Shown here piece by piece: positions 1-64,000 of a stretch of DNA of 64,000 nt. Positions within the stretch are counted from its first letter, which is position 1. Each line of letters begins with the position of its first letter. The translations under genes and the position numbers were made by a program. The stretch is from contig JBAZMT010000001.1 of NCBI GenBank assembly GCA_041649615.1, positions 26,981-90,980 of the forward strand, read 5' to 3'. Source of the stretch: Parcubacteria group bacterium. Its GTDB lineage: Bacteria > Patescibacteriota > Minisyncoccia > UBA6257 > Colwellbacteraceae. The notes beneath the pieces were generated by a model. That model saw nothing but the letters and a program-made list of their open reading frames with translations. It ran no database searches and was not told the origin of the DNA.

Positions 1-180
1 CACATAGCTGCAATTGCGTATTGTGGCTTACTTAAAGGCCCTCATTATCCGAGAGACAGCGAACTAATGAAGCGCCTTTCGGATTTCAAGAAGGACCCGA
101 TAGTCAGGGAAAGAGGAACGATAGAGCTTGTTGTGAACTCTCTTAAAAGATACCGCTTGATGCATGAGGGTGATTTGTAA
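1..180 (+). CDS. 3' end of an unidentified protein-coding gene (partial at window edge)
   Basis: Frame 1 is open from base 1 to TAA at 178-180. The stop overlaps the ATG of the next ORF (TAATG), which is typical operon coupling. No recognisable motif in the 59 aa seen. Confidence 0.3.
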   Translation, partial: HIAAIAYCGLLKGPHYPRDSELMKRLSDFKKDPIVRERGTIELVVNSLKRYRLMHEGDL

Positions 181-392
181 TGGATGTGAAAAAGCGGCGA
201 GACGAACTCGCGAGATACTATTACGGAGAGCCTTACAGTAACGTTTGTTGGTTGCGTCAGGGTATTATCGATAATCGGATAGACATGGAGATTACCGAAG
301 AGAGAGAACAGGCGGCAAAGAAAGCGAGAGAACAAAAGGCCGCAGACTCCGGCAACAGAAATAGGAAGTTTAACATCAGGAATTTCTTTTAA
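180..392 (+). CDS. small hypothetical protein (70 aa, charged/Lys-rich C-terminus)
   Basis: ORF is start-coupled to the upstream partial ORF and followed by an intrinsic terminator hairpin at 409-436. The antisense ORF 45..410 was judged a shadow. Confidence 0.35.
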   Translation: MDVKKRRDELARYYYGEPYSNVCWLRQGIIDNRIDMEITEEREQAAKKAREQKAADSGNRNRKFNIRNFF

Positions 393-408
393 AGAACCTC
401 CAAAACAC

Positions 409-436
409 ACCCGCGTAAAGGCGGGTCTTTTATTTT
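409..436 (+). terminator. rho-independent terminator (acccgcgtaaaggcgggt + T-run)
   Basis: Perfect 6-bp GC-rich stem with 6-nt loop followed by cttttatttt, directly after ORF 180..392. Confidence 0.6.
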
Positions 437-454
437 GTATGTTACACTGATTTC

Positions 455-1633
455 ATGAGTGAAATTGTGGAGAAACAAGAACAAAAACAGGAAGAAATTA
501 AAAAGAAACCGAAAATTTGGATATTTTTGATTATTGGTTTAGTCATTTTGTTTATCGGAGGAATTTCATGGTTTTTGGGATCTCTTGTTATAGATAATTT
601 CTTAAAGTGGTCACCGCCGGAGAAGCTTCAAGAGACTTTGCCTCAGTCTATGATCGGGTCAAATTCAATTGATTTGTCTGCCGTTCAAGTGGAAAGAGGA
701 GAAAATATTGAGGGTTCAATTTATCCAGTAAAAGTTATCGGTCGAGCGGTCGGTGACCAAAAGGCCGATTTATTATCGAACGGCGATTTTATGTGCCAGC
801 CGGAGCTTTTCGACCCGAAAACTACCGTATTTTACAAAGTTAAACTTGAAAATCAGTCACCCTCGGAGCTTTACAAAGTGGAGTGGCCAGACGGAACGTC
901 CACCGAGAATATGATGATAGACGGCTGGTGGAACGGGGAGGGCTCAAATAAAATTAATCTTCCGGAGCCGTTTGATGTAATTGTTTATAATTTTGGTTGC
1001 ATTACCGGCTGGTCTCATGTTCTTGAGATAACTAAAGACGGGGAAAGATGGGCACTATATACACACGTTTATGATTATAATTTTTCCGATGACGGAAAAA
1101 CGCTATATTTAGTAAACGAGGTCAAACAGCAAGGTGGTTTTGCGATGCGTAGACGAATAATCGATATAGATACCAAAAAAGCGGGAGAAATACCGAACTT
1201 AGGTTGCGTATCTCCATGGCGTCCGGCTTTATGGAACGGAGACAGATTGTTAACTTATGCTGAACAAGAGTATGGCGTTGATTATCAGCATGATATTTGC
1301 ATTTGGGACAAATCCGCGAATTTAATTTCAAGGTTAAGTACAACGACTGCAAGAGGAGCCTCAAACGAAGGTTATTTAGCCGAACAGATAGGAGTTCTAC
1401 CAAATGACCCAAACATCTTTTATGCTTATACTCACAAGGATACGAATACTTGTTCGTTAGTCTTAGCGGATATTACCGAAACAAATTCTTACAAATCTAT
1501 AGATATTTTAAGTGATAGAGATTATCCCTCTTCTTACCATTGCGTTGCCCCGGAGGTGAAATTTGATTTTTCCGATGTTTATTTTGACCGAGGAATTCTC
1601 AAATACGAGATATGGTCCGAAGACAAGAAATAA
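455..1633 (+). CDS. hypothetical membrane-anchored secreted protein (N-terminal TM helix)
   Basis: 392-aa ORF with a hydrophobic stretch IWIFLIIGLVILFIGGISWFLGSLVI near the N-terminus. No family recognised. Confidence 0.55.
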   Translation: MSEIVEKQEQKQEEIKKKPKIWIFLIIGLVILFIGGISWFLGSLVIDNFLKWSPPEKLQETLPQSMIGSNSIDLSAVQVERGENIEGSIYPVKVIGRAVGDQKADLLSNGDFMCQPELFDPKTTVFYKVKLENQSPSELYKVEWPDGTSTENMMIDGWWNGEGSNKINLPEPFDVIVYNFGCITGWSHVLEITKDGERWALYTHVYDYNFSDDGKTLYLVNEVKQQGGFAMRRRIIDIDTKKAGEIPNLGCVSPWRPALWNGDRLLTYAEQEYGVDYQHDICIWDKSANLISRLSTTTARGASNEGYLAEQIGVLPNDPNIFYAYTHKDTNTCSLVLADITETNSYKSIDILSDRDYPSSYHCVAPEVKFDFSDVYFDRGILKYEIWSEDKK

Positions 1634-1634
1634 T

Positions 1635-3902
1635 TTAAAGTTTTTTCGCTTTAAGTCTTAGTGAGTTGCCGACAACCGAAACGCTGCTTCCGGCCATGGC
1701 AAGCCCCGCAAAAATAGGGTTCAAAACTATTCCCCAGAGCGGAAAAAGCAATCCGGCGGCGATGGGGATGCCTACCACGTTATAAATAAAGGCCCAGAAT
1801 AGATTTTGTTTTATCGTTCTTATGGTCGCGCGGGAAAGTTTCATCGCTTCGGCGAGTTTGACTATGTCTCCGTGAAGAAGAGTTATACCCGCCGATTCTA
1901 TGGCAACGTCCGTACCGGTCGCCATGGCGATTCCCACGTCCGATTGCATAAGCGCCGGCGCATCGTTAATTCCGTCTCCCACCATGGCCACTTTTCTGCC
2001 TTCACTCTGCAATTCTTTTATTTTTCCGGCCTTATCTCCCGGGAGGACGTCGGCTATCACTTCGCCGATTCCGGCAAGGTCTGCGATATAACGCGCGGCG
2101 GAATCGTTGTCTCCGGTGAGCATCACAATTCTAATTCCTTGCTTCTTGATTCGGGAAATGGTTTCTTTCGCTTCGGGTCTTAAAATATCGCTCAAGGCGA
2201 TCATGCCGACTTTTATGTCGTTCAATTCAACGATGACCGCGGTTTTGCCTTGCTTTTGCAAGCGGATCAAACGCTCATCAATATCTTTTTCCGTTGGTTT
2301 GTGGATATAGACGTTTTTTTTGCCGATCTTCGCTTTTATACCTATTCCTTCAAGCGCGTGAAAATCAGATTCCGCAACCAAAGAAAGGTTCTGTTTTGAA
2401 GCTTCGGCGACTATCGCTTCGGCCAAAGGATGTTCCGACATTTTTTCCGCGCTGCCGGCAAACTTTAAAATCTCATTCTTATTCAATGATTCATCCAAAA
2501 TTATCACGTCGGTTACTTCCGGCTTTCCTTTAGTGATGGTGCCGGTTTTGTCAAAGACTATCGTGTTCACTTTGCTTAAAATTTCCAGGGCTTCGGCGTT
2601 TTTAATTAAAATTCCGTATTCCGCGCCTTTGCCGACTCCGACGATAATAGCCGTTGGCGTTGCAAGACCCAAGGCGCAAGGACAGGCAATGACCAATACT
2701 CCCACAAAAGAGAAAATCGCATACGATAAGGCCGTTTCAAAACCGATCGCAGAAATGCCGAATACGAGCCAGAGAATAAAAGAACATACGGCAATGATAA
2801 GAACGGTGGGAACGAAAATACCGGAGATTCGGTCTGCTAAAGCCTGGATCGGCGCTTTGGAACCTTCCGCTTCTTCAACCATTTTTATAATCTGAGCAAG
2901 CATGGTGTCCGTGCCGACTTTCGTAGCTTTGAATCTAAAACTTCCTTGCTTGTTTATGGTCGCGCCGATGACCAAATCACCGGCCGTTTTATCGGTCGGG
3001 ATCGGTTCTCCCGTTATCATGGATTCATCAACGGAAGTGTTTCCTTCGGTTATCACTCCGTCGGTCGGAATTTTCTCTCCGGGTTTTACGATAATTATGT
3101 CTCCCACGACGACTTCGCTCACTGGAATTTGGATTTCCACTCCTTTGCGCACGACCAAAGCGGTTTTTGCCTGAAGACCGAGCAGTTTTTCAATGGCTTC
3201 GCCGGTTTTAAATTTGGAACGCGCTTCAAGATATTTACCGAGGCTCACGAATCCGATAACGACAATGATTACGTCAAAGTAAGTCGTTTCGGGAAGACCA
3301 AGAAGCATTCTTATTTGGGGGAAAAGAGTAATAATCGCGCTGTATAAGTACGCGGTAAAAGCGCCGATACCGATAAGAGTATCCATATTGGCTGCCCGAT
3401 ACCTTATAAATCTCACTACGCCCAAGAGAAACGGTTTGCCGATCCAGAATATGGTGACCGAAGAAAGACCCAAGAGAATTACGTTTATGACATCCATTGA
3501 GAGCGGAATAGAAGGCAAAAGGCTTAAAAATTGCGTGGCGATATCCCACATCATAAAAAGGAAAACGGCGGCTGCGACGGGGAAAATAAACCTGACTTTG
3601 GTTTTTTGTTTGGCTAATTCCTGTTCTTTTTGACTTTTGGTCATTCCGGCACCCGTATGTTTGCTGTGATCCTCGGAGCTCATATTCATTTCGGCAGGGG
3701 AGAGAACGTATCCGAGCTTTTCCATCTCGTTATTTATTTTTTCAACCGAAGTTTTCTCTGGATCATATTCAATGTGCGCTTTTTCGGCCGCGAAGCTGAC
3801 ATCAGCTTTTTCAATTCCTTCCATTTTTTTCAGCCGGGAAGAAATGATATTGGCGCAACTCGCGCAATGCATACCGCCTATCGTGAAATTTTGTTTTGCC
3901 AT
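1635..3902 (-). CDS. copA: copper-translocating P1B-type ATPase
   Basis: N-terminal HMA motif GMHCASC; membrane CPC motif (ACPCALG); DKTGTIT phosphorylation site; [10 protein letters not shown] hinge. 755 aa. Confidence 0.9.
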
Positions 3903-3908
3903 ATTTAT

Positions 3909-5249
3909 TTAATTTACCACTTTTAACGTTCCTCTCGGCACGCCCATCGCGCAGGTAATCTGGTAAGTACCCGTTTTATTCGGCGTGAATTCCATAACGA
4001 GCGTACGTCCTTTCTTTAAAGATAATGGTTTTTGCCAGAGTCCAGGGATCATTATGGTACTCATACATCCGTAGCTGTCGTCTTTTACGATTATTTCAAA
4101 CCTGACCGGCTTATTACCCACCTTTACTTCAAAGGAACTCGGCTGAATGTCGGACGCTCGCGAATAAACGGCCTTTATTGTTTGAATTTCCGAATCGGGT
4201 TTTAAGACTCTCGTTTGATTGTCTTTTCTCAAATTCCATTTTTCCACGATAAACCTCGTGATGCCGAATTGAAAATTAAGGTTATAAGCGACAAAGAAAA
4301 TTATGAGAATGCCCGCGATTTTAAGAAATTTTTCGGAAAGCTTTTCGTTACTTAAGAATTTAGTACTTGAGAAACTAATTATCAAAAGCGGAATTGCGGT
4401 TCCCAGCGCGAATAACATCATTATGAGAAATCCGCGAAGCGAACTGCCGGACAAAACGGCAAACCCTTCGGCTACGATCGTAAATCCGCAAGGAAGAAGA
4501 AAAGTCAAAAATCCGACAATAAAAGGCTCCATGGAATTAAATTGCTGGTTTTTAATTAGAAAACCGGAAAGCTTTTTTGGTAGAGCGATCCTGAATCGGT
4601 TGAAAGATTTGAGACCGATCATCTGAAACGCCAGAACGATCATTATTCCCGAAACGAGAACCACAAAGACCGAAGTTATCACGGGAGATATTTTGAATTT
4701 TTCTCCCAAAAATCCGAGCAAAAGCCCAAGCAAGGAGAAGGAGATGAGACGCCCGAAATTGAATAAGAAGTGGGGCTTACTTTTTTCCATCAGGCTGTTG
4801 CCCTTGCCGAAACGTCCGCTCCATTGTTTTGAAAGAGACAAAACCAATCCTCCGATCAAAGCGGCGCAACTGGATATTCCGGCAATAAGCCCGAAAATAA
4901 AGAAAGCGGAGAGGGAACTAGCCGAAGACAGATTGATGAGCGATGACAAACCGGAATTTACGATGACTAAAAATATCGCTATCGCTAAAACTGCTCCAAC
5001 GATTATTTTCCAGAGATCGTTATTTTCTTTCTTAAAGGCTTTTTCGGAGAATGTATATCCGTGACTCTTAAATTTTTCGTTTAGCGTTTCTACGTCCGGT
5101 TTTTCTTTTTCGTAGCCGATGTTGACCGATCCGCGGGAGAGCGAAGCATTGGCAAACGTCACGCCGGTAATGGAAAGAAGCTCGCGTTCAATCAATATTT
5201 CACAGGAAGCGCAGCGCATGCCTTTCACGTAATAAGTATGTTTCATCAT
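3909..5249 (-). CDS. heavy-metal-associated (HMA) membrane protein with DsbD_2/CcdA-like permease core and C-terminal cupredoxin_1-like domain
   Basis: N-terminus has GMRCASC (HMA). Multiple TM helices carry a conserved LLPCGF cysteine. The C-terminal approx. 90 aa (FEVKVGNKPVRFEIIVKDDSYGCMS...FTPNKTGTYQITCAMGVPRGTLKV) matches the cupredoxin_1 pattern (C..H/M..C..GM). Confidence 0.7.
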   Translation of the reverse strand: MMKHTYYVKGMRCASCEILIERELLSITGVTFANASLSRGSVNIGYEKEKPDVETLNEKFKSHGYTFSEKAFKKENNDLWKIIVGAVLAIAIFLVIVNSGLSSLINLSSASSLSAFFIFGLIAGISSCAALIGGLVLSLSKQWSGRFGKGNSLMEKSKPHFLFNFGRLISFSLLGLLLGFLGEKFKISPVITSVFVVLVSGIMIVLAFQMIGLKSFNRFRIALPKKLSGFLIKNQQFNSMEPFIVGFLTFLLPCGFTIVAEGFAVLSGSSLRGFLIMMLFALGTAIPLLIISFSSTKFLSNEKLSEKFLKIAGILIIFFVAYNLNFQFGITRFIVEKWNLRKDNQTRVLKPDSEIQTIKAVYSRASDIQPSSFEVKVGNKPVRFEIIVKDDSYGCMSTIMIPGLWQKPLSLKKGRTLVMEFTPNKTGTYQITCAMGVPRGTLKVVN

Positions 5250-5250
5250 A

Positions 5251-5523
5251 TTAGCGATTAAACATTTTGGTTACGGAGAGAATCTCCTTGGTCATCTCGG
5301 CTTTCTTATTTTCGTTTTTGGTCGCCATGGCGTCTTTGAAGCAGCTGTTCAGGTGGCCTTCCATAAGCATCTGGTGGGCCGACCTCAAAAGGCCGATCAC
5401 CGCGAGATTCTGCTGCATGATGTCTATGCAGTAAGTGTCTTTTTTCGCCATTTCTATGATTTTCGTGAGATGACTCTGCGCTTTTTTGAAATTGGTTAAA
5501 GTTTTTTCTTTGCTTAAGTTCAT
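5251..5523 (-). CDS. csoR: CsoR/RcnR-family metal-sensing transcriptional repressor
   Basis: 90-aa helical protein with the C-x(n)-H-x(3)-C signature (YCIDIMQQ...HQMLMEGHLNSC). It sits at the head of the HMA-copA cluster on the same strand. Confidence 0.75.
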   Translation of the reverse strand: MNLSKEKTLTNFKKAQSHLTKIIEMAKKDTYCIDIMQQNLAVIGLLRSAHQMLMEGHLNSCFKDAMATKNENKKAEMTKEILSVTKMFNR

Positions 5524-5680
5524 AATTTCATTAACTTTGGTTTTTTAATTACGACCTATACCTGAGGTATAGGTCTATTTTAAGCTTCGGATAGCGGCTG
5601 TCAATGGTAATAATCTTTTGCTTCGGATTCGGCTTTGGAGTTAGAATCCACAGGTGCTGTCTTTTACAAAATAATTTGGT

Positions 5681-6901
5681 ATGAACGATAAAAAAAGGAA
5701 GACGAGGCAGCTAGCGACTATACTTTTCACTAATCTCATCAGCGTCATAGGAATGAGCGTGGTGATACCCATATTGCCTTTCTACGTTGAATCTTTGGGA
5801 GCGAGTCCGATAATAGTTACGGCTCTTTTTTCAGTCTTTTCAATCTGTTCCTTCGTGAGCGCGCCTTATTTGGGTTCGCTCTCTGAAAAATTAGGCAGAA
5901 AGCCCGTGCTTATGGCAAGCATTGCGTCCACTTCCGTAGGCTGGTTCGTTTTTGCCATCGCTAGAAATCCGATCTTGCTTTTTGTCGGACGAATAATAGA
6001 CGGTTTGGCGGCGGGGGATTTTTCCATAGCCCAAAACATATTAGGAGACATAGCCGAAGACGAAAAAGAAAGGAAAAAATTTTTTGGCTTTTTCGGCGCC
6101 ACTTTTGCCGCCGGATTCATATTGGGACCCGTTTTAGGAGGTCTTCTTGCGGAATATTCGCCTTCGGCGCCTTTTTTCATCGTATCGGGACTTGCCGTTT
6201 TGAATCTCATTATGGTCCATTTCGTGATTCCCGAAACTAATATGCACGCGGACAAGCAAAAGAAAGTGGAGTTAAATCCCATTAATCCGATTTTAAAAGC
6301 CGCAAAAGACAGAGAATTACGCAAAGTGATGCTTTCCTGGTTCTTCTTCATGATGAGCGTTTCGGGGGTGCAGTCCGTGGCGTCTCTTTATATGAAAGAG
6401 CGTTTTATGTTGAGGCCCATGTTCATAGGACTTGCAATGGTTGTGGGGAGCGTAATAGTCATCTTAAACCAGATTTTCGGAATGAAATTTTGGACGGCCA
6501 GCCGTAAGGACGAACTCGTGGAGCGCGGAATGCTTTTAGTCGCTTCCATCGGGTATTTTCTGATTATCGGAAATATTTTCATTGCCGTACTCGGCGCTTT
6601 GATCTGCACCATTACCGAAAGCACTTTGAGAGCATTTTTTTCCGAGAGAATATTTTCCAGGGCGAAACCCGGCGAGCAAGGGGAGATAATCGGAACTCAG
6701 TCGTCTTTGATGTCTCTCGCTTTCGCCATTATGCCGATGTTTGCCGGGCTCGCGTTCATAAACCACAAATCGCTGCCGTTTATAGCTAGTTCAATCTTAA
6801 CTTTTGTCGCTTTTACCATATCCACTAAATTTCTACCGAAAGAATTTCCAAGCAAAGTTCAGCCTGAAAATCTGAATGCCGATGAACTCTCCGGTTTTTA
6901 G
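5681..6901 (+). CDS. MFS transporter (drug:H+ antiporter-like)
   Basis: 406 aa, approx. 12 TM segments. MFS signature GRIIDGLAAG after TM2 (G-x3-D-R/K-x-G-R motif region). Confidence 0.8.
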   Translation: MNDKKRKTRQLATILFTNLISVIGMSVVIPILPFYVESLGASPIIVTALFSVFSICSFVSAPYLGSLSEKLGRKPVLMASIASTSVGWFVFAIARNPILLFVGRIIDGLAAGDFSIAQNILGDIAEDEKERKKFFGFFGATFAAGFILGPVLGGLLAEYSPSAPFFIVSGLAVLNLIMVHFVIPETNMHADKQKKVELNPINPILKAAKDRELRKVMLSWFFFMMSVSGVQSVASLYMKERFMLRPMFIGLAMVVGSVIVILNQIFGMKFWTASRKDELVERGMLLVASIGYFLIIGNIFIAVLGALICTITESTLRAFFSERIFSRAKPGEQGEIIGTQSSLMSLAFAIMPMFAGLAFINHKSLPFIASSILTFVAFTISTKFLPKEFPSKVQPENLNADELSGF

Positions 6902-6904
6902 AGA

Positions 6905-7138
6905 TTATTTGGCTAAAAATTCAAACAATTGGTAAACCAAAAATGCCGGCCAGGCGAGAGCTTTAAGAAATCCCAGAACGCCGAACCAAAAACTCGTAGC
7001 TTCACCGATGAAATAAACGGCCGCTCCGATAAGACCTATGCCGTAAACGGCTCCGCCGCAACCGCACTTCGGTTTATTGCACTTTTCCCCTTCGGTCTTT
7101 TTACCGAATTTTTTAAAACAATCGGAAAGTTTGTACAT
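6905..7138 (-). CDS. small Cys-rich membrane protein (2 TM)
   Basis: 77-aa ORF with CNKPKCGCGG followed by two hydrophobic helices. The overlapping + strand ORF is less protein-like. Confidence 0.4.
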   Translation of the reverse strand: MYKLSDCFKKFGKKTEGEKCNKPKCGCGGAVYGIGLIGAAVYFIGEATSFWFGVLGFLKALAWPAFLVYQLFEFLAK

Positions 7139-7176
7139 AAATTAATTATAACAGGGTTTTATGATATAATAGCCTG

Positions 7177-7596
7177 ATGGAAAAGAAAGTATATACGTGG
7201 CTTGCAGTGTTAATTTCCGCGTTTATCGGCGGTCCGTTCGGCGGAATTTATATGTTGAGCCAGAATTACAAAACGCTAGGCAAGGATGACCTCGCTAAAA
7301 AGTGGTTGCTCTTCGGAAGTTTGGCGATCGTCGGTTTTCTTGTCGTAATGTCGCTCCTGCCCGCGTCTTTCACGAGCCCCACGGCCGGAGCCGCGGCTTC
7401 TAGCGCGATCGCCATCGGACTCGGTCTTACCGCGAAGCAAAAACAGGATAAAGAAATCAAAGAAATCCTTGCCGCGGGCGGAAGGAAACAATCCGTCGGA
7501 AAAATCATAGGGATTAACGTACTCTCAATACTCATAACGCTCGTGTTAACTCTCGTTGTTACCGGAATTTTTGCGCTAATCGGATTAAATAAATAA
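7177..7596 (+). CDS. hypothetical integral membrane protein
   Basis: 139 aa with 4 predicted TM segments. No family recognised. Confidence 0.5.
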   Translation: MEKKVYTWLAVLISAFIGGPFGGIYMLSQNYKTLGKDDLAKKWLLFGSLAIVGFLVVMSLLPASFTSPTAGAAASSAIAIGLGLTAKQKQDKEIKEILAAGGRKQSVGKIIGINVLSILITLVLTLVVTGIFALIGLNK

Positions 7597-7657
7597 TTTT
7601 TATGAGGCAGGAAAAAAACTCGCTAAGTTGAGCGATTTTTTTATAGGCTATTTGTTT

Positions 7658-8881
7658 TTATTCATATCTCAAGGCTTCAATCGGATTTAGCGCTCCGGCT
7701 CGCCGAGCCGGATAGTAACCGAACGTAATACCGATAGCCGCCGAAACGCCAAAGGCGAGAAGAATGGAAGAGAGGGATATTTTAACGGGAACGATACCCG
7801 AAGAGCCGATAATTAAGGAAACAACGCAACCGAGAGCGACGCCGATCGTGCCGCCTAGAAGCGTGAGCACGATGGATTCAAATAGGAATTGCTTATTGAT
7901 ATCGCCTTTCTTTGCCCCCAATGCCTTCCTGAGACCGATTTCTCTGGTCCTTTCGGTAACGGTCGTGAGCATCATATTCATTATTCCGATGCCGCCGACA
8001 AGGAGCGAAATGCCCGCGATAGCGGCCAAAAGGAGGGTCAGGGTGTCCATAACGTCTGAAACCATATCCACGAGCTCCGCTTGGTTCATAACCGTAAAAT
8101 CGGCGGAATCGGGGTCTTTTATATTGTGTGCTTTTAACAGAATTTCGGTAACTTTTTCTTGAACGGCGGGCATAACGTTCGCCGAAGCGGCGGCGATGCC
8201 GATAGTTGAAAGATTTTCGCTGCCGACGAGAATTCGCTGCGCGGTTGAAAGGGGAACATAGATAATATCGTCCTGATTGAGCATTCCGCTGGAACCTTTA
8301 CTTTCCGTAACGCCTACGACTTTGAATTTCGTTCCGCGGATTTTCACGGTTTCGCCCACGGGGTTAACGTCCTCGCCGAATAAATCTTTAGCGGTTGTAG
8401 GTCCAAGCACGGCGATTTTGGAATAATTGGCTACGTTTTGTTCCGAAATGAAATCCCCGTATCGCATTTCCACGTTTCTCACAACCGCATATTCCGCACC
8501 GGTCCCCACAACCGAAGTATTCGTGTTACTGCCTCCGGCGGTAATCTGATATCTACTCGTAACTACGCCCGTTACGCCTATTACGTTTTTAAGCTCACTT
8601 TGCAATTTTTCAAGATCGCTCATTTTAAGCGAATCGGCCGAACCAAGCCCTGAGGAAACACGCGAACCGGAAGTCGTGAGCGCGCCTGGCATGACGGTAA
8701 TGAGATTTGAACCGATTGACTCTATTTGCGAAGTGATGGAATTTTCCGCTCCGTTGCCGATCGAGACCATGGTGATTACGGAGCTGATGCCGATAACGAT
8801 ACCTAAAATAGTGAGTCCCGAGCGGGACTTGTTTCGCTTTAAGGCGACAGTTGTTTCTTCCAAAATGTCAGACAGCTTCAT
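7658..8881 (-). CDS. ABC transporter permease, MacB/FtsX family
   Basis: N-terminal TM (LTILGIVIGISSVI), large periplasmic domain, C-terminal FtsX-like 3-TM bundle. Adjacent to the ABC ATPase. Confidence 0.85.
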   Translation of the reverse strand: MKLSDILEETTVALKRNKSRSGLTILGIVIGISSVITMVSIGNGAENSITSQIESIGSNLITVMPGALTTSGSRVSSGLGSADSLKMSDLEKLQSELKNVIGVTGVVTSRYQITAGGSNTNTSVVGTGAEYAVVRNVEMRYGDFISEQNVANYSKIAVLGPTTAKDLFGEDVNPVGETVKIRGTKFKVVGVTESKGSSGMLNQDDIIYVPLSTAQRILVGSENLSTIGIAAASANVMPAVQEKVTEILLKAHNIKDPDSADFTVMNQAELVDMVSDVMDTLTLLLAAIAGISLLVGGIGIMNMMLTTVTERTREIGLRKALGAKKGDINKQFLFESIVLTLLGGTIGVALGCVVSLIIGSSGIVPVKISLSSILLAFGVSAAIGITFGYYPARRAGALNPIEALRYE

Positions 8882-8892
8882 TGAATTTCAAT

Positions 8893-9627
8893 TTAAAATT
8901 TATAATTTTCAATTTCCATTAAATTCTCAATTTCTAATTTTCTTTTTCCATTCACCGGAGCGTCGCTCACGAGGCCGTCTTTAATGTGAATGATCCGGTC
9001 GGCGTAGGCGGCCACTTCCGCTTCGTGAGTGATGACGACTATGGTTCTTTTTTCCTGCGTGTTCAGACGGCGGAAAATATTCATAACCGTTTCGCCGGAA
9101 ACGGAATCAAGATTTCCGGTCGGCTCATCGGCCAAAATAATACTCGGGTTATTAACCAGAGCGCGGGCGATGGCGACCCGCTGCATTTGTCCTCCGGAAA
9201 GCTGATTTGAAGAGTGATGAAAATATTCTTCGCCAAGTCCCACGGATTCCAAACACTTTTTAGCACGTTCAATCCGCTTGTCTTTTTTTTCGTCGGTATA
9301 AACCAAAGGAAGGGAAACGTTTTCTACGGTTGAAGTACGGGGAAGGAGATTGAAAGACTGAAAAACGAAACCGATTCTTTCTCTTCTTATTTCAGCGAGC
9401 TTATCATCGGGCAGTTCCGAAACGTCCGCGCCGTCCAAGAAATATTTGCCTTCAGTGGGACTATCAAGACAACCCAAGATGTGCATGATGGTTGATTTTC
9501 CGGAGCCCGAAGGACCCATAATGGCGACGAATTCGCCGTCGTTCACGCTAAAGCTTATGCCTTTTAGAACTTCGGTTGAAACGTCTCCCGTCAGATATGT
9601 TTTTTTGACGTCTTTGACTTCTATCAT
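8893..9627 (-). CDS. ABC transporter ATP-binding protein (MacB/LolD-type)
   Basis: Walker [13 protein letters not shown] signature [15 protein letters not shown], Walker [12 protein letters not shown]. Confidence 0.9.
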
Positions 9628-11327
9628 CTCATTCTCGGCGCGCTTCCGCCGTTACTGCCAAACATCATTACATTGCGGTTGCTTCCAGAAGCAGATTCGC
9701 TTGCGCGGCTCGCGGAAGAAGAATTGCCTGAAACTGTTCTTTCAATGACAACATCTCCTTCGTTTAGTCCCGAAATTATTTCAACGTAATCGTCATTTTG
9801 GATTCCGATCGTGACCGGGACATTTTCCGGAACGGTTGAAAGCGCCACGGCTACCGAAGCCAATTTGGACGGGGGATTTTTAACGACCGAAACATAACTT
9901 TTGCCGCCTTGCGTTTTAACGGCGCTCGCGGGCACCAAGAGAATGTTTGCTTTGGTTTCGGTGAATATGGTGGCATTCACGTTCATACCCGATCTAATTT
10001 GCTCGTTTTCCACGTCAAAAGCGATTTTTGCGCCATAGGTAACGACTCCCTGCGAGGAAGATCCTACGGCGTCAACTTCGGTGACGATACCGGTAATGGT
10101 TACGTTATCAACTGCGTCAAAATCAAGAACGGCTTTTTCTCCGGTTTTGACCTTTGCGACATCAACTTCGTTTAAGGAAATTTCGGCAATACTTTTATCG
10201 GTTACGATGGTCGCGATGGAAGAACCGGAAGAAACGGAATCGGAAGAAACCGAGTCGGCGTTTTTAATATTCATTTTGGCGACCGTGCCGTCAAAAGGGG
10301 CGCGAATGTAATAGTCGCCCAATTTTTCCTTGGCGTCGGTTAAGGCGTTTTCTCTTTGAGTGAGGGAAATTTTGGCGGTCAAGGGATCCAGTGCGTCGCG
10401 AAGAGCGCTTTTGCGGGCAGAGAGTTCGGAAAGGCGGGAATTAAGAGCGGAGATGTAGCCGTCAACGGTTCTCAAGTCTTCCGTGATGGAAGCGGGGACG
10501 GTCTCGTTTCGATTGTTGAAATCGTCGCGAACGACGGTAAGGAAAACACGAGCACTTTCCGCCGTATCAAAGACGGCTTTGACGAGATTATAGGACGATG
10601 CGAGAGAAGAAAGCAGTTCATCGTGATCATCGCCTTGAAGAACGACTTTAGCCGAAGCTGACTTATAAAGTGAAACGGCGTTCAAGTAATTTTCATCGGC
10701 GAGCAAGGCGGCCGATGAAGCTTTATCCCGGCTGTTTTGAGTAAGACTTTTATAGTAATTGAAATTAGTCATGTATGAATAACCTCTGTCGTTTTCATAC
10801 ATTAGGTCGTCAAGATCTGATATGGTATCCGACATGGCCACAAGGGAACTAGAAACGGAATCGCGACTATTTATAATTTCACGGTTAAGCGAATCTTCGG
10901 TTGCTCTTGTTGTTTTTTCATAACTTAATCTTGCGTTCTCCAGATTAAGCTCTGCATCCCGAACGGCTTTTGCCGCGTTCTCATCGTCTATGCGGGCGAT
11001 AAGCTGCCCCTTTTCTACTTTGTCGCCGACTTTTACGCCGACGTAGACCACATCGCCCGAGACTTTTGGTTTGATGTCCACCTGGCTTTCGGCGATTACC
11101 GTTCCGCTGCCGGAGACGCTTGAAGAAATATTGTCTTTTATCGCGGCGGCCAAAACGTATTTGGTTTCATTCTTTCCTTGAGAAACTAGTTTAACTATGA
11201 CTATGACGGCGATAACGACCGCAAGGGCGATCATGATAGAAATGACCTTATGAGCCTTCATGAATCTACGAACGGCGTTTATAGCCAGTTTTATTTTTTC
11301 TTTCATTTTTTTTGTTTTTTGGGGCAA
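9624..11327 (-). CDS. HlyD/MacA-family periplasmic adaptor (membrane-fusion protein) with long coiled coil
   Basis: N-terminal TM anchor, biotinyl/lipoyl-like beta hairpins, about 250 aa of coiled coil, C-terminal beta-barrel. 4-bp overlap with the downstream ABC ATPase. Confidence 0.75.
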   Translation of the reverse strand: MPQKTKKMKEKIKLAINAVRRFMKAHKVISIMIALAVVIAVIVIVKLVSQGKNETKYVLAAAIKDNISSSVSGSGTVIAESQVDIKPKVSGDVVYVGVKVGDKVEKGQLIARIDDENAAKAVRDAELNLENARLSYEKTTRATEDSLNREIINSRDSVSSSLVAMSDTISDLDDLMYENDRGYSYMTNFNYYKSLTQNSRDKASSAALLADENYLNAVSLYKSASAKVVLQGDDHDELLSSLASSYNLVKAVFDTAESARVFLTVVRDDFNNRNETVPASITEDLRTVDGYISALNSRLSELSARKSALRDALDPLTAKISLTQRENALTDAKEKLGDYYIRAPFDGTVAKMNIKNADSVSSDSVSSGSSIATIVTDKSIAEISLNEVDVAKVKTGEKAVLDFDAVDNVTITGIVTEVDAVGSSSQGVVTYGAKIAFDVENEQIRSGMNVNATIFTETKANILLVPASAVKTQGGKSYVSVVKNPPSKLASVAVALSTVPENVPVTIGIQNDDYVEIISGLNEGDVVIERTVSGNSSSASRASESASGSNRNVMMFGSNGGSAPRMR

Positions 11328-11449
11328 AAAAGCCCTTTTACTTCAGGTAATAATAAACTCCTAAAGGCAGAAAAAATCAATAAATTCTCTTGACAAAAAA
11401 CTATAAATATGATACGGTGGGGGTGTAATCTGATAAAAATGGCGTAAGC

Positions 11450-11490
11450 TAAAAAAAACACCGTATTTCTGCGGTGTTTTTTTTATTTTT
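11450..11490 (-). terminator. rho-independent terminator (bidirectional)
   Basis: aacaccgtatttctgcggtgtt hairpin flanked by A-run and T-run. Lies immediately downstream of the minus-strand gene 11494..12087. Confidence 0.55.
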
Positions 11491-11493
11491 TAA

Positions 11494-12087
11494 TTATTGG
11501 CACTTAAATTGCGCGCGGCAATCTGTTTTCATTTCCTCAACGGGATACAAGTCGCAGATGGCGCATTGGTCCGATGTGGCCTGAATTTCGCCACTTCCGT
11601 CCATAAACGTTTGGAACGTTATGTTTGACGGCAATTCAAAGACGGAATAATCGTCTATCGTTTCTTTACAATTCATATTGAATCCTCGGACGAAATCAAT
11701 ATTTATGTTGCGTGAATCACTGAAAGATTGGTCGCTCATATCTCCCACATATATTTTCACTCCGTTATTACTGCCGGTTTCCCACGTATAAGCATATCCG
11801 TCTTTAATGAGACTATGATTGCTTAAGGTTTCTCCGTCGGAGGAGATAGTTTGATCCTGTCTTATTTTTCCTTCCGTTACGTATATTTTGTAATCTATCT
11901 CGCTTCCCGACGTATTATCTAAAACCGTGCAGGTTACCGACTTATTGGATGCGATAAGCTCGTTAAGCGATTCCGTTATGGTCATTTCGCTTCCGCCATC
12001 CGCGGAGTTCTTAATGTAGATGTATACTCCCGCTCCTGCGGCGATTATCGCAATGACAATGCCTATTATTATGAATATTTTGCTCAT
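11494..12087 (-). CDS. hypothetical secreted/membrane-anchored protein (Cys-containing)
   Basis: 197 aa with N-terminal TM/signal IFIIIGIVIAIIAAGAGVYIYI. No family recognised. Confidence 0.5.
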   Translation of the reverse strand: MSKIFIIIGIVIAIIAAGAGVYIYIKNSADGGSEMTITESLNELIASNKSVTCTVLDNTSGSEIDYKIYVTEGKIRQDQTISSDGETLSNHSLIKDGYAYTWETGSNNGVKIYVGDMSDQSFSDSRNINIDFVRGFNMNCKETIDDYSVFELPSNITFQTFMDGSGEIQATSDQCAICDLYPVEEMKTDCRAQFKCQ

Positions 12088-12126
12088 GCCTTTATTTTAC
12101 GACAAGCGCTTGACCTGTGTCACTCG

Positions 12127-12603
12127 TCAGTTACTAATTATCTTTAGTTCTTTAAGCCATTCGCACCAAACGGGTTCAATTCCGGGATTCTGTTCCCAAT
12201 CCTCTCGGCTTATTTGCCCTTTGAGATATTTTTCGGTTTTTAACGCCAATAAATTCAGTTCGTCTTTATCGTAAAAACCGACTTGTTTCGTTTCTTCTTC
12301 GCTGGCTTTGATTTCTCCGTTTGTATTTACTTCATAAATTTTCCAATAATGCCAATTTCCGTCTTCGCGGCGGCAATGATTTTCTTTCCGTCCTTCCGTA
12401 AGAAGTTTAATATCGTTGCCAATCAAGCCGACTTCTTCTTGCAATTCACGTTTGGCGGCCGATTCAAAGTCGTCTCCGTCTCCATCCACGTGCCCGGCAG
12501 GAGGAGCGAAACCGAAAGGAAATCTTTTTCTTTCAATTAAAAGCAGCCGATCATTTTTCCAAACCAACATGCCAACGCTTTTATGATCGCATCTATCGGG
12601 CAT
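12127..12603 (-). CDS. NUDIX hydrolase
   Basis: Canonical Nudix box GHVDGDGDDFESAAKRELQEEVGL (G-x5-E-x7-REUxEExGU). Confidence 0.75.
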   Translation of the reverse strand: MPDRCDHKSVGMLVWKNDRLLLIERKRFPFGFAPPAGHVDGDGDDFESAAKRELQEEVGLIGNDIKLLTEGRKENHCRREDGNWHYWKIYEVNTNGEIKASEEETKQVGFYDKDELNLLALKTEKYLKGQISREDWEQNPGIEPVWCEWLKELKIISN

Positions 12604-12604
12604 A

Positions 12605-12991
12605 TTATTGCAGTTTTTTGGCTAATTCTTCCGGAGAAGAAATTATTTCTCTGAATAAGACGTGCCGGCACAATTCATCATCTTTTGCCAAAGCGTATAA
12701 CGGCTTTCCGGAGGCTACCGCGTAGCCAATCTCCAGAGTTGTGCTGTTGCCGGAGTATCCGTCCTTATTGTAGACAAAAACGGCATCGGCCATTTTAATT
12801 TTATAGAAATGATCATGGGTCAATCCCAGAGCGATGAATTTTTGATAATCTTCCGACAGCCTTTCCCATTCTTCCTGCCCGGAATGGAGATACGGTTCAT
12901 ATACGACTACGCCCAATTCTTTAAGTTTTTTTGCAAATTCCCTTATTTCCGGTTTAAAACGGCGACTGCCGCACATTACGATTGATTTCAT
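12605..12991 (-). CDS. nucleoside 2-deoxyribosyltransferase-like protein
   Basis: 128-aa Rossmann-like pattern: MCGSRRF N-terminus and ADAVFVYNKDGYSGNSTTLEIGYAVASGKPLYAL C-terminus, as in the N-deoxyribosyltransferase-like superfamily. Stop is 2 bp from the NUDIX start. Confidence 0.5.
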   Translation of the reverse strand: MKSIVMCGSRRFKPEIREFAKKLKELGVVVYEPYLHSGQEEWERLSEDYQKFIALGLTHDHFYKIKMADAVFVYNKDGYSGNSTTLEIGYAVASGKPLYALAKDDELCRHVLFREIISSPEELAKKLQ

Positions 12992-13061
12992 ACGGCTATT
13001 CTAAATCATTCACGATCTTTTAAAAAACGAACCGGGGTTTTGGTTTTTGGAGCAGGGGATA

Positions 13062-15773
13062 TTAAGCCTCGTCGGCTTTAGGCAAAAGAAGCAATTTATT
13101 GGAGAGAAACTTCATTTTTAGCATATCAATGAGGACGATTTCGCATACGTTCACGGCAAGGATTATTATCCACTCTTTTGGCGAAAGAGCGACGGTTGAA
13201 AGTAATTTTTGAAGGACGGGAATGTAGATTGATCCAAGAACCATAAGAAAGCTGATTATAACGGCGCCAGTGAGCCAGCGGTTATTAAATAAACTTTTTC
13301 GCCAAATATTCCTATTGAATGAGCGCAAGGAGAACGCGAGAAGGAAGGATTCAAGGCACATGAGGACCATAACCATTGTTCTGGTTTTTTCCAAGTCTCC
13401 GGTTATGGACAAAGCAGTCAAATACAACGCCGTTGCAACGATACCACTCAAAAAGAAAGAGGTTATCATCCATAGCAATATAGGTTTGTTCACGACCGAT
13501 TCTCCCGGTTTTCTCGGGGGTTCCTGCATAATTCCGTCACGTTCTTCTTCTATAGTGAGCGCTATATCCGGAAGACCGCTTTCTACGAGATTTACGAAAA
13601 GAAGTTGCGCGGCGATCAAAGGAAGTGGAAGACCGAACGCGATAGAGAACAGAAATATGAAGAATTGGGAAAAATCTTGAGTGATAAGATACAAAAATAC
13701 TCTGCGGATGTTGTTAAAAATGATTCTGCCTTCTTCAATGGCTTTTACGATTGTGTTGAATCCGCTGTCCATAAGCACGATGTCGGCCACTTCGCGAGCC
13801 GCATCTATTTCGGGATTTACCGCAACGCCGATATTTGCCGCTTTTAGCGCGGGAGCATCATTAACGCCATCGCCAAACATTGCCACGGTTTCGCCAAGCT
13901 CTTGAAACGCTTGGACGATTCGCAACTTATGGCGCGGCGAAACTCTCGCGTACAATAACGTATTCTTGGTAGCTGCCTTGAGATCGGCATCGCTCATTTC
14001 TTCAATTTGGTGCCCAAGAAGGACTTGATCCTTGGTTATCGGAAGCCCGATTTTTTCGACAACCGCAAGGGCGGTCATATAGTGATCTCCTGTTACGATT
14101 ACCGTTCTAATTCCCGCATCACGCGTTTTCTCAAACGCACGCGGCACTTCTTTTCTGACGGGGTCATTTAGGGCGATGAGTCCGATGAGACTTAGACCTT
14201 TAATTTCCGAGCTCACATTATCGTTTTTTTTCCAGGAAGAAATTTCTTTTTCTACGCAGGCGACAAGGCGAAAACCTTGCTTGGCATACGTTTCTATCTG
14301 TTCTATGACTTCTTTATACGCTTTGCTTCTTTTTTTCTCATATCCTTCAGAGGTTTTAATAAAGGAAATGTGTTCAAGCATTTGCTCCGGCGCTCCGACA
14401 GCGTAAAGAAAGACATGACCCGACTGATCTTGTCTGACCGAAGCCGAATATTTGCGTTCGGAAGAAAAAAAGAGGGTATCAAGCACGACGCGCTCCTGAT
14501 CAAGAATGTCTTTTTTTAAGCCGTATTTGAATCCGGCGCGCAGAAAAGCTTGTTCAATTGATCTGCCGCGGATTACGAGCTTTTCATAAGGATCGTCAGG
14601 GTTTTCAATGAACGCGTCGCTTGAAAGCAGCGAAGCTTCAAGAGTCTGCCTGGCTAGCACGGGTAATTGAGAATTATTGCCGTTTGTTTCCGTGATTCCC
14701 TCGGCCGTGATAATGCTACTTACCGCCGTAGTTCCAAGCGTGAGAGTACCGGTTTTATCGGTGCAAATGACTGTAACCCCGCCCAGGGTTTCCATTGCCG
14801 CAAGCCTCCGGACCAACGCTTTTTGTTTAATGATGCGTCTCATGCCGAAAGTGAGAACGATAGTGATTGCGGGCAGGAGCCCTTCGGGAATAGAGGAGAC
14901 GAAAAGAGCCAGCGCTATCGCGAATATTTCCGCAAACGACCGGCCGGCAATATAACCCTCAATGACGATCAAAAGTATGACTAGGGAGATAAAAAGACCG
15001 ACTATTTTTAAAAGACCGCCAACCGTTTTTTGCAGGGGAGTCGGCTCTTCAGGAGTTTCCCTAAGCAGTGAAACAATATCTCCGTATTCCGTGCGCAATC
15101 CGGTTTCTACCACCACAATTTTTGCCGATCCTTCTTCAACGAGAGTGCCCATGAAAACCATAGACGTTCTTTCGCCGATTTCGGTAACTTCCAAAGATTG
15201 ATTAAGCTGTTTTTCAACGGATTTCGCTTCGCCAGTGAGATTTGATTCGTCAATTCTCAAACCGTTTAATTCAAAGATCCGGCCGTCCGCCGGAACTTTA
15301 TCTCCCACCCGGAGTATGACCACGTCTCCCGGAACGAGTTCGGATGCCAAAACTTCTTGTTCTCTTCCTCCGCGCAGAACTCGGGTCTCTTGTTTTATGA
15401 GTCCTTTAAGGGCATTAAGCGATTTGTTGGCTTTATATTCTTGGTAAAATCCGACCGAAGCATTGCTTAGCGTTACGATGATTATGAAAATAGTGTTGGA
15501 AACGTTGCCGATAAAATAGGAAATGAACGTGGCCAAAATCATCAAATACATGAGCGGGCTGCGGAATTGGTTTACAAAAAGTTTCCAAGGCGGTTCACCT
15601 TCGTTTTGCGGCAATTCATTTAAACCAAAAGATTGCAGTCTCTTTGCCGCTTCAACGTTTGATAATCCTTCCGGAGAACTCTTTATTTCCTGCCATACCT
15701 CTTCAAGAGAAAGAGCGAACCACTTCTTCTTTTCGGTTGAAGCACGCGGGCGTAAAATTTTTTTAAAATTCAT
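13062..15773 (-). CDS. P-type cation-transporting ATPase (P2-type, Ca2+/Mg2+-like)
   Basis: CTDKTGTLT phosphorylation motif, TGDHYMTA, MFGDGVNDAPALK. 903 aa with 10 TM segments. Confidence 0.9.
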   Translation of the reverse strand: MNFKKILRPRASTEKKKWFALSLEEVWQEIKSSPEGLSNVEAAKRLQSFGLNELPQNEGEPPWKLFVNQFRSPLMYLMILATFISYFIGNVSNTIFIIIVTLSNASVGFYQEYKANKSLNALKGLIKQETRVLRGGREQEVLASELVPGDVVILRVGDKVPADGRIFELNGLRIDESNLTGEAKSVEKQLNQSLEVTEIGERTSMVFMGTLVEEGSAKIVVVETGLRTEYGDIVSLLRETPEEPTPLQKTVGGLLKIVGLFISLVILLIVIEGYIAGRSFAEIFAIALALFVSSIPEGLLPAITIVLTFGMRRIIKQKALVRRLAAMETLGGVTVICTDKTGTLTLGTTAVSSIITAEGITETNGNNSQLPVLARQTLEASLLSSDAFIENPDDPYEKLVIRGRSIEQAFLRAGFKYGLKKDILDQERVVLDTLFFSSERKYSASVRQDQSGHVFLYAVGAPEQMLEHISFIKTSEGYEKKRSKAYKEVIEQIETYAKQGFRLVACVEKEISSWKKNDNVSSEIKGLSLIGLIALNDPVRKEVPRAFEKTRDAGIRTVIVTGDHYMTALAVVEKIGLPITKDQVLLGHQIEEMSDADLKAATKNTLLYARVSPRHKLRIVQAFQELGETVAMFGDGVNDAPALKAANIGVAVNPEIDAAREVADIVLMDSGFNTIVKAIEEGRIIFNNIRRVFLYLITQDFSQFFIFLFSIAFGLPLPLIAAQLLFVNLVESGLPDIALTIEEERDGIMQEPPRKPGESVVNKPILLWMITSFFLSGIVATALYLTALSITGDLEKTRTMVMVLMCLESFLLAFSLRSFNRNIWRKSLFNNRWLTGAVIISFLMVLGSIYIPVLQKLLSTVALSPKEWIIILAVNVCEIVLIDMLKMKFLSNKLLLLPKADEA

Positions 15774-15872
15774 ATCAAAATTGTCTTAATTTTATCTTTT
15801 TTTGCCTTTTTAAAGAAATCAAACGGAAAATTTGGCGCCAAACGAACAGAAAAATGGCATAATAGATATAGG

Positions 15873-18800
15873 TTGGCAAATAATTGTAAAATAAAGCAAA
15901 TGCACCATAAATCTAGAAAACTGCGTTCCGTGTTTTTGATTGCCGGGGTTGTTGCGTTACTTACGGGTACGGCGTATGCCGCGAACGTTGCTCGCGACAT
16001 GCTTGTTTACCGCGGCACCATTACATCGGTTCCGGTCTATAGGACTCATGACGGATCGACTTTCTCAAGTGAAAGCTCCGCTTTGTCCGTCAGCGTCGCC
16101 ATTAACAACATAAAAGTCGTTTCGAAACCGGGAACGGGCGCCGTTGAAAAAGTAATGTGCGCGACCAACACCTCTAACGACGTGTATTGCCAAGTTTACA
16201 ATGGAGCTTCTTGGGGAAATTCCATTACGCTTTCAACCGCCACCGGAGGACAAAGAGCTTTCGATCTGGCCTACGAGAGCGTTTCCGGTCGTGCCGTGGC
16301 TTGTTATCGCAGTCCGTTGAATACCCAGATGCCGTATTGCGCGATTTGGGATGGGTCAAGTTGGGGGACGCCTTTTACCGCAACGGCGACAGGTTCGGCT
16401 CTTACGACAATGCGATTGATTTCCGATCCGAACTCAAATTATATCGCGCTCATTACCCGCAACGGCGGGAACGACCTCAATACGCAAATTTGGAACGGAT
16501 CTTCTTTCAGCGCGATTCAATCCTTGACGGCGAACGGCTCGAATTGCGCAGGGTGTTTGTCCTATGCTGGCGCGTGGGAGGGAAGTTCCGGAGATTTTGT
16601 AGCCGGATGGTTTGATAACACTACGGGTAATTTACAAAGCAAAGAGTTCAATAAAACATCGGGTTGGGTAGCGACAATTAACAATGTAATTACTTCTGTA
16701 TCGACCGCCAATGTGTGGATTGAAATGGCTTCGCGACCTTTTGCGAACGATATTCTCGTGGCGGTTTTGGACGGTAGTAGCGTATTAAGAGCCAATCATT
16801 GGTCGGGCTCTAACTGGGATACAACAGGAACGACGGCAATAACACTCGCTTCGCCGATTTCGGGCACGGTTTCGTCCACAAACCATTTATTCGACATCGC
16901 TTACGAGCAAAGGGCGGATTACGACGCAGTCGTCGCTTACGGCTCGACCGCGAGCAGTTTGCAATACCGCGTTTGGGATACCGGCACGAATACTTGGGGG
17001 ACCGCCGCAACTCTGCCGACGGCTTCGCAGAACGCGACGTGGCTGCAACTGGCATCGGATCCAAAATTGGCAAATATCATGTTGACGCTGCTTGGTTCTA
17101 CGAACATCGGCACTCTTGAATGGAACGGGAACGCCTGGGATCCTTCGTGGACGGCGCAAAGCACCGCGAGCAACGATAACCGCTGGAATGCCTGGTTCGC
17201 CTACGATAAAGAGGACGAGAACGATCATGCGCCGTCTATCGTCATAAATAGTGCCGCAGAGAAAACGAACGGATCGGGACTCGTCGATATTTCCGTTAGC
17301 GTGAGTGACGTCGGTTTGGATAACGCAAAACTAAAAGTGGAATACGGTGCGTGCGATGGAACTTGGCAAAACGCCGCGATTACAAGCTTAGTTTCAGCGA
17401 CCTATGGAACTCCGGACATCAGCGGCGGCGATTATCAAATAGGCACGAATACTCCGATTGTCACAAATCCAGCTATCACGGGCTCTAGCGCGAACACACT
17501 CACATTTTTATGGGATTCAAAAACGGATCTGGCAAACGGAAACGCAACGTATTGTTTAAGATTCACCGGACATGACGGTGTAAGCGCCACGGAAATTCCG
17601 CCGACGACAACGTTGATGATAGATAACGTGAGGCCAGCAGTCCCTACAGATTTTCAGGGAGTCGGCACAACTTCGTCTATACAGCACTTAAACTGGACGT
17701 CCGCGTCAGATACGAATTTTAACCATTATGAATTTTGGTACGGCACAGACCAAACAAAAGTTGAAGATCAGATAAGTTCTCCGGGCGAAGCCGTGGAGTT
17801 CGGCCCGGCTGATTTTCCAACCCTAAATAATGCGGCGACTTATCACGCCCATATTATGGAGCTTGACCCGCTAACGACATATCACTTTGCGTTGTGGGCG
17901 GTTGACGATTTTGGAAATGAAACAATGGCGATGCTCAAGTCAGGTTTGGACGCTCCAAATGATTCGGGCGACTCGCTTACTTATACGACTCTTGAAACGG
18001 ATTTTAACGCCACTCCGATTTCGGCTGTTCCAACGGATATGGAACAAGTGGAAAATGACACGCGATATGTAACTTTTAGCGCGAGGATTTACGACATAGA
18101 TTTGGATGATGTTTTGATGCGCGTGCGATTTGCGACGGATGCAGACGGTTTTGCGACTTTTAATAATGCCAATATTGTTTCAGCCGAAGTCATAAATCCC
18201 GTAACGGACCCCGAAGGTCCTTGGGATGACGATAACATTGCCATAGATAATACGTTTGATTTTCAGGTTGGAAAAGGAAATCCCATAAGCCTCAATGAGT
18301 TTACGCCTCACGAAGATCTTGACGGAAACTCCGAAGGCGCCGTTCTTCTGATAATTTGGGACACAAAAGCCAGTGAACTTAATGGTTTTGCCGGAGACGT
18401 AAAAATTCAAGTAACGCCAATGGATATAAACGGTCAGATCGGTTCAGTTTACACAAGCGCCGAATTTGAAATAGACGATAAATATCCCACTTTGACCGAG
18501 ATTATTCCCGTACCGCAATATACGAACGACGCAACGCCAAGTTACACTTTTAATTCGAACGATGTTGCGACCCTTGAGTACGATGGATCTTGCAATAGTT
18601 CAACGACGTCAATATCGGCGGGAAATAAGACAATAACTCTTTCCGTTCCGGGCGAGGGAACGTATGACGACTGCACTATCACGGCCACGGACGATAATTA
18701 TAATTCGGATCCCGTTTTATCGGTTCTACATATCACTCCGTTTGTCGTTGATACGACTTTGCCGACAGGGTTAGCGAGTCTTGCGGCCGGAACTTCAACA

Positions 18801-19520
18801 ACCACAACCCAACAATTAACCTGGAATTCCGCAACAGACGCGAATTTTGATCACTATGAGATATGGTACGGAACGAATCAGCCTGATGTGGAGAATCGTG
18901 CAGGTTCGGCAAAAAAATGGAGCGTCACGAATGATGTGACGCTTGGTATTGCGGTAACCACCGAAACAACGATTAGCGGATTAACCTCTGGAACCACTTA
19001 TTCCTATAAAATATGGGCGGCTGATATTGCGGGAAACGAAGCGACGATTTCCGGCATTTTTAAAGCCACGAGTTCTTCTGGCGGAGGAAACAATAACGGA
19101 GGGAGTGGGAAAGGAAGTTCCTATATTCCACCACCGCCCTTACCTATAGAACAAGCAAGTCTCGGAGAGCTTATAAATCAGGTAAGGATTCTTATCGGGC
19201 AATATGTCGCCGCCGGCGGCACGCTTACGCCGGGTATGGTCGCTTTTCTTGAAACAAGCAATATTTTGGCGCCATCATCGTTGCCGGTGAGGGATCTCCA
19301 ATTCGGAATGATCGGCGAGGACGTGCGTACTTTGCAGAGAATTTTGATTGATCTGGGATATGCCATACCATCCGGCGCAACCAGCCGGTTCCTATGGGAA
19401 ACGCAAGCAGCTCTTTCCGCCTATCAGCGCGACCATAAAATTTCTCCGGCAGTGGGAATGTTCGGCCCGGTCACAAGAGCCTATATGAAAGAAGCTGGCG
19501 TCCCCGGGATTTGGTGGTGA
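15873..19520 (+). CDS. large secreted surface protein with repeated Ig/FN3-like modules and C-terminal peptidoglycan-binding (PG_binding_1-like) domain
   Basis: 1215 aa. Signal peptide LIAGVVALLTGTAYAA. Internal repeats NWTSASDTNFNHYEFWYGTDQ / TWNSATDANFDHYEIWYGTNQ. C-terminal LQRILIDLGY...AYQRDHKI resembles PG-binding helix-bundle repeats. Confidence 0.7.
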   Translation: MANNCKIKQMHHKSRKLRSVFLIAGVVALLTGTAYAANVARDMLVYRGTITSVPVYRTHDGSTFSSESSALSVSVAINNIKVVSKPGTGAVEKVMCATNTSNDVYCQVYNGASWGNSITLSTATGGQRAFDLAYESVSGRAVACYRSPLNTQMPYCAIWDGSSWGTPFTATATGSALTTMRLISDPNSNYIALITRNGGNDLNTQIWNGSSFSAIQSLTANGSNCAGCLSYAGAWEGSSGDFVAGWFDNTTGNLQSKEFNKTSGWVATINNVITSVSTANVWIEMASRPFANDILVAVLDGSSVLRANHWSGSNWDTTGTTAITLASPISGTVSSTNHLFDIAYEQRADYDAVVAYGSTASSLQYRVWDTGTNTWGTAATLPTASQNATWLQLASDPKLANIMLTLLGSTNIGTLEWNGNAWDPSWTAQSTASNDNRWNAWFAYDKEDENDHAPSIVINSAAEKTNGSGLVDISVSVSDVGLDNAKLKVEYGACDGTWQNAAITSLVSATYGTPDISGGDYQIGTNTPIVTNPAITGSSANTLTFLWDSKTDLANGNATYCLRFTGHDGVSATEIPPTTTLMIDNVRPAVPTDFQGVGTTSSIQHLNWTSASDTNFNHYEFWYGTDQTKVEDQISSPGEAVEFGPADFPTLNNAATYHAHIMELDPLTTYHFALWAVDDFGNETMAMLKSGLDAPNDSGDSLTYTTLETDFNATPISAVPTDMEQVENDTRYVTFSARIYDIDLDDVLMRVRFATDADGFATFNNANIVSAEVINPVTDPEGPWDDDNIAIDNTFDFQVGKGNPISLNEFTPHEDLDGNSEGAVLLIIWDTKASELNGFAGDVKIQVTPMDINGQIGSVYTSAEFEIDDKYPTLTEIIPVPQYTNDATPSYTFNSNDVATLEYDGSCNSSTTSISAGNKTITLSVPGEGTYDDCTITATDDNYNSDPVLSVLHITPFVVDTTLPTGLASLAAGTSTTTTQQLTWNSATDANFDHYEIWYGTNQPDVENRAGSAKKWSVTNDVTLGIAVTTETTISGLTSGTTYSYKIWAADIAGNEATISGIFKATSSSGGGNNNGGSGKGSSYIPPPPLPIEQASLGELINQVRILIGQYVAAGGTLTPGMVAFLETSNILAPSSLPVRDLQFGMIGEDVRTLQRILIDLGYAIPSGATSRFLWETQAALSAYQRDHKISPAVGMFGPVTRAYMKEAGVPGIWW

Positions 19521-19784
19521 ATGGTAGAATTGTAATAATACTTTGTTTCAACTTCCTCCCAACTTTATATGGGATATCGTAAAAATGATGGGCTGGTTTT
19601 TTATCAAACTTTGGTATGTTTGGGTGATAGTGATAGGGATTAATTTATTTTATTGGTGGTTTGATAGATGGATTAGTAAAAAGAAAAGGGAATTAAGAAA
19701 AAAACGGAGATAAATCGCTTTTTTCTTAATATTGGCTAGAACCAATCAGAACAAGACCGTTAATTATAAGCGATAAAAAATGTA

Positions 19785-20168
19785 TCAGGCTTTAATCTCT
19801 CTTATTTCTAATTGCGATTTACCTTCCTTTTTGGGTTGCTGGAAATTTATTAGAAGACCAATTTTTATTTTTAGAGTTTTCATATAATTTTTTATTTGTT
19901 GTTCCTCAGAGGGACCTAAATTTCCACTGATAGCTTTTAACTCAATTATTATTTTATTTTCGCCGGAGTTTACTATTATGTCGGGATATCCTTCACCTAC
20001 ATAATGATCTTTATATTTTATTTCTACTACCTTCTGACTCTCATATTTTGTTTTTGCTAAGCGAAGACTTACTTGCATAGCCCTATCATAAACCTTTTCG
20101 TCAAATCCAGAACCAAGCGATTGATAAACTTCTTTTGCTATTTGTTTGATTTTTGCGATATTTATCAT
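19785..20168 (-). CDS. GxxExxY-family protein (PD-(D/E)XK-like fold)
   Basis: 127 aa with GSGFDEKVYDRAM (GxxExxY) near the N-terminus and (D)IIVNSGENKIIIELK...GLLINF at the C-terminus, matching the GxxExxY family pattern. Confidence 0.65.
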   Translation of the reverse strand: MINIAKIKQIAKEVYQSLGSGFDEKVYDRAMQVSLRLAKTKYESQKVVEIKYKDHYVGEGYPDIIVNSGENKIIIELKAISGNLGPSEEQQIKNYMKTLKIKIGLLINFQQPKKEGKSQLEIREIKA

Positions 20169-20229
20169 TTTCGATGTATCTTAATCTTTAACCCTTTTTG
20201 TTTTGTTTCGATACAGTGTTGACTTGGTG

Positions 20230-20300
20230 CTGCCGGGCAGGGATTCGGACCCCGATACCATGCTCCAGAGGCATGTGTCCTACCATTAGACGACCCGGCA
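20230..20300 (-). tRNA. tRNA-Gln (anticodon CUG)
   Basis: Reverse complement TGCCGGGTCGTCTAATGGTAGGACACATGCCTCTGGAGCATGGTATCGGGGTCCGAATCCCTGCCCGGCAG folds as a cloverleaf: 7-bp acceptor, anticodon stem CATGC/GCATG, loop CTCTGGA. CCA is not encoded. Confidence 0.8.
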
Positions 20301-20343
20301 ATATCTTAATTTAACCCCGATATAATATAATTAAAGCACTAAA

Positions 20344-20928
20344 ATGGCAAAGGAAATTATTGCGAAATCTTTGGAGATTACAGCTGATCTGGACGGCATA
20401 AGTCTTAAGGCTTTAACGGAGCATTATAAACTTTACGAAGGATATGTGAAGAAAGTTAGCGAAATTCGCGAGAGATTGAAAACAGCCGACAGAACGACAG
20501 CGAATGCGACATACAGCGAGATAGGGGAATTGGGAAGGCAAGAGACATTCGCCTTGAATGGAGTGAAATTGCATGAGATTTATTTTGGAATCTTAGGAGG
20601 TGACGGAAAAATAAAAGGAAAAATAGCGGATATGATTACTCGGGATTACGGATCAGTTGAGAATTGGACTGCTATTATGTCTGCGGCGGGGCTTTCGGCG
20701 AGAGGATGGGTAATAACCGCTTATGACATCAACGAAGAAAGACTCCGGATTTTCAATGCTGACGCGCATAACGTTGGCATCGTTGCAGGAATTATTCCTT
20801 TAATAACGCTTGACGTTTACGAACACGCTTACTTTATGGATTACGGAACGAATCGCAAAGGATACATTGAAGCGTTTTTCAAGAATTTGAGTTGGGACGC
20901 AATAGATTCGCTCGCGAAAAATATATAG
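20344..20928 (+). CDS. Fe/Mn superoxide dismutase-like protein
   Basis: C-terminal LDVYEHAYFMDYGTNRKGYIEAFFKNLSWDAI matches the SOD C-terminal domain (D-x-W/Y-E-H ligands). Candidate N-terminal His ligands are in TEHYKLYEGYV and KLHEIYF. 194 aa. Confidence 0.5.
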   Translation: MAKEIIAKSLEITADLDGISLKALTEHYKLYEGYVKKVSEIRERLKTADRTTANATYSEIGELGRQETFALNGVKLHEIYFGILGGDGKIKGKIADMITRDYGSVENWTAIMSAAGLSARGWVITAYDINEERLRIFNADAHNVGIVAGIIPLITLDVYEHAYFMDYGTNRKGYIEAFFKNLSWDAIDSLAKNI

Positions 20929-20939
20929 CAAACAAAAAA

Positions 20940-21275
20940 ATGAAAACCCCTATTTTAAAAAACGCCATAGTCAATGCTTCTCTTGCCGCCGCATATATCG
21001 TAGCGGTATCTTTCGTAATGTTTAATAGCTCTAAATTTTTTGGAGGTTTCGAGAATACTATCTTTGTTCCCATTCTTATGCTTTGTTTGTTGGTGTTCTC
21101 CGTAGCGTTAATGGGGGCGCTCATCTTCGGCCGGCCGGTTATGTGGTATATAGATGGCAAGAAGAAAGAGGCTGTGTCTTTGCTTTTATGCACGCTTGGA
21201 GTGTTTTTTTTGTTTATTATCGTTATATTTGTGGTTTTGTCTGTCGTTCAGCCGAATCTGCCTTTTCATTTGTAA
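20940..21275 (+). CDS. hypothetical small membrane protein (3 TM)
   Basis: Start trimmed to the internal ATG at 20940 to remove overlap with the upstream gene. Hydrophobic helices throughout. The antisense ORF 20879..21193 was rejected. Confidence 0.4.
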   Translation: MKTPILKNAIVNASLAAAYIVAVSFVMFNSSKFFGGFENTIFVPILMLCLLVFSVALMGALIFGRPVMWYIDGKKKEAVSLLLCTLGVFFLFIIVIFVVLSVVQPNLPFHL

Positions 21276-21305
21276 TCAAATTGAATTTCCCGATTGATTT
21301 GAATC

Positions 21306-21893
21306 ATGCAGTCTTCAAATATAACAATAGAGCAAGCTCGAGAGTTGGTGCGTAAATATATCACGAGTCCTGTAACCAAATTACATCTTTTAGAAACGGA
21401 AGCTTTTATGCGATCTTTGGCAAAAAGATTTGGCGAGGACGAAGAAACGTGGGGAATAATCGGATTGCTTCATGATATAGATTGGGATTTAACAAAAGAC
21501 AATTACGCGGAGCATTGTATTAAATGCCAGGAAATATTGAAGGAAGCCGGGGCAAGTAATTTCCTGATAGAGACGATTGTCTCTCACGGATACTCCAATG
21601 AAGCGATTCCCAAGCTGAAGGATAAACAACGCGCGACAACTTTGGAACATTGTCTTGTCGCGGCTGAAACTTTAACGGGACTTATCATCGCCTCCGCGTT
21701 AATGACGTCCGATAAAAAACTTAAAAGTCTCTCAATTGAGAGTTTGAAAAAGAGATTTAAAGAGAAAAAATTTGCCGCGAAGTGCGATAGGAATTTGATT
21801 TTGGAATGCAAAAAAGCCGATATTCCGCCAGACGAGTTTTTACAGATCGGCCTAACTTCATTACAAAGTATTGCCGAAGAATTGGGCTTTTAG
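21306..21893 (+). CDS. HD-domain phosphohydrolase
   Basis: H...HD motif (GLLHDIDW) and downstream metal ligands in SHGYSNE. 195 aa. Confidence 0.7.
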   Translation: MQSSNITIEQARELVRKYITSPVTKLHLLETEAFMRSLAKRFGEDEETWGIIGLLHDIDWDLTKDNYAEHCIKCQEILKEAGASNFLIETIVSHGYSNEAIPKLKDKQRATTLEHCLVAAETLTGLIIASALMTSDKKLKSLSIESLKKRFKEKKFAAKCDRNLILECKKADIPPDEFLQIGLTSLQSIAEELGF

Positions 21894-22687
21894 TTAAAAA
21901 CGATTTTGAAGATGAATTGGTCCAGGAGGACCAAAGCGCCCAGGAGAAAAACGTAAAAAGAAAAGACTTTCATACTGGCGCGGGAGAAGAAATCAAGCAT
22001 AAAACGGATGGCGAAGTAGCCCGTAACGCCAGCGACAAGCATTCCCAAAACAAGAGGCCAAACGCCGACAATTTGGAACGTTTCTCCGGTTAAATTTTTA
22101 ACATCAAAAAGAGCCGAGCCGATAATCGCGGGGACGGACATCAGAAAAGAAAATTTAATGGCAAATTCTTTTTTAAACCCTCTGAACAATCCTACGGAAA
22201 TAGTTGACCCGGAACGGGAAAGAGCGGGGATTATCGCTGCCGCCTGAGCAAGCCCTACAAAAATCGCGTCCATATAAGACATACTGTCCAGGTCTTTGCC
22301 GTAGTGAATCTGTTCTTTATTCCGGTCGGCCAAAAAAAGCACGATACCCGTGAGGATAAAACAGGGCCCCAAAAATTTTCCCGATGAAAAAGCGTATTCA
22401 AAGAAATTATGAAAAGCGAATCCTACGACAACGGCGGGAATGGTCGCCAAAACAACGAGACGGGTCAGTTTGCTTAGAGGTCTTCGGATCATAAGCCAAA
22501 TTTCCCGCCAAAAAACGGCGATCACGGCTACGAGAGTCGCGACATGCAGAGCGATGTCAAAAGCGAGCGCTCCCTCGCTTACACCGAACACTTTTTGGAG
22601 AAGAACCAAATGACCGGAACTGGAGACGGGCAGAAATTCGGTCAATCCCTGAACGGCGCCTAAAACAACAGATTCTAAAATACTCAT
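21890..22687 (-). CDS. uppP: undecaprenyl-diphosphate phosphatase
   Basis: N-terminus SVVLGAVQGLTEFLPVSSSGHLVL is the BacA/UppP signature. 8 TM, 265 aa. Confidence 0.9.
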   Translation of the reverse strand: MSILESVVLGAVQGLTEFLPVSSSGHLVLLQKVFGVSEGALAFDIALHVATLVAVIAVFWREIWLMIRRPLSKLTRLVVLATIPAVVVGFAFHNFFEYAFSSGKFLGPCFILTGIVLFLADRNKEQIHYGKDLDSMSYMDAIFVGLAQAAAIIPALSRSGSTISVGLFRGFKKEFAIKFSFLMSVPAIIGSALFDVKNLTGETFQIVGVWPLVLGMLVAGVTGYFAIRFMLDFFSRASMKVFSFYVFLLGALVLLDQFIFKIVFN

Positions 22688-23526
22688 CGGATAATTATGG
22701 GTTTCTTACCTTCAACTTGAATGGACTTAATTATCAGTTTACTCTCAATAATTTCCGCATCCAAAAGCTTGACTCTTTTTCCGTTTTTAACGGTCCAACA
22801 CCCCGGTTCCGGAGTATAGGCTCTGATTTTTCGTTCAATAATATTTGGAAGGTCGTTTTCGCCGGCTTCGGCCGACTCAAGTTCTTTCGGAGAAACATAG
22901 GCGTCATCGGTCGTGATTTTTTTGGTGAAAGTCGCTTCGGTTTCTTTTTGAGATTCAAGTTTAAGAGAGGAAGAAATGGAGGGAATAATTTCCTTAACCA
23001 TATCGCTTCCCAAAATGGCGAGTCGGTCTCCCAAAGATTCGGTATTATCCTCTGAATGGATTACGAGCGAACGCGAAAGAATAATCGGTCCGTGATCCAT
23101 TTTCTCATCAATTAGGTAAAGAGTAGCACCTGTTTCTTTAAGTCCGTTTAGAATGGCGGATTGAATAGGTGTTGTGCCACGGAGCTTGGGAAGGAGGGAA
23201 GGATGGACGCCGATCGTCCCATAGCGGGGAATGTCAATCAGTTCTTTCGGCAGGATTTTTCCGTAAGCGGCGACAAGAAAAAAATCGGCGTTGAATTCGC
23301 GAAGACGGGCTAGAAATTCTTCGTTAATTTTTTCGGGCTGAAGAACGGGAATGCGGGGGTTTAATTTTTGGGAAGTGATTTTCGCGGCCGGAGAAGTGAT
23401 AACTTTCTTTCGACCAACCGGACGATCGGGGTTCGTGACTATCGCGAGAGGAGAAAGCCCTCCCTCAATAAGGCGGCCCAAAACTATGGCGGCAAATCGC
23501 GGAGTGCCGAAAAAAACGAAATTCAT
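22684..23526 (-). CDS. fmt: methionyl-tRNA formyltransferase
   Basis: Start moved to the internal ATG (MNFVFFGTPRFA) matching the Fmt N-terminus. Formyltransferase core and C-terminal Fmt domain present. 4-bp overlap with uppP. Confidence 0.9.
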   Translation of the reverse strand: MNFVFFGTPRFAAIVLGRLIEGGLSPLAIVTNPDRPVGRKKVITSPAAKITSQKLNPRIPVLQPEKINEEFLARLREFNADFFLVAAYGKILPKELIDIPRYGTIGVHPSLLPKLRGTTPIQSAILNGLKETGATLYLIDEKMDHGPIILSRSLVIHSEDNTESLGDRLAILGSDMVKEIIPSISSSLKLESQKETEATFTKKITTDDAYVSPKELESAEAGENDLPNIIERKIRAYTPEPGCWTVKNGKRVKLLDAEIIESKLIIKSIQVEGKKPIIIR

Positions 23527-23642
23527 ACTTTTAAAGAATACCTTGAAAATGGGGATTTTTGGAAGATTTGTTGACTGCACTCAAGAAAAAAGCGAATATA
23601 GGCAAATCGGTTTTTGAAAAATTTATAAGGAGGAACTATCGA

Positions 23643-24575
23643 ATGAACGAGATTGCCAAAGGAATAGACCTTTCGGCTTTGAAAGGCAATCAATACGACT
23701 GGTTACTCGCAAGACTCATTACGGAAGGGACGGAAACGCCGAGTCCGCAGAAAGAATCCGCGTGGAGGCTTCCGCCCGTAACTTTGGCCTACGACTTAAG
23801 GGTAGAAACTGGCGAAGCAGACAGGATTTTACTACCCGTGCCGAAGAGCAGTTCAAAAAACGGTATTTTCTCCGCTATCGGGGAAATAACGGCTTTTATG
23901 AACGGCGTCGTGACCCACGAAGGGTTAATGGAGTTTGGCTGCGACTGGTGGGAAAGATGGACGAGCGAGGAATATCTTAAACATTGCGAACTCGATCTTA
24001 TGCCCGGAGAATTGGGGCCCGGATCGTACGGAGCGGCGCTTCACGATTTTCCGACAGCGGAAGGAAAACCCTTCAACCAGGTGAAACACGTGACGGAGCA
24101 AATAAAAGAGCTCCCGTATCTTCGTACGCATCTTTGGACCACATGGATTCCGCAGTATATCGGAAGAGGCAAGGGCAAGAAGAGGCAAGTGGCGGTGGCT
24201 CCGTGCCATGGCACTATCACGGATTTTGTTCCGAACATACAGACGAAAGAGCTATCGCTTTATCACGTACAGCGCTCGGGTGACGTGCCGGTCGGCGTGA
24301 AATGGAACATAATCCAATATTGCGCGGCTCTTTTGATGATGGCGCATGTCACCGGCTATAAGCCCGCCTTCTACTACCATATCATTCTTGACCCGCACAT
24401 CTATGCGCGACAGGTGGAACCCGTGAAGGAATATCTCAAATTCCCGGAAAAAGATTTTCCGAACCTTGTTCTCAAAAATACCGACATCACGGATATCTTC
24501 GCTTTTCGTAATACGGATTTTGAGCTCGAAGGTTACCTCAAGAGGCCGTACATCAACATACCGACACCCGACTGA
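23643..24575 (+). CDS. thyA: thymidylate synthase family protein (ThyA-like, divergent, N177-type)
   Basis: Start chosen at the ATG preceded by a strong RBS (taaggaggaactatcgaATG). Catalytic APCH cysteine motif, QRSGD, KWNIIQY (Asn retained) and LDPHIYARQVEPVKEYL align with ThyA PCH / QRSxD / PFNIASY / GDxHxY. A Thr follows the conserved Arg of the RR pair. Confidence 0.75.
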   Translation: MNEIAKGIDLSALKGNQYDWLLARLITEGTETPSPQKESAWRLPPVTLAYDLRVETGEADRILLPVPKSSSKNGIFSAIGEITAFMNGVVTHEGLMEFGCDWWERWTSEEYLKHCELDLMPGELGPGSYGAALHDFPTAEGKPFNQVKHVTEQIKELPYLRTHLWTTWIPQYIGRGKGKKRQVAVAPCHGTITDFVPNIQTKELSLYHVQRSGDVPVGVKWNIIQYCAALLMMAHVTGYKPAFYYHIILDPHIYARQVEPVKEYLKFPEKDFPNLVLKNTDITDIFAFRNTDFELEGYLKRPYINIPTPD

Positions 24576-24594
24576 CTTCCGAAGGAGGATAAAT

Positions 24595-25548
24595 ATGAAT
24601 GCAATGCCTAAGGTTGCGATCATCGCGGCAGTATCGCTCAACGGCGTAATCGGAAAAGAGGGGAAAATCCCTTGGAAAATTCCGAGCGATCTCAAGAGAT
24701 TCAAAAAGATCACAATGGGACATCCTGTCCTTATGGGGAGGAAAACCTACAGGTCTATTGGAAAGCCTTTGCCCGGAAGGATGAACATTGTTCTTACAAG
24801 GAACCGCGATTGTTCCTTAGAGGGATGCGTCGTGGTCCATTCTTTTGACGAGGCGTTTGTCGCGTGCGACAAGAACGAAACACTTTTCGTAATTGGCGGA
24901 GGAGAGGTTTATCGCGAAGCGTTAAAATACGCGAGCGAGTTTCATTTCACGAGAGTAAATAAAGTGATTGAGCACGGGAACGCTTTTTTCCCGGAATGGG
25001 ATCAAGACCAATGGGAGGATGTCACTTTTCCGGAGTATTCTGATCTTTTGCAAGAAGGTGACGAGGTCTCCTACACTTTCAGGTCGCTCCGGCGAAAAAA
25101 TCTTTATACTACCGACAATGCCCGGACAGCCGATCAGCGCGAAGCAATGGAACGTATAATGGCCGGAGGCAAATGCAATTTCTGCTTGCCTGATCTCGGA
25201 GAAGAGCACAAGAAGCCGATCATTTACGTGGGCGAGCACTTCAAAGTAACGGAGAACCAATGGCCTTATCCGGCTGCCAAGAACCACATTCTTATCATTT
25301 CCAAGACTCACGTCAGTCGTCTTGCCGATCTGCCAAAAGGAGCGGGAGACGAATTGATACGCATCGCCTGTATGCTTCAGGAGACGTATAGCGTGAAAGG
25401 CGGAGCAATCTGCATGCGGTTCGGAGATTCAAATCTGAACGGTGCGAGTGTGGAGCACTTTCACGTTCATTTTCTAGTTCCGGACCCGGAAAAAGAAGCT
25501 CTCTTTTTCTGGATTGATAAAAAAGACAAAATAATAAGCCCCGTCTGA
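24595..25548 (+). CDS. folA: dihydrofolate reductase fused to a C-terminal HIT (histidine-triad, Hint-like) domain
   Basis: Start at the ATG after RBS ggaggat. N-terminal approx. 165 aa is DHFR (VAIIAAVSLNGVIGKEGKIPWKIPSDLKRFKKITMGHPVLMGRKTYRSIG, VIGGGEVY). C-terminal approx. 150 aa has CNFC and the histidine triad EHFHVHFLV. Confidence 0.75.
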   Translation: MNAMPKVAIIAAVSLNGVIGKEGKIPWKIPSDLKRFKKITMGHPVLMGRKTYRSIGKPLPGRMNIVLTRNRDCSLEGCVVVHSFDEAFVACDKNETLFVIGGGEVYREALKYASEFHFTRVNKVIEHGNAFFPEWDQDQWEDVTFPEYSDLLQEGDEVSYTFRSLRRKNLYTTDNARTADQREAMERIMAGGKCNFCLPDLGEEHKKPIIYVGEHFKVTENQWPYPAAKNHILIISKTHVSRLADLPKGAGDELIRIACMLQETYSVKGGAICMRFGDSNLNGASVEHFHVHFLVPDPEKEALFFWIDKKDKIISPV

Positions 25549-25568
25549 TCAGACGGGGTCTTTTTTTA
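25538..25568. terminator. bidirectional rho-independent terminator
   Basis: gccccgtctgatcagacggggtc hairpin flanked by A-run and T-run, between the convergent genes DHFR-HIT (+) and the dCMP-deaminase fusion (-). Confidence 0.65.
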
Positions 25569-26391
25569 CTTTGACTATCCCGATGCCGTTTTCCGCAAAA
25601 ATGCGTTTTGCGTCCAATCTTGAATATCCTTCCGTGACGTAAAGCGTTTTAATGCCCGCTTGTGAAAGAAGATTGGCACAAGGGGGACAAGGGAAAGTGG
25701 AAACGAACACTTCTGCTCCGGCAAGGCTTATTCCTTTTTTGGCCGCTTCAGCAATAAGGGCGGCTTCGGCGTGAATGGAGGAAGAAAGTTCAATGTGTTC
25801 GCCGGCGTTAAACGGCGTTCTCGGGTCACCCGAATAATACGGTTCAAGTTCGGTTGGCAGATGATGGTTATGGGCGGCAAGCAAAATATTTCCATCACGA
25901 AACGCGACCGCTCCGATTTGCCGCCACCAGTCGGAAGACAATTCTTTTTCACGAAAGGCGGTTTTCAATACGGAGGAGTCAAAATTTTCGCTTGTTATTT
26001 CTTTATCCCAAAAAACAGGTTCTTCCTGAAGAACGTTGAATTTATTCCAACGAAGAAAAACCGAATCAAAAACAATGTTCGTTTCGGTTGGCAATAACTT
26101 TGCGATTTCGGAAGAAATATCTTCTTTCGGCATGATAATGGGGCCTTTACGAGATTCGGCGATAATGTCGTTTATGTCGGCGTTTTTTATTTCATCTAAA
26201 ATGCCGAGAGACCTGATGGAAGAGGAAATTTCTTCGTTTTCCAGAGCGCGCATGTCTCTTTTGAGATATTCAATCGCACTTATTATGGTCTTATCGGGAA
26301 TCAGGAGAGTTCCTCCCGCGTATTTTTTGAAGAACTCAATATACCCGCGATGCAGAACCGGAACGTAGGCAACAATGGTATTTTTTTTCAT
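25549..26391 (-). CDS. dCMP/cytidine deaminase zinc-binding domain protein with approx. 150-aa N-terminal domain of unknown function
   Basis: C-terminal HAEAALIAEA and TFPCPPCANLL are the CMP/dCMP deaminase Zn ligands (H-A-E and P-C-x-x-C). The N-terminal half has no recognised motif. Confidence 0.7.
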   Translation of the reverse strand: MKKNTIVAYVPVLHRGYIEFFKKYAGGTLLIPDKTIISAIEYLKRDMRALENEEISSSIRSLGILDEIKNADINDIIAESRKGPIIMPKEDISSEIAKLLPTETNIVFDSVFLRWNKFNVLQEEPVFWDKEITSENFDSSVLKTAFREKELSSDWWRQIGAVAFRDGNILLAAHNHHLPTELEPYYSGDPRTPFNAGEHIELSSSIHAEAALIAEAAKKGISLAGAEVFVSTFPCPPCANLLSQAGIKTLYVTEGYSRLDAKRIFAENGIGIVKVKKDPV

Positions 26392-27062
26392 CAGCTGATT
26401 CCCGATAATTCGTTAAGCGCCGAATTAATCTTCTCTTTGACTTTGGCAAGAGTATCCGTATGCAATTTGTGTATTTTACCGGTCGTAGAAGTTTCCGCTT
26501 GAGGGGGAAGAATCAAAATATCTTTTGCCCAATTTTTGATTTCTCCGATCATTCCGTCTCTGCCGCCTTCGTGCAAGAAATCGGTGGATTCAGACAGGAT
26601 GAGAAAATCCGGTTTGATGAGTTCGCCCAATCTCCAGCTATATTCTTCCTCTTGCTTGATTATCACGTAATCCACATCTGTCGTGTAGGTTAACATTTCA
26701 GCGCGTTCATCTTGCGGGACTATCGGGCGATGTTCTCCTTTTCTCTTTCTGACTTCCGTATCGCTGTCAACGGCCACGATTAGAATGATGTCGTCCTTGT
26801 CCTTGCTTGTTTTTCTGGCGACACTTTCAATGGCAGACAAAAAATATCGGCAATGTCCGATATGAAACAAATCAAAAGTGCCGCTTAAAAAGACAATAAC
26901 CTTACCCAATACTTTTTGGGCATTAACTATCTCAACCAACCTGTCATAAGAGGGAATTATCTTTGAATTTTTTCCTTCACTTATACCGTTCATGACGTGA
27001 TACCTTAAAGCTAAAGCTTGATTGTATCCAGTGTCAATTGACAAAAAATCGCCATATTTCAA
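26391..27062 (-). CDS. cytidylyltransferase-like nucleotidyltransferase (RfaE-II/TagD-like HxGH family)
   Basis: GTFDLFHIGH (T/HxGH motif) followed by VAVDSDTEVRKRKGEHRPIVPQDERAEMLTYTTDVDYVII, as in TagD / RfaE domain II. Stop/start overlap with the deaminase gene. Confidence 0.6.
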   Translation of the reverse strand: MKYGDFLSIDTGYNQALALRYHVMNGISEGKNSKIIPSYDRLVEIVNAQKVLGKVIVFLSGTFDLFHIGHCRYFLSAIESVARKTSKDKDDIILIVAVDSDTEVRKRKGEHRPIVPQDERAEMLTYTTDVDYVIIKQEEEYSWRLGELIKPDFLILSESTDFLHEGGRDGMIGEIKNWAKDILILPPQAETSTTGKIHKLHTDTLAKVKEKINSALNELSGIS

Positions 27063-27070
27063 GGCGATTT

Positions 27071-27520
27071 TTATTTTAAGTAGTCAATTATCAGTTTTCC
27101 GTTCAGGTGATCGGTTTCGTGCTGGAAAATCCTAGCAAGAATTCCGAAGGCTTTGATTTTCAGCTTTTTGCCGGATTTGTCTTCGGCTTCAAGGGTAATC
27201 GTTTCGGAACGGGAGACGGGGACGATGACGCCGGGAACGCTCAAGCATCCTTCCTCCATTTCGGTCGTTTTTTCGGAATACTTCGTGATTCGCGGATTGA
27301 AAATAACGTAAAACTTACCGTCATAACTTACGATGAACATTCGCCAATTCAGTCCAACCTGATTTGCCGAAATACCAACGCCGTCACTTGCCTTCATCAT
27401 TTTTCTCATTTCCGAAACGGTCTGTCTTATCTCCTCTACAGAATGTTTCTTGAAATCAAAATCGGGCGTTTTACGCTTTAAGATTTTTCGGTTTTTGCTT
27501 TTTGTCGTGACTAATTCCAT
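27071..27520 (-). CDS. def: peptide deformylase
   Basis: EGCLSVPG and QHETDHLNG metal-binding motifs. 149 aa. Confidence 0.9.
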   Translation of the reverse strand: MELVTTKSKNRKILKRKTPDFDFKKHSVEEIRQTVSEMRKMMKASDGVGISANQVGLNWRMFIVSYDGKFYVIFNPRITKYSEKTTEMEEGCLSVPGVIVPVSRSETITLEAEDKSGKKLKIKAFGILARIFQHETDHLNGKLIIDYLK

Positions 27521-27866
27521 TTTTGTTGGTCTTAGAATTTAATCGCCAAACTTTCATAAAGTAGGCTCCTTTGTTTTTGACGCGGGGATTTTCGGCGATG
27601 GATTTGGCCGTGTAGAGCATTTTTTCTCCATTCTCTTCGCGCGCCATTTTAATATAGAGGGATTTGTGATCGTTGTCTCCTAAAGTTTCCGCAACCATCA
27701 AGCCGATCATCTGATGACGCGAATGAATCCGGTTTTTTTTCGCCCGCTCTTTTATCTTATCAAGATAAGCGTTGAATTGAGGTTTACTGTCCACAAGTCC
27801 ATTACGCCATAACTTTATAGAAATGTCAAACATCAGAAGATGCAAAATGCAAAGCGCAAAACGCAA
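27471..27866 (-). CDS. hypothetical basic protein
   Basis: 131-aa ORF on the same strand upstream of def, overlapping the def start by 50 nt. No motif recognised; the true start may be an internal Met. Confidence 0.25.
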   Translation of the reverse strand: MRFALCILHLLMFDISIKLWRNGLVDSKPQFNAYLDKIKERAKKNRIHSRHQMIGLMVAETLGDNDHKSLYIKMAREENGEKMLYTAKSIAENPRVKNKGAYFMKVWRLNSKTNKNGISHDKKQKPKNLKA

Positions 27867-27912
27867 GATTAATGTCTTTCACCGAAGGTGAAAATAATAT
27901 AGAATTTTCGTA

Positions 27913-29115
27913 ATGGCGGATAAAAAGAAAATTTTGAAAATAGGAATTTTGGTTTTGGCGGGCACGGTTATAGCGGGAGTGTTTCTTTACGGAGGATACA
28001 GATGGGGATACAGCCAAACCAAACTTATCAAGATAGAAGGAGTCGCGGACATTAATCCGGGAAGCGACGTTACCGCCGATTTCAGCGTATTCTGGCAGGC
28101 TTGGAGTAAAATAAAGGAAAATTATCTGCGCGCGGGAAGTCTCTCGGAAAAAGACATGGTTTACGGGGCGATAAAAGGACTCGCCGAAAACATTGGCGAT
28201 CCTTATACGACTTTCTTTTCGCCCGAAGACGCTCAAAAGTTTGAAGAAGATATCAGCGGAGAGTTCGGCGGAATAGGAGCCGAACTTGAAGAAAAAGACG
28301 GACAAATATTGGTGCTTGCGCCTTTAAAAGACACGCCGGCGGAGCGCGCGGGACTCAAGCCCAAAGACGTAATCGTTAAAGCGGGAGATATGGAACTTTT
28401 CGGCAAAACGGTTCAGGACGCGGTAAAAGTAATCCGCGGAACTCCCGGAAGCAAAATAAAGCTCGTAGTTTCGCGTGAAGGAACTTCAGGAGCGATGGAG
28501 TTTGAAATTACGCGCGAGATTATTACTTTGCCGGTGGTTGAATGGGAGTGGAAAGACAATAAGGTGGCTTATATCCGACTTGACAGTTTCAGCCAGACGG
28601 CGCCTTACGCGTTTTACAGCGCCGTCCGAGAAATAGCGGCGGGAGATCCGCGGGCGATAATACTGGATTTGAGAAATAATCCGGGAGGATATTTGGAAGT
28701 GGCGGTAAATCTCGCCGGATGGTTCGTGAATAAGGGAGAAGTGGTCGTTAAAGAAAGATATTCTTCCGGAGAAGAAACGGCATTTCGTTCTTATGGCAGT
28801 TCGGCTCTTAAAAAAATACCGACCGTTGTTCTTGTAAACAGTGGGACGGCTTCCGCCGCCGAAATTATGGCGGGAGCGATGAGGGACATTAACGGAACGA
28901 AGCTCGTGGGCGAACGCACCTTTGGGAAAGGAACGGTGCAGACTTTGGATGAACTCAAGGATGGGTCAATGCTTAAAATGACCGTGGCAAATTGGGTAAC
29001 GCCCGGAGGACATATAATTGAAGATTCGGGACTTGTGCCGGACGTGAACGTGGAACTTCCGGAGAAAGGAGACGAAGATACGCAGTTAAATAAAGCCCTG
29101 GAGTTATTACGATAG
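27913..29115 (+). CDS. ctpA: carboxyl-terminal processing protease (S41 family, PDZ-containing)
   Basis: N-terminal TM, PDZ domain, S41 catalytic region (NPGGYLEVA... VLVNSGTASAAEI with Ser/Lys dyad context). Confidence 0.85.
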   Translation: MADKKKILKIGILVLAGTVIAGVFLYGGYRWGYSQTKLIKIEGVADINPGSDVTADFSVFWQAWSKIKENYLRAGSLSEKDMVYGAIKGLAENIGDPYTTFFSPEDAQKFEEDISGEFGGIGAELEEKDGQILVLAPLKDTPAERAGLKPKDVIVKAGDMELFGKTVQDAVKVIRGTPGSKIKLVVSREGTSGAMEFEITREIITLPVVEWEWKDNKVAYIRLDSFSQTAPYAFYSAVREIAAGDPRAIILDLRNNPGGYLEVAVNLAGWFVNKGEVVVKERYSSGEETAFRSYGSSALKKIPTVVLVNSGTASAAEIMAGAMRDINGTKLVGERTFGKGTVQTLDELKDGSMLKMTVANWVTPGGHIIEDSGLVPDVNVELPEKGDEDTQLNKALELLR

Positions 29116-29122
29116 TACTTAG

Positions 29123-29542
29123 ATGAGGGTTATTTTTCTTAAAGATATAAAAAATGTGGGGAGAGTGGGGGATATAAAGGAAGTGACGGACGGGTATGCT
29201 AAGAATTTCTTGCTGCCTAAACGGTTTGCTAAGTTGGCGACTAAGGAAAGCTTAGGCGAGATGAATCAAAAAACGGCAGCGGAGGAAAAAACGGCCGCTG
29301 ATTTCAGGAAAAAAATAGAAGTGATAAAAAACACTCCCTTAACGTTCCACTTAAAAACGGGGGAGAAGGGAGAGGTTTACAATTCGGTAACGGAGACAGA
29401 GATAGAAAAAGAATTAAAGAAAAAGAATTTCGGCAAAGTGAAAGTGCACTTGGAAAAGCCGATAAGGACGTTTGGAGAATACGAAGTAGAAATAGGCATC
29501 GGTCACGGAACAACGGGAATAATAAGAATCACCGTGGAATAA
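29123..29542 (+). CDS. rplI: 50S ribosomal protein L9
   Basis: MRVIFLKDIKNVGRVGDIKEVTDGYAKNFLLPKRFA is the classic L9 N-domain. Confidence 0.9.
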   Translation: MRVIFLKDIKNVGRVGDIKEVTDGYAKNFLLPKRFAKLATKESLGEMNQKTAAEEKTAADFRKKIEVIKNTPLTFHLKTGEKGEVYNSVTETEIEKELKKKNFGKVKVHLEKPIRTFGEYEVEIGIGHGTTGIIRITVE

Positions 29543-29562
29543 AAAAACGCCTCTCGGCGTCT
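29540..29562. terminator. bidirectional terminator between rplI and rpmA
   Basis: acgcctctcggcgt hairpin preceded by an A-run; on the minus strand it is followed by a T-run. Confidence 0.5.
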
Positions 29563-29846
29563 TAAGCGGCGGCCGAAGAAATACTTACCACTTTTGATCT
29601 CCTAATTCTCGTGTTATAGCAAACTTTTCTTATGTCTTTAAAATTGACGATACCCGGTTTCATCGCAAAAAGAGTGTCGTCTTTTCCTCGTCCGACATTA
29701 ATTCCCGGAATGTATTTGGTGCCGCGCTGACGCAAAATAACTTCGCCGGCGGCAACAAACTGTCCATTATTTCTTTTTATCCCTAGTCTCTTAGAGCGAG
29801 AATCGCGTCCGTTTTTTGTAGAGCCTAGGGCCTTTGTATGGGCCAT
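29562..29846 (-). CDS. rpmA: 50S ribosomal protein L27
   Basis: [25 protein letters not shown]...[20 protein letters not shown] is the L27 signature. Confidence 0.9.
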
Positions 29847-30163
29847 ATGACTTAGACCAAATGCTATTATAAAAAGACCAATATGTCAAAGTTTTCCGAC
29901 AAAGGGGCGAGCGAAATTCCTCAATTTTCACTCGTTTTTTTGTGGCATAAAACTCCTTTTAAGCAGAAAATTGCGTTCGTTGTCATTTCAGTATTTGCTT
30001 TAACGCTCGCTTTTGGATTGGGCCTTATAGCGCAAGGGAAGCAGGATAGAGCGCCGATAATAATTGAGCAGTGCGTGGATTGACACAACACGCGTAAACT
30101 TATAGTTTGCAGATAGACGTTTAATAACGGGCTTCACCCGAAAATAAAGAGGAGTTGTTTTAG

Positions 30164-31066
30164 ATGAGTGAAAAGACTTCCGTGTTTGCACCGGTGCCAA
30201 TAGTAGCGGCGATGAAAAAGGTGCTACAGGTGTTAAAACTTTCCGAAGGTGCCGAAGCATGGGATCAAGTGCGGGCAACCGAACTGCAGCGCTCTTTCTT
30301 CCACGATTACTACGCGCTCCGAGGGAAAAACCCACTTGAGTGCTTTTCAAAAGACGAGCTCAAGAGTTACGCCTCCGCTTCCGCCGAGACGCTCAACAAG
30401 ATTCTCGAGAGAAACGGATTTCCCGACATGCGGCTCGCTGACCTGAATAGATGGGAATTCGGAACGGCCGCGATTCTCGACGTTATGCTTTCGTGGCGGA
30501 AGAAGGGCATAAAAACGAACCTGAAATACGAAGGAAAAAATTATCCGGCTGTCGAAATGGCAGGCGGGCTGGATGCCGGGTTTGAAATCGTAAGATACAA
30601 AGGAAACGACGTCGCGGCGATTAAGACGAAGAACGGGGACGTTGTCTATATGACGATTGCCGACAAAGCTTACGAGGGTTTCGCGCTCGCGAATCGAATC
30701 AATGCCATTGCGGACACGACCCCGAAAAATTCGGAAGAGAAAGTTGACAGCCTCTATTTTCCCATGATTGACGCGAAAGTCGACTCGGATATTTCGTGGC
30801 TTTGCGGCTTGCGGATAAAGCGGACGGATTTCTATATCGCGCAAGCTTTGGAACAGACCAAAATAAGAATGGATGAAACAGGCGTCCGGGTCACAAGCGC
30901 CGTATCGCTCGGCATGCAAATTACGGCTTACGCGCGAATCGTCCGCATTGATAAGCCGTTTTTCATGTGGATCGAGAGAACGGACAAGGAAGGAGGAAAA
31001 CTCCGGTATTTCTACGGATACTTCGCGGAAGATTCGTGGAAGGCTCCGGAAGGACTCACAAGATAA
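30164..31066 (+). CDS. short serpin-like (SERPIN superfamily) protein
   Basis: N-terminal SVFAPVPIVAAMKKVLQVLKLSEGAEAWDQV resembles the serpin NxFFSPxSIxxALAMxxLGA block. C-terminal IRMDETGVRVTSAVSL...IDKPFFMWIERTDKEGGKLRYFYGYF resembles the hinge/RCL and DRPFLFxI...LFxGRV blocks. Only 300 aa. Confidence 0.45.
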   Translation: MSEKTSVFAPVPIVAAMKKVLQVLKLSEGAEAWDQVRATELQRSFFHDYYALRGKNPLECFSKDELKSYASASAETLNKILERNGFPDMRLADLNRWEFGTAAILDVMLSWRKKGIKTNLKYEGKNYPAVEMAGGLDAGFEIVRYKGNDVAAIKTKNGDVVYMTIADKAYEGFALANRINAIADTTPKNSEEKVDSLYFPMIDAKVDSDISWLCGLRIKRTDFYIAQALEQTKIRMDETGVRVTSAVSLGMQITAYARIVRIDKPFFMWIERTDKEGGKLRYFYGYFAEDSWKAPEGLTR

Positions 31067-31072
31067 GACTAC

Positions 31073-31101
31073 AGCGAGGCTTTAAAGCCTCGCTTTTTTA
31101 T
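31073..31101. terminator. bidirectional rho-independent terminator
   Basis: agcgaggctttaaagcctcgct hairpin + ttttttatt, between convergent genes. Confidence 0.65.
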
Positions 31102-31859
31102 TTGTAGCCGATTTGTTTTAGCCAGGGTAAGTGTTCCCATTCCCAAAGCTTTTTAGCTCCCAAGAAGGCTTCGTAATCTTCGGCGAAATCGGGAAATTCC
31201 TGAATTTCTATTTCGCCTTTAACGGCGCTCCATTCATGTTCGCAGTTTTTGGCAAAACCGTTTCGCCAAGGAAGCTTTATTTTTTCGTTTCCGCCTTTCG
31301 TTCTTTTTATCGCTCCGCATTTGCGGCAAGACTGGTTTTGATCCACGCGCAGAATCCAGCGAGTTGAAATTTCGGGAATTTCATAACGGAGAGGCTCCAT
31401 ATAAGCCGAAGTTTGGAGACAATAATCGCGATATATGGCTTGCGAAGTTTTAATGTCCAGTACGCCGACTTTGCCGCCGATTTCAACAATCGCATCGGCG
31501 GTGCCGGAATATCTTTCGTCAAAATTGATAATTCTTTTTTCAACGTGTTCGCGACAAGTGGAAATCTTTAACCCTTCATTTATTTTTATAAAAGCTTCCG
31601 CCGCTCCGCGAATATCATCCGTAAGGGTAGGGGAATCACCAACCATGATCGCTTGGATAATTTCATGAATTGCCGTTCCTTCGTCGGCTGATTTTTGTTT
31701 GATCGCTTCTCCCATCGCATAACTCGGGAGAGAAGCATAGTACCGATATAAGGCAGGTTTGGCTTTGATATTTACGATACTCGTAACTCGGGGATACCAA
31801 ATGTCACCTATCACATAACCGGCTCCGGCTTTAAAGTCTTCCAGATTTTTATATTCCAT
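31098..31859 (-). CDS. Cas4-like / RecB-family PD-(D/E)XK nuclease with 4-Cys cluster (stand-alone)
   Basis: D...E-x-K core (SGTADAIVEI...VLDIKTS); one N-terminal Cys (STCREH) plus C-terminal CRKC...C. QxxxY-like YRDYCLQTSAY. 253 aa. No cas genes nearby. Confidence 0.55.
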   Translation of the reverse strand: MEYKNLEDFKAGAGYVIGDIWYPRVTSIVNIKAKPALYRYYASLPSYAMGEAIKQKSADEGTAIHEIIQAIMVGDSPTLTDDIRGAAEAFIKINEGLKISTCREHVEKRIINFDERYSGTADAIVEIGGKVGVLDIKTSQAIYRDYCLQTSAYMEPLRYEIPEISTRWILRVDQNQSCRKCGAIKRTKGGNEKIKLPWRNGFAKNCEHEWSAVKGEIEIQEFPDFAEDYEAFLGAKKLWEWEHLPWLKQIGYK

Positions 31860-31960
31860 GGGCAGAAGGAATTATAAACCAAAAGCCGTAATGTGGATAA
31901 CTCGTTTGTCCCAGGATATATATATATAATTAATGAGTTATAATTAGAAAAAATAACAAC

Positions 31961-32581
31961 ATGATATTTGCAATGCACAGTGGTTCCAGTGGCAGGTCTC
32001 TTAAGGGCTTCACGCTTATAGAGCTTCTTATAGTCATCGCCATCCTCGCGGTTCTTGCCGCCGCCGTGGTGGTTGTGTTGAATCCGGCTGAACTTCTCGC
32101 TCGGGCGAGAGACACGCAGAGGTTAAACGATTTGGATACGGTAAGGAACGCGCTCAATATTTATATAACTACGGTTTCTCCGATAGATTTAGGAGACTGT
32201 GTCGCTGCCGGAAGGGCAACCTTTCAGCCAGGCGCCACTATGGGACCGTTTGCGAATCACGTGGGTAGCGTAACGGTACCTGCAGCAGCGGATATGCAAA
32301 AAGTGAATAATGCTGGCTGGGTAAACGTTAATTTTACCCAGATTCCCGGAGGAGCGCCTCTCCCGTATCTTCCGATTGATCCTACAAACGATGCTAATTA
32401 CTTTTATGCCTACGCTTGCAGTGAATCGCCAAATTACATTTATGAATTAGCCGGAAGATTGGAGTCTCAAACGCATCGGGATAAAATGAAAATCGATGGG
32501 GGAAGTAATAGTACATGCGCCACTTATATTGAAAAGACGTGTTTTTATGAGTTAGGTACCGCTCCGGGATTGTCGCTATAA
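31961..32581 (+). CDS. type IV pilin-like protein (prepilin N-terminal methylation domain)
   Basis: GFTLIELLIVIAILAVLAA prepilin cleavage/methylation motif near the N-terminus. Confidence 0.75.
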   Translation: MIFAMHSGSSGRSLKGFTLIELLIVIAILAVLAAAVVVVLNPAELLARARDTQRLNDLDTVRNALNIYITTVSPIDLGDCVAAGRATFQPGATMGPFANHVGSVTVPAAADMQKVNNAGWVNVNFTQIPGGAPLPYLPIDPTNDANYFYAYACSESPNYIYELAGRLESQTHRDKMKIDGGSNSTCATYIEKTCFYELGTAPGLSL

Positions 32582-32653
32582 GCTATTAAGCTGTAAGGAG
32601 ATTTTTAATTTTCAATTTCTAATTTCCGAAAGACTTCAATTTCCCTCCCTATC

Positions 32654-34066
32654 CTAACGGGATAGAAGAAGGGGAGTAATATCCGAGATGTTTCCGGCGC
32701 CCATTAGGACGAGGATATCGCCCTTTTTTAAGGAGAGCTTAGCTATGCTTGGTTTAATATTTTTAACATTCTTAATATAAGTTGCTTTTGAAACCTGGAT
32801 TCCCGCCTTCGTGGGAATGACGGAAGATGGGAGATTATTAATATCGCGCGCGAGGGATTTGGAGTTTTTGGTTTTGGATAATTCATCTCTTCCTTTGGGA
32901 TTATAGGCATCAAGAAGAAGAACGTAATCGGCGTCGTTCCAAGAGGAAACGAAATCTTTATACAAAGCGGTGAGCCTTCGTTGTTGATGAGGCTCAAAAC
33001 AGACGGCGATACTCTGGCTTGGAAATTTTTCGCGGAGCGCTTGCAAGGTCGCTTTTATTTCCGTTGGATGATGAGCGTAATCGTCATAAACTTTAACGCC
33101 GTTTTTCGTAACGCCTTTATACTCAATTCGACGCCAAACCCCTTTGAATTCCGATAAGGCGCTTAAAATTGTTTTCTCGTTTATTCCTAACTTCTCTCCA
33201 AGTTTATATGCGGCAAGAGCGTTCATTATATTGTGTGTTCCCGGAATTTTGATAACGCGTTTTATTTTTTGAATTTCGGATTTGTTTTTTTCTGAAAAAT
33301 TAATTATGTTCCCCCATCCTTTTAAGCGGGGGATTAGAGATGCCGAATTTTTGTTGTCGCCGTTCAGGATTATATCTCCTTTTTTCGGAACGGATTTGAG
33401 AAACTTCAAAAACGAATTCTTGACGGCCTTCAAATCTTCATAAAAATCAACGTGCTCCAGATCAATGTTCGTGACAATCGCGGCGTACGGCCTGTAATGC
33501 CAAAAGGCGCCTTTATATTCGTCGGCTTCAATCACGAGCCAGTCACTTTTACCGTGTCGCATATTCCAACCGTTCAATTTGGTTCCAATAATGACCGTAG
33601 GGTCCATTTTAGCCTTAATAAGGATCGTTGAGACCATTGCGGTCGTAGTGCTCTTGCCGTGACTGCCGGCGATGGCGATTGTCTTATACTTCTTTGTTAA
33701 TTCTCCCAGAGCTTCGGGATAGGTCTCTCGCTTAATATCCAAATTATCCGCCTTCTGTAATTCGGAGTTATCTAAGGGTATAGCGGCTGAATAGATAACT
33801 AAATCAGCCTTTTCGGGCAAATTTACCGATTTGTGCCCAATTTTGACCTTTATCCCGTCTTTCTTTAATTCCCTGGTAATTTGACTTTCTACGGCATCAG
33901 AACCTGTTACGAGCCAATTTTCGGCCAAAAACCAACGAGCTAAGGAGCTCATTCCAATGCCGCCTATACCGATGAAATGAACCACTTTTCTGTTGGCCTG
34001 ATAGGGGAGACTGACGCCTGAGCGAACTTTAGGTTTTACAAATTTAGACATATTCGGATACAACAT
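32654..34066 (-). CDS. murC: UDP-N-acetylmuramate--L-alanine ligase
   Basis: VHFIGIGGIGMSSLARWF Rossmann N-terminus, Mur ligase P-loop GSHGKSTTTAM, C-terminal KKGDILVLMGAGNI. True start may be the Met at 34051. Contains an in-frame copy of the palindromic repeat (residues SVIPTKAGIQ). Confidence 0.85.
   Translation of the reverse strand: MLYPNMSKFVKPKVRSGVSLPYQANRKVVHFIGIGGIGMSSLARWFLAENWLVTGSDAVESQITRELKKDGIKVKIGHKSVNLPEKADLVIYSAAIPLDNSELQKADNLDIKRETYPEALGELTKKYKTIAIAGSHGKSTTTAMVSTILIKAKMDPTVIIGTKLNGWNMRHGKSDWLVIEADEYKGAFWHYRPYAAIVTNIDLEHVDFYEDLKAVKNSFLKFLKSVPKKGDIILNGDNKNSASLIPRLKGWGNIINFSEKNKSEIQKIKRVIKIPGTHNIMNALAAYKLGEKLGINEKTILSALSEFKGVWRRIEYKGVTKNGVKVYDDYAHHPTEIKATLQALREKFPSQSIAVCFEPHQQRRLTALYKDFVSSWNDADYVLLLDAYNPKGRDELSKTKNSKSLARDINNLPSSVIPTKAGIQVSKATYIKNVKNIKPSIAKLSLKKGDILVLMGAGNISDITPLLLSR
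32797..32823. repeat. palindromic repeat element copy A (GGATTCCCGCcttcGTGGGAATGACGG), inside murC coding sequence
   Basis: 8-bp inverted repeat ATTCCCGC/GTGGGAAT with 4-nt loop. Shares flanks aacCTGG...GAATGACrGAA with the other copies. Translated in-frame as SVIPTKAGIQ within murC. Confidence 0.8.
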
Positions 34067-34068
34067 AC

Positions 34069-34096
34069 CGGATTCCCGGCGTACCGGGAATGACAG
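34069..34096. repeat. palindromic repeat element copy B (CGGATTCCCGGcgtaCCGGGAATGACAGAA)
   Basis: Perfect 8-bp stem ATTCCCGG/CCGGGAAT, loop CGTA. Lies 3 bp upstream of the annotated murC start. Confidence 0.8.
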
Positions 34097-34526
34097 AAAA
34101 AAAGAGAGGTAGAAGGAATTAAATATAGATATATACTAGCGGGATCAAAAATTAAAATTCAAAGAAGGGAAGGGATATCAAATAATATGTGTGTCGCAAA
34201 AGGTGCATTATGCGACATATGATTAAGATGCGCAAGCCTACTCCCCCTACATCTCCTCCTACATATTACCCATAACCTCCCTTGCCAATTTAGCGAGAGC
34301 ATCAAAAAGCAAACTTAAGACATTCAATAAAGCCTTCGCGGCCGGCAAAATGTATTGCCATGAATTCTTTAAAGCCTCAAGCACTTTTTGAAATTCCGGA
34401 GCTGAGTCCATGACTCTTATTATAGCTCAAACATGAAGAGACGTTAAAAGCGTTAAACGCCGAAATGTGAAAACGGTGAAGACGGATATGAAAACATCAC
34501 GCTTGGCTCCAGACTGTGCGGACGGG

Positions 34527-35741
34527 CTAAAAATAATTGTTCGGGTCCATGGTGGTACCGACAGGGACAACTCCGGCACCCGCGAAACCTTTAAGCTCCA
34601 TCGTTTGGTAAACTCCGAAGTGTAAGTGAGGACCGGTAGCGTAACCGGTGTTTCCCGAATAGCCGATTATCTCTCCTTGCGTGACAGACTGGCCCACGGA
34701 AACCGATTGTTGCGACAGGTGGGCGTAAAGGGTAAAGAAATTGTCATCATGCTTTATGACGATGTATTTGCCGTATTGATAATTACCATTATTGCCAACG
34801 GCTAATATTCTTCCCGAGGCCGCGGCGATGATGGGCGTGCCGATAGGCATTCCATAATCGTTTCCGTTGTGAAAGCCGGTCTTATAAGCCGTTTTGGCGA
34901 AATCCGTGGCGCCGTACCGCTGGGTCATAATCCGTGAGCCGGTGAAAGGATTTTTAAGGTATCCCCTGCCCGGCGCCAAGGCGGCGTTGAAGTTCTTTCT
35001 AAGAACCGCTTCCAATCCTTCAATTTCCTCATTGATACTTTCTTGTTTCTTTTCCAGTTCGGAAAGCTGGCGTTGAAAAGCCGATTCCTGATTCTTCGTT
35101 TCTTTGAGAAGAGTTTCTTTATACGATTTCTGGTCTTGCACTATCACTTTGCGGTTTTTGAGATTAAGCTGTTCGTTCACCAAACCGGTTTTCTTGGAAT
35201 CAGTATCTTTGATGTTTTCATCAAGAGCGGACGACAAGTTTCTAAGCAAAACGATTTCGTTCCCTAGGGATGCCTGAAGTTCGTCAAGGTTTGAGAGTTC
35301 CGTAACGCTGTCGGCAAGACTCTTACTTGAAAGAAAAGTTTCCAGAACGCCGACTTTTTCACGCTGGTTTATTTCCCTGATGATCGTCGAAATACTCGCT
35401 TTCTTTTCGGATATCATTCTTTCCGTATCGGAGAGCTGAATGCCCAGATTCTCAAGCTCAAGAGTGAGCTTGTCTATATTTATTTCACTCCCTTTGATGT
35501 TCAGTTCAAGATTCTTGATGGTATATTCGGTGCTTTGGATTTCGCGTGAAAGCGATTTGCTCTGGGAACTTACGTTGTCAAGTTTGCCTTGAGTATCGTT
35601 GATCTGGCTTTGAACGTTTTCCAGTTCTTTGCTTTTCGCATCAATGCGCGCTCTTAAGTCGGCTTCGTTTTCCGCGAAAGCCACCGGAACGCTTCCCAGT
35701 AAGAACAATATAAAGACCAGAACGTTAAGAGAACGCTTCAT
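34527..35741 (-). CDS. M23-family peptidase with N-terminal coiled coil (EnvC-like murein hydrolase/activator)
   Basis: Signal peptide, approx. 250 aa coiled coil, C-terminal M23 motifs HNGNDYGMP...HLHFGVY. Confidence 0.8.
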   Translation of the reverse strand: MKRSLNVLVFILFLLGSVPVAFAENEADLRARIDAKSKELENVQSQINDTQGKLDNVSSQSKSLSREIQSTEYTIKNLELNIKGSEINIDKLTLELENLGIQLSDTERMISEKKASISTIIREINQREKVGVLETFLSSKSLADSVTELSNLDELQASLGNEIVLLRNLSSALDENIKDTDSKKTGLVNEQLNLKNRKVIVQDQKSYKETLLKETKNQESAFQRQLSELEKKQESINEEIEGLEAVLRKNFNAALAPGRGYLKNPFTGSRIMTQRYGATDFAKTAYKTGFHNGNDYGMPIGTPIIAAASGRILAVGNNGNYQYGKYIVIKHDDNFFTLYAHLSQQSVSVGQSVTQGEIIGYSGNTGYATGPHLHFGVYQTMELKGFAGAGVVPVGTTMDPNNYF

Positions 35742-35747
35742 GACGTT

Positions 35748-37136
35748 TTATTCGGAAATTTTTTCCAGAGCTTTATTAATTCGGGAAATGCTTTCTTCTT
35801 TACCCAAGCCTTCCATTATTTCAAAAGGTCCCGGAGATTCTTTAGACCCAGAAAGAGCGACTCTTAACGGCCAGAGATACTCCCCTTTCTTTCCTTCGGG
35901 AATTATGGCGAAAATGGATGCTTCCAAATTTTCTTCGGCGAATTTACCGGTTTCCGAAATTACCGAGAGCAATTTTTCCAAATTTTCTTTGATATTCCCC
36001 TTTTCGCCTTTCCAATAAAGTAAGTCGGTCGGATAATCCGGAGATTCAAAGAAAAACCGTACAGCATCTTCTAAGTCAGATAATTTTTCTAGCCGGGTTT
36101 TGACGGCATTCATAATACTCGGAGTAAGCCGCCAGTCTTTGGGGATGAAGTCCTGTCCCCTATTTGTAAGCTCTTCCGCGGGAATAATTTCCGAAATATA
36201 TTTTTTATTCAGCCAATTCAGTTTTTGAAAATCAAAAACCGCTCCCCCTTTTTGAATTCGGGAAAAATCAAATTCTTTAACCAAATCTTCTTTGGAGAAC
36301 ACCTCTCTGTCGTCTTTCGGATGCCACGAAAGAAGCGCCAAAAAATTAATAATCGCTTCGGACAAATATCCCTTGTCAAAAAATTCAACAAGAGCCGTGT
36401 CTCCTCCTCTTTTGGACATCTTGCTTCGATCAGGATTCAAGATAAGCGGCAAATGTCCAAAAACCGGTTCTTTCGCGCCTAAAGCTTCAAAGAGAGCGAT
36501 TTGCTTCGGAGTATTCGCCAAATGATCTTCGCCGCGAATAACGTGAGTGATTTCCATTTCTATGTCATCAACGACGACAGAAAAATTGTAAAGAGGTTCT
36601 TCAAGAGATTTAGCGACAACCACATCGCCGATAAGCGAAGCGTCGTAGCTCACTTCTCCCCGAATCATATCTTTAAAAGATATTTTTTTGTGAGGCATTC
36701 GGAATCGCCAGACGTAAGGTTCACCCGAAGCGATTCTTTTGTCCGATTCTTCTTTGGAAATCACGGCGCACTTACCCGAATAAACGAAAGGTTTCTTTTC
36801 TTTTTCAGCTTTGATTCGCTCCGCGTCAAGTTCACTTTCGGAACAAAAGCAAGGGTAGACTTTATCTTTTTTAATCAGGTTTTCCAGACGCTCTTTGTAA
36901 AGATTCGTTCGTTCGCTTTGTCTGTAAAATTCGTCCCAGTCAAGACCAAGCTTTTTTAAGCCTTCCACGATACTTTCTTCGTATTCTTTTTTGGAACGCT
37001 CCTTGTCCGTGTCTTCAATCCGCAGAATGAATTTGCCGCCGTTTTGACGAGCGAAAAGCCATACAAAAAGACCGGCGCGAGCCGTGCCGATATGCATCAT
37101 TCCCGTGGGAGATGGAGCCAATCTGACTTTAACCAC
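35748..37136 (-). CDS. gltX: glutamate--tRNA ligase
   Basis: PSPTGMMHIGTAR (HIGH), KMSKRGG (KMSKS), class I catalytic core. 462 aa. Confidence 0.9.
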   Translation of the reverse strand: MVKVRLAPSPTGMMHIGTARAGLFVWLFARQNGGKFILRIEDTDKERSKKEYEESIVEGLKKLGLDWDEFYRQSERTNLYKERLENLIKKDKVYPCFCSESELDAERIKAEKEKKPFVYSGKCAVISKEESDKRIASGEPYVWRFRMPHKKISFKDMIRGEVSYDASLIGDVVVAKSLEEPLYNFSVVVDDIEMEITHVIRGEDHLANTPKQIALFEALGAKEPVFGHLPLILNPDRSKMSKRGGDTALVEFFDKGYLSEAIINFLALLSWHPKDDREVFSKEDLVKEFDFSRIQKGGAVFDFQKLNWLNKKYISEIIPAEELTNRGQDFIPKDWRLTPSIMNAVKTRLEKLSDLEDAVRFFFESPDYPTDLLYWKGEKGNIKENLEKLLSVISETGKFAEENLEASIFAIIPEGKKGEYLWPLRVALSGSKESPGPFEIMEGLGKEESISRINKALEKISE

Positions 37137-38286
37137 GAGCTAATTCTACCAGTTTTTCGGCAATTTTCCGAGCCGCATCCGGTTTTGCGAATTCTTTTGC
37201 CGAAGCGGCCATTGATTCCAAAAGGGAGGTTTTGGAAATCAGTTCTCCCAAGACTCGCAAAAATATAGACGGATTTAATTCCTCTTCCCTTAAAACTATG
37301 CAGGCTTTGGCGCGTTCGTAAGCGAGCGCGTTTTTAAGCTGATGGTTTTGAGCCGCTTCGGGAAGAGGAATCAAAATTGACGGCTTGCCAAGCGCGGCAA
37401 ATTCAAAGATGGATGATCCGGCGCGAGAAATGAAAATGTCGGCGGCGGCGAAAACTTCTTTAATATCGCGGTCAATGAAATCGGTCATTCGATAACCCGA
37501 TGAATTCATTTCTTCGGGAGAATCAAAAAGATTGCCGATCGCTCCACTTACTTCGGCAAACGATTTCGCTCCGGTCTGGTGAAATATCTGGAGGCCCATT
37601 CCAAGCATTTCGGAGACGGACGAAACTACGAGATCATTCATTCTCTGCGAACCTTGAGAGCCGCCGATAACAACCGCTAAAAGTTTTTCCGGGTTAAATC
37701 CCAAAGAAAGTTTGGCGGCACGTTTATCCGGCAGATTTTCAAAAACGATCGGACGCAAAGGATTTCCGACCACCTCGCTTTTTTTTCGGTCTTTGTCGCG
37801 AAGATCGTCCTTTGCGTCTTCAAACGCCAAAAATATTTTTCTTGCGAAACGAGCCGAAATTCGGGTCGTGATACTCGGAACGGAATCCGATTCGTGAATC
37901 ACAACCGGAAGAGAAAAAATCCGACCGGCGATAATCGGCGCTAAACTTCCAGGACCTCCTTTCCCGAAAATCACATCAGGCTTCTCTTTAAAAACAAGCA
38001 TCATGGATTGCACCAAACTCAAAATAAATTTCGGCGCTTCCAAAAAATTTTCAACCGAAAAATATCTTCGCAGTTTGCTCGGAATGATTTTTCTTATTGT
38101 AATTCCCAATTCTTCAAATTTATCCGCATAATCTCCCGGATTACCGACATAAACCAGTCGCAGGATTAGTCCTTTCTTATCCGCGATATTTTTTGCCTCC
38201 GAGCACACCGCGAGAAGCGGATTGATATGACCGGCCGTGCCGCCGCCCGCAAGCATAATTTTTATTTCTTTCTTTTCTCTATCCAT
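37129..38286 (-). CDS. murG: undecaprenyldiphospho-muramoylpentapeptide beta-N-acetylglucosaminyltransferase
   Basis: Start set at the internal Met (MDREKKEIKIMLAGGGTAGHINP). G-loop GGGTGGH and C-terminal GT-B UDP-GlcNAc binding region. Confidence 0.85.
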   Translation of the reverse strand: MDREKKEIKIMLAGGGTAGHINPLLAVCSEAKNIADKKGLILRLVYVGNPGDYADKFEELGITIRKIIPSKLRRYFSVENFLEAPKFILSLVQSMMLVFKEKPDVIFGKGGPGSLAPIIAGRIFSLPVVIHESDSVPSITTRISARFARKIFLAFEDAKDDLRDKDRKKSEVVGNPLRPIVFENLPDKRAAKLSLGFNPEKLLAVVIGGSQGSQRMNDLVVSSVSEMLGMGLQIFHQTGAKSFAEVSGAIGNLFDSPEEMNSSGYRMTDFIDRDIKEVFAAADIFISRAGSSIFEFAALGKPSILIPLPEAAQNHQLKNALAYERAKACIVLREEELNPSIFLRVLGELISKTSLLESMAASAKEFAKPDAARKIAEKLVELARG

Positions 38287-39373
38287 GTCGCAAAGCGTTA
38301 ACCATAAGTCCCGCCATAGCCATAAAAGTAACAAGAGCGGTACCTCCGTAACTTACAAAGGGCAGAGGCACTCCGGTTAAGGGAATGAACCCCGAAACGG
38401 AAGCTATGTGGGTAAAAGCTTGAAGGCCGATTATGGAAGAAAAGCCGATAAGTATCAACTTCCCGAAGTCGGAGTGGGCCCGCGCAGAACCCGAAAGGCC
38501 GGTAAAAACCAGAAGGAAATAAAGGGCGATAAAGAACATTGATCCCACAAAACCGAATTCTTCGGCGACCACGGCAAAAATGGAATCCCCGATCGGCTCC
38601 GGCAGAGAATTCTTGAGAGTGGAATTTCCGTAACCGACTCCCGTAAGACCGCCAGAACCGACCGTAATGAGAGATTGGTTCAGATGATAATTCGTGCCGC
38701 GAACATCCGTGTCGGGACTTAAGAAAGACAAAATTCTTGATTTTCTGTAAGGCGTAAAAGTGATAACGAGCGTAAGTATCAAAATGCCCACAAGTCCCAT
38801 AATGGCGATAAAAGACAGTTTCGTGCCGCTCATAAAGTAAACGATCAGGGTAGAAATCATAATGATTATCAAAATGCTCGTTGAAGGCTGCGCTAAAAGC
38901 AATCCGCCGATAACGGCGCAGATTATCATAAAAGGCAGAAGCCCTTCCGACAGATCTTTTTTGCGGTCTCTTCCTTTGGAGGTCAGCCAGGCGGAGATAT
39001 AAACGATAAAAGTGAATTTGAGCAGTTCCGAAGGCTGGATCTGAAAACCGAAAATATCAAGCCATCTCGCGGAAGTGCCGAACTCGCTGCCCAAGGGCGT
39101 GAAGACAAGGATTAATCCGGCGATATTGATGAGCAACAGAACGAAAGAAATCTTTTTGAGGAATTTAAGCGGAACGAACATGGCGGCGAGAAAAGCAACG
39201 AGCCCAATGCCCAATCCGAAAATAAACTGATGCTTCAGATAGTAATACGCGTCTCCGAATTTTATTTCGCCCAAAGAGGACGAAGCGCTCGCAAGAATCG
39301 CCATACCCAATACAATCAGGGCGGCGGAGATGACTATTATGATAACGTCGGCGTTTTTTTTAATGACGTGCAT
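38279..39373 (-). CDS. ftsW: SEDS-family peptidoglycan glycosyltransferase (FtsW/RodA)
   Basis: 10 TM, conserved SEDS blocks (NxxxL..xGxxxQPSE, PxxHTDFIF-like region IPEPIGDSIFAVVAEEFGFVG). Located in the dcw cluster next to murG. Confidence 0.85.
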   Translation of the reverse strand: MHVIKKNADVIIIVISAALIVLGMAILASASSSLGEIKFGDAYYYLKHQFIFGLGIGLVAFLAAMFVPLKFLKKISFVLLLINIAGLILVFTPLGSEFGTSARWLDIFGFQIQPSELLKFTFIVYISAWLTSKGRDRKKDLSEGLLPFMIICAVIGGLLLAQPSTSILIIIMISTLIVYFMSGTKLSFIAIMGLVGILILTLVITFTPYRKSRILSFLSPDTDVRGTNYHLNQSLITVGSGGLTGVGYGNSTLKNSLPEPIGDSIFAVVAEEFGFVGSMFFIALYFLLVFTGLSGSARAHSDFGKLILIGFSSIIGLQAFTHIASVSGFIPLTGVPLPFVSYGGTALVTFMAMAGLMVNALRHG

Positions 39374-39378
39374 AGTAT

Positions 39379-40836
39379 TCAGATATTAACTATTTCACCG
39401 GAATGGACGTTATTGAAAGAGCCCTCTTCAAAAGCGATTTCGCCGTTTACAATCGTGATTTCCGGTCGGTTGTTTTTAACAATGGTGATATCGGCGGCAT
39501 ATCCTTCCTTGATAACGCCTCTTTTTCTAAAACCCAAAATACGCGCGGGGGCGGAAAGCTTTTTGCCCACGAGTTCAGGCCGAATTCCCAGCCGGTCGGA
39601 GAGCCGGATAAATTCGGCAAAGGGATCGGAAAGTTCCCTGTGTTTTATGGATATTTTTGACATCGGACTCCAGCCGGAGCTGCCGATAATGCTTCTTCCG
39701 TGAGAAGCGATCTTTTCTATCAGTTCTCTATCAGCCATACGCGTTAAAAATTCCGTATCCGCGCCGCACATCGAAACGATGCGGACAAAGGCTTCTTCAG
39801 GGACTATTCCCCTATTTGCCGCAAATTCGGCGACCGATTTTCCCAGGAGAAACTTCATTTCTTTTCGCGGCGCAGAAAAGATAAACGTCTCCTGCGGATC
39901 GAAGGCTCGGGTTCTTTTAGAAAGAAAACCGAAAAACCTTTTTTTCTTCAAAGCGTCAATAAGCCCAACAGATTTTTCTCTGTTAACGGATTTCGGGAGA
40001 ATATCTGCGGCCTTGAAGCGATGGTAGGGATAAGGCGAAAAAGAGAAAGCAAATTCCGCTTTGGGAGATTTTCTCTCAATGGCGTTAACGATTTTTTCAA
40101 AAGCGGAGGCGGAAGAGAGCGAACCGTTCAAGTTTCCGATGATGACTTTAATGCCGGATTCAGCGAAGGGCGCGTAAGATTTATCTTCGGCGGAAAGAGG
40201 AATGAAAGCCGTTTTGTTTTCCTTGAGAAGAATATTTTTCAGGGTATTCAATTCTTCTTCAGAAGCGTCAAATTCGGCAAATCCCCTGTCGCCCACCGAT
40301 ACGCCGACCGAATTATCGGCAAATTCTTGTCCTAGGATGTGAGACAAGACGCCAATTTCTTTTACGCCCAGATTTCTCGGCTTTGGCGTAAGAGAACGCC
40401 TTAAAGTTTCATAGCCTAAAAAACTCGTGAAATTGACGCCCGGATGAAGCGTTTGCACCGAATTCAGATATTCACCCATTCCCCGCCAGCCGGCATTTGA
40501 GGAAGAAACGTCTCCTGCATACATAGCGGGGGCTAAAGACTTGCCTTCGGCGCCGCAAACTATAGTGGTAACTCCCTGTCTTAAAAAATCCGCCTGATCG
40601 GGTTCGCTCAAAAGCGACAAACGATGATCGGAGACGGATGAAATATCTATAAACCCCGGGAAAATCAAGCTTCCGGTTGCCGAAATGATGCGATTGGCTT
40701 TGTATGCCGGAAAATCTCCCAAAGCAGCGATGCGGCGGCCGATAATGAGCACGTCGCTTTTTTTCGGCGCGCCACCCAAACCGTCAATAACTTCGCCACC
40801 TTTGATAAGGAGAGACATTGCTCCATTATAACTCAA
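39379..40836 (-). CDS. D-aminoacylase-like amidohydrolase-family protein with degenerate HxH metal site
   Basis: N-terminal LLIKGGEVIDGLGGAPKKSDVLIIGRRIAALGD...PGFIDISSVSDH (amidohydrolase beta-sandwich + first strand) and C-terminal RGVIKEGYAADITIVK. The PGFIDxHxH His pair is replaced by SSV. No Mur-ligase P-loop, so not murD. Confidence 0.6.
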   Translation of the reverse strand: MSYNGAMSLLIKGGEVIDGLGGAPKKSDVLIIGRRIAALGDFPAYKANRIISATGSLIFPGFIDISSVSDHRLSLLSEPDQADFLRQGVTTIVCGAEGKSLAPAMYAGDVSSSNAGWRGMGEYLNSVQTLHPGVNFTSFLGYETLRRSLTPKPRNLGVKEIGVLSHILGQEFADNSVGVSVGDRGFAEFDASEEELNTLKNILLKENKTAFIPLSAEDKSYAPFAESGIKVIIGNLNGSLSSASAFEKIVNAIERKSPKAEFAFSFSPYPYHRFKAADILPKSVNREKSVGLIDALKKKRFFGFLSKRTRAFDPQETFIFSAPRKEMKFLLGKSVAEFAANRGIVPEEAFVRIVSMCGADTEFLTRMADRELIEKIASHGRSIIGSSGWSPMSKISIKHRELSDPFAEFIRLSDRLGIRPELVGKKLSAPARILGFRKRGVIKEGYAADITIVKNNRPEITIVNGEIAFEEGSFNNVHSGEIVNI

Positions 40837-40892
40837 ATCTTAAAACTCAAATGTCAAAACCGAAGCATATAAACCCTAAAACTGTGGAAAAG

Positions 40893-41942
40893 TTAAATTA
40901 TCCTATCTAGAAAGAACAGGATGAGGCCGGCGCCGGCGGTAACTCCGGAAATAATCCAAAAACGCATAGTGATTTGGGATTCAGGCATGCCTTTCGCTTC
41001 AAAGTGATGATGAATCGGCGTAGAGAGGAAAAGTTTCTTTTTAAATATCTTCTTGTAAATCATTTGGATGATAACGGAGAGGGATTCAATGACCATGACG
41101 AGAGCGAAGAAAGGAAGAAGGATGACCGTGTTCGTGAGCAAAGCGATTACGCCCATGGTAATCCCCAAAGCCATTGAACCGGTATCGCCCATGAAAAATT
41201 TGGTCGGATAGACGTTGTTCCAAAGAAAAGCGATCATGGCTCCGATCATGGCTCCCGTAAAAGCCGCAAGATCGTATCGGCCGAGAACGAAGGCTATCAC
41301 GGCGAGCGCTCCAAAAGCGAAAATTGATACTCCTCCCAGAAGCCCGTCCAGACCATCCGTTTCGTTTGCGGAAAAAGCGCTCGCGGCAATGATGAAAATA
41401 AAAATGGGAATATACCAAAGCCCGATATCGACGGCACCGAAGAAAGGGATATTCAACACGTGCCAATCCAAGTGGGTCGGCGAATAAAACCACCAAGCGC
41501 CAAAGGCCCCCAAAGCCGCATAAAGAAGAAGTTTGTGTTTTACGGAGAGTCCTCCTCCTTTGGGTCCGATCCTAAAAACGCCAAGCAAATCGTCCGCCAG
41601 TCCCACAAGAGCGGCGATAATCATCGCGGCAAGGGGTAAATAAGTTTCCGCCCGATCTATAAAATTAAGGTTTTCGTATATGCCGCCAAGGATTTTACTT
41701 GCAAGAAACATTAAGACGGCAGTCGCAAGAACGGTTCCCCAGATAATCACTCCTCCCATGGTCGGAGTTCCTTCTTTTTTGGCATGAAGAGCGGACATAA
41801 CCGGAGCGGAAGAAGCGTCTCTTATCTGTTTTTTAAGACCGAATCGGCGCAATAATTTCAAAATCAGCGGCGTAACCGCAATGGCTATGGCAAAAGCCGT
41901 CATCGTGACGGCAAGAACTTTAATCGCCTGAGTCAGTATCAT
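40893..41942 (-). CDS. mraY: phospho-N-acetylmuramoyl-pentapeptide transferase
   Basis: KKEGTPTMGG motif, DD and HHH-region motifs (STPIHHHFE), 10 TM. Confidence 0.9.
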   Translation of the reverse strand: MILTQAIKVLAVTMTAFAIAIAVTPLILKLLRRFGLKKQIRDASSAPVMSALHAKKEGTPTMGGVIIWGTVLATAVLMFLASKILGGIYENLNFIDRAETYLPLAAMIIAALVGLADDLLGVFRIGPKGGGLSVKHKLLLYAALGAFGAWWFYSPTHLDWHVLNIPFFGAVDIGLWYIPIFIFIIAASAFSANETDGLDGLLGGVSIFAFGALAVIAFVLGRYDLAAFTGAMIGAMIAFLWNNVYPTKFFMGDTGSMALGITMGVIALLTNTVILLPFFALVMVIESLSVIIQMIYKKIFKKKLFLSTPIHHHFEAKGMPESQITMRFWIISGVTAGAGLILFFLDRII

Positions 41943-42852
41943 CGTTTAAGAACCGAATTATTTTTTCGGCCTCCGTAATTCTATCATCCGCTCCGAGAAT
42001 GATAACGGCATAAGGTTTTCCTTTGACCGAAAAGACGGCAATGAGATTTTCGTTGGCGTCTTCGGTAAAGCCGGTTTTACCTCCCAGAAAATCGTTTCTC
42101 GCGGCAAGAGAATTAATATTCGTCAGACGAACGCTTTTATTGGAATTGAGCTCTTTGATAATGGTGGTTTTTCTGGAAGAAACGGAGAAAAGTTCCGGGT
42201 GAGCGCTCCAGGCATATTCCACGAGCAAGCTAAGATCGTTCGCGGTTCCCTGATTCAGCATGGAAAGCCCGGTGGTCTCCACAAAATGAGTGGCGTTCAT
42301 TCCGAGCTCCGCGGCTTTCCTATTCATAGCTTCCACGAATTGACCGGCCGGCATATTTTCGGACAATGCCACGGCCGCATCGTTTGAAGAGACGACCATC
42401 ATCGCGTAAATAAGGTCTTCAACCGAATATTTCTCCCCTTCCATAAATCCGCCGGAAACACCTTCGGTCGCAATGGCAGTTCCTGAAAAAACTATTTTTT
42501 GATTTAAATCCATTTTCTCCAAAGCCACGATGGAGCTCATTAATTTGGAAAGAGAGGCAAGAGGCCATTTTTCCGTTTTACGGAGAGAAAAGATTTCTTC
42601 TCCGGAAGACAGATCGGTGACCATGCCCGCCTGCATGGACAAATTTTCGGGCGTTTTCGGTTCTTTTTTGCCGGGAAGTTCTCCCGCTCCCGGAAGAGAG
42701 GGATTTTCAGCGGAAGGAATTGAAGAAACAATATTTGCCATTGTGTTCGTGTTTTTACCGTCGGAAGAAAAAGCCGCTAACCCTAATTTAGCGCCTAAAC
42801 CGACGAGAAGAAAGACGGCTCCAAAAATTACGGCTTTAACGGTATTACTCAT
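41920..42852 (-). CDS. D-alanyl-D-alanine carboxypeptidase (S11, PBP5-like)
   Basis: Signal peptide; SxxK (LASLSKLM), SxN (SSND) and KTG (GKTGFT) active-site motifs. Confidence 0.8.
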   Translation of the reverse strand: MSNTVKAVIFGAVFLLVGLGAKLGLAAFSSDGKNTNTMANIVSSIPSAENPSLPGAGELPGKKEPKTPENLSMQAGMVTDLSSGEEIFSLRKTEKWPLASLSKLMSSIVALEKMDLNQKIVFSGTAIATEGVSGGFMEGEKYSVEDLIYAMMVVSSNDAAVALSENMPAGQFVEAMNRKAAELGMNATHFVETTGLSMLNQGTANDLSLLVEYAWSAHPELFSVSSRKTTIIKELNSNKSVRLTNINSLAARNDFLGGKTGFTEDANENLIAVFSVKGKPYAVIILGADDRITEAEKIIRFLNDDTDSGD

Positions 42853-43378
42853 TTTCTATTTCTTCTTTTAATTTCTGGTATTTATCAAACTCAGGTAGTT
42901 CGTTCTTATCCGAGATTCCCAAATGTCTTATGAGATCCGCGGTCGGCCGGTAAAGATAAGCATTTGTTTTTTTGGGATGAGGAATTCGTTCGATCAGTCC
43001 GCGGATCAATAGATTCCGCAAAGTGAAACTTGAATTCACTCCTCTTATATATTCTAGCGAAGATTTGGAAATAGGGCTAAGGTAACTTATAAGCGATAAC
43101 GTTTCAAGAGCGGCCGGAGTCAGACTCTCGTGGATTTCCGTTTTCACGAGTTCTTCCAGAATAGGAGATAATTCGGGTTTGGTCGCAAGTTGTATGCCCG
43201 AATCGTGCGAGACAAGATGAATGCCGCTTTTTTCGGAAGCGTATTTTTGTTTTAAAGATTCTACAGCCTCTGAAACTTTTTCTTCTTTTTCATGGACGAT
43301 GCTCGCGAGTTTTTTAAGACTAACGGGATCTTCTATCGCGAAAAGCACCGCTTCAATTTTTTGTTCCGTGTTATCCAT
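42845..43378 (-). CDS. scpB: segregation and condensation protein B
   Basis: IEAVLFAIEDPVSLKKLASIV winged-helix N-terminus typical of ScpB. 177 aa. Overlaps scpA stop. Confidence 0.85.
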   Translation of the reverse strand: MDNTEQKIEAVLFAIEDPVSLKKLASIVHEKEEKVSEAVESLKQKYASEKSGIHLVSHDSGIQLATKPELSPILEELVKTEIHESLTPAALETLSLISYLSPISKSSLEYIRGVNSSFTLRNLLIRGLIERIPHPKKTNAYLYRPTADLIRHLGISDKNELPEFDKYQKLKEEIENE

Positions 43379-44066
43379 TGGGCGTTATCGTTATTTCCGA
43401 GAAGGGACTGTCTTGGCTGATGCTCACCTTATTATCTTTTAAGAGATGCAAAAGCGCCAAAAATAAAACAATCACTTCGTTTTTATTTCTGTTTTCGGCG
43501 ACACTGCCGAATTTGGAAACGCTTTTGCCGATCCTCGTAATGAGTTCCGAGACATAAGCTTCAAAATTAAGAGGTTCGTAGTCCTCGTATTGAGTTTTCA
43601 GAGCCGTAATGGAAGAGCGCATCGCGGCGATTGAGGCAAGAAGAGAAGGCAAGCTGATTTCCGAAGATGGAATGAAAACGGGGTTTTGTTCCAAAGGAGT
43701 CGGGTCTTTTGCAAAAGATATCCGATTTTTTTTCCAAAGACTCAAAAAGTTTTCCTCGGCATCCTTCAGCGATTTATAAATTATGAGCCGCCTTTCAAGG
43801 TCTTTTATCCCTTCCTCTTCTTCGGGAGTGAGCTCAAAATCGGGAATCAACGTTCTTGATTTAATGAGAATCAGTTTGGCGGCTACGGCAATGAAATCCG
43901 CGAGAAGACGAGGCTCGTCATTTTCCACGATCTTAAGATAATCCAAAAAATCGCCGGTAATTTTCGCCAGGTTTATTTCGGTTATCTCGTATTTTTTATC
44001 TTCTATGAATTCAAGAAGCTTTTGAATGGGTCCCTTAAATCCGGTTGTTTCAATTTCGTAGGCCAT
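43371..44066 (-). CDS. scpA: segregation and condensation protein A
   Basis: FKGPIQKLLEFIEDKKYEITEINLAKITGDFLDYL kleisin N-terminus. 231 aa. Confidence 0.85.
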   Translation of the reverse strand: MAYEIETTGFKGPIQKLLEFIEDKKYEITEINLAKITGDFLDYLKIVENDEPRLLADFIAVAAKLILIKSRTLIPDFELTPEEEEGIKDLERRLIIYKSLKDAEENFLSLWKKNRISFAKDPTPLEQNPVFIPSSEISLPSLLASIAAMRSSITALKTQYEDYEPLNFEAYVSELITRIGKSVSKFGSVAENRNKNEVIVLFLALLHLLKDNKVSISQDSPFSEITITPNG

Positions 44067-44067
44067 T

Positions 44068-45441
44068 TTAATAATTGGTTTTGAGCCAGTTTAAAATTTT
44101 AACGGTATCCGAATGGACGTCTTCCGACCCCAAAACGATAATCGCTACCGGACGTTCTTCGCCGGACAAATCAAGATTAAAAACGCTAAGGAACGTTTCT
44201 TTGGCGGCCGAAGTCTTCCCTATTTTCCCGCCGAAGAAAGAAGGATCGTCCCCGAAAAGGTTGAAATTTGAAAGGTTGCTGAAGGAAGGCCTTCCGTAGA
44301 CGGAATCTTTGAGGTCGCCCGAAGATATTTTCAAAATGAAGTTGCGGTTGTTATACAAATATTTTGCGAGATTAAAGAGTTCTACGGCGTTGCTTTTGTT
44401 TCCTTCGCTTGATCCCGAAGGGTCCGTGAAGGCGGTTTTATCCATTCCGATAGCTTTCGCTTTTTTGTTCATAAGCGATATGAACCGGTCTCGTCCCAGG
44501 TGATCTGCAAATGTTTCAGCCGCTTCGTTTGACGACTCTAAAAGAAGGGGGAACAAGAGATCATAAGCAGTAACGCTCATGCCGGCCGTTAAACGCGGCG
44601 TAGAAGTTTTGACTAACGCTTCTTCGGGAACAACCACGTTCGCTTCAAGATTGATGTATTCTCCGGCAATCAAGGCGGTCATAATTTTCGTGATAGAGGC
44701 GATCGGAAGAATGTCCCCCGAATCTTTTTCAAGCAGGACGTGATTGTTTTTTAAGTCAGCTACCAGGAAAGAATTGGTAGTCAGGTCGGAGGGACCGAGA
44801 CTGTAAACAAAATCATCGGCGTAGAAATCGCGTTCAAAAACGATGACGGGCATTCCGATATGCGCAAGGCGAAATATGTTTTCGGCAGATTCATCGGAAA
44901 GCCTGATGCAACCGCCCGAGAAGCTGGATTCAACCGGCCGTCCATCGGGATAATAGGGCCAGCCGTGAATGAAGAAATTTCCTTGAAAGGACATGCTCCA
45001 AGGCTGGTACACTCTCCCGAAAGAAGAGAAATGATTTTTCTCCATGGTTTCAATTTTGTATATGCCGGCCGGCGTTTCCCACCAGGAGCCTTCTTTTCCT
45101 TTGGTCAAGATGGGCGCTTCGTATTCCAAGTTACCTTTGAGGTAAACGCGAATAGTCATGTCCGATAAATTGGCTTCAATAAAGTCCGCTTCGTTTTTAA
45201 CGAAAGATTCTTTAACGTCCGTAAAAAAATCGGGGTTGGCCAGAGCGGGCAGTGCGCCGAATTCAAGTTCTTCCGGATTGGGAGAAGTGTTGCCGACAAA
45301 AAGAGAATAATTAACGTTCTCCCGAAAAACGGACATAAAAACGGAAAATCCGACAACCAAAAAAGCGAGCAAAGTCAAAACTATGCTTAGAGGAATTTTA
45401 GCGTTTAAAATATCTTTTATCTTTCTAACGGCAACCATCAT
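44068..45441 (-). CDS. fusion protein: L,D-transpeptidase (YkuD) domain + D-alanyl-D-alanine carboxypeptidase (S11) domain
   Basis: N-terminal TM; YkuD catalytic motif FFIHGWPYY...SGGCIRL; downstream SxxK (ASITKIM), SxN (ESSNEA) and KTG (GKIGKTS). Confidence 0.65.
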   Translation of the reverse strand: MMVAVRKIKDILNAKIPLSIVLTLLAFLVVGFSVFMSVFRENVNYSLFVGNTSPNPEELEFGALPALANPDFFTDVKESFVKNEADFIEANLSDMTIRVYLKGNLEYEAPILTKGKEGSWWETPAGIYKIETMEKNHFSSFGRVYQPWSMSFQGNFFIHGWPYYPDGRPVESSFSGGCIRLSDESAENIFRLAHIGMPVIVFERDFYADDFVYSLGPSDLTTNSFLVADLKNNHVLLEKDSGDILPIASITKIMTALIAGEYINLEANVVVPEEALVKTSTPRLTAGMSVTAYDLLFPLLLESSNEAAETFADHLGRDRFISLMNKKAKAIGMDKTAFTDPSGSSEGNKSNAVELFNLAKYLYNNRNFILKISSGDLKDSVYGRPSFSNLSNFNLFGDDPSFFGGKIGKTSAAKETFLSVFNLDLSGEERPVAIIVLGSEDVHSDTVKILNWLKTNY

Positions 45442-46641
45442 TTAGATACCCTTAAATCCTTCTTTTTGATCGTAATTGTTTTTGGGATCCCACATCATCC
45501 AGCCGGCATCGGAAGTGTCCTCCACGGCTTTGATCTGGGCTCTTACCTGATCTTCTCCGTATTCATATCCCAAATTGAAATCCTGAAGCCACGGACGAAG
45601 TTTTGTTTCCGGAAGTTCCCCTTCCGGCACGAGCGCTTGGATTCTTTTTTCCGCCGATTCGCCGGAATATTTTACCACTTCGTAAGGAAAAGCGGCAGGG
45701 TTTTTATAACCGATAAAGCCGGAAGCGAAGTGCGAAGGATAAACCATGGGACAAATGAAATCAAAATTACCGTAAGCATCCTCAAGATATTGGCCGATAC
45801 CCATATCATCCGAAGCACTCGTTACAAGACCGAACAAGTCGGCCGAAATAACTTCTCCCTTAAGCGCCTCCCTAAGATAGACAAAGAAATCTTTAATCGC
45901 TTCTCTTTTGGTTTTAATTCCGTTGTAAAAAGGAAAAGACATTTCGGAGAGAGCTCCGTCCGAAGGAAAACGCACGTAATCAAAATTCACTTCGTCAAAG
46001 CCTTTGGCAAAAGCGTTTTTGGCGATCGCAATGTTATAATCCCAAACTTCTTTTGAGGACGGATCCATCCAGGCAAGTTTTTTGTTATCTACCCAAATTT
46101 CTCCCGTTTTGGAATCTTTAACGGCGAGATCCGGTCGCGCAATCGCGAGCACGGGATCTTGAAAAACGACTACCCTCGCTATCACGTACACGTTTTCGGC
46201 ATGCAGTTTCGCGATAAGGGCGTCAACGTCTTTTATTTTCGGACTTTCGGTTTTATATTTCGCGATTTCGGGATCATTTGTTCTGTAAGCGATATAGCCG
46301 GAGAAGTCCTTAATATCTATGACTATCGCGTTGATTCCGGTTTCTTTGATGACTCGCAAAAGATAATCCACTTTGGAAGCTGATCCGGCAGACCAAGCAG
46401 TGGCGTAAATGGCTTTCACTTTTTCCGGCGGAATGGCGAGTTTTTCAGCCGACAGCGTAATTTCTCCGGCGCTTTCGCTTTCTACAGGCAGTACGGGATT
46501 TTCTTCTTCGGAAGAAACCGTTACCCCTGAAAAATCTTCCGTCCCGATAACGGGGTTTTTCAATTTTTCGCCAAAAATCAAAAAAGCGGCAACCGCCGCT
46601 ACAGTGATAAAAAAGATGAAGAAGACGGCTTTTTTCACCAT
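45442..46641 (-). CDS. secreted putative glycoside-hydrolase-like TIM-barrel protein (DUF4015/GH-like)
   Basis: Signal peptide; pattern AIVIDIKDFSGYIAY...DPSS...DEVNFDYVRFP typical of the hypothetical glycosyl hydrolase family often placed near cell-wall genes. Weak assignment. Confidence 0.4.
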   Translation of the reverse strand: MVKKAVFFIFFITVAAVAAFLIFGEKLKNPVIGTEDFSGVTVSSEEENPVLPVESESAGEITLSAEKLAIPPEKVKAIYATAWSAGSASKVDYLLRVIKETGINAIVIDIKDFSGYIAYRTNDPEIAKYKTESPKIKDVDALIAKLHAENVYVIARVVVFQDPVLAIARPDLAVKDSKTGEIWVDNKKLAWMDPSSKEVWDYNIAIAKNAFAKGFDEVNFDYVRFPSDGALSEMSFPFYNGIKTKREAIKDFFVYLREALKGEVISADLFGLVTSASDDMGIGQYLEDAYGNFDFICPMVYPSHFASGFIGYKNPAAFPYEVVKYSGESAEKRIQALVPEGELPETKLRPWLQDFNLGYEYGEDQVRAQIKAVEDTSDAGWMMWDPKNNYDQKEGFKGI

Positions 46642-46689
46642 AAAAGCGCCTTTATTTTACATTCATTTGACTTATAATGAAAGCATAAA

Positions 46690-47796
46690 ATGGCTTTCGC
46701 GATGTATCGGCGGTATCGCCCCACAAAGATATCGGAGGTTGCGGGGCAAGACTCCGTCTCCGAGGTAATAAAAAACGCCGCTAAAACGGGAAGACTTGCG
46801 CATGCTTATCTTTTTTACGGACCGAGAGGCACCGGAAAAACATCAGTCGCGCGAATACTCGCGAAGTTGGCAAATTGCGAAAAGAGAAAAAACGATCCGG
46901 CGTTCAGAAAAGAAGGAGAGCCGTGCAACGAGTGCCCGCGCTGCCGAGAAATAGATGAAGGAAGATCGCTTGACGTCATAGAAATTGACGCCGCCTCTAA
47001 CAGAGGGATAGACGAAATAAGAGAATTGAAAGAAGGAGCGAGATTGACGCCCGCGTATTCCGAAAGAAAAGTATTCATCATTGACGAAGCTCATCAGTTA
47101 ACCAAAGAAGCGTTCAACGCTCTTCTAAAAATCCTTGAAGAGCCGCCGGCGCACGTAATGTTTATTTTGGCGACGACCGAATATGACAAATTGCCCGCAA
47201 CGATCGTTTCAAGAACCCAGCGTTTTTCTTTCAAAAGAGCCTCTATCGGGAAGATAATGGAAAAACTCAAAACCATTTCCAAGGCGGAAGGAGTGAAAAT
47301 AAGCGATGATGCGCTTGAGGTTATCGCTTCGGCCGCGGAAGGAAGTTTCAGGGACGCGGAATCGCTTTTTGAACAAGTAGTGGCAATGGAAGACGAGAAC
47401 ATCACTCTTTCCGAAGTGGAGCGGATTTTGGGAAAAGCCGGTTCGCAGAAAACCGAATTACTCGCGGAAAAAATCGTGAACAAAGATTTACCTGGCGCTT
47501 TGGAAACGCTTGCGCGCATAAACGAGGAAGGATACAACCTTTCGCAACTCACGAAAGATTTGATCCATTACTTAAGAAGAGTCTTAGTTGTTTCTTACAG
47601 TCCCAGAATGGCGGACTTATTTAAAGATGAAGTCACTTCGGAGACGGCAAAAAAAATAACGCAAAGCGCCGAAGAGTGCGACAGAGAAAAATTGATCGTC
47701 GCGTTAAGGGCGTTGATTGAGGCGTACGGAGAAATAAAATACTCCCCTTTCGCCATTATTCCATTGGAAGTGGCGATAGTGGAAAGCCTTAAGTAA
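46690..47796 (+). CDS. dnaX: DNA polymerase III subunit gamma/tau (short form)
   Basis: YRPTKISEVAGQ, Walker A GPRGTGKTS, Zn module CNECPRCREI, SRTQRF sensor. True start probably the Met at 46702. Confidence 0.9.
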   Translation: MAFAMYRRYRPTKISEVAGQDSVSEVIKNAAKTGRLAHAYLFYGPRGTGKTSVARILAKLANCEKRKNDPAFRKEGEPCNECPRCREIDEGRSLDVIEIDAASNRGIDEIRELKEGARLTPAYSERKVFIIDEAHQLTKEAFNALLKILEEPPAHVMFILATTEYDKLPATIVSRTQRFSFKRASIGKIMEKLKTISKAEGVKISDDALEVIASAAEGSFRDAESLFEQVVAMEDENITLSEVERILGKAGSQKTELLAEKIVNKDLPGALETLARINEEGYNLSQLTKDLIHYLRRVLVVSYSPRMADLFKDEVTSETAKKITQSAEECDREKLIVALRALIEAYGEIKYSPFAIIPLEVAIVESLK

Positions 47797-47814
47797 GTTC
47801 AAAATTTCTAATTT

Positions 47815-48180
47815 TCAATTTCTAAACTTTCTCGCATCTTCTACTCGCTCGTAGCCATCAAAATAAACTTTATCTTCCGATAAAACTTTAACCACTTTAT
47901 AACGCCCTTTTGTCCAGACTTCGCCGTTACGAAGGAAGTGAGCGCTCTCCAAAATAATCACGCTCGCTTTCGGTTTGGATAAAACTCCCCCGCCTTTAGT
48001 TTCGCGAAGCGGGATTTCGCCCAAAAGCCAATAATGTTTCTGCCCGTTTTTAAGAAACGGATATTCTTTTCCTTCTTCCAGAGCTTCGGGGAGGCATTCG
48101 CTTTCTTCTCTCCTTCCCTCTTTGAGTTCCTTGATATTTCGGAGCGCAAGATCGGGACAATATTCGGCAATAATGGCCAT
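47815..48180 (-). CDS. hypothetical protein
   Basis: 121-aa ORF, no recognised motif. Divergent from the next ORF. Confidence 0.4.
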   Translation of the reverse strand: MAIIAEYCPDLALRNIKELKEGRREESECLPEALEEGKEYPFLKNGQKHYWLLGEIPLRETKGGGVLSKPKASVIILESAHFLRNGEVWTKGRYKVVKVLSEDKVYFDGYERVEDARKFRN

Positions 48181-48252
48181 GACGGGTTAATTTTGCCATA
48201 TGAAGGGACATATGTTAATCTCCCTCTAGTTTTTTGAAAGGAGATATGCGTC

Positions 48253-48633
48253 ATGTTCCAGGTCATAATTCTCGCGAGTCCTCAATTTGTTGAGGCGTTA
48301 TCGACCGATAGGTACAAGAACTGGAAAGAGACTCTTATCGGATTTATAACGTTTGCATGGCCGGCCGCAAAGGAAAGCACCATTCACCTTATAGTGATAA
48401 AGGCGGAATTCATTGAGGGATTAGATTTCCATATTGAGGTCTGCTACACTCCTGGACAATGGAAGTATGGGCGAAAGAAGTTCAATCCCGGCGAAGGAGA
48501 TAGAGATCATTTGTACAGAGTTTTGTATGAAAACCTGGACAATGTATTGCCGGGATTCAAATACTCTATCTGTCTCGTACCCAATGACAATGTTGTCTTT
48601 GGAACTCACGGGATTATTAAGACCGCCGAATAA
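48253..48633 (+). CDS. hypothetical protein
   Basis: 126-aa ORF, no recognised motif. Immediately upstream of tRNA-Gln. Confidence 0.4.
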   Translation: MFQVIILASPQFVEALSTDRYKNWKETLIGFITFAWPAAKESTIHLIVIKAEFIEGLDFHIEVCYTPGQWKYGRKKFNPGEGDRDHLYRVLYENLDNVLPGFKYSICLVPNDNVVFGTHGIIKTAE

Positions 48634-48686
48634 GGCGGTTTTTTTTCTTGAAAAAAAGGAAAGCAGCTCGTAAAATTCCATTAGAT

Positions 48687-48760
48687 TGTCAGGTCGTCTA
48701 ATGGTAGGACAGCGGCCTTTGAAGCCGTGAATCATGGTTCGAATCCATGCCTGACAGCCA
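48687..48760 (+). tRNA. tRNA-Gln (anticodon UUG)
   Basis: TGTCAGGTCGTCTAATGGTAGGACAGCGGCCTTTGAAGCCGTGAATCATGGTTCGAATCCATGCCTGACAGCCA: 7-bp acceptor, anticodon loop CTTTGAA, TTCGAAT T-loop, encoded CCA. Confidence 0.8.
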
Positions 48761-48778
48761 ACTTGTAAAATACAATAC

Positions 48779-49225
48779 ATGAACAAAATAACACTTCACA
48801 ATCAATGGATTGTTAAAGCTCCTATAAACGATGTATTTAGAATAGTAACCGACTTCGAAAAATTCCCGGAGTATTTTCCAAGGGTGGCTGAATCAATACG
48901 GATTAATAAACGGGAGGGAAATTATTTAGAAATGGAAGCAACATTAAGATCGTTCGGTAAAAGATTTAAGGTAAAGATGAAGACTCAAATTCTTCCAGGT
49001 AAAGGCTTTATTTCGGACAATGACAGTTATCAGTTTGGGACTTCTGGACATGAAGAGTTGTTGCTTTCTGAACACCCTAAAGGAACTTTGATTGACTATA
49101 CCTATCAAGTCACCATTCATAAAAAATGGCTAGGTATAATCGCTGTACCTCTATTACGCTGGTATTCGATGAAAGCCTGGGAAAAAGCAGTTATTGATCA
49201 GCTTAAAAAGATTCTTGAGAAATAA
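48779..49225 (+). CDS. SRPBCC-family (polyketide cyclase/START-like) protein
   Basis: WIVKAPINDVFRIVTDFEKFPEYFP is the typical SRPBCC N-terminal beta-strand/helix signature. 148 aa. Confidence 0.65.
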   Translation: MNKITLHNQWIVKAPINDVFRIVTDFEKFPEYFPRVAESIRINKREGNYLEMEATLRSFGKRFKVKMKTQILPGKGFISDNDSYQFGTSGHEELLLSEHPKGTLIDYTYQVTIHKKWLGIIAVPLLRWYSMKAWEKAVIDQLKKILEK

Positions 49226-49288
49226 TGGTTCTAACATTGTCCAAGGCTTCCAGCATATGCCAGAATCCTGTCCGATATGAAAAGAAAA

Positions 49289-49314
49289 GAGCCTCCGCAA
49301 ATTTGCGGAGGCTC
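49289..49314. terminator. bidirectional rho-independent terminator
   Basis: Perfect hairpin gagcctccgcaaatttgcggaggctc flanked by A-rich and T-rich runs, between convergent genes. Confidence 0.7.
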
Positions 49315-49336
49315 AAAAGTCAAAAGGAACAAATTT

Positions 49337-50140
49337 TTAAGGATTAGGCACCTTGTCGAACTTTCGTGCTGTGGACACGCCAACCGTGTCGCTACATTTG
49401 TCGAGCCACAAAGCACTGATAGATATGCCTTCCTCGCCAGAATAGCCTATGCTGACTCGACCACCGAGCCCCGGGTCGACGTCTCTACATCGAACACGGA
49501 CGTATTCGAAGAGTCGCTCGCCAGTTGTGAGATAGTGGCCGATGATCATGTAAGTCATCGCGCGAGTAGTCGGTGTTTCTTCATTTTTTGCAAGAAGCGC
49601 CTGCTGTCCAAACCAATCTCTATAAGTTGAGCCATCCACGGGAGTTTTTCGGATAAGGCACCAGCTTGCGTCGCCTCTTTCATTTGCGAATGCTTGCCCA
49701 TTAATCCAGGCATCCGCGTGATCTTCGAAAAGTTCATGTTCTACCCTGCCGCGGATATCGAGGATTGAAAGCGGAAAAACTGAAACGAGAACGTGCGTCT
49801 TTCTGCATTCTTTGAGCGTGTCTTCGGTGAACGGAACTTCAGCAAGAACGTCGAGCTGCTCTTTCGTAGGTCTGACTCCGAATTGAGCGATTGATTCCTC
49901 GATGCCAAACATGTTGCTTCCCATGATCTCACGGGCCTGCCTTTGAGATGTGGTAGCTTCGAATCCGCAATTTTGGATCAATCTTACCACTATCTTTGTC
50001 GCAAGCTCGTTGTTCTTGGATTCAATGACTCTCTGGGCAAGATTATTCGTGAGCCCTGCTTTCTCCAGCTTAAGGAGAAGTTCGTGTTCGACGTGCACCG
50101 AAATGATGCGTCCTCTCTTTTGGCCTACCATGGGTTCCAT
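49337..50140 (-). CDS. hypothetical protein (ORFan; atypically high GC; strong RBS)
   Basis: Start set at the Met preceded by aaggaggtg (MEPMVGQKRG...). Local GC is about 52-58 % versus about 42 % in neighbours. No recognised family; contains an R-x4-H (RGRVEH) motif of uncertain meaning. Confidence 0.5.
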   Translation of the reverse strand: MEPMVGQKRGRIISVHVEHELLLKLEKAGLTNNLAQRVIESKNNELATKIVVRLIQNCGFEATTSQRQAREIMGSNMFGIEESIAQFGVRPTKEQLDVLAEVPFTEDTLKECRKTHVLVSVFPLSILDIRGRVEHELFEDHADAWINGQAFANERGDASWCLIRKTPVDGSTYRDWFGQQALLAKNEETPTTRAMTYMIIGHYLTTGERLFEYVRVRCRDVDPGLGGRVSIGYSGEEGISISALWLDKCSDTVGVSTARKFDKVPNP

Positions 50141-50329
50141 AGCACACCTCCTTGTTTTTGTTTGCCGGAAATCTATCCAGCTGGATCTATTATAAAACGA
50201 GCATTCAAAAACCAATTTGGCAGTTCTAAACACTCGTATAATATGACCAATCCCGAAATCCTATTTATTAAAGAACGCCTCCTTTTTAACAGAAACGCAT
50301 TGTTCTTTCAATAGATTTACCATTTCATC

Positions 50330-51115
50330 CTACTTCCCCGTTGAGAAGAGCAAAAGAGTTACATCGCAAGGGCACTCGGACGGCGCGTTTTCGGGATTAT
50401 TTTGATAATCAATACGAAAACGAGTGAGAATAATTTCTCCATCTTTGCGATAACCGGCTTGGCCGCCAATATGCCCGCCAGCGTCTAAATCAAGCGCTTC
50501 GCTCCAACCAAGAGCTTTTAATTTTCCGTCGTAATATCCGCTGAAGGGCGTAATAATGCTTGCGGGATTCATACCGACTGATATCGGATCGGTAAAAATA
50601 CTTGTGCCGGTGTAAGATGAATCGCCGATTAAGAAACTTTCCGTAGTGGTCGTACTCCAAGTTGCACCCGTGTAGAGCGGATAAAGGTCTGCCGAAAGCA
50701 CCGGATGAGAAATAGTGAACAACGCGCTTTCCGCGAATATGTCGTCGGTGACAGGAATTGATCCATAGGAATGAACTTCAAGTACATAATTGCCATCTGG
50801 GTACATCGGCGAAATTTCCCATTCAACCGAACCCGTATTAGGTAAATCAAAAAAGACGATAGGATCAAATTCTTGACCTTCCGTCTTTAGCGGCGGAGGC
50901 GGTATACGGCGAATGATTACCGAAATTTTGTTGTCTTTGGAAATTCCGCGGGTTTTCCAAGAAATAACGTGTTTTTCGCCACTTTGCCACGTTTCACCGC
51001 CGGCAGGCGAAGTAACGACAACTGTCGACGTATTTGGCTGCCTGAAATACCAAAAACACCAAGCGGCTGCGCCAATAACAAGAATCACTAAAAGCCAGGG
51101 CAAATATTTCTTCAT
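50330..51115 (-). CDS. hypothetical secreted protein (signal/TM anchor, PPPP linker)
   Basis: 261 aa, N-terminal LPWLLVILVIGAAAW hydrophobic segment. No family recognised. Confidence 0.5.
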   Translation of the reverse strand: MKKYLPWLLVILVIGAAAWCFWYFRQPNTSTVVVTSPAGGETWQSGEKHVISWKTRGISKDNKISVIIRRIPPPPLKTEGQEFDPIVFFDLPNTGSVEWEISPMYPDGNYVLEVHSYGSIPVTDDIFAESALFTISHPVLSADLYPLYTGATWSTTTTESFLIGDSSYTGTSIFTDPISVGMNPASIITPFSGYYDGKLKALGWSEALDLDAGGHIGGQAGYRKDGEIILTRFRIDYQNNPENAPSECPCDVTLLLFSTGK

Positions 51116-51288
51116 TGTTCTAAGTATACCTTCTTATTAAAAAGCCGCGAAGGATAATCGCGGCTTTACAAAGTTTTTATTAACGCAATTTTCTCGGAAA
51201 GCGGCTTAACAGGCCGGTCCGACGTGTCACGGAGACTCTCTCCGGTGATGCCTTGCAGAAAACGGGCAAGCTTTAGCTCCTTTCCTCG

Positions 51289-51816
51289 TCAGACGGCGAA
51301 GAGAAGTGCCTTGTCCTTAGGAACCTTCTTGAAGACGACCTTCCCTATAAGTCTTCTCTGGTTGTCTCCGAGATGCGCTTCGGCAAAGAATCTCCTGCCC
51401 CGTAACACTCTCGGGAGCCAGAATCTGTCCGCCGGCGCCATGTCAAGAAGAGGCAAAGAGTTTCTCCAAAACCACGTGGGATTTATCATCTCTTCCGAAG
51501 GTTCCGGCATTCCGTTCCATCCGCGAAGAATGAAAACGTGCACCCGCCAAACAGATTCGCTTCCGTCAAGAGCGACATTGATGAAGTCAATAATCGCCAC
51601 TTTGCGCAAGCGAGCTTCGGAAGTCGTAATCTTCCCTTCTTCGTACGGTTCTCTCACCGCCGCTTCTAAAGGCGTTTCGCCTTTTTTGATCCGGCCGCCG
51701 TATCCGTTCCAGAAACCTTGAGCAATGCGCCTCATCTTCCATGCCATGAGAACTCGGTCTTCGTAGATCGGGAAAACGAGAACTGCCTGAGTAATCTTTC
51801 TCTCCAGTTCAGACAT
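51289..51816 (-). CDS. NUDIX-family hydrolase (divergent Nudix box)
   Basis: GYGGRIKKGETPLEAAVREPYEEGKI approximates G-x5-E-x7-REUxEExGU. 175 aa. Confidence 0.55.
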   Translation of the reverse strand: MSELERKITQAVLVFPIYEDRVLMAWKMRRIAQGFWNGYGGRIKKGETPLEAAVREPYEEGKITTSEARLRKVAIIDFINVALDGSESVWRVHVFILRGWNGMPEPSEEMINPTWFWRNSLPLLDMAPADRFWLPRVLRGRRFFAEAHLGDNQRRLIGKVVFKKVPKDKALLFAV

Positions 51817-51949
51817 GAGCGTTTACCTCCTTTCGCACCAGATTTTTAATTTTCAAAAACCGTACGAACAGACTATACCTTAAAACCGGAAAAGTAAAAT
51901 GTTATCAACAGTTATCCGCCATATTCAGTTGTTATAATGAGAATAACAA

Positions 51950-52375
51950 ATGAAAAGAAATTCTCTTCCTCCAAAAAGAAAAACTTTTATATTGATGTTC
52001 GTTTTGGTCGCCGCGGCAATCGTTTTAGTCACAACGGTCGTGTTCATGACAACGGATATTTACGTGAACAGAGCTTATCTCGCCAAAAAGGATTTTTGCA
52101 GCGCTTTTAAGGCGAGACTTACGGGCAATTGCGACATGTTCAATAAATACATTCTGAAAGACACCGAGGGATGGAAATCAAAATGCGCGGCGGAGAAAAG
52201 TTTGACAACCGAACCTTTTTACGGATTCAGGATTTTAAACGTTACGGCTAACGGGGAGGACGCTTTCGTTCAAGTGGAACTTAAGAGAGGGGTGAGAAAA
52301 GAAACTTATCCCGTAACGTACGAAATGAGGCTCGTGGACGGCGTCTGGAAAATAAACCAGTCCGCCAACAATTAG
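51950..52375 (+). CDS. hypothetical membrane-anchored protein
   Basis: 141 aa, N-terminal TM FILMFVLVAAAIVLVTTVVFM. Confidence 0.45.
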   Translation: MKRNSLPPKRKTFILMFVLVAAAIVLVTTVVFMTTDIYVNRAYLAKKDFCSAFKARLTGNCDMFNKYILKDTEGWKSKCAAEKSLTTEPFYGFRILNVTANGEDAFVQVELKRGVRKETYPVTYEMRLVDGVWKINQSANN

Positions 52376-52812
52376 GATTCTTTTTCTTCGCAGGAAACGG
52401 AATTAATCAGCCAGCGATTGTTTTCTGATATGAGTTTGACGCGCGCTTGCAGGGAAGAAGCCGGATTATTCCAGATGACGGTCGCTTTGTCGGCTTTTAT
52501 TATCGCGGGACTCACCGTGAAGTTCGCCGGAAACGATTCCGAACAAGTAACGGGATTCAGTTCTCCCGAGTAACCGATTAGAGAATCATTGAATTCATCC
52601 GTTAAATCCGTCTTAAAGGTATGGAAGCCTTCCGAGAACGGATCTTTTTCTTTTTTCCACTTTACGTAGAAAGAAGAAACGATTTCTTCTGGAGTCAGGT
52701 TTTCTTTTTCTTTAATTTTGTCTGACGCGTTTTTCGCGACTATGGAACACCCAACAATCGTGCCGACTCCGAACAAGATGATTATGATAGACAGTCTTTT
52801 AATCGTATCCAC
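52372..52812 (-). CDS. hypothetical membrane-anchored protein
   Basis: 146 aa, N-terminal TM LSIIIILFGVGTIVGCSIV. Confidence 0.45.
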   Translation of the reverse strand: MDTIKRLSIIIILFGVGTIVGCSIVAKNASDKIKEKENLTPEEIVSSFYVKWKKEKDPFSEGFHTFKTDLTDEFNDSLIGYSGELNPVTCSESFPANFTVSPAIIKADKATVIWNNPASSLQARVKLISENNRWLINSVSCEEKES

Positions 52813-52830
52813 CGTTAAAGAAATTATAAC

Positions 52831-52861
52831 AAAAAATGCCTCAATAATGAGGCATTTTTTG
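52831..52861 (-). terminator. rho-independent terminator downstream of rnpB (bidirectional hairpin)
   Basis: aatgcctcaataatgaggcatt hairpin flanked by A6 and T6, immediately 3' of the RNase P RNA 3' end on the minus strand. Confidence 0.65.
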
Positions 52862-53375
52862 TGCGGCCGGGTAAGCCGGATTCTGTAATCACCTCTCCAG
52901 TTTTACGTCTGTAAAACTGGAGAGGGATGATGGCAATTTATCTAGGTCTAAGATTACTCTTAGACTCAAGCGACTCCCTATGACCCGCTTTTGCTCTTGC
53001 GAGCTATAGCGAGGCATAGTACGGTCTTGCATTCCACAAGGATTTAGCCGTTTCACTTCCGTTTTTTGTCCCTATCACGGAATTAAGCCTTCTACGTTGG
53101 GATGGGGCTCTCCTCAGCTTTTCAGCTCGATATTTCTATCGGCTCGCTTTTGCGCTTGCGCGCTATAGCGTAGCGAAGACGTCACTGCTCGCACCTCTCT
53201 TATCAAATAAATTGGTAAGGACGGCTTTTAACCGCTGTGTTTTTCCCCTCTCCAGTTTTCGTAAAAACTGAGGAGGGAGAAAGTCCAGACTTTCCTCATC
53301 TCATTTCTTAATACTGATTCCCGCTTTCGTGGAAATAACAGAGAGAAACAAAACGCTGCCATCCGGGCCGCAATT
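52862..53375 (-). ncRNA. rnpB: RNase P RNA, bacterial type A (M1 RNA-like), unusually long
   Basis: Minus-strand sequence contains GAGGAAAGUCUGGACUUUC (P4 5' strand, cf. GAGGAAAGUCCGGGCUCC; + strand 53285-53297) and ACAGAAUCCGGCUUA (P4 3' strand; + strand 52872-52886). It also has CCUAGAUAAAUUGCC (cf. CCUAGAUGAAUGAC), GCUUGAG + P17-like hairpin, AAGGCUUAAU...AGGG (cf. AAGGCCAAAUAGGGG) and CCCAUCCCAACGUAGAAGGCU (cf. CCACCCGGAGCAAGGCC). A putative P1 pairs GCGGCC (53363-53372 region) with GGCCGC at the 3' end. Ends are approximate. Confidence 0.65.
53316..53346. repeat. degenerate repeat-like hairpin (GATTCCCGCtttcGTGGAAATAACAGAG), alternatively the P3 helix of rnpB
   Basis: Resembles the repeat consensus with 2 stem mismatches. 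On the minus strand it forms an AUUUCCAC-GAAA-GCGGGAAU hairpin (GNRA loop) at the position expected for RNase P P3. Confidence 0.4.
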
Positions 53376-53412
53376 GTTTATAACATAAAAATGCAACAAC
53401 GTCAATCAACCT

Positions 53413-53439
53413 GAATTCCCGCCTGCGCGGGAATGACAG
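53413..53439. repeat. palindromic repeat element copy C (GAATTCCCGCctgcGCGGGAATGACAG)
   Basis: Stem ATTCCCGC/GCGGGAAT, loop CTGC, flank aacCTGA...GACAGAAAAA. Intergenic between the rnpB 5' end and the ppiB start. Confidence 0.8.
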
Positions 53440-53476
53440 AAAAAGGAAAGAATAAATGTGGTAAAATGGGAAAAAT

Positions 53477-54151
53477 ATGAAAAATAAACTGATAATAGCG
53501 GGACTGGTCGCTTTAGTGGCAACGGCGTCAACGCTTATCTTTTTTGCCGCTAAGACCGAATCAAGTAAAAAGACCGCCGAACCGGAAGAGATAGTAATCA
53601 GCGAAACCGTTCCTTCCGAGGGAATAACGAATGAAGAAACAAATACAAACCAATCAACAAACAAAGTGGAAAATTTTAAACATATCGTAACGCTTGAGAC
53701 ATCTTTGGGAACCATAAAAATAGAAACTTATGACGCTGACGCGCCGAAAACCGTAGAAAACTTTTTGAAGCTCGCGAGCGATGGATTTTATAACGGTGTG
53801 ATGTTTCATCGCGTCATAGACGGATTCATGATCCAAGGCGGAGATCCGACCGGAACGGGCTTTGGAGGTCCCGGATACACGTTCGCGGACGAACTTAATC
53901 CGAAAACGGAGTCATACAAAAACGATTATAAGAAGGGCGTAGTCGCCATGGCGAATTCGGGACCGAATACCAACGGCAGTCAGTTCTTCATAGTGGTTGC
54001 CGATTATCCTTTGCCGCATAATTACACGATTTTTGGAAGGGTCATTGAGGGACAAGATGTGGCGGATAAGATTGCGAAAGTAAAAAGAGATTCAGCCGAT
54101 AAACCGTTAGAAGACGTAGTGATCAGAAAAGCAACCGTAACGGAAAAATGA
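53477..54151 (+). CDS. ppiB: peptidyl-prolyl cis-trans isomerase (cyclophilin type), membrane-anchored
   Basis: FHRVIDGFMIQGGDP...MANSGPNTNGSQFFIV cyclophilin signature. N-terminal TM. Confidence 0.9.
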   Translation: MKNKLIIAGLVALVATASTLIFFAAKTESSKKTAEPEEIVISETVPSEGITNEETNTNQSTNKVENFKHIVTLETSLGTIKIETYDADAPKTVENFLKLASDGFYNGVMFHRVIDGFMIQGGDPTGTGFGGPGYTFADELNPKTESYKNDYKKGVVAMANSGPNTNGSQFFIVVADYPLPHNYTIFGRVIEGQDVADKIAKVKRDSADKPLEDVVIRKATVTEK

Positions 54152-54268
54152 GCAAAAGAAAAACCCGCATCAATAAGATACGGGTTTTAAGGAAAGGAGT
54201 GGGGCAAAAATGTTTTAAGCTTCAATCTTCGTTATAGCATAGATAAACCGATTTGTCAATAGCAGGCT

Positions 54269-55096
54269 TTATTTCCAGGGGAGCTTTAAAGGATTTGAGG
54301 CATCAATCACAAAGCTAGCGGCCGCTTTATGCCCTCCTCCGCCGTATTTAAGGGCGATTCGCGATACGTCCACTTTGCCGTTTGAACGCAAAGAAACTTT
54401 GAGCTTATCCCCTTTTTTACACCAAACGATACCGATGCCTTTGGCTTTAGTTGCGAGAACGTGCCCGATCTCTGAAACAAATACAGGAGAATTCACGGCA
54501 AGACATTTTCGGCCGGCAAATTTGACCCATTCGGCCGTAGAAGAAAGAGTTTCTATGTTCTGTTTGGAAAAGCTAAGAATGGAAGAGCCTTTATTAAAGA
54601 ATTCTTTTCTTTTGTCCGGATTTTCAAAATCTTTTATTAGTTTGTCCCAAGTCTTGAGGTCAAAAGGTAAAGTATCCAAATAAGCCAGATATTCTCTCGT
54701 ACCTTTGAGAGCAAACTTCCAGGTGTCGTTATCCTGAATGTGAAGCAATAGTTTTGGAGCGCTCTTTTTGGGGAAGAAATATTTCCAGGCAAGAATGGCG
54801 CCGGAATTAGTTTCTCCAAAAACGTATTCCGTTGAGACCTTAACCGCCTCGCGCTGGCTCACGTGATGATCCAAAACGACAACTTTTGCGGCTGATTTTA
54901 AAACCGATTTCATTTTATCCTCGGAATAACAATAATCAACCATATACACTTCTCTGCCTTTTAAATCTTTAGGGGGCGAAGAAGGATGCGCGGCGGCGAG
55001 ATATTCGGCTTTGGCGCCGAATTTTTTGCGGGCTGCCCAAGCGGCGCCGAAACCATCGGGGCAATTTTTGTGGTAAATGACGAGGATCTTTTTCAT
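54269..55096 (-). CDS. DHH-family phosphoesterase (NrnA-like)
   Basis: DHH motif I (IYHKNCPDGFGAA), motif III VLDHH. 275 aa. Confidence 0.65.
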   Translation of the reverse strand: MKKILVIYHKNCPDGFGAAWAARKKFGAKAEYLAAAHPSSPPKDLKGREVYMVDYCYSEDKMKSVLKSAAKVVVLDHHVSQREAVKVSTEYVFGETNSGAILAWKYFFPKKSAPKLLLHIQDNDTWKFALKGTREYLAYLDTLPFDLKTWDKLIKDFENPDKRKEFFNKGSSILSFSKQNIETLSSTAEWVKFAGRKCLAVNSPVFVSEIGHVLATKAKGIGIVWCKKGDKLKVSLRSNGKVDVSRIALKYGGGGHKAAASFVIDASNPLKLPWK

Positions 55097-56151
55097 CTAT
55101 ATTTGATTCCCAGGGCTTCAAGAGCGGGAAGTTTTTTGCCTGCGAGAAATTCTAGCATCGCTCCGCCTCCGGTTGAAAGAAAAGAAAATTTCCTTTCCAG
55201 ACCGAAGGAAATAATGGCCGAGGTGGTTTCCCCACCTCCCACAACCGAAAAACAATCCGTCTTTGCTATCGCCTCCGCCACCGTTTCCGTTCCATGACTG
55301 AAAGCTTTGCGTTCAAACATGCCGAGCGGCCCCGCCCAAACAACGGTTTTGGAAGAGCGTACAATTTCCGCAAATTTTTTGGCCGTGTTCGGCCCGATGT
55401 CTAAGATATTCTTCTTAGAAGTTCGGAAATCAAAAGGATACAAGACTTTGGGATTTTTAATCAGTTTCTTCGCTTCCGGAATAAGCGATTTTTCAAAAAG
55501 AGAATTCATCACATCATAACCGGCAGCCTTGAGAGCGGTATTCCCCACTCCCCCTCCCAAGAGAACGTAATCCGCTTTAGCGAGAAGATTTTTGATGACG
55601 GGCAGCTTGCTTTTCATTTTTCCGCCGCCGACAATCAAGGTAAAAGGATGCGCCGGATGAGCCATTATTTTTTTAAGGGCCACTAGTTCGGTTTTCATTA
55701 TCGGGCCTTCAAGGCTCGTTAAAAATTCGGTGATGCCCACGTTTGAGGCTTGCGTCCGGTGAGCGGTCGCGAAATCGTCATTTATAAAAACGTCGCCGAA
55801 AGAGGCAAACGTTCTCGCGAGTGCGGAACTGTTTTTCATCTCTCCGGAAAAGAATCTAGTGTTTTCCAGAGCGAAAATACCTTTTTTTACAAGCACGCGC
55901 TCCAGGTGCTTTTCGGGAGAGCCTTCCAGGAAAGATATTCTCCGGCGGGATTTTTCGGAGAGCTCCTTAATAATCGGTTTTAGACTCAAGGAACCATCAA
56001 CTCCGTTCGGTCTTCCCCGGTGACTCAAGATGACGATTCGTCCGAATTTGGGAGACAGATTTTTTACGGACTCCACCGCTCTTTTCATTCGCAGAGAAGA
56101 AGAAACATCGTGAGCGTCAATATCAAGATTTAAACGGACAACCGCGTTCAT
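55093..56151 (-). CDS. pgk: phosphoglycerate kinase
   Basis: ILSHRGRP, FINDDFATAHR, GGGKMKSK, GGGETTSAI motifs. N-terminus somewhat short; an alternative upstream start is possible. Confidence 0.85.
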   Translation of the reverse strand: MNAVVRLNLDIDAHDVSSSLRMKRAVESVKNLSPKFGRIVILSHRGRPNGVDGSLSLKPIIKELSEKSRRRISFLEGSPEKHLERVLVKKGIFALENTRFFSGEMKNSSALARTFASFGDVFINDDFATAHRTQASNVGITEFLTSLEGPIMKTELVALKKIMAHPAHPFTLIVGGGKMKSKLPVIKNLLAKADYVLLGGGVGNTALKAAGYDVMNSLFEKSLIPEAKKLIKNPKVLYPFDFRTSKKNILDIGPNTAKKFAEIVRSSKTVVWAGPLGMFERKAFSHGTETVAEAIAKTDCFSVVGGGETTSAIISFGLERKFSFLSTGGGAMLEFLAGKKLPALEALGIKYR

Positions 56152-56219
56152 ATTTCCTTACTATAGTAAAGAAATCTCAAAACTCAAAACTCATCAGCCT
56201 CTAATCTTTTAAACTAAAA

Positions 56220-56243
56220 CCCCCTCCGCCAATGGCGGAGGGG
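56220..56243 (-). terminator. rho-independent terminator for the upstream minus-strand surface-protein gene
   Basis: cccctccgccaatggcggagggg hairpin; on the minus strand it is followed by a T-rich run. Confidence 0.5.
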
Positions 56244-56353
56244 GAAAGGTCTCGGGGCAAAGTAATCCTCGGAGTTGAACTTGCGTTCGTCCCTCGGAGA
56301 TAACTTCACTCGCAGGCGTATTGTAGCAGATTATCTCTTAAAAGTCAATGCTT

Positions 56354-58012
56354 TTAATTTTCCGGAGTGGCAGAAACAGAATTCTTTTGTCCTTTTTCTT
56401 CCTTCCGTTCTTTTTTTCTCATAACAACAAGGTAAACGATGGTGATGAGCATAAGAATAAAGAGAAGCAAGAAGAGCCAGCTGCCGGTGATTGATTCGGC
56501 GAAGCTAGAAAGAGAGGCGAGGAAATTAAATCGGCTACCACCGACAGTTACGGCAATGTAGGAATTAACCGTCTGTGCTCTTTTGGCCGCATCGGTGAAA
56601 TCAAGAGAAGAATTAAAGACGAGGTTCTGACCCTTGTCGGCGTCATCGTGTATTTTCACTTTGACGATAATGATTCCCTGACTGCCCTTTTCAACGTCTC
56701 CGATCGTGAAGGTCAAGTTATTGGCCATCCACGAGGTCGGTTTAACGTTCGCGTCCACGTATTCCGTTCCGTATGGAAGAAGGACTTTTATAACGGAACT
56801 GGTGATTTTTCCGTTTGAAGCGTTCCTATAGGTGAGAACGTAATCAATCGTGTCGCCCGCTTTGGGATCAAGATCGCTTACCGAAGGATCAAGCAAGACG
56901 CCTGAATCGTTCGTTACGACAATCGGCGGATTAACGATTATGCTGCCGCTAGCAGTTTTAAAGTATCTTATTTCACCGTAATTCGTGCCGTAGGAATTTT
57001 CCGCAACCGCGCGATAGTAATAAGTAACATTCGCGGCCAAATTGGAAACGTTAATGTAGTAGTCGTTTTGTGAAGCATAAGAAGGAACGGACACGCTTGA
57101 GGATCTGATGTAGAGATCGCTTGAAGTGGGACCGTACTCAAACCACATGGTCGCGGCAGAGCCGTTAGCGCTTACTCTTCCCTGAAGAGTAGCGGAATTT
57201 TGAAGAACGTTAGAGTGCCAAACGGTCGTTACTTGAGGAGCGTTGTAGTAAGTGGGAGGAACATAACCTCCGGAAGTATTGAAGCTCCGAGTGGAACTGT
57301 AGTCCGTGCCGTACGAATTGCGGGCAATCAACCGGTAATAGTAAGTAGTGTCTTCGTTCAAACTGTAAACCGAAGCGGAAACATTGGTGTTTCCATAATA
57401 GCTTCCGAGAGACCGAGTGCTCGTTCTCTGCGACAAATTGCCGCTTCGAGTACCGTATTCAAACCAGTATTCGGTTGAGGAACCGTTCGGGCTAACATAG
57501 CCTTCCAAAGAAGCCGAATTACGAGTGATGCTATAGGCGGAAGAAATTGAAACTTCAGGAGCACTGCCAACGGGACCCGGGGGGTTGTAACCGCCGGAAG
57601 TGGTAAAGGTTTTATCTTGACCATACTGAATTTCTCCTTGGCTGTTTTTGGCCACTACGTGAAACCTATAAGTAGTTCCCGTTTCAAGTCCGGAGATCGT
57701 TTTTGAAACAGCCGTATATCCGCTTCCGGATCCGATGGAAGAAGAGCTTGTTAACACATCAAACATGCTGGAACCGGAGGTAGTGTATTCAAACCAATAT
57801 TCGGTTGAAACGCCGTTAGGATTGACCTTTCCATTTAAGGTAACAGAACTTTGGGAAACATTTGTCGCATCGCTTGAAATAGCCGAAGGAGCGGAAGCCA
57901 AGGCTATGGCCGGGATAAGCGACGGTAAAACAGCGGTTATAGCCGCAATGGGTAATATTTTTCTAAACATAGTCATAAGGCGGAGCTTATCATAATTACT
58001 TAATTCTGTCAA
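56354..58012 (-). CDS. secreted surface protein with three tandem beta-sandwich (FN3/PKD-like) repeats, DUF11-like domain and C-terminal TM anchor
   Basis: Signal peptide; three repeats each ending ...TYYYR(A/L)(I/V)A(R/E)NSYGT(D/N)Y...F(N/K)T(S/A)GG; C-terminal hydrophobic anchor + basic tail. Confidence 0.6.
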   Translation of the reverse strand: MTELSNYDKLRLMTMFRKILPIAAITAVLPSLIPAIALASAPSAISSDATNVSQSSVTLNGKVNPNGVSTEYWFEYTTSGSSMFDVLTSSSSIGSGSGYTAVSKTISGLETGTTYRFHVVAKNSQGEIQYGQDKTFTTSGGYNPPGPVGSAPEVSISSAYSITRNSASLEGYVSPNGSSTEYWFEYGTRSGNLSQRTSTRSLGSYYGNTNVSASVYSLNEDTTYYYRLIARNSYGTDYSSTRSFNTSGGYVPPTYYNAPQVTTVWHSNVLQNSATLQGRVSANGSAATMWFEYGPTSSDLYIRSSSVSVPSYASQNDYYINVSNLAANVTYYYRAVAENSYGTNYGEIRYFKTASGSIIVNPPIVVTNDSGVLLDPSVSDLDPKAGDTIDYVLTYRNASNGKITSSVIKVLLPYGTEYVDANVKPTSWMANNLTFTIGDVEKGSQGIIIVKVKIHDDADKGQNLVFNSSLDFTDAAKRAQTVNSYIAVTVGGSRFNFLASLSSFAESITGSWLFLLLFILMLITIVYLVVMRKKERKEEKGQKNSVSATPEN

Positions 58013-58111
58013 GCCTCTCTTCGGGAGAGCTTCACCGCCGCATTATAGGGATTTTTGAATAAAAAAAGAACCCTCATCCGCTAAGATTTGGGTTCGTTCT
58101 GATAAGGAGGA

Positions 58112-58744
58112 TTAATTGCTCGGGGTCCATGTTTTGGTGGTCCCCGTGATGACCGTTCCGTCCAGCAATTTTATCATGGGCTGGATGGTGGTTTTTGAGC
58201 AAGGTTTTTCTATCCTTTGCTCAATCCTATGATTTCCTTGATAGACGCGCCAGGGTTCGCTTCTGCCGTTCAATTTGAACGACCACTGCGCAACTTCCGA
58301 CGTATCTCCCGTCAGGGCAAAAGTCATGATGAGGAAGGTTTCTCCGTCCACCGTTTCCTCTCGAATTGGCGGATCAAGATAGATACTAAGCTCCTCGGAA
58401 GGCACTTTTGTCTTTTGGGGTGTCTTTGTAGGCGCAGGTGTAGGTGTCTTGGTCTTGACTGGTCCCTTTGTTTTAACGGGTTTTTGCGTCTTCTTAGGCG
58501 CTTCCGTTTTGGCAGGGCACCCAGTTTTAACGCATATGCACGTCTCAACGGGTGAGTAAGCGTTCTCTACCTCGACATCTCTGTGCTCCGCAGGCCTTTG
58601 AAAAAATACTCCCCAAACGATCAGGCCGATTATGGCTAAACCGAGTACTACAATAGCCACGAATATTGCGATAATCCAGCCTTTTTGGTCGTCTCTTGGA
58701 GTTTCCTCATCTGGATCTGGGGGAACAATGGGCGGTCTCGGCAT
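58112..58744 (-). CDS. hypothetical membrane-anchored protein with Pro/Thr/Lys-rich linker
   Basis: TM IIAIFVAIVVLGLAIIGLIVWGV; PKKTQKPVKTKGPVKTKTPTPAPTKTPQKTKVP low-complexity linker. Confidence 0.5.
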   Translation of the reverse strand: MPRPPIVPPDPDEETPRDDQKGWIIAIFVAIVVLGLAIIGLIVWGVFFQRPAEHRDVEVENAYSPVETCICVKTGCPAKTEAPKKTQKPVKTKGPVKTKTPTPAPTKTPQKTKVPSEELSIYLDPPIREETVDGETFLIMTFALTGDTSEVAQWSFKLNGRSEPWRVYQGNHRIEQRIEKPCSKTTIQPMIKLLDGTVITGTTKTWTPSN

Positions 58745-58871
58745 TTCAGGTACCTCCTTTTCTAAAATTTTTATTGTCCAGCTTTCATTTTATCATAAAA
58801 GAACGATTTTGTCAATCTTCCTCCGCTGAAGCTAAGAAAGGATACAGCATAGGGATGATAACAAAAAACCT

Positions 58872-58898
58872 GGATTCCCGGTACGCCGGGAATGACAG
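58872..58898. repeat. palindromic repeat element copy D (GGATTCCCGGtacgCCGGGAATGACAG)
   Basis: Perfect stem ATTCCCGG/CCGGGAAT, loop TACG, flank aaaCCTGG...GACAGAAGG. Intergenic, 3' of the gtrA-like gene. Confidence 0.8.
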
Positions 58899-58929
58899 AA
58901 GGAGCGCATGTCCGCCCATAATAATGTAA

Positions 58930-59355
58930 TTACTTTTTGAAGACGATAAATTTATAGCCTAAGAAGTTCCAAATAAGAGAAATACCCGTGGCGAGGACGG
59001 CTCCGACATTTACCCATAACGCTTGAGAAAGACCGAACATCGGTTTGATGAAAGTTGAAATCAGATAAACTATCCCCGAATTTATCGCCCATCCGATAAT
59101 GCTTACAATCAAAAATTGACCGACTTGAAAAACGCGAACGGATTCTTTGTCTTTGAACGTCCAAAATTTATTCCACAAATAACTATTCGTGGTCGCGATT
59201 ATAAAGGCGGTGCTCGTTAACGGAATGATTGAGATTCCTTTCGTTATGCCCGTTATAAAAATGAGGAAGTTCAATACGCCAAAGTAGATCGCCGTATTAA
59301 GAACTCCGATCACGGCAAATTTTCCGAATTGAAGAAAAAGCTTTTTGATGTCCAT
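58930..59355 (-). CDS. GtrA-family membrane protein
   Basis: Start set at the internal Met (MDIKKLFLQFGKFAVIGVLNTAIYFGVLNFL), the typical GtrA N-terminus. The automated ORF extends further only by reading through a palindromic repeat located in the tpiA 3' end. Confidence 0.7.
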   Translation of the reverse strand: MDIKKLFLQFGKFAVIGVLNTAIYFGVLNFLIFITGITKGISIIPLTSTAFIIATTNSYLWNKFWTFKDKESVRVFQVGQFLIVSIIGWAINSGIVYLISTFIKPMFGLSQALWVNVGAVLATGISLIWNFLGYKFIVFKK

Positions 59356-59359
59356 TACT

Positions 59360-60118
59360 TTATTGTACTGGATTCCCGCTTCCGCGGGAATGACGGAGGG
59401 ATGCAATTACTATCGGGACTTCTTTTAATTTTAAACTAGCGCCGCCAACAAGAACACCGGAAACGTCCGGGGCTTCGGCGTATATTTCCGCGTTCGCCGG
59501 ATTAACCGATCCGCCGTAAAGCACTTTAGCTTTTTTACCGAAGATTTTTTGGAATCTTTCCGCCATCGCTTCCATAACCGGCGCCATTTCTTTCAAAGTC
59601 GCATTCCTTCCTCCGCTCGTGGTGCTTATGGCCCAAACGGGTTCGTAGGTGAGAATGATTTTATCCGCCTTTTCTTTCGGAACCCCCGAGAGAGAATCGT
59701 TTAATTGCGCAATAACCGTTTTAATGGCGGATGGAACGCTTGTTCTTTTTCTTTCGCCAACGCAAACAATGGGGATAACGCCCGCGTTTATCGCGGCTAA
59801 AGTTTTTTTGGAAACCGATTCGGAGGTTTCGCCAAAGTTTTTTCTTCGCTCTGAATGACCCAAAATGGCGTATTTAACGCCAAGACTTTCAAGCTGCGCA
59901 AAAGAATACTCCCCCGTGTATGCGCCCTCCGTATAAAATCCGTCTTGCGAGCCCAAGGACGCGTGTTTTAATTTGCCCGCGACAAGAGACAAAAAAGGCG
60001 CCGGCGGACAGACGATGACGTTTGGGGAATCCGAGGCGGAAGCAAGCAATTTCGCTTCGGCAGAAGAAGCGGGATTGCATTTCCAGTTCATAACTACGAG
60101 TTTATCGGAGGTTTTCAT
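59360..60118 (-). CDS. tpiA: triose-phosphate isomerase
   Basis: NWKCN, ILGHSERR, YEPVWAI(S/G)TG motifs. C-terminal 10 residues (SLRHSRGSGNPVQ) are encoded by a copy of the palindromic repeat. Confidence 0.9.
   Translation of the reverse strand: MKTSDKLVVMNWKCNPASSAEAKLLASASDSPNVIVCPPAPFLSLVAGKLKHASLGSQDGFYTEGAYTGEYSFAQLESLGVKYAILGHSERRKNFGETSESVSKKTLAAINAGVIPIVCVGERKRTSVPSAIKTVIAQLNDSLSGVPKEKADKIILTYEPVWAISTTSGGRNATLKEMAPVMEAMAERFQKIFGKKAKVLYGGSVNPANAEIYAEAPDVSGVLVGGASLKLKEVPIVIASLRHSRGSGNPVQ
59370..59396. repeat. palindromic repeat element copy E (GGATTCCCGCttccGCGGGAATGACGG), inside tpiA 3' end
   Basis: Stem ATTCCCGC/GCGGGAAT, loop TTCC. Encodes the last residues of TpiA (RHSRGSGNPVQ*). 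The automated ORF for gtrA read through it as SVIPAEAGIQ. Confidence 0.8.
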
Positions 60119-60126
60119 GGGAGTAA

Positions 60127-60594
60127 TTATATGACAGAAAGCAGATTAGAGCCCGTTTGCACGAAAAAAGAAACGATGATGCCCGAAATTATGGCGCCAA
60201 GAATTATCATTATAGCCGCTTTTTTAAGCGGAACGCCGAAAACAAGCGCCATTAACGTTCCCGTCCAAACGCCGGTCAAAGGAAAAGGCAGGGCCACAAA
60301 AATAAAAAGAGCGAGACTTTCCCACTTTTTAAATCCCCAGGAATGTCTTTTGCGCGTCATATCGGTGAGCCAGGCGAAGAGCCGGTTAAAATAGTAAAAG
60401 TGATCGGCGAGCTTTTCGGCTATAAAATTCCAAAATAAAAGAAGAGGAATAACCGGCAAAAGATTTCCCAAAGTGGAAAGCAGAAACGCCTTAAGAACCG
60501 AAAAATGCCAAATAAAAACGGCGAAGGGCATTGCTCCTTCCAATTCAAAAAAAGGAGAAGCGCCAATAAGAACGGTCAACAATTCTCCTTTCAT
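60127..60594 (-). CDS. small membrane protein (COG2426-like putative small multidrug export protein)
   Basis: 155 aa, 4 TM. Family call tentative. Confidence 0.45.
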   Translation of the reverse strand: MKGELLTVLIGASPFFELEGAMPFAVFIWHFSVLKAFLLSTLGNLLPVIPLLLFWNFIAEKLADHFYYFNRLFAWLTDMTRKRHSWGFKKWESLALFIFVALPFPLTGVWTGTLMALVFGVPLKKAAIMIILGAIISGIIVSFFVQTGSNLLSVI

Positions 60595-61628
60595 CGTCCT
60601 TTGAGAAACGCGGCGCCGTCATCCGGATCAACAACCGTTATTTCTATGCCCGTACCCAATTCAAAGCCCGCCGAGATAACGATCTTCGGCTGAATTTCAA
60701 TGTGCCAGTGATAAAAAGGATAATCTTCCCTGTTCTTGACCGGAGCCGTGTGAATGAAAAAGTTATAATCAACGCAGCCTAATCTGTCTTCAAGCATTTT
60801 TAGAGATTTTTGCAAAGCTTCGGCAATGTACTTCAGGCAAGACGGACCGCAATCTTCAAAAAACGGGGAATGAATTTTAGGGAATACTCTTATTTCAAAA
60901 GGTTCCCGTGAAACGAAAGGAAGAAAAGCGATCGCTCCCCGATTTTCAAAGATAATTCGTTTTTTCTCGGCTTTTTCTTTTTTTAAAATGGTGCAATGAA
61001 CGCAAGAACCGTTTTCTTTGTAATACCGTTCCGAACCGCGCAAAGAGTGGCTTACGTCCGGAGGAACGATCGGAATGGAAATCATTTGATAATGAGGATG
61101 ATAAACGGAAGCTCCCGCCGCGAGTCCCCAGTTGTGAAATATGGAAACGTACGCGATTCGTTCGTCTCTCGCGACCATGCGGTATCTTTCCTGCATTACT
61201 TCCAAGCACATTGTCGCTTCGGCCGGAGAAAGGCGCGGAAAATTTTCATCATGGCCCCGGGTTATGACGACATCATGATAGCCCACTCCTTTCATCAAGT
61301 AATAGGGACCGTTTTTCAGGACGGCGGTTGTTTGTTCGGTACCTGAAAAAACAGCCGGATAAAGATTCGGAACGACTTGGATCCGCCAGTTGCCGCGTTT
61401 GTCCTCGCGAATCAGAACCGGTTCGGCGTTTCCCGAAGCCTGGGGATTCTCAAAAGGACATTTATCTTTCGGAACAACGATCTTTTCTTTTTTTACTATG
61501 AGCTCTTGAGGTCTTTTTTTTCGTCCGGTCGCGATAAGAACCCAATCGCCGGACACGATGTCTTGCCTGAATTCGGATCCGTCAGAGGGAACGCTGGTTT
61601 TTTTTCGGCTGCCGAAAATTCCTGCCAT
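60591..61628 (-). CDS. galT: galactose-1-phosphate uridylyltransferase (GalT/HIT-like)
   Basis: IFHNWGLAAGASVYHPHYQ (HxHxQ active site), Cys/His zinc ligands CVHC. 345 aa. Confidence 0.8.
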   Translation of the reverse strand: MAGIFGSRKKTSVPSDGSEFRQDIVSGDWVLIATGRKKRPQELIVKKEKIVVPKDKCPFENPQASGNAEPVLIREDKRGNWRIQVVPNLYPAVFSGTEQTTAVLKNGPYYLMKGVGYHDVVITRGHDENFPRLSPAEATMCLEVMQERYRMVARDERIAYVSIFHNWGLAAGASVYHPHYQMISIPIVPPDVSHSLRGSERYYKENGSCVHCTILKKEKAEKKRIIFENRGAIAFLPFVSREPFEIRVFPKIHSPFFEDCGPSCLKYIAEALQKSLKMLEDRLGCVDYNFFIHTAPVKNREDYPFYHWHIEIQPKIVISAGFELGTGIEITVVDPDDGAAFLKGR

Positions 61629-63493
61629 TAATCAATATTAATTCTATTGTCATAATACCATCTAAAAACATCGTAGGCCACCGGAACGGCGTTTAAACTT
61701 CCCTCTTTTGCGTTTTCAACGAGAACCAAAAGACAAATGGGCGCGTAGTTTTCCGATTCAAGAGGCATCGGGCCGCAGCCGACAAAGAAGGCGTTCGTTT
61801 TCGCTTTATTCTGCACTTGCGCGCTGCCGGTTTTGCCGTAAGTTTCAAAGGGAAGAGAATTCAACATCGCGGCCGTGCCGTATGATTTCTGGACCGCGTC
61901 TCTCATTCCTTCGGCAACTTGGGAAAGTTCGTCTTTCAGATAACTCAAGTCGGCGAGTTTTTCGGGGTTAGCGCCAAAAACAAGATTCGGCTTCCAAAGC
62001 GTTCCACCGTTTACAACCGAAGAAACCGCCGTTATGAGGCCGATAGGCGTAACGGTAAGGTCTCCCTGGCCGATAGAAACGTTGTAGGTGTCGCCCAAGG
62101 TCCAATCGGTACCGGTTCTTTCTTTTTTGTCTTCGGCAGACGGAAGATATCCGACCGATTCGCCGCTCAAAGAAATGCCCGTTTTTTTATTAAGCCCAAA
62201 AAGAGAAAAATATTGTTTGAGTCTCCCGATGCCAAGCCCTACCGAAATATCGGAGTCCCCCATAAAGAGATCGCGATTGTAAGGCAGGCCTCCTCCCACG
62301 GCATAAAAGAAAATATTTGAAGATCTCGCGAGAGCGGAGTAAATATCAACCCAGCCGTGAGCTTTCCAGTCAACGAATCGCGTGGGAGATCCTGGATCGT
62401 ATTTGTTCGGAACGTCAAAGTAACCGTTCGAAAGAACCATTTCCCTGGTGCCGATTATTTTTTCTTTGAGAGCGGCTGTAGCCACGATGAGCTTGATGGT
62501 TGAACCGGGGCTGTAAAGACCGGTAACCGCCCGATTAAAGAGCGGCTTTTCCGGATCAGAAAGTCCCGCTGAAATATCAGAGGAAGAAAAGCTCGGCAAG
62601 CTGACCAGACTCAAAATTTCGCCGTTCAAGGGATTAACCGCTATTCCCACTCCTCCGGGACCGGCATTTGAAAGAGCTTGATTTAGCCTCTTGTAAAAAT
62701 ATCTTTCTAAGTCGGCGTCAATCGTCGTTTTCAGATCGGCACCGGTAACGGGTTCGCTAAAGGTTTGAGCGCCAAGAAGCTCGCCTTTAACGTTTCGGTA
62801 CTCAACCGTTTGGCCGTTTTTGCCGCGGAGAGTATCGTCATAAATCGCTTCCAGATTGGTTCTTCCCACGACATCCACGGAAGAAAGGTCTTTGTCTTCT
62901 ATTTCTTCCTTGTCAGGATAGCTGACATAGCCGACAACGTGAGCAAATTCATTCTCAAAAGTTCTTTTGGTGTCTTTTGCCACGTAAACGGATTTGAGAT
63001 CGGAACTTTCAACGGCGATCGCTTCGGCTTTCGTAATGTCTTTTTTAACGACCACTTCGCTTACTTTTTCAAGATTGCTTTCGGAAAGAATTTCCCTCAA
63101 TTGTTCTTCCGTTATGCCGAGGCTGCCGAGGAACGATTCCACTTTTTCGGCTTCGTCATACTTTATAAGTTCTGACGGCCGGAGCCTGAGGCTCAAGATG
63201 GGAACGTTTTCCACTAATTTCTCGCCGTACCGGTCGAAGATGAAGCCGCGATCTGCGGCGGTAATCGTAACTTTGTTAACGGCACCGTCCGCTCGCGCGC
63301 TGTAAAATTTACCTTTGATTCCGCCGAGATAAACGATTCTAAAAAGAATCACCGCGCCGAAAGCAAGAAATAAACCGGCAATGGCAAAAAAAACGACGTT
63401 CCTGAGAGGGTGTTCGCGACGATTAAGACCGGTACCCAAATTATCGGTAGTTATCTCGTCAAAGAAAAATTTTCTCTCGCGTTTTTTGGGCAT
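61628..63493 (-). CDS. mrdA: penicillin-binding protein 2 (class B transpeptidase, PBP2/FtsI family)
   Basis: N-terminal TM, dimerisation domain, STIK (SxxK), SSN (SxN), KTGS (KTG) motifs. Follows the mreD-like gene. Confidence 0.85.
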   Translation of the reverse strand: MPKKRERKFFFDEITTDNLGTGLNRREHPLRNVVFFAIAGLFLAFGAVILFRIVYLGGIKGKFYSARADGAVNKVTITAADRGFIFDRYGEKLVENVPILSLRLRPSELIKYDEAEKVESFLGSLGITEEQLREILSESNLEKVSEVVVKKDITKAEAIAVESSDLKSVYVAKDTKRTFENEFAHVVGYVSYPDKEEIEDKDLSSVDVVGRTNLEAIYDDTLRGKNGQTVEYRNVKGELLGAQTFSEPVTGADLKTTIDADLERYFYKRLNQALSNAGPGGVGIAVNPLNGEILSLVSLPSFSSSDISAGLSDPEKPLFNRAVTGLYSPGSTIKLIVATAALKEKIIGTREMVLSNGYFDVPNKYDPGSPTRFVDWKAHGWVDIYSALARSSNIFFYAVGGGLPYNRDLFMGDSDISVGLGIGRLKQYFSLFGLNKKTGISLSGESVGYLPSAEDKKERTGTDWTLGDTYNVSIGQGDLTVTPIGLITAVSSVVNGGTLWKPNLVFGANPEKLADLSYLKDELSQVAEGMRDAVQKSYGTAAMLNSLPFETYGKTGSAQVQNKAKTNAFFVGCGPMPLESENYAPICLLVLVENAKEGSLNAVPVAYDVFRWYYDNRINID

Positions 63494-63778
63494 TTAACTT
63501 AAAAACAAATAGGCGTTCATTATGGCAAAAGAAATGACGATGGAGAGAAAAACGTTTAACCCTCTGGCGAACGGGAGTTTTTCCTCTAAAATTGTTCCCA
63601 AAATCAAACTCGCGAGAAAAACAATGTTCGTAACATCAAATCCCGAGCGAAATTTCACAAAAAGCGCTATGGCGAGAATAATTATTCCCTTTACAAAAGG
63701 GCTCTTAAAAAAGGAGACGACAAGCAGGGCGGCTACAAGAGCGATATTTCCGGCATTAATGAGAGACAATAAGGACAT
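63494..63778 (-). CDS. small polytopic membrane protein, possibly MreD-like
   Basis: 94 aa, 3 TM. Positioned between the mreC tail and the PBP2 gene, as mreD usually is. No sequence motif to confirm. Confidence 0.35.
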   Translation of the reverse strand: MSLLSLINAGNIALVAALLVVSFFKSPFVKGIIILAIALFVKFRSGFDVTNIVFLASLILGTILEEKLPFARGLNVFLSIVISFAIMNAYLFLS

Positions 63779-64000
63779 TTCTCAAGTTTTTTATCTCAAA
63801 CATCGGCTCAACGGAAGCTTCTTTAAGCAATCCCTCGGAGACTTGGAGAGTGCGGCCTATTCCCAGGCCATAAGGCAGTGATGAGGCAGCGGAGACGATT
63901 ATTTCACCAGGAGGGATGGGCTTGTCAGAATCAATCATTTTTAATTTCGGATCCATTCCCCCGATATAGAGGGCATCTGTTTCGGCTTCCCCGATGCGGA
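63756..64000 (-). CDS. mreC: rod shape-determining protein MreC, C-terminal fragment (gene continues beyond window)
   Basis: C-terminal GEIIVSAASSLPYGLGIGRTLQV resembles the MreC GxVVTSGLGGxFPxGLPIG motif. The frame is open to the window edge. Confidence 0.5.
   Translation of the reverse strand, partial: RIGEAETDALYIGGMDPKLKMIDSDKPIPPGEIIVSAASSLPYGLGIGRTLQVSEGLLKEASVEPMFEIKNLRNVLIVSH

Follow-up and report, generated by a model that had tools for sequence, protein, structure and literature searches.

The murC gene of the Parcubacteria genome studied here very probably carries a single unit, about 33 nt long, of a short and very widespread hairpin repeat known as the CGTC-1 REP, dRS3 or Neisseria Transformation Sequence (NTS). 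The unit was inserted in frame into a loop of the encoded cell-wall ligase, was tolerated there, and is now decaying. The evidence comes from the murC locus, its homologues, a predicted structure, the repeat family in the surrounding DNA, and the distribution of the repeat across bacteria.

The murC gene and its in-frame insert

The window is the whole stretch of DNA that was analysed, 64,000 nt in length; its relevant features are listed in Table 1. The murC ORF contains all three Mur_ligase Pfam domains (N, M, and C). Its product matches, with 100% identity, a Parcubacteria-group MAG protein that is encoded on a 203-kb contig and has been named UDP-N-acetylmuramate--L-alanine ligase by NCBI. 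Comparison with the relatives indicates that translation probably starts at an ATG five codons further downstream (MSKFVKPK...). A type IV pilin-like gene adjoins murC, and its orthologues show N_methyl domain matches.

The 27-mer GGATTCCCGCCTTCGTGGGAATGACGG, which the sequence-only reading had placed at positions 32797-32823, was found there on the + strand, within the Mur-ligase ORF. The peptide read from it was also correct: the murC translation around the insert is ...NNLPSSVIPTKAGIQVSKATYIK..., and the repeat core is read as S-V-I-P-T-K-A-G-I-Q within ...ARDINNLPSSVIPTKAGIQVSKATYIK... The proposed location stood, whereas the extent did not, as the extra unit is slightly wider and spans 33 nt, with edges that are ambiguous by a few bases. 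The insert lies about 45-55 codons from the murC stop. Its residues 415-425 end about 22 codons before the C-terminal KKGDILVLMGAGNI block, which starts at residue 447, and not about 50 codons before it as had been proposed.

The 33-nt insert covers the same span as the conserved part of the repeat family in the window. It agrees with the consensus of the local repeats at 30/33 positions (p<0.0005 in comparison with shuffles). The murC copy consists of a CGTC head, two arms (ATTCCCAC and GCGGGAAT), a GAAG loop, and a CCAG tail, and an exact match to the dRS3 pattern is present at 32799-32818. In the stem, 7/8 pairs are intact, with one A.C mismatch between the arms. This pair was lost by a G-to-A change, which also converts the usual Ala codon to Thr. 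DNA folding of the murC copy gave -3.6 kcal/mol (z = -0.08), so the hairpin is not significantly stable alone. No clear target-site duplication was seen at the insert junctions.

Table 1. Positions in the window of murC, its insert, and the copies of the D1 repeat family.
Feature	Position	Strand	Description
murC, UDP-N-acetylmuramate--L-alanine ligase	32654..34066	-	470-aa ORF; assigned by Pfam, 100% match, and start-site comparison
In-frame insert TCCGTCATTCCCACGAAGGCGGGAATCCAGGTT	32792..32824	-	33 nt, 11 codons, S415-V425 = SVIPTKAGIQV
NTS / CGTC-1 REP core in murC	32795..32822	-	Reads CGTCATTCCCACGAAGGCGGGAATCCAG on the murC coding strand
D1 copy inside murC	family alignment from 32792	-	NTS with one mismatch
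D1 copy TGTCATTCCCGGTACGCCGGGAATCCGG	34068..34095 (family alignment from 34065)	-	Immediately upstream of murC; SRM pattern; z = -3.87
D1 degenerate copy	53310..53348	-	Intergenic; 64% identity to D1; z = -0.75
D1 copy TGTCATTCCCGCGCAGGCGGGAATTCAG	53411..53438 (family alignment from 53408)	-	Intergenic; NTS with 2 mismatches; z = -4.44
D1 copy TGTCATTCCCGGCGTACCGGGAATCCAG	58870..58897 (family alignment from 58867)	-	Just downstream of GtrA-like gene; SRM pattern; z = -4.0
D1 copy	59368..59395 (family alignment from 59365)	-	tpiA 3' end/upstream of GtrA-like gene; NTS with 1 mismatch

Identity of the element

The CGTC-tagged REPs were defined by Di Nocera, De Gregorio & Rocco 2013 (PMC3733652). 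The CGTC-1 type has an unpaired CGTC or TGTC head, an 8-bp stem beginning with AT, a 4-nt loop, and a CCA tail, and it was equated with the dRS3 of Neisseria and the RPE-6 of R. conorii (PMC3733652). The 28-nt NTS, CGTCATTCCCGCGMAVGCGGGAATCYRG, contains dRS3 (PMC11893778, Nat Commun 2025). The murC copy matches this consensus at 27/28 positions, and the published NTS search allows at most one mismatch. The CCAG after the stem is kept in the murC copy, including the C that is reported to be critical for binding by the nuclease SsnA. Judged by the one-mismatch consensus match and the CGTC-1 anatomy, the murC element is a bona fide CGTC-1 REP / NTS. A literature search for the peptide VIPAKAGIQ and similar peptides found no papers.

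Comparison with uninserted homologues

The best 30 of 7979 MurC homologues were aligned, and the DNA of nine close relatives was compared by codon. The window protein has 16 residues between the ...LA(K/R)DIN and KA(T/V)YI segments. The uninserted relatives have five residues there (KLDPE, KLSPG, KLFTD, KLYPE, and KLSPV), and the 18 more distant homologues (P0013-P0030) have 2-7 residues and nothing extra. An alignment with relatives had been proposed as a check for a lineage-specific indel, and it supported an indel: the segment is missing from five close relatives (P0004, P0007, P0010, P0011, and P0012) as well as from the distant homologues. Since the outgroups are without the segment, the insertion is the derived state.

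At the DNA level, the window murC has exactly 11 codons (33 nt) more than the uninserted genes of L003, L008, and L009. This clean indel leaves the frame, the codons on its flanks, and every invariant Mur-ligase position intact, in agreement with the earlier claim that the frame is maintained on both sides. The inserted murC is still intact, and presumably it is functional. The site had also been described as variable in other MurC proteins, and the alignment indeed showed that its length differs across the CPR MurC proteins. In the JGI metagenomes, the empty-site allele gave 0 matches; the filled site also gave 0, though its pattern matches the window, which indicates that this collection is without the species.

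Structural setting

A structural model was predicted with AlphaFold2 on the 30-homologue alignment (mean pLDDT 85.2, pTM 0.75). On the structural check proposed in the earlier reading, the insert falls in a loop: residues 411-427 connect the helix 402-410 and the strand 428-432 in the C-terminal domain. The block pLDDT is 75-80 in this loop, compared with 93 and 88 in the two flanks. The best-scoring solved MurC structure, 9ir5, aligns with gaps across the insert. The secondary structure and the pLDDT suggest that the loop is exposed and that the insert lies at the protein surface. In alpha/beta domains, the ligand-binding residues are found at the C-terminal ends of the strands, and the helix-to-strand connections are on the opposite edge of the sheet. 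By this general property of the fold, the insert would be located at the N-terminal edge of the sheet, away from the ligand-binding edge.

The repeat family in the window

The pattern ATTCCC-N8-GGGAAT (at most 1 mismatch) occurs 6 times in the 64-kb window, compared with 0.36 expected from dinucleotide shuffles. The six sites align as one direct-repeat family, D1, with identical orientation in 6/6 copies. The palindromic element noticed earlier is thus not a chance occurrence. It is a multi-copy hairpin repeat, but the murC copy itself has the stem mismatch and folds no better than expected. Stable ssDNA hairpins were predicted for four D1 copies (z = -3.9 to -4.4), and not for the murC and 53310 copies. 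The head is CGTC in the murC copy and CGTC or TGTC in four further copies. The copy upstream of murC is 1273 nt from the internal one, in the same orientation. The degenerate copy at 53310 is 98 nt from its neighbour at 53411, and its folding gives no stable hairpin. GC skew analysis gave no clear replication-strand signal to account for the uniform orientation of the D1 copies. No Rfam family was found at the hairpin repeat, and none at the conserved palindrome upstream of murC.

The 59368 copy is also translated. It supplies the last 11 codons and the stop region of tpiA (RHSRGSGNPVQ*), and it gives the GtrA-like ORF a spurious N-terminus. The TIM Pfam domain stops at residue 234/252 of the tpiA product, and the GtrA domain begins at residue 29 of the GtrA-like product. 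An independent Logan contig, 100% identical to the window, stops exactly at the last base of this copy, as would be expected if the repeat occurs genome-wide.

Distribution across bacteria and the Ssn nuclease

To our knowledge, SsnA, a GIY-YIG ssDNA nuclease, is the sole protein known to recognise the NTS sequence. It is a 94-aa enzyme that binds and cuts NTS in ssDNA only, not in RNA; mutations in the palindrome reduce its binding, and the C after the palindrome is critical for binding (PMC11893778). The NTS modulates transformation in N. meningitidis, and in different phyla ssnA homologues occur together with Ssn-related motifs (SRM) (PMC11893778). The cognate ssnA encodes a single-domain GIY-YIG protein (cd10448) and is often flanked by the repeats. 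A present or past mobile unit NTS-ssnA-NTS, analogous to REP/RAYT, was put forward by the authors as a hypothesis only (PMC11893778).

The exact 27-mer GTCATTCCCGCGAAAGCGGGAATCCAG was found in at least 120 stretches from many phyla when one representative genome of each GTDB species was scanned. The hosts among the matches listed include Proteobacteria, Chloroflexota, Planctomycetota, Nitrospirota, Acidobacteriota, Bacteroidota, a Rickettsia endosymbiont, and others. Ten CPR lineages are also among the matches listed: Paceibacteria, Parcubacteria, Saccharibacteria, Peribacteria, Falkowbacteria, Sungiibacteriota, Wolfebacteria, Magasanikbacteria, Jacksonbacteria, and a "Patescibacteria group" genome. 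At one of these loci, L050, the repeat is separated by 11 nt from a GIY-YIG gene, in agreement with the published association. Within the 64-kb window, no ssnA or GIY-YIG gene was found by regular expressions on the six-frame translations, and no ssnA by a Pfam scan of 10 small ORFs. The tblastn searches with UPF0213 queries and with the GIY-YIG query from locus L049 gave no ssnA match in the window or the sampled CPR loci.

By hand translation, 5/6 reading frames of the consensus element are stop-free, and the sixth contains TGA. Exactly these five open-frame peptides occur where copies in other phyla lie within long stretches free of stops. Such a stretch spans the repeat in at most 32/169 copies from other phyla; the value is a maximum, as GC-rich genomes often contain long stop-free stretches in any case. 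The 5' flank is pyrimidine-rich in all copies examined, in CPR genomes and elsewhere: position -1 is C or T in 91-96%, and the stretch of about 10 nt 5' of the copies is depleted in G. The pyrimidine-rich flank may belong to the element or reflect a target preference.

Proposed origin and alternative explanations

A unit of the pan-bacterial CGTC-1 REP / dRS3 / NTS family very probably entered murC in sense orientation, in the short loop between helix and strand. The insertion was probably tolerated because its length is a multiple of three, because the frame encoding VIPxKAGIQ is stop-free, and because it falls in a length-variable loop at the N-terminal edge of the sheet, away from the ligand-binding edge. 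The murC copy is now probably decaying as a hairpin, with the G-to-A change breaking the stem and replacing Ala by Thr. The unit presumably arrived by the same process that spreads the CGTC REPs. Most plausibly, this process uses ssDNA hairpins as substrate and an enzyme acting in trans.

The same MurC loop carries a canonical NTS in another lineage. P0005 and P0009, encoded at L002 in one metagenome sample and at L007 in another, have TGTCATTCCCGCGAAAGCGGGAATCCAG at this position, in the same orientation and frame as in the window (SVIPAKAGIQ). Just ahead of it are three partial tandem duplications of the element's 5' part (TCTGTCATT[A/C]CC...). L003 has an uninserted murC, and its gltX carries an NTS that is in frame with the gene and is itself read in another frame (RHSREGENP). 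The gltX protein of L003 is 11 residues longer than its orthologues, and the neighbouring codons are changed as well; the window, L001, and L004 have uninserted gltX genes. The exact +33 nt of gltX was considered as a second measure of the unit length and rejected, since the codons around it are rearranged and the value is a net difference only.

Other residues are inserted at the MurC loop in further relatives. The loop inserts of L001, L004, L005, and L006 were considered as decayed NTS copies, and their alignment was no better than that of shuffles (p = 0.23-0.95). They were also considered as hairpins, and their DNA folding was unremarkable (z = -1.3 to +1.2). The inserts of P0002, P0003, P0006, and P0008 are accordingly not detectably NTS-derived and not hairpins. 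These inserts indicate that the loop is generally prone to indels, and is not a hairpin hot spot.

A neighbour-joining tree of MurC was built with the loop excluded. Bootstrap values of 99-100 were obtained for window+P0002, P0005+P0009, P0006+P0008, P0007+P0011, and P0003+P0004+P0012. The backbone is poorly supported (bootstrap 6-42), and inserted and uninserted lineages are interleaved. The P0003 insert arose within an otherwise uninserted, well-supported clade. Upstream of murC, a decayed orthologue of the intergenic copy, TGTCATTCTCGCTAAGGCGGGAATCAAT, is present in the sister genome L001 with about 75% identity, which indicates that the repeat family is old in this clade.

These data might be read as signs of CGTC-1/NTS hairpins that are mobile now, or were so recently, in Patescibacteria, moving as frame-preserving units of about 33 nt and landing 3' of pyrimidine-rich runs. 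The MurC loop would then have been struck independently in two lineages, and gltX in a third. Both parts together are proposed only tentatively, as possible rather than probable. Alternatively, a single NTS insertion might have occurred in the ancestor of P0001-P0012 and been retained in the window and L002/L007; the inserts of L001, L004, L005, and L006 would be decayed remnants, and the uninserted relatives would have lost the NTS precisely. The loop, the orientation, and the frame are indeed common to the window and L002/L007, and their 5' flanks are similar (CCATCTTCCGTCATT compared with CCTTCTTCTGTCATT). The weakly supported deep nodes of the tree would allow such an origin, the NTS upstream of murC is demonstrably old and decaying in L001, and L001 also has a 10-codon insert at the same MurC site. 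However, at least three precise in-frame deletions would be needed, in (P0007, P0011), (P0004, P0012), and P0010, and L004 groups at 99% bootstrap with nearest relatives that are uninserted. The supposed remnants also show neither NTS similarity nor a hairpin signal, whereas the orthologous intergenic copy is still recognisable between the window and L001. A single ancestral insertion is thus rather unlikely. We lean towards independent NTS gains in the window and P0005/P0009 lineages, because a single gain requires at least three precise losses.

It is improbable that the murC-internal and upstream copies are kept as a functional DNA or RNA signal, either as an Ssn cleavage site that bounds the recombination tracts of incoming ssDNA (a proposal made for Neisseria) or as a hairpin for mRNA processing or pausing. 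Pairs of copies in the same orientation bracket most of murC and also the GtrA-like gene, and the shared orientation of all six copies has a two-sided chance of about 0.03. The role of NTS in meningococcal transformation (PMC11893778) and the pilin-like gene beside murC would also fit such a signal. However, stable pairing is lost in the murC copy, and palindrome mutations of this kind of element lower SsnA binding (PMC11893778). Close relatives are without the murC copy, no ssnA was seen in the 64-kb window, and SsnA is inactive on RNA. A native MurC segment with a chance likeness to the repeat, or a mis-assembly at a repeat, is effectively refuted: the contig is from a metagenome assembly and repeats do break the assemblies of this organism (as at the Logan contig end), but the consensus match of 27/28 has 0 expected by chance, the murC reading frame continues to either side, the assembler k-mer (k141, implied by contig names of related assemblies) exceeds the 28-nt core in length, and two independent samples show the same type of insertion in another MurC lineage.

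Comparison with known systems

The insertion in murC can be compared with several classes of short repeats. The GTAG REPs, which RAYT transposases mobilise, and the MITEs are likewise short, non-autonomous, and hairpin-forming, and are thought to spread via ssDNA intermediates. The murC element differs from the GTAG REPs in its CGTC head, and no RAYT/IS200-like or other transposase-like ORF was noticed among the window ORFs examined. It differs from MITEs (70-300 bp) in being a 33-nt single stem-loop with neither terminal inverted repeats nor an evident target-site duplication.

The Rickettsia palindromic elements had been named as a parallel in the sequence-only reading. RPE-1 is roughly 100-150 bp in size. 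As described in PMC3733652, which cites Ogata et al. 2000, RPE-1 is likewise a selfish palindromic repeat found in frame in an essential housekeeping gene, at a seemingly tolerant site of the structure, with uninserted orthologues in relatives. In the same account it is a longer palindromic insertion, unlike the murC unit of 33 nt and 11 residues. The parallel is nevertheless closer than an analogy, since CGTC-1 has been equated with RPE-6 of R. conorii (PMC3733652).

The NTS/SRM elements (PMC11893778) are identical to the murC core over 28 nt except for one base, and their non-palindromic flanks also give them an orientation. They are abundant in symbiotic, host-dependent bacteria, and the GIY-YIG gene beside the repeat in L050 is a further likeness. 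The differences are the stem mismatch of the murC copy and the 64-kb window in which no ssnA was found. A term search of the main text of PMC11893778 gave no mention of intragenic or in-frame copies, or of Patescibacteria.

The CGTC-1 REPs share with the window element the head, the 8-bp stem beginning with AT, the 4-nt loop, and the CCA tail. They are also multi-copy and mostly intergenic near ORF ends, with some copies wholly inside ORFs and translated. Intragenic, translated REPs were catalogued for the GTAG and CGTC families, including tRNA synthetase genes, and no transposase is known for the CGTC-tagged REPs (PMC3733652). The gltX insertion in L003 can be compared with these synthetase hosts. 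In contrast, Patescibacteria/CPR are not among the 5 phyla of that study and are unmentioned in its main text, as in that of PMC11893778, and the host gene murC is a further difference. More than 50% of the intragenic inserts are dimers or groups in PMC3733652, whereas the murC insert is a single unit; the published copies form head-to-head dimers, whereas the window copies have one orientation. No paper that combines CPR with REP or palindromic elements was found in the literature searched.

These comparisons add the Patescibacteria to the hosts of a remarkably conserved 27-28-mer. The clade contains orthologues with and without a single unit: the murC genes of the window and L002/L007 compared with those of L003, L008, and L009, and the gltX gene of L003 compared with those of the window, L001, and L004. 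Such pairs are material for the study of insertion boundaries, target preference, and tempo. If the hairpins are indeed mobile, these natural filled and empty sites might be helpful for working out the insertion mechanism of the CGTC REPs, and would bear on an Ssn-type GIY-YIG nuclease as the mobilising enzyme. Short peptides in CPR proteins such as VIPxKAGIQ, RHSRExGNP, and SFPRKRES derive from the repeat, and it would be wrong to take them for functional motifs. In summary, intragenic translated REPs are already known, since the Rickettsia RPEs, and are catalogued in PMC3733652; the host group, the host gene murC, and the series of filled and empty sites are new.

NTS copies within coding regions

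In a related Parcubacteria genome (L003), the gltX gene (6216..7640), which encodes glutamyl-tRNA synthetase, contains an in-frame NTS translated as RHSREGENP; the encoded protein has 11 more residues than the orthologous proteins of L001, L004, and the window. In the murC genes of two other relatives (L002 and L007), three partial tandem duplications of the 5' head (TCTGTCATTACCACTACTACC / TCTGTCATTCCCGCTACC / ...) lie ahead of the NTS. These duplicated heads suggest that the hairpin base underwent slippage or break repair more than once. Cleavage by SsnA has been reported in the 5' head region of the NTS (PMC11893778).

In the window, one NTS copy overlaps both tpiA and a GtrA-like ORF. The final 11 codons of tpiA (RHSRGSGNPVQ*) are NTS-derived, and are located past the end of the TIM domain. 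The N-terminus of the GtrA-like ORF (MHPSVIPAEAGIQ), read from the same copy, is probably spurious. The GtrA-like gene is flanked on both sides by NTS copies in the same orientation, 498 nt apart.

Features in the window and in related loci
Feature	Location	Strand	Context
Type IV pilin-like gene	window 31961-32581	+	convergent with murC; N-terminal GFTLIELLIVIAILAVLAA
AT-rich repeated motif, ATTT[CT]TAATTTTCAATTTCTAA	window 8898-8948, 32601-32622, 47794-47825
Palindromic block, TGTCGCA-N12-TGCGACA	window 34186-34225		intergenic, upstream of murC; coding-strand reading TGTCGCATAATGCACCTTTTGCGACACATAT
NTS copy	window 59368-59395		overlaps tpiA 59360..60118 (-) and GtrA-like ORF 58930..59406 (-)
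In-frame NTS, CGTCATTCCCGCGAAGGCGAAAATCCAG	L003:7350-7377		inside gltX
Tandem-duplicated NTS heads	L002:about 3000-3108; L007:about 1215-1324		in murC

Region upstream of murC

The listed murC start (MLYPNMSKF..., window 34049-34066) probably precedes the true one by five codons, given that the relatives begin at MSK...; on that reading, the upstream NTS lies about 17 nt ahead of the likely start codon. The palindromic block is near-invariant across six relatives, and its flanking sequence has diverged. No convincing match for it was found in Rfam; the block could serve as an operator or specify a small structured RNA.

Orientation and distribution of the repeats

All six repeat copies (window 32792-59403) are co-oriented, with the NTS strand being the - strand (two-sided chance about 0.03), and GC skew gave no clear replication-strand explanation for this uniformity. 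Short-read assemblies are fragmented by NTS repeats. The same organism was also assembled independently (Logan SRR8542065); a contig from that assembly (L131) is 100% identical to window 59368-64000, and its end coincides exactly with the final base of an NTS copy.

Among the matches listed from a scan of species-representative genomes (L010-L129), the exact 27-mer GTCATTCCCGCGAAAGCGGGAATCCAG occurs in very many phyla, including at least ten CPR lineages. In one matching stretch (L050), a GIY-YIG gene lies 11 nt away from the 27-mer. In a Rickettsia endosymbiont (L042), a 1137-codon stop-free stretch holds two NTS-like copies, which are not exact-27-mer sites.

One AT-rich motif copy falls within the 72-nt spacer separating murC and the pilin-like gene. 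Several CPR MurC homologues have peptide inserts, such as IQNSKFKI, which resemble a translated AT-rich repeat of similar kind. The NTS has a link to DNA uptake in Neisseria; if a similar tie exists here, the pilin-like gene beside murC may be relevant.

Follow-up and report, generated by a model that had tools for sequence, protein, structure and literature searches.

Why does a relative of the D-aminoacylases stand in the middle of a peptidoglycan-synthesis operon, and what could it be kept for? The question is raised by a gene, here called X, in a 64-kb stretch of DNA from a Parcubacteria group bacterium, referred to below as the window. A first-pass annotation had read the gene order around X as mraY, X, ftsW, murG. 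It described the product as a D-aminoacylase-like protein with a degraded metal site that occupies the position of murD, and suggested that it might bind D-amino acids in a peptidoglycan-linked role. The sections below ask what X is, what has become of its active site, how it is conserved with its neighbors, and which function fits best.

A D-aminoacylase homologue between mraY and ftsW

Pfam matches on an identical contig bore out the order given above and placed it in a longer cluster, namely S11 carboxypeptidase, mraY, X, ftsW, murG, gltX, M23 peptidase and murC, with murC called from NCBIfam. The features are as follows.

41920..42852, minus strand: S11 D-Ala-D-Ala carboxypeptidase gene, upstream of mraY (PF00768)
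40893..41942, minus strand: mraY, 349 aa (PF00953 on the identical contig L001)
40821..40824, minus strand: GGAG, putative ribosome-binding-like site just 5' of the X ATG at 40818 (direct sequence reading)
39379..40818, minus strand: X, apparently a catalytically dead D-aminoacylase homologue, 479 aa (ORF and translation, 100% identity to P0001)
40624..40659, minus strand: degenerate HxH motif of X, PGFIDISSVSDH, codons 54-65 (HMMER alignment to 1M7J, MAFFT columns)
39374..39378, minus strand: 5-nt spacer from the X stop codon to the ftsW start codon (sequence reading)
38279..39373, minus strand: ftsW, SEDS-family protein, 364 aa (PF01098)
37129..38286, minus strand: murG, 385 aa in the gene call of the identical contig (PF03033 and PF04101)
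35748..37100, minus strand: gltX, embedded in the cluster (PF00749)
34527..35741, minus strand: M23 (LytM-type) peptidase gene, product with an N-terminal coiled coil (PF01551)
32654..34066, minus strand: murC, the sole Mur ligase gene of the window (TIGR01082, P-loop, phmmer)

X is co-oriented with mraY. Its intact ORF spans 39379-40836 on the minus strand, where the TTG at 40836 is merely the first possible start. Translation almost certainly begins at the ATG at 40818, given the GGAG at 40824-40821 and an N-terminus, MSLLIKGG, that does not vary among homologues. The resulting 479-aa protein is cytoplasmic and identical to the deposited 'hypothetical protein WC565_00380 [Parcubacteria group bacterium]'. 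Given the 5-nt spacer, in which no terminator-like site was called, X and ftsW are probably translationally coupled. Scans for promoters and terminators near the cluster gave results at chance level. Downstream, murG overlaps ftsW by 8 nt, and the position of gltX in the cluster is kept across all related loci.

The absence of murD, murE and murF from the window, noted in the first pass, held up: a phmmer search of all 191 window ORFs with MurC, MurD and MurE queries (E<=1) returned murC only, and the sole P-loop motif of the 64 kb is that of murC, leaving no second Mur ligase. The murC product scored 395 bits against TIGR01082 (cut-off 335). An assignment as an Mpl-type recycling ligase was rejected, since its mpl score of 197 bits falls below the cut-off for that model. 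X itself is likewise free of Mur-ligase motifs, as had been stated; Pfam and NCBIfam scans at E<=1 matched it to no Mur-ligase family and to no nucleotide- or cofactor-binding motif, and it has neither a P-loop nor a phmmer match with the MurC, MurD or MurE queries.

[quoted passage not shown] As a single sequence, X matched the D-aminoacylase 1M7J at E 1e-24, and a profile of its subfamily reached 6e-67 against 1M7J and 2e-55 against 3GIP. The AlphaFold2 model of X (pLDDT 91.2, pTM 0.92) was aligned by Foldseek to 9KB3, 1M7J and 3GIP with TM scores of 0.77-0.79 over about 520 columns, with CRMP structures among the weaker matches. Homology to the D-aminoacylases extends over the full length and includes their three-part architecture (an N/C-terminal beta-sandwich, a (beta/alpha)8 barrel and an alpha/beta insertion domain, as predicted by AlphaFold2 and Foldseek) and the structural motifs PGFID, QGVTT, SLAP and the C-terminal RGxIxxGxxAD. 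X nonetheless stays below the Pfam gathering thresholds (19.1 bits vs 29.7 for Amidohydro_3, 17.7 vs 25 for Amidohydro_1), and its Pfam amidohydrolase match is confined to the C-terminal 30-40 residues. By alignment and structure prediction, X is a D-aminoacylase-family homologue that has kept the complete fold. Proteins of the X type carry the database labels 'N-acyl-D-amino-acid deacylase' or 'hypothetical'. Long database matches to X are tandem X-X duplications, none of them fused to other cell-wall proteins.

The active site and its variation

The first-pass annotation had noted the loss of a His pair and a degraded metal site. Alignment with characterised D-aminoacylases indicates that the site is in fact gone, all six metal and catalytic residues being replaced. 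Within the motif PGFIDISSVSDH, Ser60 stands for His67 and Val62 for His69. The beta-site metal ligands are replaced as well (Cys96 by Glu91, His220 by Pro207 and His250 by Asn229), and Asp366, the catalytic general base of D-aminoacylase (PMC12149444), has become Ser381, X reading GSSGW where canonical enzymes show GSDG. Substrate contacts in D-acylases are made by Tyr283 and Arg377 in the carboxylate site and Tyr192 in the acyl site (PMC12149444). X has Glu395 for Arg377 and Gly179 for Tyr192; the Tyr283 column is occupied by Ser261, yet a Tyr follows two residues further on (SPYPY). In the same alignment, His69, His220, His250 and Asp366 are all present in 61 of 61 canonical homologues.

The loss extends to the window's clade, in which none of 22 sequences has the canonical residue at any of the six positions. 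The columns of His67, His69, Cys96 (Lys, Glu, Asn or Arg) and His250 (Gly, Asn or Glu) are variable, and those of His220 (Ser or Pro) and Asp366 are mostly Ser. Arg377 is replaced by Glu, Ala, Lys and others and Tyr192 by Gly (21/22), and the Tyr283 column holds Ser in 18/22. Judged from these alignments, X in the window is catalytically dead and its metal site is gone. It differs from the D-aminoacylases in these replacements and in its peptidoglycan-synthesis operon context: at 69 loci of X homologues from other phyla, none lies beside mraY, ftsW, murG or murD.

Across the subfamily the picture is graded. Among the 137 closest family representatives at 50% identity, the HxH motif persists in 2 and Asp366 in about 21, and 38 have no ligand at all. 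The substitution patterns at decayed sites are many and different, and the active site appears from these alignments to have decayed many times within this set. In relatives at 27-32% identity to X, the Cys/His/His of the beta site is present, as are Tyr283, Tyr192 and Arg377, but Asp366 is missing. One relative with Cys/His/His, P0025, has Asn at position 366. Where X adjoins murD it mostly reads T/L-H-C-H-H-D plus Arg377, and the X of deeper Parcubacteria relatives retains what is plausibly a site for one metal (T-x-H, Cys, His, His, Asp).

Could X still catalyse a reaction, using a new active site on the old barrel? Such a protein might be a metal-independent hydrolase, a transferase or an isomerase acting on a peptidoglycan precursor, and the amidohydrolase superfamily does have non-hydrolytic members, such as uronate isomerase. 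X is strongly conserved within its clade, with Asn231 invariant (22/22), His393 nearly so (21/22), and Lys293, Arg294, Asn335, Arg336 and Asp408 also kept; the charged residues among these (Asn231, His393, Lys293/Arg294, Asn335/Arg336) could form a new site. Seven further residues (Gln75, Leu95, Asn108, Phe130, Leu150, Phe258 and Phe403) are conserved subfamily-wide and rare among canonical enzymes, and the first three make up a subfamily-specific motif that flanks the former Cys96 position. However, the clade-invariant polar and charged residues are not conserved over the wider subfamily that shares the same genomic position, the 137 representatives decay variously without converging on a new constellation, and X shows no nucleotide- or cofactor-binding motif. 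We consider a new chemistry unlikely.

We give similarly little credence to the first-pass proposal that X is a non-catalytic binder or sensor of a D-amino-acid-containing ligand (D-Glu, D-Ala-D-Ala or a UDP-MurNAc-peptide). Descent from N-acyl-D-amino-acid-binding enzymes and the peptidoglycan gene context would suit such a role, and the relatives at 27-32% identity, with their ligand contacts and metal residues but no Asp366, resemble a non-hydrolysing binder. The difficulty lies in the window's clade itself, where the ligand-contacting Arg377 and Tyr192, and apparently Tyr283, have been lost along with the metal site, so any binding by X would need a different mode. The claim of D-amino-acid binding like that of its relatives is weakened accordingly.

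Conservation of X and the place of murD

A check of the neighborhood in related genomes found X immediately 5' of ftsW in all members of the window's clade and in all 27-32%-identical relatives with contigs long enough. Genomes of the clade include JBAZND01, JALOAR01 and CAYGDC01, and the relatives at 27-32% identity include JAQTRD01, JACWAO01, JAMCXR01, JBAZLC01 and CAZRNY01. The distance from X to the next gene in relatives (ftsW or murD) is 2-13 nt or a 4-nt overlap, with the exception of 32 nt at L012. The first pass had allowed that X might be a known conserved dcw-cluster member with an established function; within this lineage X is indeed conserved in the cluster, but no established function was found for it. 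The searched literature gave no description of a dcw-linked amidohydrolase in candidate phyla radiation (CPR) bacteria, and one broad dcw study excluded CPR.

Full-length X ORFs of 469-491 codons, with no frameshifts, occur in at least 21 clusters, whose identities are 47-62%. The dN of X is 0.32-0.40, compared with 0.27-0.33 for MurG. In the three pairs that allowed dS to be estimated, dN/dS was 0.14-0.25, values that serve as a bound only, as dS was saturated above 1.3 and several pairs gave no estimate. Normalised bit scores of X (0.49-0.63) are similar to those of MurG and GltX. Within the window's clade, X evolves about as slowly as MurG, under purifying selection. When this clade is compared with its nearest outgroups, the bit-score ratio is 0.19-0.21 for X and 0.75 for MraY, a much faster divergence that could reflect relaxed constraint instead of a conserved role.

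That faster divergence than its neighbors, the complete loss of the active site in X and the repeated decay of the site across the subfamily are what might be expected of a functionless relic, kept only by its position inside an essential operon. We think this very unlikely. The ORFs remain intact down to 47% identity, dN is comparable to that of MurG and dN/dS does not exceed 0.25 where it can be estimated, the gap to ftsW has stayed short, and the fold of X is predicted confidently. In addition, a useless 1.4-kb gene would be expected to be deleted quickly from a streamlined CPR genome.

The claim that X occupies the murD position did not survive comparison with related loci. At seven Parcubacteria loci (L012, L021, L093, L098, L099, L173 and L174) X lies directly upstream of murD; L173, a complete 923-kb genome, and L174 had been selected via MurD only and not via X. 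The X of L173 (CP066690.1) lies at 6421-7998 and reads T-H-C-H-H-D. Where the contig is long enough, the order in deeper Parcubacteria relatives is mraY-X-murD-ftsW-murG-gltX-M23. As X and murD stand side by side in these relatives, X would be an extra, older member of the operon from which murD was later removed. Gene order in the sampled loci thus indicates a long-standing, lineage-specific operon member, with murD leaving the slot later. At the readable loci of the window's clade and of the 27-32%-identical relatives, no murD was found within about 10 kb on either side. A rule by which murD leaves when the site dies was rejected, since at L095 and L097 the site of X is near-intact and murD does not adjoin it.

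X is not a replacement for MurD, since relatives encode both proteins next to each other and X is devoid of ATP-binding and ligase features; coexistence at seven loci is at odds with the mutual exclusivity expected of a replacement. The idea that X replaces or bypasses MurD, for which one could cite the empty slot and flanks and a window free of murD, murE and murF, is scarcely credible given that a metal-less amidohydrolase fold offers no evident route to ATP-dependent peptide ligation, that the slot also lacks murD at L095 and L097, where X looks catalytically competent, and that a 29%-identical relative has murE nearby, so a D-Glu-containing precursor is needed.

The MurD2/MurL pathway of Xanthomonas, in which an L-Glu ligase works with an ATP-dependent epimerase (PMC8788868), offers a parallel in that X, too, is an accessory gene adjoining a murD-type ligase gene in a peptidoglycan pathway. 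The likeness ends there. MurL is described as having no known domains (PMC8788868), whereas X matches amidohydrolase families only, and the MurDs beside X are canonical-looking: the Lys348-type residue is present in 7/7, and the L-Glu-specific MurD2 pair Glu197 plus Arg358 occurs in 0/7, its first position being Asp in five and Glu in two and its second Lys in all seven. X as a MurL-like epimerase in a MurD2 pathway was rejected on these grounds.

A putative non-catalytic role

X shows the pattern of a pseudoenzyme, in which the fold is kept, the catalytic residues are lost and purifying selection is evident. We judge it about an even chance that X has been retained as such for a non-catalytic role, acting on lipid II/FtsW synthesis as a scaffold, adaptor or regulator, with murD simply relocated. 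The scaffold or regulator function is suggested by analogy with other dead enzymes and by operon structure. The peptidoglycan-linked, non-catalytic character first proposed for X seems to remain its best reading.

Non-catalytic members of the amidohydrolase superfamily include PyrC', the dihydroorotase-like subunit of Pseudomonas aspartate transcarbamoylase, and the collapsin response mediator proteins (CRMP/DPYSL). In these the fold has been kept without its metal ligands, and what selection maintains is a structural role or the binding of partners. X resembles them in having an amidohydrolase fold without metal ligands and under selection, a likeness of working and not of descent: they belong to the dihydroorotase/hydantoinase branch and X to the D-aminoacylase branch, and their partners are known, whereas a partner role for X is only putative. 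Within peptidoglycan metabolism, the degenerate LytM/M23 factors EnvC and NlpD are dead hydrolase homologues that regulate cell-wall enzymes, and provide a precedent for X as a catalytically dead regulator. Their fold is unrelated, and they are periplasmic amidase activators, whereas X is a cytoplasmic protein whose links are to precursor synthesis and FtsW.

The history of X may be pictured as follows. An N-acyl-D-amino-acid deacylase would have become a member of this operon (mraY-X-murD-ftsW-murG-gltX-M23) at an early stage of a Parcubacteria lineage whose record labels are Sungbacteria, Colwellbacteria or Paceibacterota. This ancestral X may have been a one-metal (beta-site) hydrolase, its substrate probably N-acyl-D-amino-acid-like and drawn from the cell wall or salvage; it could, for example, have released D-Glu for the adjoining MurD. 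Hydrolase chemistry would later have ceased to matter for the conserved subfamily function, and murD would simply have been relocated from its slot in the window's clade. X would now most likely be a non-catalytic partner, co-expressed with the membrane-proximal peptidoglycan-precursor and FtsW machinery. More tentatively, and with less confidence than in the pseudoenzyme role as such, it is hypothesized that X is a lineage-specific core component of the Parcubacteria cell-wall machinery. In this picture X would be a cytoplasmic subunit without catalytic activity, produced in step with FtsW and, ancestrally, with MurD. It would organise or gate both lipid II synthesis and the activity of the SEDS polymerase in organisms without many of the classical divisome regulators, and would derive from a D-Glu-salvage hydrolase whose chemistry had become dispensable.

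CPR bacteria make peptidoglycan from very small genomes in which many known division regulators are absent. The X subfamily is large, with no fewer than 137 full-length clusters at 50% identity, and its sampled members sit between mraY and murD/ftsW. This fixed place, together with a site that has apparently decayed repeatedly while the protein was kept, suggests that the lipid II/FtsW pathway has an accessory factor that had gone unrecognised. For metabolic reconstructions the consequence is a correction of annotation, as proteins of the X type should not be counted as D-amino-acid-releasing enzymes. The subfamily also presents a natural series from plausible enzyme to fully dead protein, which makes it useful for studying the origins of pseudoenzymes.

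Gene X and its neighbours

The window belongs to a genome of the Parcubacteria group (candidate phyla radiation). The ORF at 39379-40836 (-) is genuine, and its product, here called X, likely starts at the ATG at 40818, with GGAG just 5'. The resulting 479-aa protein is identical to a database entry, 'hypothetical protein WC565_00380 [Parcubacteria group bacterium]', encoded on a contig of 203 kb. The minus-strand order is DUF4015 protein, YkuD-S11 fusion, scpA, scpB, S11 carboxypeptidase, mraY, X, ftsW, murG, gltX, M23 peptidase and murC, with 5 nt between the end of X and the ftsW start codon. As the first-pass annotation had stated, no murD, murE or murF is present in the window: murC is the sole Mur ligase within these 64 kb, the P-loop motif occurs once, and phmmer queries with MurC, MurD and MurE (E<=1) matched murC only. 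When 30 further window ORFs were scanned with Pfam, glutamate racemase, D-Ala-D-Ala ligase and alanine racemase were all absent from them. Other features of the window are as follows.

15756-19520 (+): 1254-aa ORF with fibronectin type III repeats and a C-terminal PG_binding_1 domain; family matches are absent over most of it
20229-20300 (-) and 48687-48760 (+): the only two tRNA genes in the 64 kb, both tRNA-Gln, anticodons CTG and TTG
24427-25548 (+): 373-aa ORF (stop to stop) with a dihydrofolate reductase domain (63-223), then a HIT domain (282-353); possibly a fusion protein, possibly two genes merged by the stop-to-stop reading
35748-37100 (-): gltX (glutamyl-tRNA synthetase) between murG and the M23 peptidase gene, a position shared by all related loci examined, from this clade through Sungbacteria-like genomes
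41920-42852: stand-alone second S11 gene
44068-45441 (-): L,D-transpeptidase (YkuD) and S11 D-Ala-D-Ala carboxypeptidase domains fused in one 457-aa ORF; by Pfam, the fusion is also kept in related loci
61628-63493 (-): PBP2/FtsI-type transpeptidase at the right edge; on a short contig of identical sequence that runs past this edge, mreC and a small ORF placed where mreD would be come before it, and it therefore marks a second wall-synthesis cluster ~20 kb from the first

Fold, active site and selection

X is unambiguously homologous to D-aminoacylase. Pfam Amidohydro_3 gave 19 bits (threshold 29.7) and NCBIfam models covered just the N- and C-terminal sandwich segments; the D-aminoacylase structure 1M7J matched X with E 1e-24 and a profile of the X subfamily with E 6e-67. 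An AlphaFold2 model (pLDDT 91.2, pTM 0.92; alignment of 110 sequences) superposed over its full length on the D-acylases 9KB3, 1M7J, 3GIP and 9G5M (TM 0.77-0.79), whereas other amidohydrolases reached a TM of only about 0.5. The first strand of the fold is the N-terminus of X, which therefore has no signal peptide and is cytoplasmic.

In the A. faecalis D-aminoacylase, whose numbering is used here, Cys96/His220/His250 hold the tightly bound catalytic zinc, with Asp366 as base. All six ligand positions are replaced in X (His67 by Ser60, His69 by Val62, Cys96 by Glu91, His220 by Pro207, His250 by Asn229 and Asp366 by Ser381). A 2025 study of D-acylases assigned Tyr283 and Arg377 to the carboxylate site and Tyr192 and Asp366 to the acyl site (PMC12149444). 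Arg377 is Glu395 in X and Tyr192 is Gly179; Tyr283 is aligned to Ser261, with a Tyr two residues later. Across the window's clade (22 sequences), the canonical residue is found at 0/6 ligand positions, most of which are variable, and in the same alignment His69, His220, His250 and Asp366 are kept in 61/61 canonical homologues. The alignment thus indicates an active site that is gone rather than shifted, with no His ligands at an offset, and the loss of the metal site proves more thorough than first described.

When 1.84 billion representatives were searched exhaustively with a profile, 3409 proteins matched at E<=1e-30, the best 150 of which all scored at least 375 bits, compared with about 230 bits for solved canonical D-acylases. 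Among the 137 full-length proteins within these best 150 of 3409, HxH is retained in 2, the Cys/His/His site in about 60 and Asp366 in about 21, while 38 have no ligand left; the substitution patterns are numerous and diverse. Trp111 is conserved throughout the whole alignment, and Gln75, Leu95, Asn108, Phe130, Leu150, Phe258 and Phe403 are conserved subfamily-wide and rare in canonical enzymes. Given this decay of ligands alongside subfamily-specific conservation, selection appears to act on something besides the old catalytic centre. Polar residues invariant in the window's clade could belong to a new active site, but they are not common to the subfamily, and we regard this reading as unlikely. 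Binding of a D-amino acid or precursor would suit those 27-32% identical relatives that have Cys/His/His without Asp366, but it fits the window's clade poorly, where contact residues are lost, and is improbable for X.

An ORF of 469-491 residues is kept in at least 21 protein clusters with 47-62% identity to X. For the same genome pairs, dN is 0.32-0.40 for X versus 0.27-0.33 for MurG; dN/dS of X is 0.14-0.25 in three estimable pairs, a rough bound because dS is saturated. Normalised bit scores of X within the clade (0.49-0.63) are similar to those of MurG and GltX. By these measures X is not a pseudogene, and such conservation contradicts a functionless relic, which we consider very unlikely.

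Several variants of the family were also observed. Two proteins of the representative library, P0447 (955 aa) and P0497 (1077 aa), are X-X fusions in which one D-aminoacylase-like module follows another, and loci L140 and L165 also carry two copies; such pairing may point to heterodimers formed by paralogues. Another branch, abundant and distinct, with proteins of about 570 aa (L111, L119, L123-L126, L128, L132, L135, L137-L139, L142, L143 and others, on JGI contigs from soil and sediment), shows Leu-Gln (or Leu-Trp) where HxH would be and is gapped at Cys96, but keeps His220, His250 and Asp366; N-terminal leader sequences are predicted in some members, and scpA/scpB lie 3-5 kb off in eight loci. 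In three Candidatus Saccharicenans genomes (L027, L043, L044), canonical-looking D-aminoacylase homologues lie directly 5' of an M23 peptidase gene, which is another, independent family link with wall hydrolases.

Operon position relative to murD

Homologue loci, grouped by identity to X, with site state and gene order (L001 is a contig identical to the window)
Window's clade, 47-62% (L001-L007, L013-L015): all six ligands lost; mraY-X-ftsW-murG-gltX-M23, then murC
27-32% relatives, partial site (L008, L009, L010, L020): Cys/His/His, Tyr192, Tyr283 and Arg377 kept, HxH absent, Asp366 replaced by Asn/Ser; X immediately 5' of ftsW
27-32% relatives, fully degraded (L016-L019, L022): all ligands lost, substitutions differ; mraY-X-ftsW
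Deeper relatives, about 25-28%, labelled Sungbacteria (L012, L021, L093, L098, L099): mostly T-H-C-H-H-D or -N, S-R-S-H-H-N in L099; X immediately 5' of murD, usually with a 4-nt overlap

On contigs that are long enough, the order in the deeper relatives is mraY-X-murD-ftsW-murG-gltX-M23. As an independent check, two Parcubacteria MurD proteins were chosen irrespective of X, one of them on the complete 923-kb chromosome CP066690.1. An amidohydrolase lies directly 5' of murD in the same operon at both loci (2/2); its site reads T-H-C-H-H-D at one and L-H-C-H-H-D at the other, and Arg377 and Tyr192 are retained at both. X is therefore an additional gene of long standing that lay between mraY and murD, and murD was later removed from between X and ftsW. 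Removal of murD does not track site state: at loci L095 and L097 the site is almost intact, yet murD is missing beside it. Among 69 loci from other phyla, none has mraY, ftsW, murG or murD beside the homologue. The first-pass annotation was right to suggest a possibly inactive enzyme in a peptidoglycan-gene context, and the mraY-X-ftsW or X-murD order is kept in Parcubacteria relatives; its placement of X in the murD position fails, since relatives encode X and MurD side by side.

It is barely credible that X replaces or bypasses MurD, as ligase features are absent from X and it coexists with canonical-looking MurDs, which carry Lys at the Lys348 position without exception (7/7) and the MurD2 Glu+Arg pair in 0/7. 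A 29%-identical relative (L008) has, a few kb 3', both murE and a FemX-like gene, so a D-Glu-containing precursor is needed in the lineage.

Two of the seven X-adjacent MurDs (L098 2095-3309 and, at a locus chosen via MurD, L174 8001-9302) have Glu for Asp at the equivalent of E. coli Asp182, one of the pair of residues to which the choice between D- and L-Glu has been attributed; the other is still Lys in both. At L008 16433-18741, the FemX-like transferase gene overlaps that of a short, 435-aa MurE without the N-terminal Mur-ligase domain, a form highly conserved in Parcubacteria (best 120 matches 54-68% identity, 401-465 aa). At L011 10001-13895 (Pacebacteria, GCA_028718665.1), a degenerate homologue (N-N-S-H-H-N) lies immediately 5' of murA and mreB, with mreB-mreC-PBP2 farther on, and adjoins neither mraY nor ftsW.

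Proposed role of X

X has the D-aminoacylase fold but is catalytically dead, and it is under purifying selection; its gene sits in the mraY-to-murG operon and abuts ftsW, and there are relatives in which it coexists with murD. Bb3285-type enzymes hydrolyse N-acyl-D-Glu and L-Xaa-D-Glu; because of these substrates and the overlap with murD, the ancestral job of X may reasonably have been to supply salvaged D-Glu to MurD. The ancestral operon copy would have been a one-metal hydrolase; PDB entry 1V4Y is titled 'One-metal activation and second-metal attenuation'. In the window's clade the old chemistry would be impossible, and X has most plausibly been kept for contacts with other proteins, serving the MraY/MurG/FtsW step as a scaffold, adaptor or regulator. 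Parallels exist within the superfamily, in PyrC' and the CRMPs, and within wall metabolism, in the dead LytM factors.

We are highly confident that X is a pseudoenzyme and no MurD substitute, and only modestly so about a scaffold or regulator role, which is argued from analogy with other dead enzymes and from operon structure. The whole package, a hydrolase-derived dead protein that does not substitute for MurD and serves as a non-catalytic scaffold or regulator, has in our judgement an even chance of being correct. Apparently undescribed in the open-access literature searched, this D-aminoacylase-derived pseudoenzyme subfamily is a conserved member of the Parcubacteria cell-wall operon.

Follow-up and report, generated by a model that had tools for sequence, protein, structure and literature searches.

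RNase P RNA genes (rnpB) of CPR bacteria depart from the reference models in several ways. In the study of Lui, Nielsen and Arkin (2021, PMC8172020), CPR rnpB genes were detectable only below the Rfam cut-offs and needed manual refolding, and the RNAs had large helix extensions or missing P13/P14/P16/P17, the examples being RNAs with an extended P15, without P12 or without P15. The type B RNAs contain P5.1, P10.1 and P15.1 and lack P6, P16 and P17, P5.1 being listed for this type only (PMC2858038, Table 3). Short elements inside structured-RNA genes have also been described. Rickettsia palindromic elements (RPEs) occur in ORFs and in tmRNA and M1 RNA genes (Ogata et al. 2000, 2002, as summarized by Delihas 2008, PMC2229807), the rRNA genes of CPR bacteria contain many short, ORF-less, non-intron insertions at the tops or bases of stem-loops (Tsurumaki et al. 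2024, PMC11270868), and STRR repeats lie inside rnpB of heterocyst-forming cyanobacteria (Vioque 1997, Nucleic Acids Res 25:3471, as cited in PMC2858038).

The locus described here lies on the minus strand of the window, by which we mean the whole 64-kb stretch of DNA analysed, and is a genuine rnpB of the class-A lineage, from the MAG of an uncultured, ultra-small bacterium of the Parcubacteria group (CPR/Patescibacteria). The cmscan match to RF00010 (RNaseP_bact_a) spans the full-length model (positions 1–367) with a score of 72.6 bits and an E value of 7.4e-22; class A was the covariance model chosen, and lower-scoring clan members were suppressed. The sequence-only reading had placed an RNase P RNA on the minus strand at 52862–53375, with a length of about 510 nt and an excess of about 130 nt over M1 RNA. 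The covariance model upholds this with small corrections, giving 53374..52856, which corresponds to 519 nt and exceeds the 377-nt M1 RNA of E. coli by about 140 nt. By the curated gathering score of 100 bits the RNA falls outside RF00010, and a scan at this threshold returns no rnpB; standard annotation at the Rfam threshold would therefore miss the gene. The shortfall coincides with large insertions and with a low-confidence alignment of the S-domain. A permissive covariance-model scan of the whole window gave no second RNase P match, and thus no better candidate there, and the MFE z-score of the RNA is –7.96.

Six relatives (L001, L004, L007, L100, L102 and L103) have rnpB in the same gene order (rnpB, PPIase, DHHA1, PGK); their rnpB genes measure 404–592 nt and score 41–77 bits against RF00010, all under the gathering threshold. 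Around the PPIase homologues P0064, P0062, P0035 and P0006 the synteny is lost, and no rnpB was obtained from them. Searching genome contigs with the P4 18-mer GAGGAAAGTCTGGACTTT returned at least 47 loci, mostly from Chlamydiae, Clostridia and others, among which only L084 is close, and L084 is the same species as L001. Viral contigs contained no match to the rnpB core pattern and none to the pattern of the H hairpins discussed below. The promoter-like element in front of P1 (Table 1) was not flagged by the consensus promoter scan, which accepts a –10 hexamer only with T as its sixth base.

Table 1. Features of the rnpB locus and copies of the dispersed palindrome, in window coordinates
Feature	Position	Strand	Description	Basis
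rnpB	52856..53374	-	RNase P RNA gene, 519 nt by covariance model	RF00010 match and synteny with relatives
Promoter-like element	53377..53405	-	TTGACG, 17-nt spacer ending TGT, TATAAA; 5–6 nt before P1	By eye; putative
Intrinsic-terminator-like hairpin	52829..52862	-	15 bp, then T run; abuts P1 3' strand	Inverted-repeat and terminator scans
P3 apical insertion	53314..53341	-	CUG-UU-AUUUCCAC-GAAA-GCGGGAAU-CAG; apparent diverged palindrome copy	
P4 5' strand	53284..53292	-	Within GAGGAAAGUCUGGAC (CR-I)	Aligns to model P4
H1	53245..53278	-	15-bp hairpin, UACG loop, one C.A mismatch, two G.U pairs; between 5' strands of P5 and P7	
M1	53142..53174	-	GCU-A-CGC-UAUA-GCGC-GCAA-GCGC-AAAA-GCG-AGC	Repeat search, helix map
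P12-position arm	53111..53179	-	Four-way junction without unpaired linkers, 5-bp base; hairpins capped GCAA (M1), GAAA, GAAA	
Hairpins X and Y	53057..53110	-	X: GAGCC/GGCUU, 16-nt loop with AUCCC; Y: UUCCGU/ACGGAA, 14-nt loop with GGGA	
P16/P17 with M2	52979..53018	-	UAUG-C-CUCGC-UAUA-GCUC-GCAA-GAGC-AAAA-GCGGG-U-CAUA	Model P16/P17 alignment, helix map
P18	52946..52965	-	Intact 8-bp hairpin, GUAA loop	Model alignment, helix map
H2	52888..52928	-	18-bp hairpin: 15 perfect pairs plus 3 past a 1-nt bulge; loop AGAC	
P4 3' strand	52873..52880	-	Within ACAGAAUCCGGCUUA (CR-V)	Covariance-model alignment, helix map
Palindrome, intact	53415..53434	-	10 nt upstream of the –35 element	
Palindrome	32799..32818	-	In murC ORF (32654..34066, -), in frame as SVIPTKAGIQV	
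Palindrome	34072..34091	-	Immediately upstream of murC start codon	
Palindrome	58874..58893	-	Intergenic	
Palindrome	59372..59391	-	Over last ~10 codons of triosephosphate isomerase ORF, past the Pfam domain	
Proposed relocating module			Stem CCCUCUCCAGUUUU/AAAACUGGAGAGGG and analogues; candidate sites 16S h40 and h44, rnpB P3, P5.1 site and P19	

The catalytic core is well defined. Both blocks of the P4 pseudoknot are present (GAGGAAAGUC... and ACAGAA.CCGGCUUA), and helices P1, P2, P3, P5, P7, P8, P10/11, P15 and P18 follow in canonical order in the helix map, in which the P4 strands and the P15–P18 region, already recognized on the minus strand from the sequence alone, are in place. Covariation was scored on six complete sequences, complete relatives being available to that number only. 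In the core-structure alignment 92.2% of cells are paired and 21 pairs have changed on both sides; none of 500 shuffles reached the observed score, and slid controls gave 35–46% pairing. Compensatory changes are seen in P2, P3, P8 and P18, while P5, P7, P10, P11 and P15 are invariant among the sequences compared. All eight pairs of P4 are intact in all six sequences and invariant, and hence provide no covariation evidence. Core helices covary across the six syntenic relatives. The sequence-only assignment named a covariance-model search as its own test, and by that test it stands, with an E value of about 1e-21 for the region and no better candidate in the window.

Some local pairings required a choice. 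The preferred P7 is CACA/UGUG and the preferred P8 is GYGG-UUAAAAG-CCRC, which carries a C-G to U-A compensatory change in L001; the cmscan placement of H1 on P7/P8 was dropped, and the cmscan alignment of the S-domain has low posterior probability. A long-range helix proposed by RNAalifold (CGAGC..GAC with GUC-GCUUG), all positions of which are invariant and which conflicts with P15, was dropped as well. No partner for P6 was found, J5/7 being taken up by H1. The catalytic core would comprise P1–P5, including the P4 pseudoknot with its GAGGAAAGUC and ACAGAAUCCGGCUUA blocks, together with P7–P11 and P15–P18. Such a core is the one known from bacterial RNase P RNAs of class A, and the RNA is therefore expected to remove 5' leaders from pre-tRNAs as these do.

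Our structural comparison reveals that the RNA and class A (RF00010, E. coli M1) have in common the P4 pseudoknot, CR-I/CR-V, P1–P3, P5, P7–P11, P15–P17, the GNRA-looped P18 and the order of elements. By comparison, the differences from class A occur in J5/7, which contains a hairpin where P6 should form, in the absence of a clear P13/P14 after the GUGAAA block, in the P12 position, which is taken by a four-way junction and then two further hairpins, and in a long P19. Hairpins at the P5.1 position and P19 are features of type B (Bacillus type) RNAs; unlike in type B, where P5.1 replaces P16/P17, the present RNA keeps P16/P17, and neither P10.1 nor P15.1 was found in it, and it is not a member of type B. 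A hairpin between P5 and P7, a P19 hairpin, the lack of a recognizable P6 and a rearranged S-domain would together make up the architecture of the clade. The CPR RNAs of Lui et al. (2021) come from the same phylum-level group and show the same sub-threshold divergence, whereas the sections of that study drawn on here describe no intramolecular duplicated modules, P5.1-position hairpin or palindromic-repeat insertions.

The extra ~100 nt of this rnpB would stem from three processes, namely inherited expansions, insertion of a palindrome and twin hairpin capping, with peripheral helix tips as the sites of rapid module turnover. We put the probability of this account as a whole, that is, of a functional rnpB with clade-typical architecture whose helix tips turn over by these three processes, at roughly 0.7.

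The inherited expansions are found in the S-domain and in P16/P17. Two GCAA modules at 53145–53170 (M1) and 52986–53011 (M2), each of 26 nt, lie 159 nt apart and are identical at 24 of 26 positions against a chance expectation of 0, in agreement with the paired GCAA-tetraloop modules about 160 nt apart seen in the sequence-only reading. The two differences between them are compensatory (GCGC/GCGC vs GCUC/GAGC). The four-way junction that carries M1 is supported by the helix map and by the MFE fold, and is common to L103 with compensatory changes (AGCU/AGCU vs AACC/GGUU), including double changes in four of the five pairs of its base helix. In addition, the L103 orthologue of M1 reads CGC-UGUA-GCGC-GUAA-GCGC-GAAA-GCG, with GUAA replacing GCAA, and P17 of L004 (CCCGC-AUA-GCUCC-AAA-GGAGC-GAA-GUGGG) is related to M2 through the common core CGC-(U)AUA-GCUC...GAGC. 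With M1 common to L103 and M2 resembling P17 of L004, the GCAA modules are most readily read as inherited structure. The likeness of M1 to M2 exceeds the likeness of either to its own orthologue, and hence exceeds what simple vertical inheritance gives, so that partial homogenization or a shared motif constraint is needed.

M1 and M2 would represent one module type, in which a 4-bp stem joins a 4x4 A-rich internal loop to a GNRA loop, with orthologues in different relatives. The inherited expansions would then be the P12-position junction with its three GNRA-capped hairpins, M1 among them, and P16/P17 with M2. K-turn and loop-E motifs were considered for the internal loops of M1 and M2, and UAUA/AAAA fits neither clearly. 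The corresponding UGUA/GAAA loop of L103 does match a loop-E-like pattern (GUA/GAA). For M1 and M2, reciprocal docking of tetraloop and receptor was also considered; with 4 bp between loop and internal loop, it appears geometrically unlikely. Further along the S-domain, the GUGAAA block runs directly into the 3' strand of P11, with no helices at the place of P13/P14 in the model, and hairpins X and Y, both of which show compensatory changes and thus covary, stand before this block. The names given to the S-domain helices (P12/P13/P14) are tentative.

The second process concerns the apex of P3. The palindrome ATTCCC-N8-GGGAAT occurs six times in the window versus 0.36 expected, with all copies in one orientation, and the six aligned copies share 16 invariant columns, flanks included; the element measures ~30 nt. 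It forms a dispersed family, with a consensus extending beyond the palindrome, filled and empty sites, one copy translated in frame within murC and another inside rnpB. The P3 apex (53317–53342) is 81% identical to the palindrome upstream of rnpB (53415–53440), a pair missed by the sequence-only reading. None of the six relatives has the insert in P3, and no palindrome copies were found in ~50 kb of relatives' DNA. Similarly, the murC insert is missing in homologues P0124, P0130, P0134 and P0136, and other homologues have different inserts there. In k-mer scans no other segment of rnpB was found copied elsewhere in the window or in the relatives' loci. An independent Logan contig (L010) ends exactly at the upstream palindrome at 53415..53434. 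These sequence comparisons indicate that the P3 apex is a copy of the dispersed genomic palindrome. A repeated palindrome of ~30 nt would thus have been inserted into the P3 loop, and the genome would tolerate this element between genes, inside an RNA gene and, with the reading frame kept, inside a protein-coding gene.

[quoted passage not shown] Unlike the RPEs, which measure 105–146 bp, it is ~30 nt in size and comes from another phylum, with a copy number that refers to the 64 kb only. The aligned flanks show no evident target-site duplication, no terminal inverted repeats or TA ends were identified, and the element does not conform to the RPE/MITE definition (terminal inverted repeats, target-site duplication, ~100–200 bp). 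The P3 palindrome works like an RPE without being a member of that family, and in size it is nearer to REP-type palindromes. The cyanobacterial STRRs are said to be tandem heptanucleotide repeats in one helix, and reportedly sit in P12 and are dispensable. They have in common with the present case a genome-wide short repeat within a peripheral rnpB helix, and differ in that palindromic hairpins at several helices are found in the window.

The third process concerns H1 and H2, the two nearly identical hairpins that had been noticed from the sequence alone and whose common blocks are 94% (TCACCTCTCCAGTTTT vs TCCCCTCTCCAGTTTT) and 87% (AAAACTGGAGAGGGA vs AAAACTGAGGAGGGA) identical. The H stem is CCTCTCCAGTTTT / AAAACTGGAGAGG. 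The inverted-repeat arms of H1 are located at 53241–53259 and 53264–53282, and those of H2, 15 nt long and 100% complementary, at 52892–52906 and 52911–52925; MFE and centroid folds both give H1 and H2 as local hairpins. H1 occupies the site of P5.1 in type B RNAs. H2 was previously thought to extend P18, but P18 is intact, and H2 instead lies at the P19 position between the 3' strands of P2 and P4, abutting P2 without a linker. The similarity score between the P5.1 and P19 sites within this rnpB is 36, a value reached by none of 2000 shuffles and to be compared with a cross-species background of 4–16, and the stem motif is found nowhere else in the 64-kb window. Both sites have UCUC...GGGAU-type flanks. 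Every relative has a shorter, variable hairpin of unrelated sequence at the P5.1 site, and wherever the 3' end of a relative is complete, a P19-site hairpin of 18 to 127 nt is present. L004 has twin hairpins of its own, unrelated in sequence (UCCGCC-GAUAA-GGCGGA and UUCGCC-GAAA-GGCGGA; score 23, 0 of 2000 shuffles). Furthermore, L007, which is 95% identical to L004, differs in its P5.1-site hairpin, and P19 of L103 is enlarged by a 24-nt tandem duplication in 2.3 copies.

From these comparisons H1 and H2 appear to be copies of an insertable hairpin placed on short helices that were already there. The hairpins already present at the P5.1 site and at P19 would both have been capped by copies of one 14–15-bp stem, most likely by copying or insertion of a palindromic module as at CPR rRNA helix tips. 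A single intragenic copy event explains the twins equally well, and what we infer here extends to both the direction and the mechanism of the copying. Of the earlier suggestion that the added elements are either mobile hairpins or lineage-specific expansions, the mobile-like part agrees with the P3 apex and apparently with H1/H2, and fails for the GCAA modules, which are inherited.

Hairpins of this kind are also present in other structured RNAs. The metagenome search was exhaustive, covering 241 million records with a 20-nt pattern, in a collection in which the window's own contig was not found. In L014/L016 the H stem makes up a ~50-nt element at 16S h40; it is also the tip of 16S h44 in L041, where the 16S is only 82.5% identical, and P3 of rnpB in L015, a Ca. 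Paceibacterota MAG. L015 and L016, possibly different organisms, come from a common metagenome (Ga0209541). All true-hairpin matches of this search lie in structured-RNA genes of Parcubacteria-like organisms, and no metagenome locus had two H matches. At 16S h40 and h44 the H-stem elements, with their patchy distribution, belong to the class of insertions described by Tsurumaki et al. (2024); that class is known from rRNA genes only, whereas here the stem is also found in rnpB, at three helices in two organisms. H1/H2 and the h40 and h44 elements are all extended stem-loops at helix tips that are patchy among relatives, as in IVSs.

The common stem in 16S h40, 16S h44 and P3 of the L015 rnpB suggests an insertable hairpin module. 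The stem is of low complexity, being polypyrimidine/polypurine plus U4/A4, and the native 3' strand of h40 already reads AAACUGGAGGAAGG; given this, and given an exhaustive search, the likeness to 16S and to L015 could be partly coincidence. That Parcubacteria may harbor small palindromic hairpin modules relocating between the helix tips of structured-RNA genes is a speculative proposal, to which we give clearly less than even odds.

The strongest alternative, in our view a possible one with the odds against it, is that all extra helices are ordinary lineage-specific expansions, with H1/H2 produced by intragenic template switching or gene conversion and the 16S and L015 matches coincidental. 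Such an origin would be in line with the lack of further H copies in 64 kb, with the twins of L004 and the differing L007, which fit repeated intragenic copying between the two sites, with the tandem duplication in P19 of L103, with the flanks common to both sites, and with a low-complexity stem retrieved by an exhaustive search. It accounts less well for a ~50-nt element at two 16S sites in 16S sequences of 82.5% identity, which indicates that such hairpins do relocate, for the restriction of hairpin-type matches to structured-RNA genes of Parcubacteria-like organisms, and for the P3 apex, where rnpB has accepted a dispersed palindrome.

H1 and H2, and with them the P3 insert, could also be IVS-like, with RNase III cutting the stems and leaving a mature RNA that is in pieces or shortened from 519 nt. 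Stems of 15–18 bp extending pre-existing helix tips are reminiscent of rRNA IVSs, the short ORF-less insertions of CPR rRNA may be IVS-like (Tsurumaki et al. 2024, PMC11270868), and Neisseria palindromic repeats are RNase III substrates according to the review (PMC2229807). These stems are, however, at the short end for RNase III, and the sequence nowhere requires excision; we regard this reading as improbable, and the inserts would be retained in the mature RNA.

Another explanation of the twin sequences invokes a functional long-range helix between H1 (3' arm) and H2 (5' arm) that would bridge the P5/P7 and P2/P4 junctions. The two segments (52913–52926 and 53246–53259) are complementary at 14 of 14 positions, better than the imperfect stem of H1 itself. 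The likeness nevertheless extends to both arms of both hairpins, which argues for whole-hairpin copying, the MFE and centroid folds give two local hairpins, L004 favors the opposite combination of arms with no consistent trend, and the helix would add a pseudoknot crossing P2, making this explanation very unlikely. Least credible of all is a decaying pseudogene or an assembly artefact, which the sub-threshold score and the break of an independent assembly at the upstream palindrome might suggest, as the universal core blocks and core helices are all intact, promoter-like and terminator elements stand on either side, the syntenic genes of relatives score equally low, and repeats of 14–26 nt are too short for assembly chimeras.

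In the favored account, a functional rnpB with turnover at its helix tips, every addition is located at the end of a helix and at a distance from the conserved core, and the additions are therefore most likely tolerated passengers or stabilizing struts rather than new catalytic parts. An essential gene is missed at the Rfam threshold here and in six of six relatives, which bears on completeness checks of CPR genomes, a point already argued by Lui et al. (2021, PMC8172020). In addition, the clade provides a natural experiment on the positions at which a ribozyme tolerates additions, namely the P3 tip, the P5/P7 junction, the P12 arm, P16/17 and P19, and the peripheral hairpins can be altogether different between close relatives whose cores are 95% identical. 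The presence of a ~30-nt palindrome in rnpB and, in frame, in murC extends the Rickettsia 'selfish palindrome in essential genes' to an unrelated phylum with reduced genomes. If the proposal of relocating hairpins is true, the expansion segments of CPR rRNA and RNase P RNA would be built in part by one class of mobile hairpin, and the recurrent P5.1/P19 twins, in the window and independently in L004, would be the footprint of such a hairpin; if the H stem moves between the tips of rRNA and rnpB, this would offer a concrete mechanism for the origin of expansion segments.

A permissive covariance-model scan matched the RNase P RNA gene (rnpB) of the window to Rfam RNaseP_bact_a (RF00010) over the full model (1-367) with 72.6 bits and an E value of 7.4e-22, the gathering score of this family being 100 bits, and detected no second RNase P match in the entire 64-kb window. 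The gene called by the sequence-only reading is thus real. Its fold is much more stable than that of shuffled sequence (z = -7.96). A promoter-like element read by eye, in which 17 nt including a TG motif separate TTGACG from TATAAA, lies 5' of the gene and is left unflagged by the stricter rule of the promoter scan, and a terminator-like hairpin of 15 bp with a T run follows directly at the 3' side. A pipeline missing this sub-threshold gene could annotate the overlapping ORFs of 44-135 aa as hypothetical proteins. L010, a Logan contig assembled independently from the same organism, stops upstream of rnpB exactly at the first base of a palindrome (L010:1-20 = window 53415-53434), so the rnpB sequence stands without a second, independent assembly; this break could be due to differences between strains or to reduced coverage over the repeat. 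At Rfam gathering thresholds, only two tRNA genes were reported in the window. Its two tRNA-Gln genes comprise a tRNA-Gln (UUG) with an encoded 3' CCA (..CCTGACAGCCA) and a tRNA-Gln (CUG) lacking CCA (..CCCGGCAGCAC).

Features of the window and of related loci
Feature	Position	Strand	Size	Remark
Window rnpB	53374..52856	-	519 nt	
H1	53245..53278			twin hairpin
H2	52888..52928			twin hairpin
M1	53142..53174			GCAA module
M2	within 52979..53018			GCAA module
Mechanical ORFs	53308-53715, 53228-53362, 52889-53056	-	44-135 aa	overlap rnpB and upstream region
Palindrome copy	53415			upstream of rnpB
Palindrome copy	34072			upstream of murC
Palindrome copy	58874			intergenic spacer
Palindrome copy	59372			very end of tpiA ORF, overlapping last codons
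Palindrome copy	32799-32818			inside murC ORF 32654..34066 (-), in-frame peptide SVIPTKAGIQV
tRNA-Gln genes	48687-48760, 20229-20300			
Relative rnpB, L001 (= L084)			404 nt	75.0 bits (Rfam)
Relative rnpB, L004 / L102			423 nt	65.7 bits (Rfam)
Relative rnpB, L007			about 416 nt	
Relative rnpB, L100	L100:985-1440		456 nt	77.4 bits (Rfam)
Relative rnpB, L103	L103:826-1417		592 nt	41.2 bits (Rfam)
Relative rnpB, L098			partial	3' end cut; 40.8 bits (Rfam)
Tandem duplication, L103	L103:904-958			24-nt unit x 2.3, 96% matches
16S gene, L041	L041:2157-3956	-		
Group-I-intron-like match	L041:1264-1499			
16S gene, L014	L014:5442-6894			
16S gene, L016	L016:6102-7584			
Group-II-intron D1-D4 match	L014:5060-5173			

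The peptidyl-prolyl isomerase (PPIase) adjoining rnpB is 100% identical to a protein from a 'Parcubacteria group bacterium' MAG, and the order rnpB, PPIase, DHHA1, PGK, fn3 protein is kept on the contigs encoding the closest PPIase homologues. The same slot on the relatives' contigs holds a sub-threshold RF00010 match at each scanned locus, and that of L103 exceeds the window gene, which is therefore not the longest of the clade. As described by Lui et al. 2021 (PMC8172020), rnpB of CPR bacteria (Patescibacteria) often falls under Rfam cut-offs, with helices extended or missing.

The alignable core of a helix map of the window RNA was projected onto a seven-sequence rnpB alignment. Standard pairs account for 92.2% of core cells, 21 core pairs change on both sides, and the covariation score was matched by none of 500 shuffles; RNAalifold agrees, and sliding the partners by 1-3 columns as a control brought pairing down to 35-46%. 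Neither P4 nor the universal sequence blocks are disrupted, and P18 is an ordinary 8-bp hairpin with a GUAA loop. Distinct from canonical type A RNAs, those of the clade carry one hairpin where P19 lies and another that separates the 5' strand of P5 from that of P7, and no P6 is recognizable in them. The hairpin between P5 and P7 occupies the site of P5.1 in type B RNAs, an element otherwise given as type-B-only in Table 3 of PMC2858038. In the S-domain, three helical elements precede the GUGAAA block and none follows it, so P13/P14 cannot be assigned. P9 is much lengthened in L103, and P16/P17 is enlarged to about 110 nt in L100, where L001 has a short hairpin only.

Both repeat pairs of the sequence-only reading, the twin hairpins H1 and H2 and the GCAA modules M1 and M2, are real and far beyond chance, and its interpretation was largely right, except that H2, assigned there as an extension of P18, is flanked by the P2 and P4 3' strands, at the P19 position. 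In the window RNA, the stem CCUCUCCAGUUUU/AAAACUGGAGAGG is found at both the P5.1 and P19 sites; it is perfect in H2, and in H1 a UC-to-CU swap results in a C.A mismatch and a G.U pair. All relatives carry hairpins at both sites, shorter and unrelated in sequence to H1/H2. The two sites of the window RNA reach a similarity score of 36 (0/2000 shuffles) against a cross-species background of 4-16, and L004 has independent twins of different sequence at the same sites (score 23, 0/2000 shuffles). L007, 95% identical to L004, has a different hairpin at the P5.1 site, and the P19-site hairpin of L103 has grown to about 127 nt via a 24-nt tandem duplication, together indicating that the hairpin tips turn over quickly, often by copying. 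The 64-kb window holds no further copy of the H stem.

A metagenome scan for this stem returned 40 loci, most of which are chance matches, and the true-hairpin matches all fall within structured-RNA genes. An element of ~50 nt with the H stem occurs in 16S h40 of L014, L016 and four other contigs, and again, with 3 differences, at the h44 tip of L041, whose 16S is only 82.5% identical. A further H-stem hairpin forms P3 of the L015 rnpB; L015 is a Ca. Paceibacterota MAG that shares its source metagenome with L016. The stem is of low complexity and native h40 sequence overlaps the motif, and in such an exhaustive search one coincidence is possible. Numerous short insertions that are not introns, contain no ORF and may be IVS-like are described at the stem-loop tops of CPR rRNA genes (PMC11270868). 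These, together with the H-stem hairpins in structured-RNA genes, lead us to favour the view that H1 and H2 represent an insertable hairpin module present in two copies.

Other insertions were seen in these 16S genes. At the h40 site of L041, a 13-bp inverted repeat (AGCCCCUUUGGCA / UGCCAAAAGGGCU) flanks an insertion of ~330 nt, which encodes a protein of 84 aa with a GIY-YIG nuclease domain (Pfam E 2.6e-17); the group-I-intron-like match lies downstream. The L014 and L016 genes are 98.6% identical and fully divergent after ...TTGTACTC, at about E. coli position 1390-1400, which fits the insertion site described at position 1400 in CPR; the group-II-intron match of L014 lies just past this point.

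The GCAA modules, by comparison with their orthologues, are best read as inherited structure. M1 forms one of the arms in a four-way junction without unpaired linkers, where a base of 5 bp is joined by three hairpins with GCAA, GAAA and GAAA loops. L103 has the entire junction, with GUAA for GCAA and UGUA/GAAA for UAUA/AAAA; its third hairpin differs by two compensatory pairs (window AGCU/AGCU, L103 AACC/GGUU), and 4/5 base pairs of the base helix covary across the clade. M2 is P16/P17, with the L004 counterpart CCCGC-AUA-GCUCC-AAA-GGAGC-GAA-GUGGG. Recent wholesale duplication is unlikely, since the distal stem of each module matches that of its own orthologue (M1 GCGC/GCGC as in L103; M2 GCUC/GAGC as in L004). 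M1 and M2 are nevertheless 24/26 identical, closer to each other than either to its own orthologue, which points to shared motif constraint or partial homogenisation. No known 3D motif could be assigned to their internal loop.

The palindrome ATTCCC-N8-GGGAAT has 6 copies in the window versus 0.36 expected, in a single orientation throughout, and the aligned copies extend to a ~30-nt consensus, TCTGTCATTCCC-N8-GGGAATCCAGG (minus strand). In Neisseria, the dRS3 repeat has the same consensus, ATTCCC-N8-GGGAAT, presumably by coincidence. The P3 apex of rnpB agrees at all 16 invariant columns, identifying it as a copy of this dispersed palindrome. The P3 insert is absent from rnpB of every relative in the alignment, and no palindrome copy was found in any of the relatives' loci. 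The insert site in murC is hypervariable, with several homologues lacking an insert. [quoted passage not shown] P0123, the MurC of the L004-type genome, has extra similar peptides at two sites (alignment columns ~25-45 and ~431-450): LSAGEVGRAARLG lies close to the N-terminus, whereas SPRSLSEVGS occupies the C-terminal hypervariable site that holds the insert of the window MurC. These peptides hint that this genome has its own in-frame repeat family.

All additions of the window rnpB are located at helix ends, and ordinary RNase P catalysis is predicted from the conserved core. Most simply, the added hairpins would be tolerated passengers or stabilising struts; GNRA tetraloops cap five of the additions, which could make tertiary contacts. 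The RNA belongs with the diverged RNase P RNAs already known from CPR. Three features are of moderate interest: the hairpin at the type-B P5.1 position within a class-A framework, the RPE-like palindrome in both rnpB P3 and murC, and the twin hairpins H1/H2, which may be part of a hairpin family that rRNA also carries.
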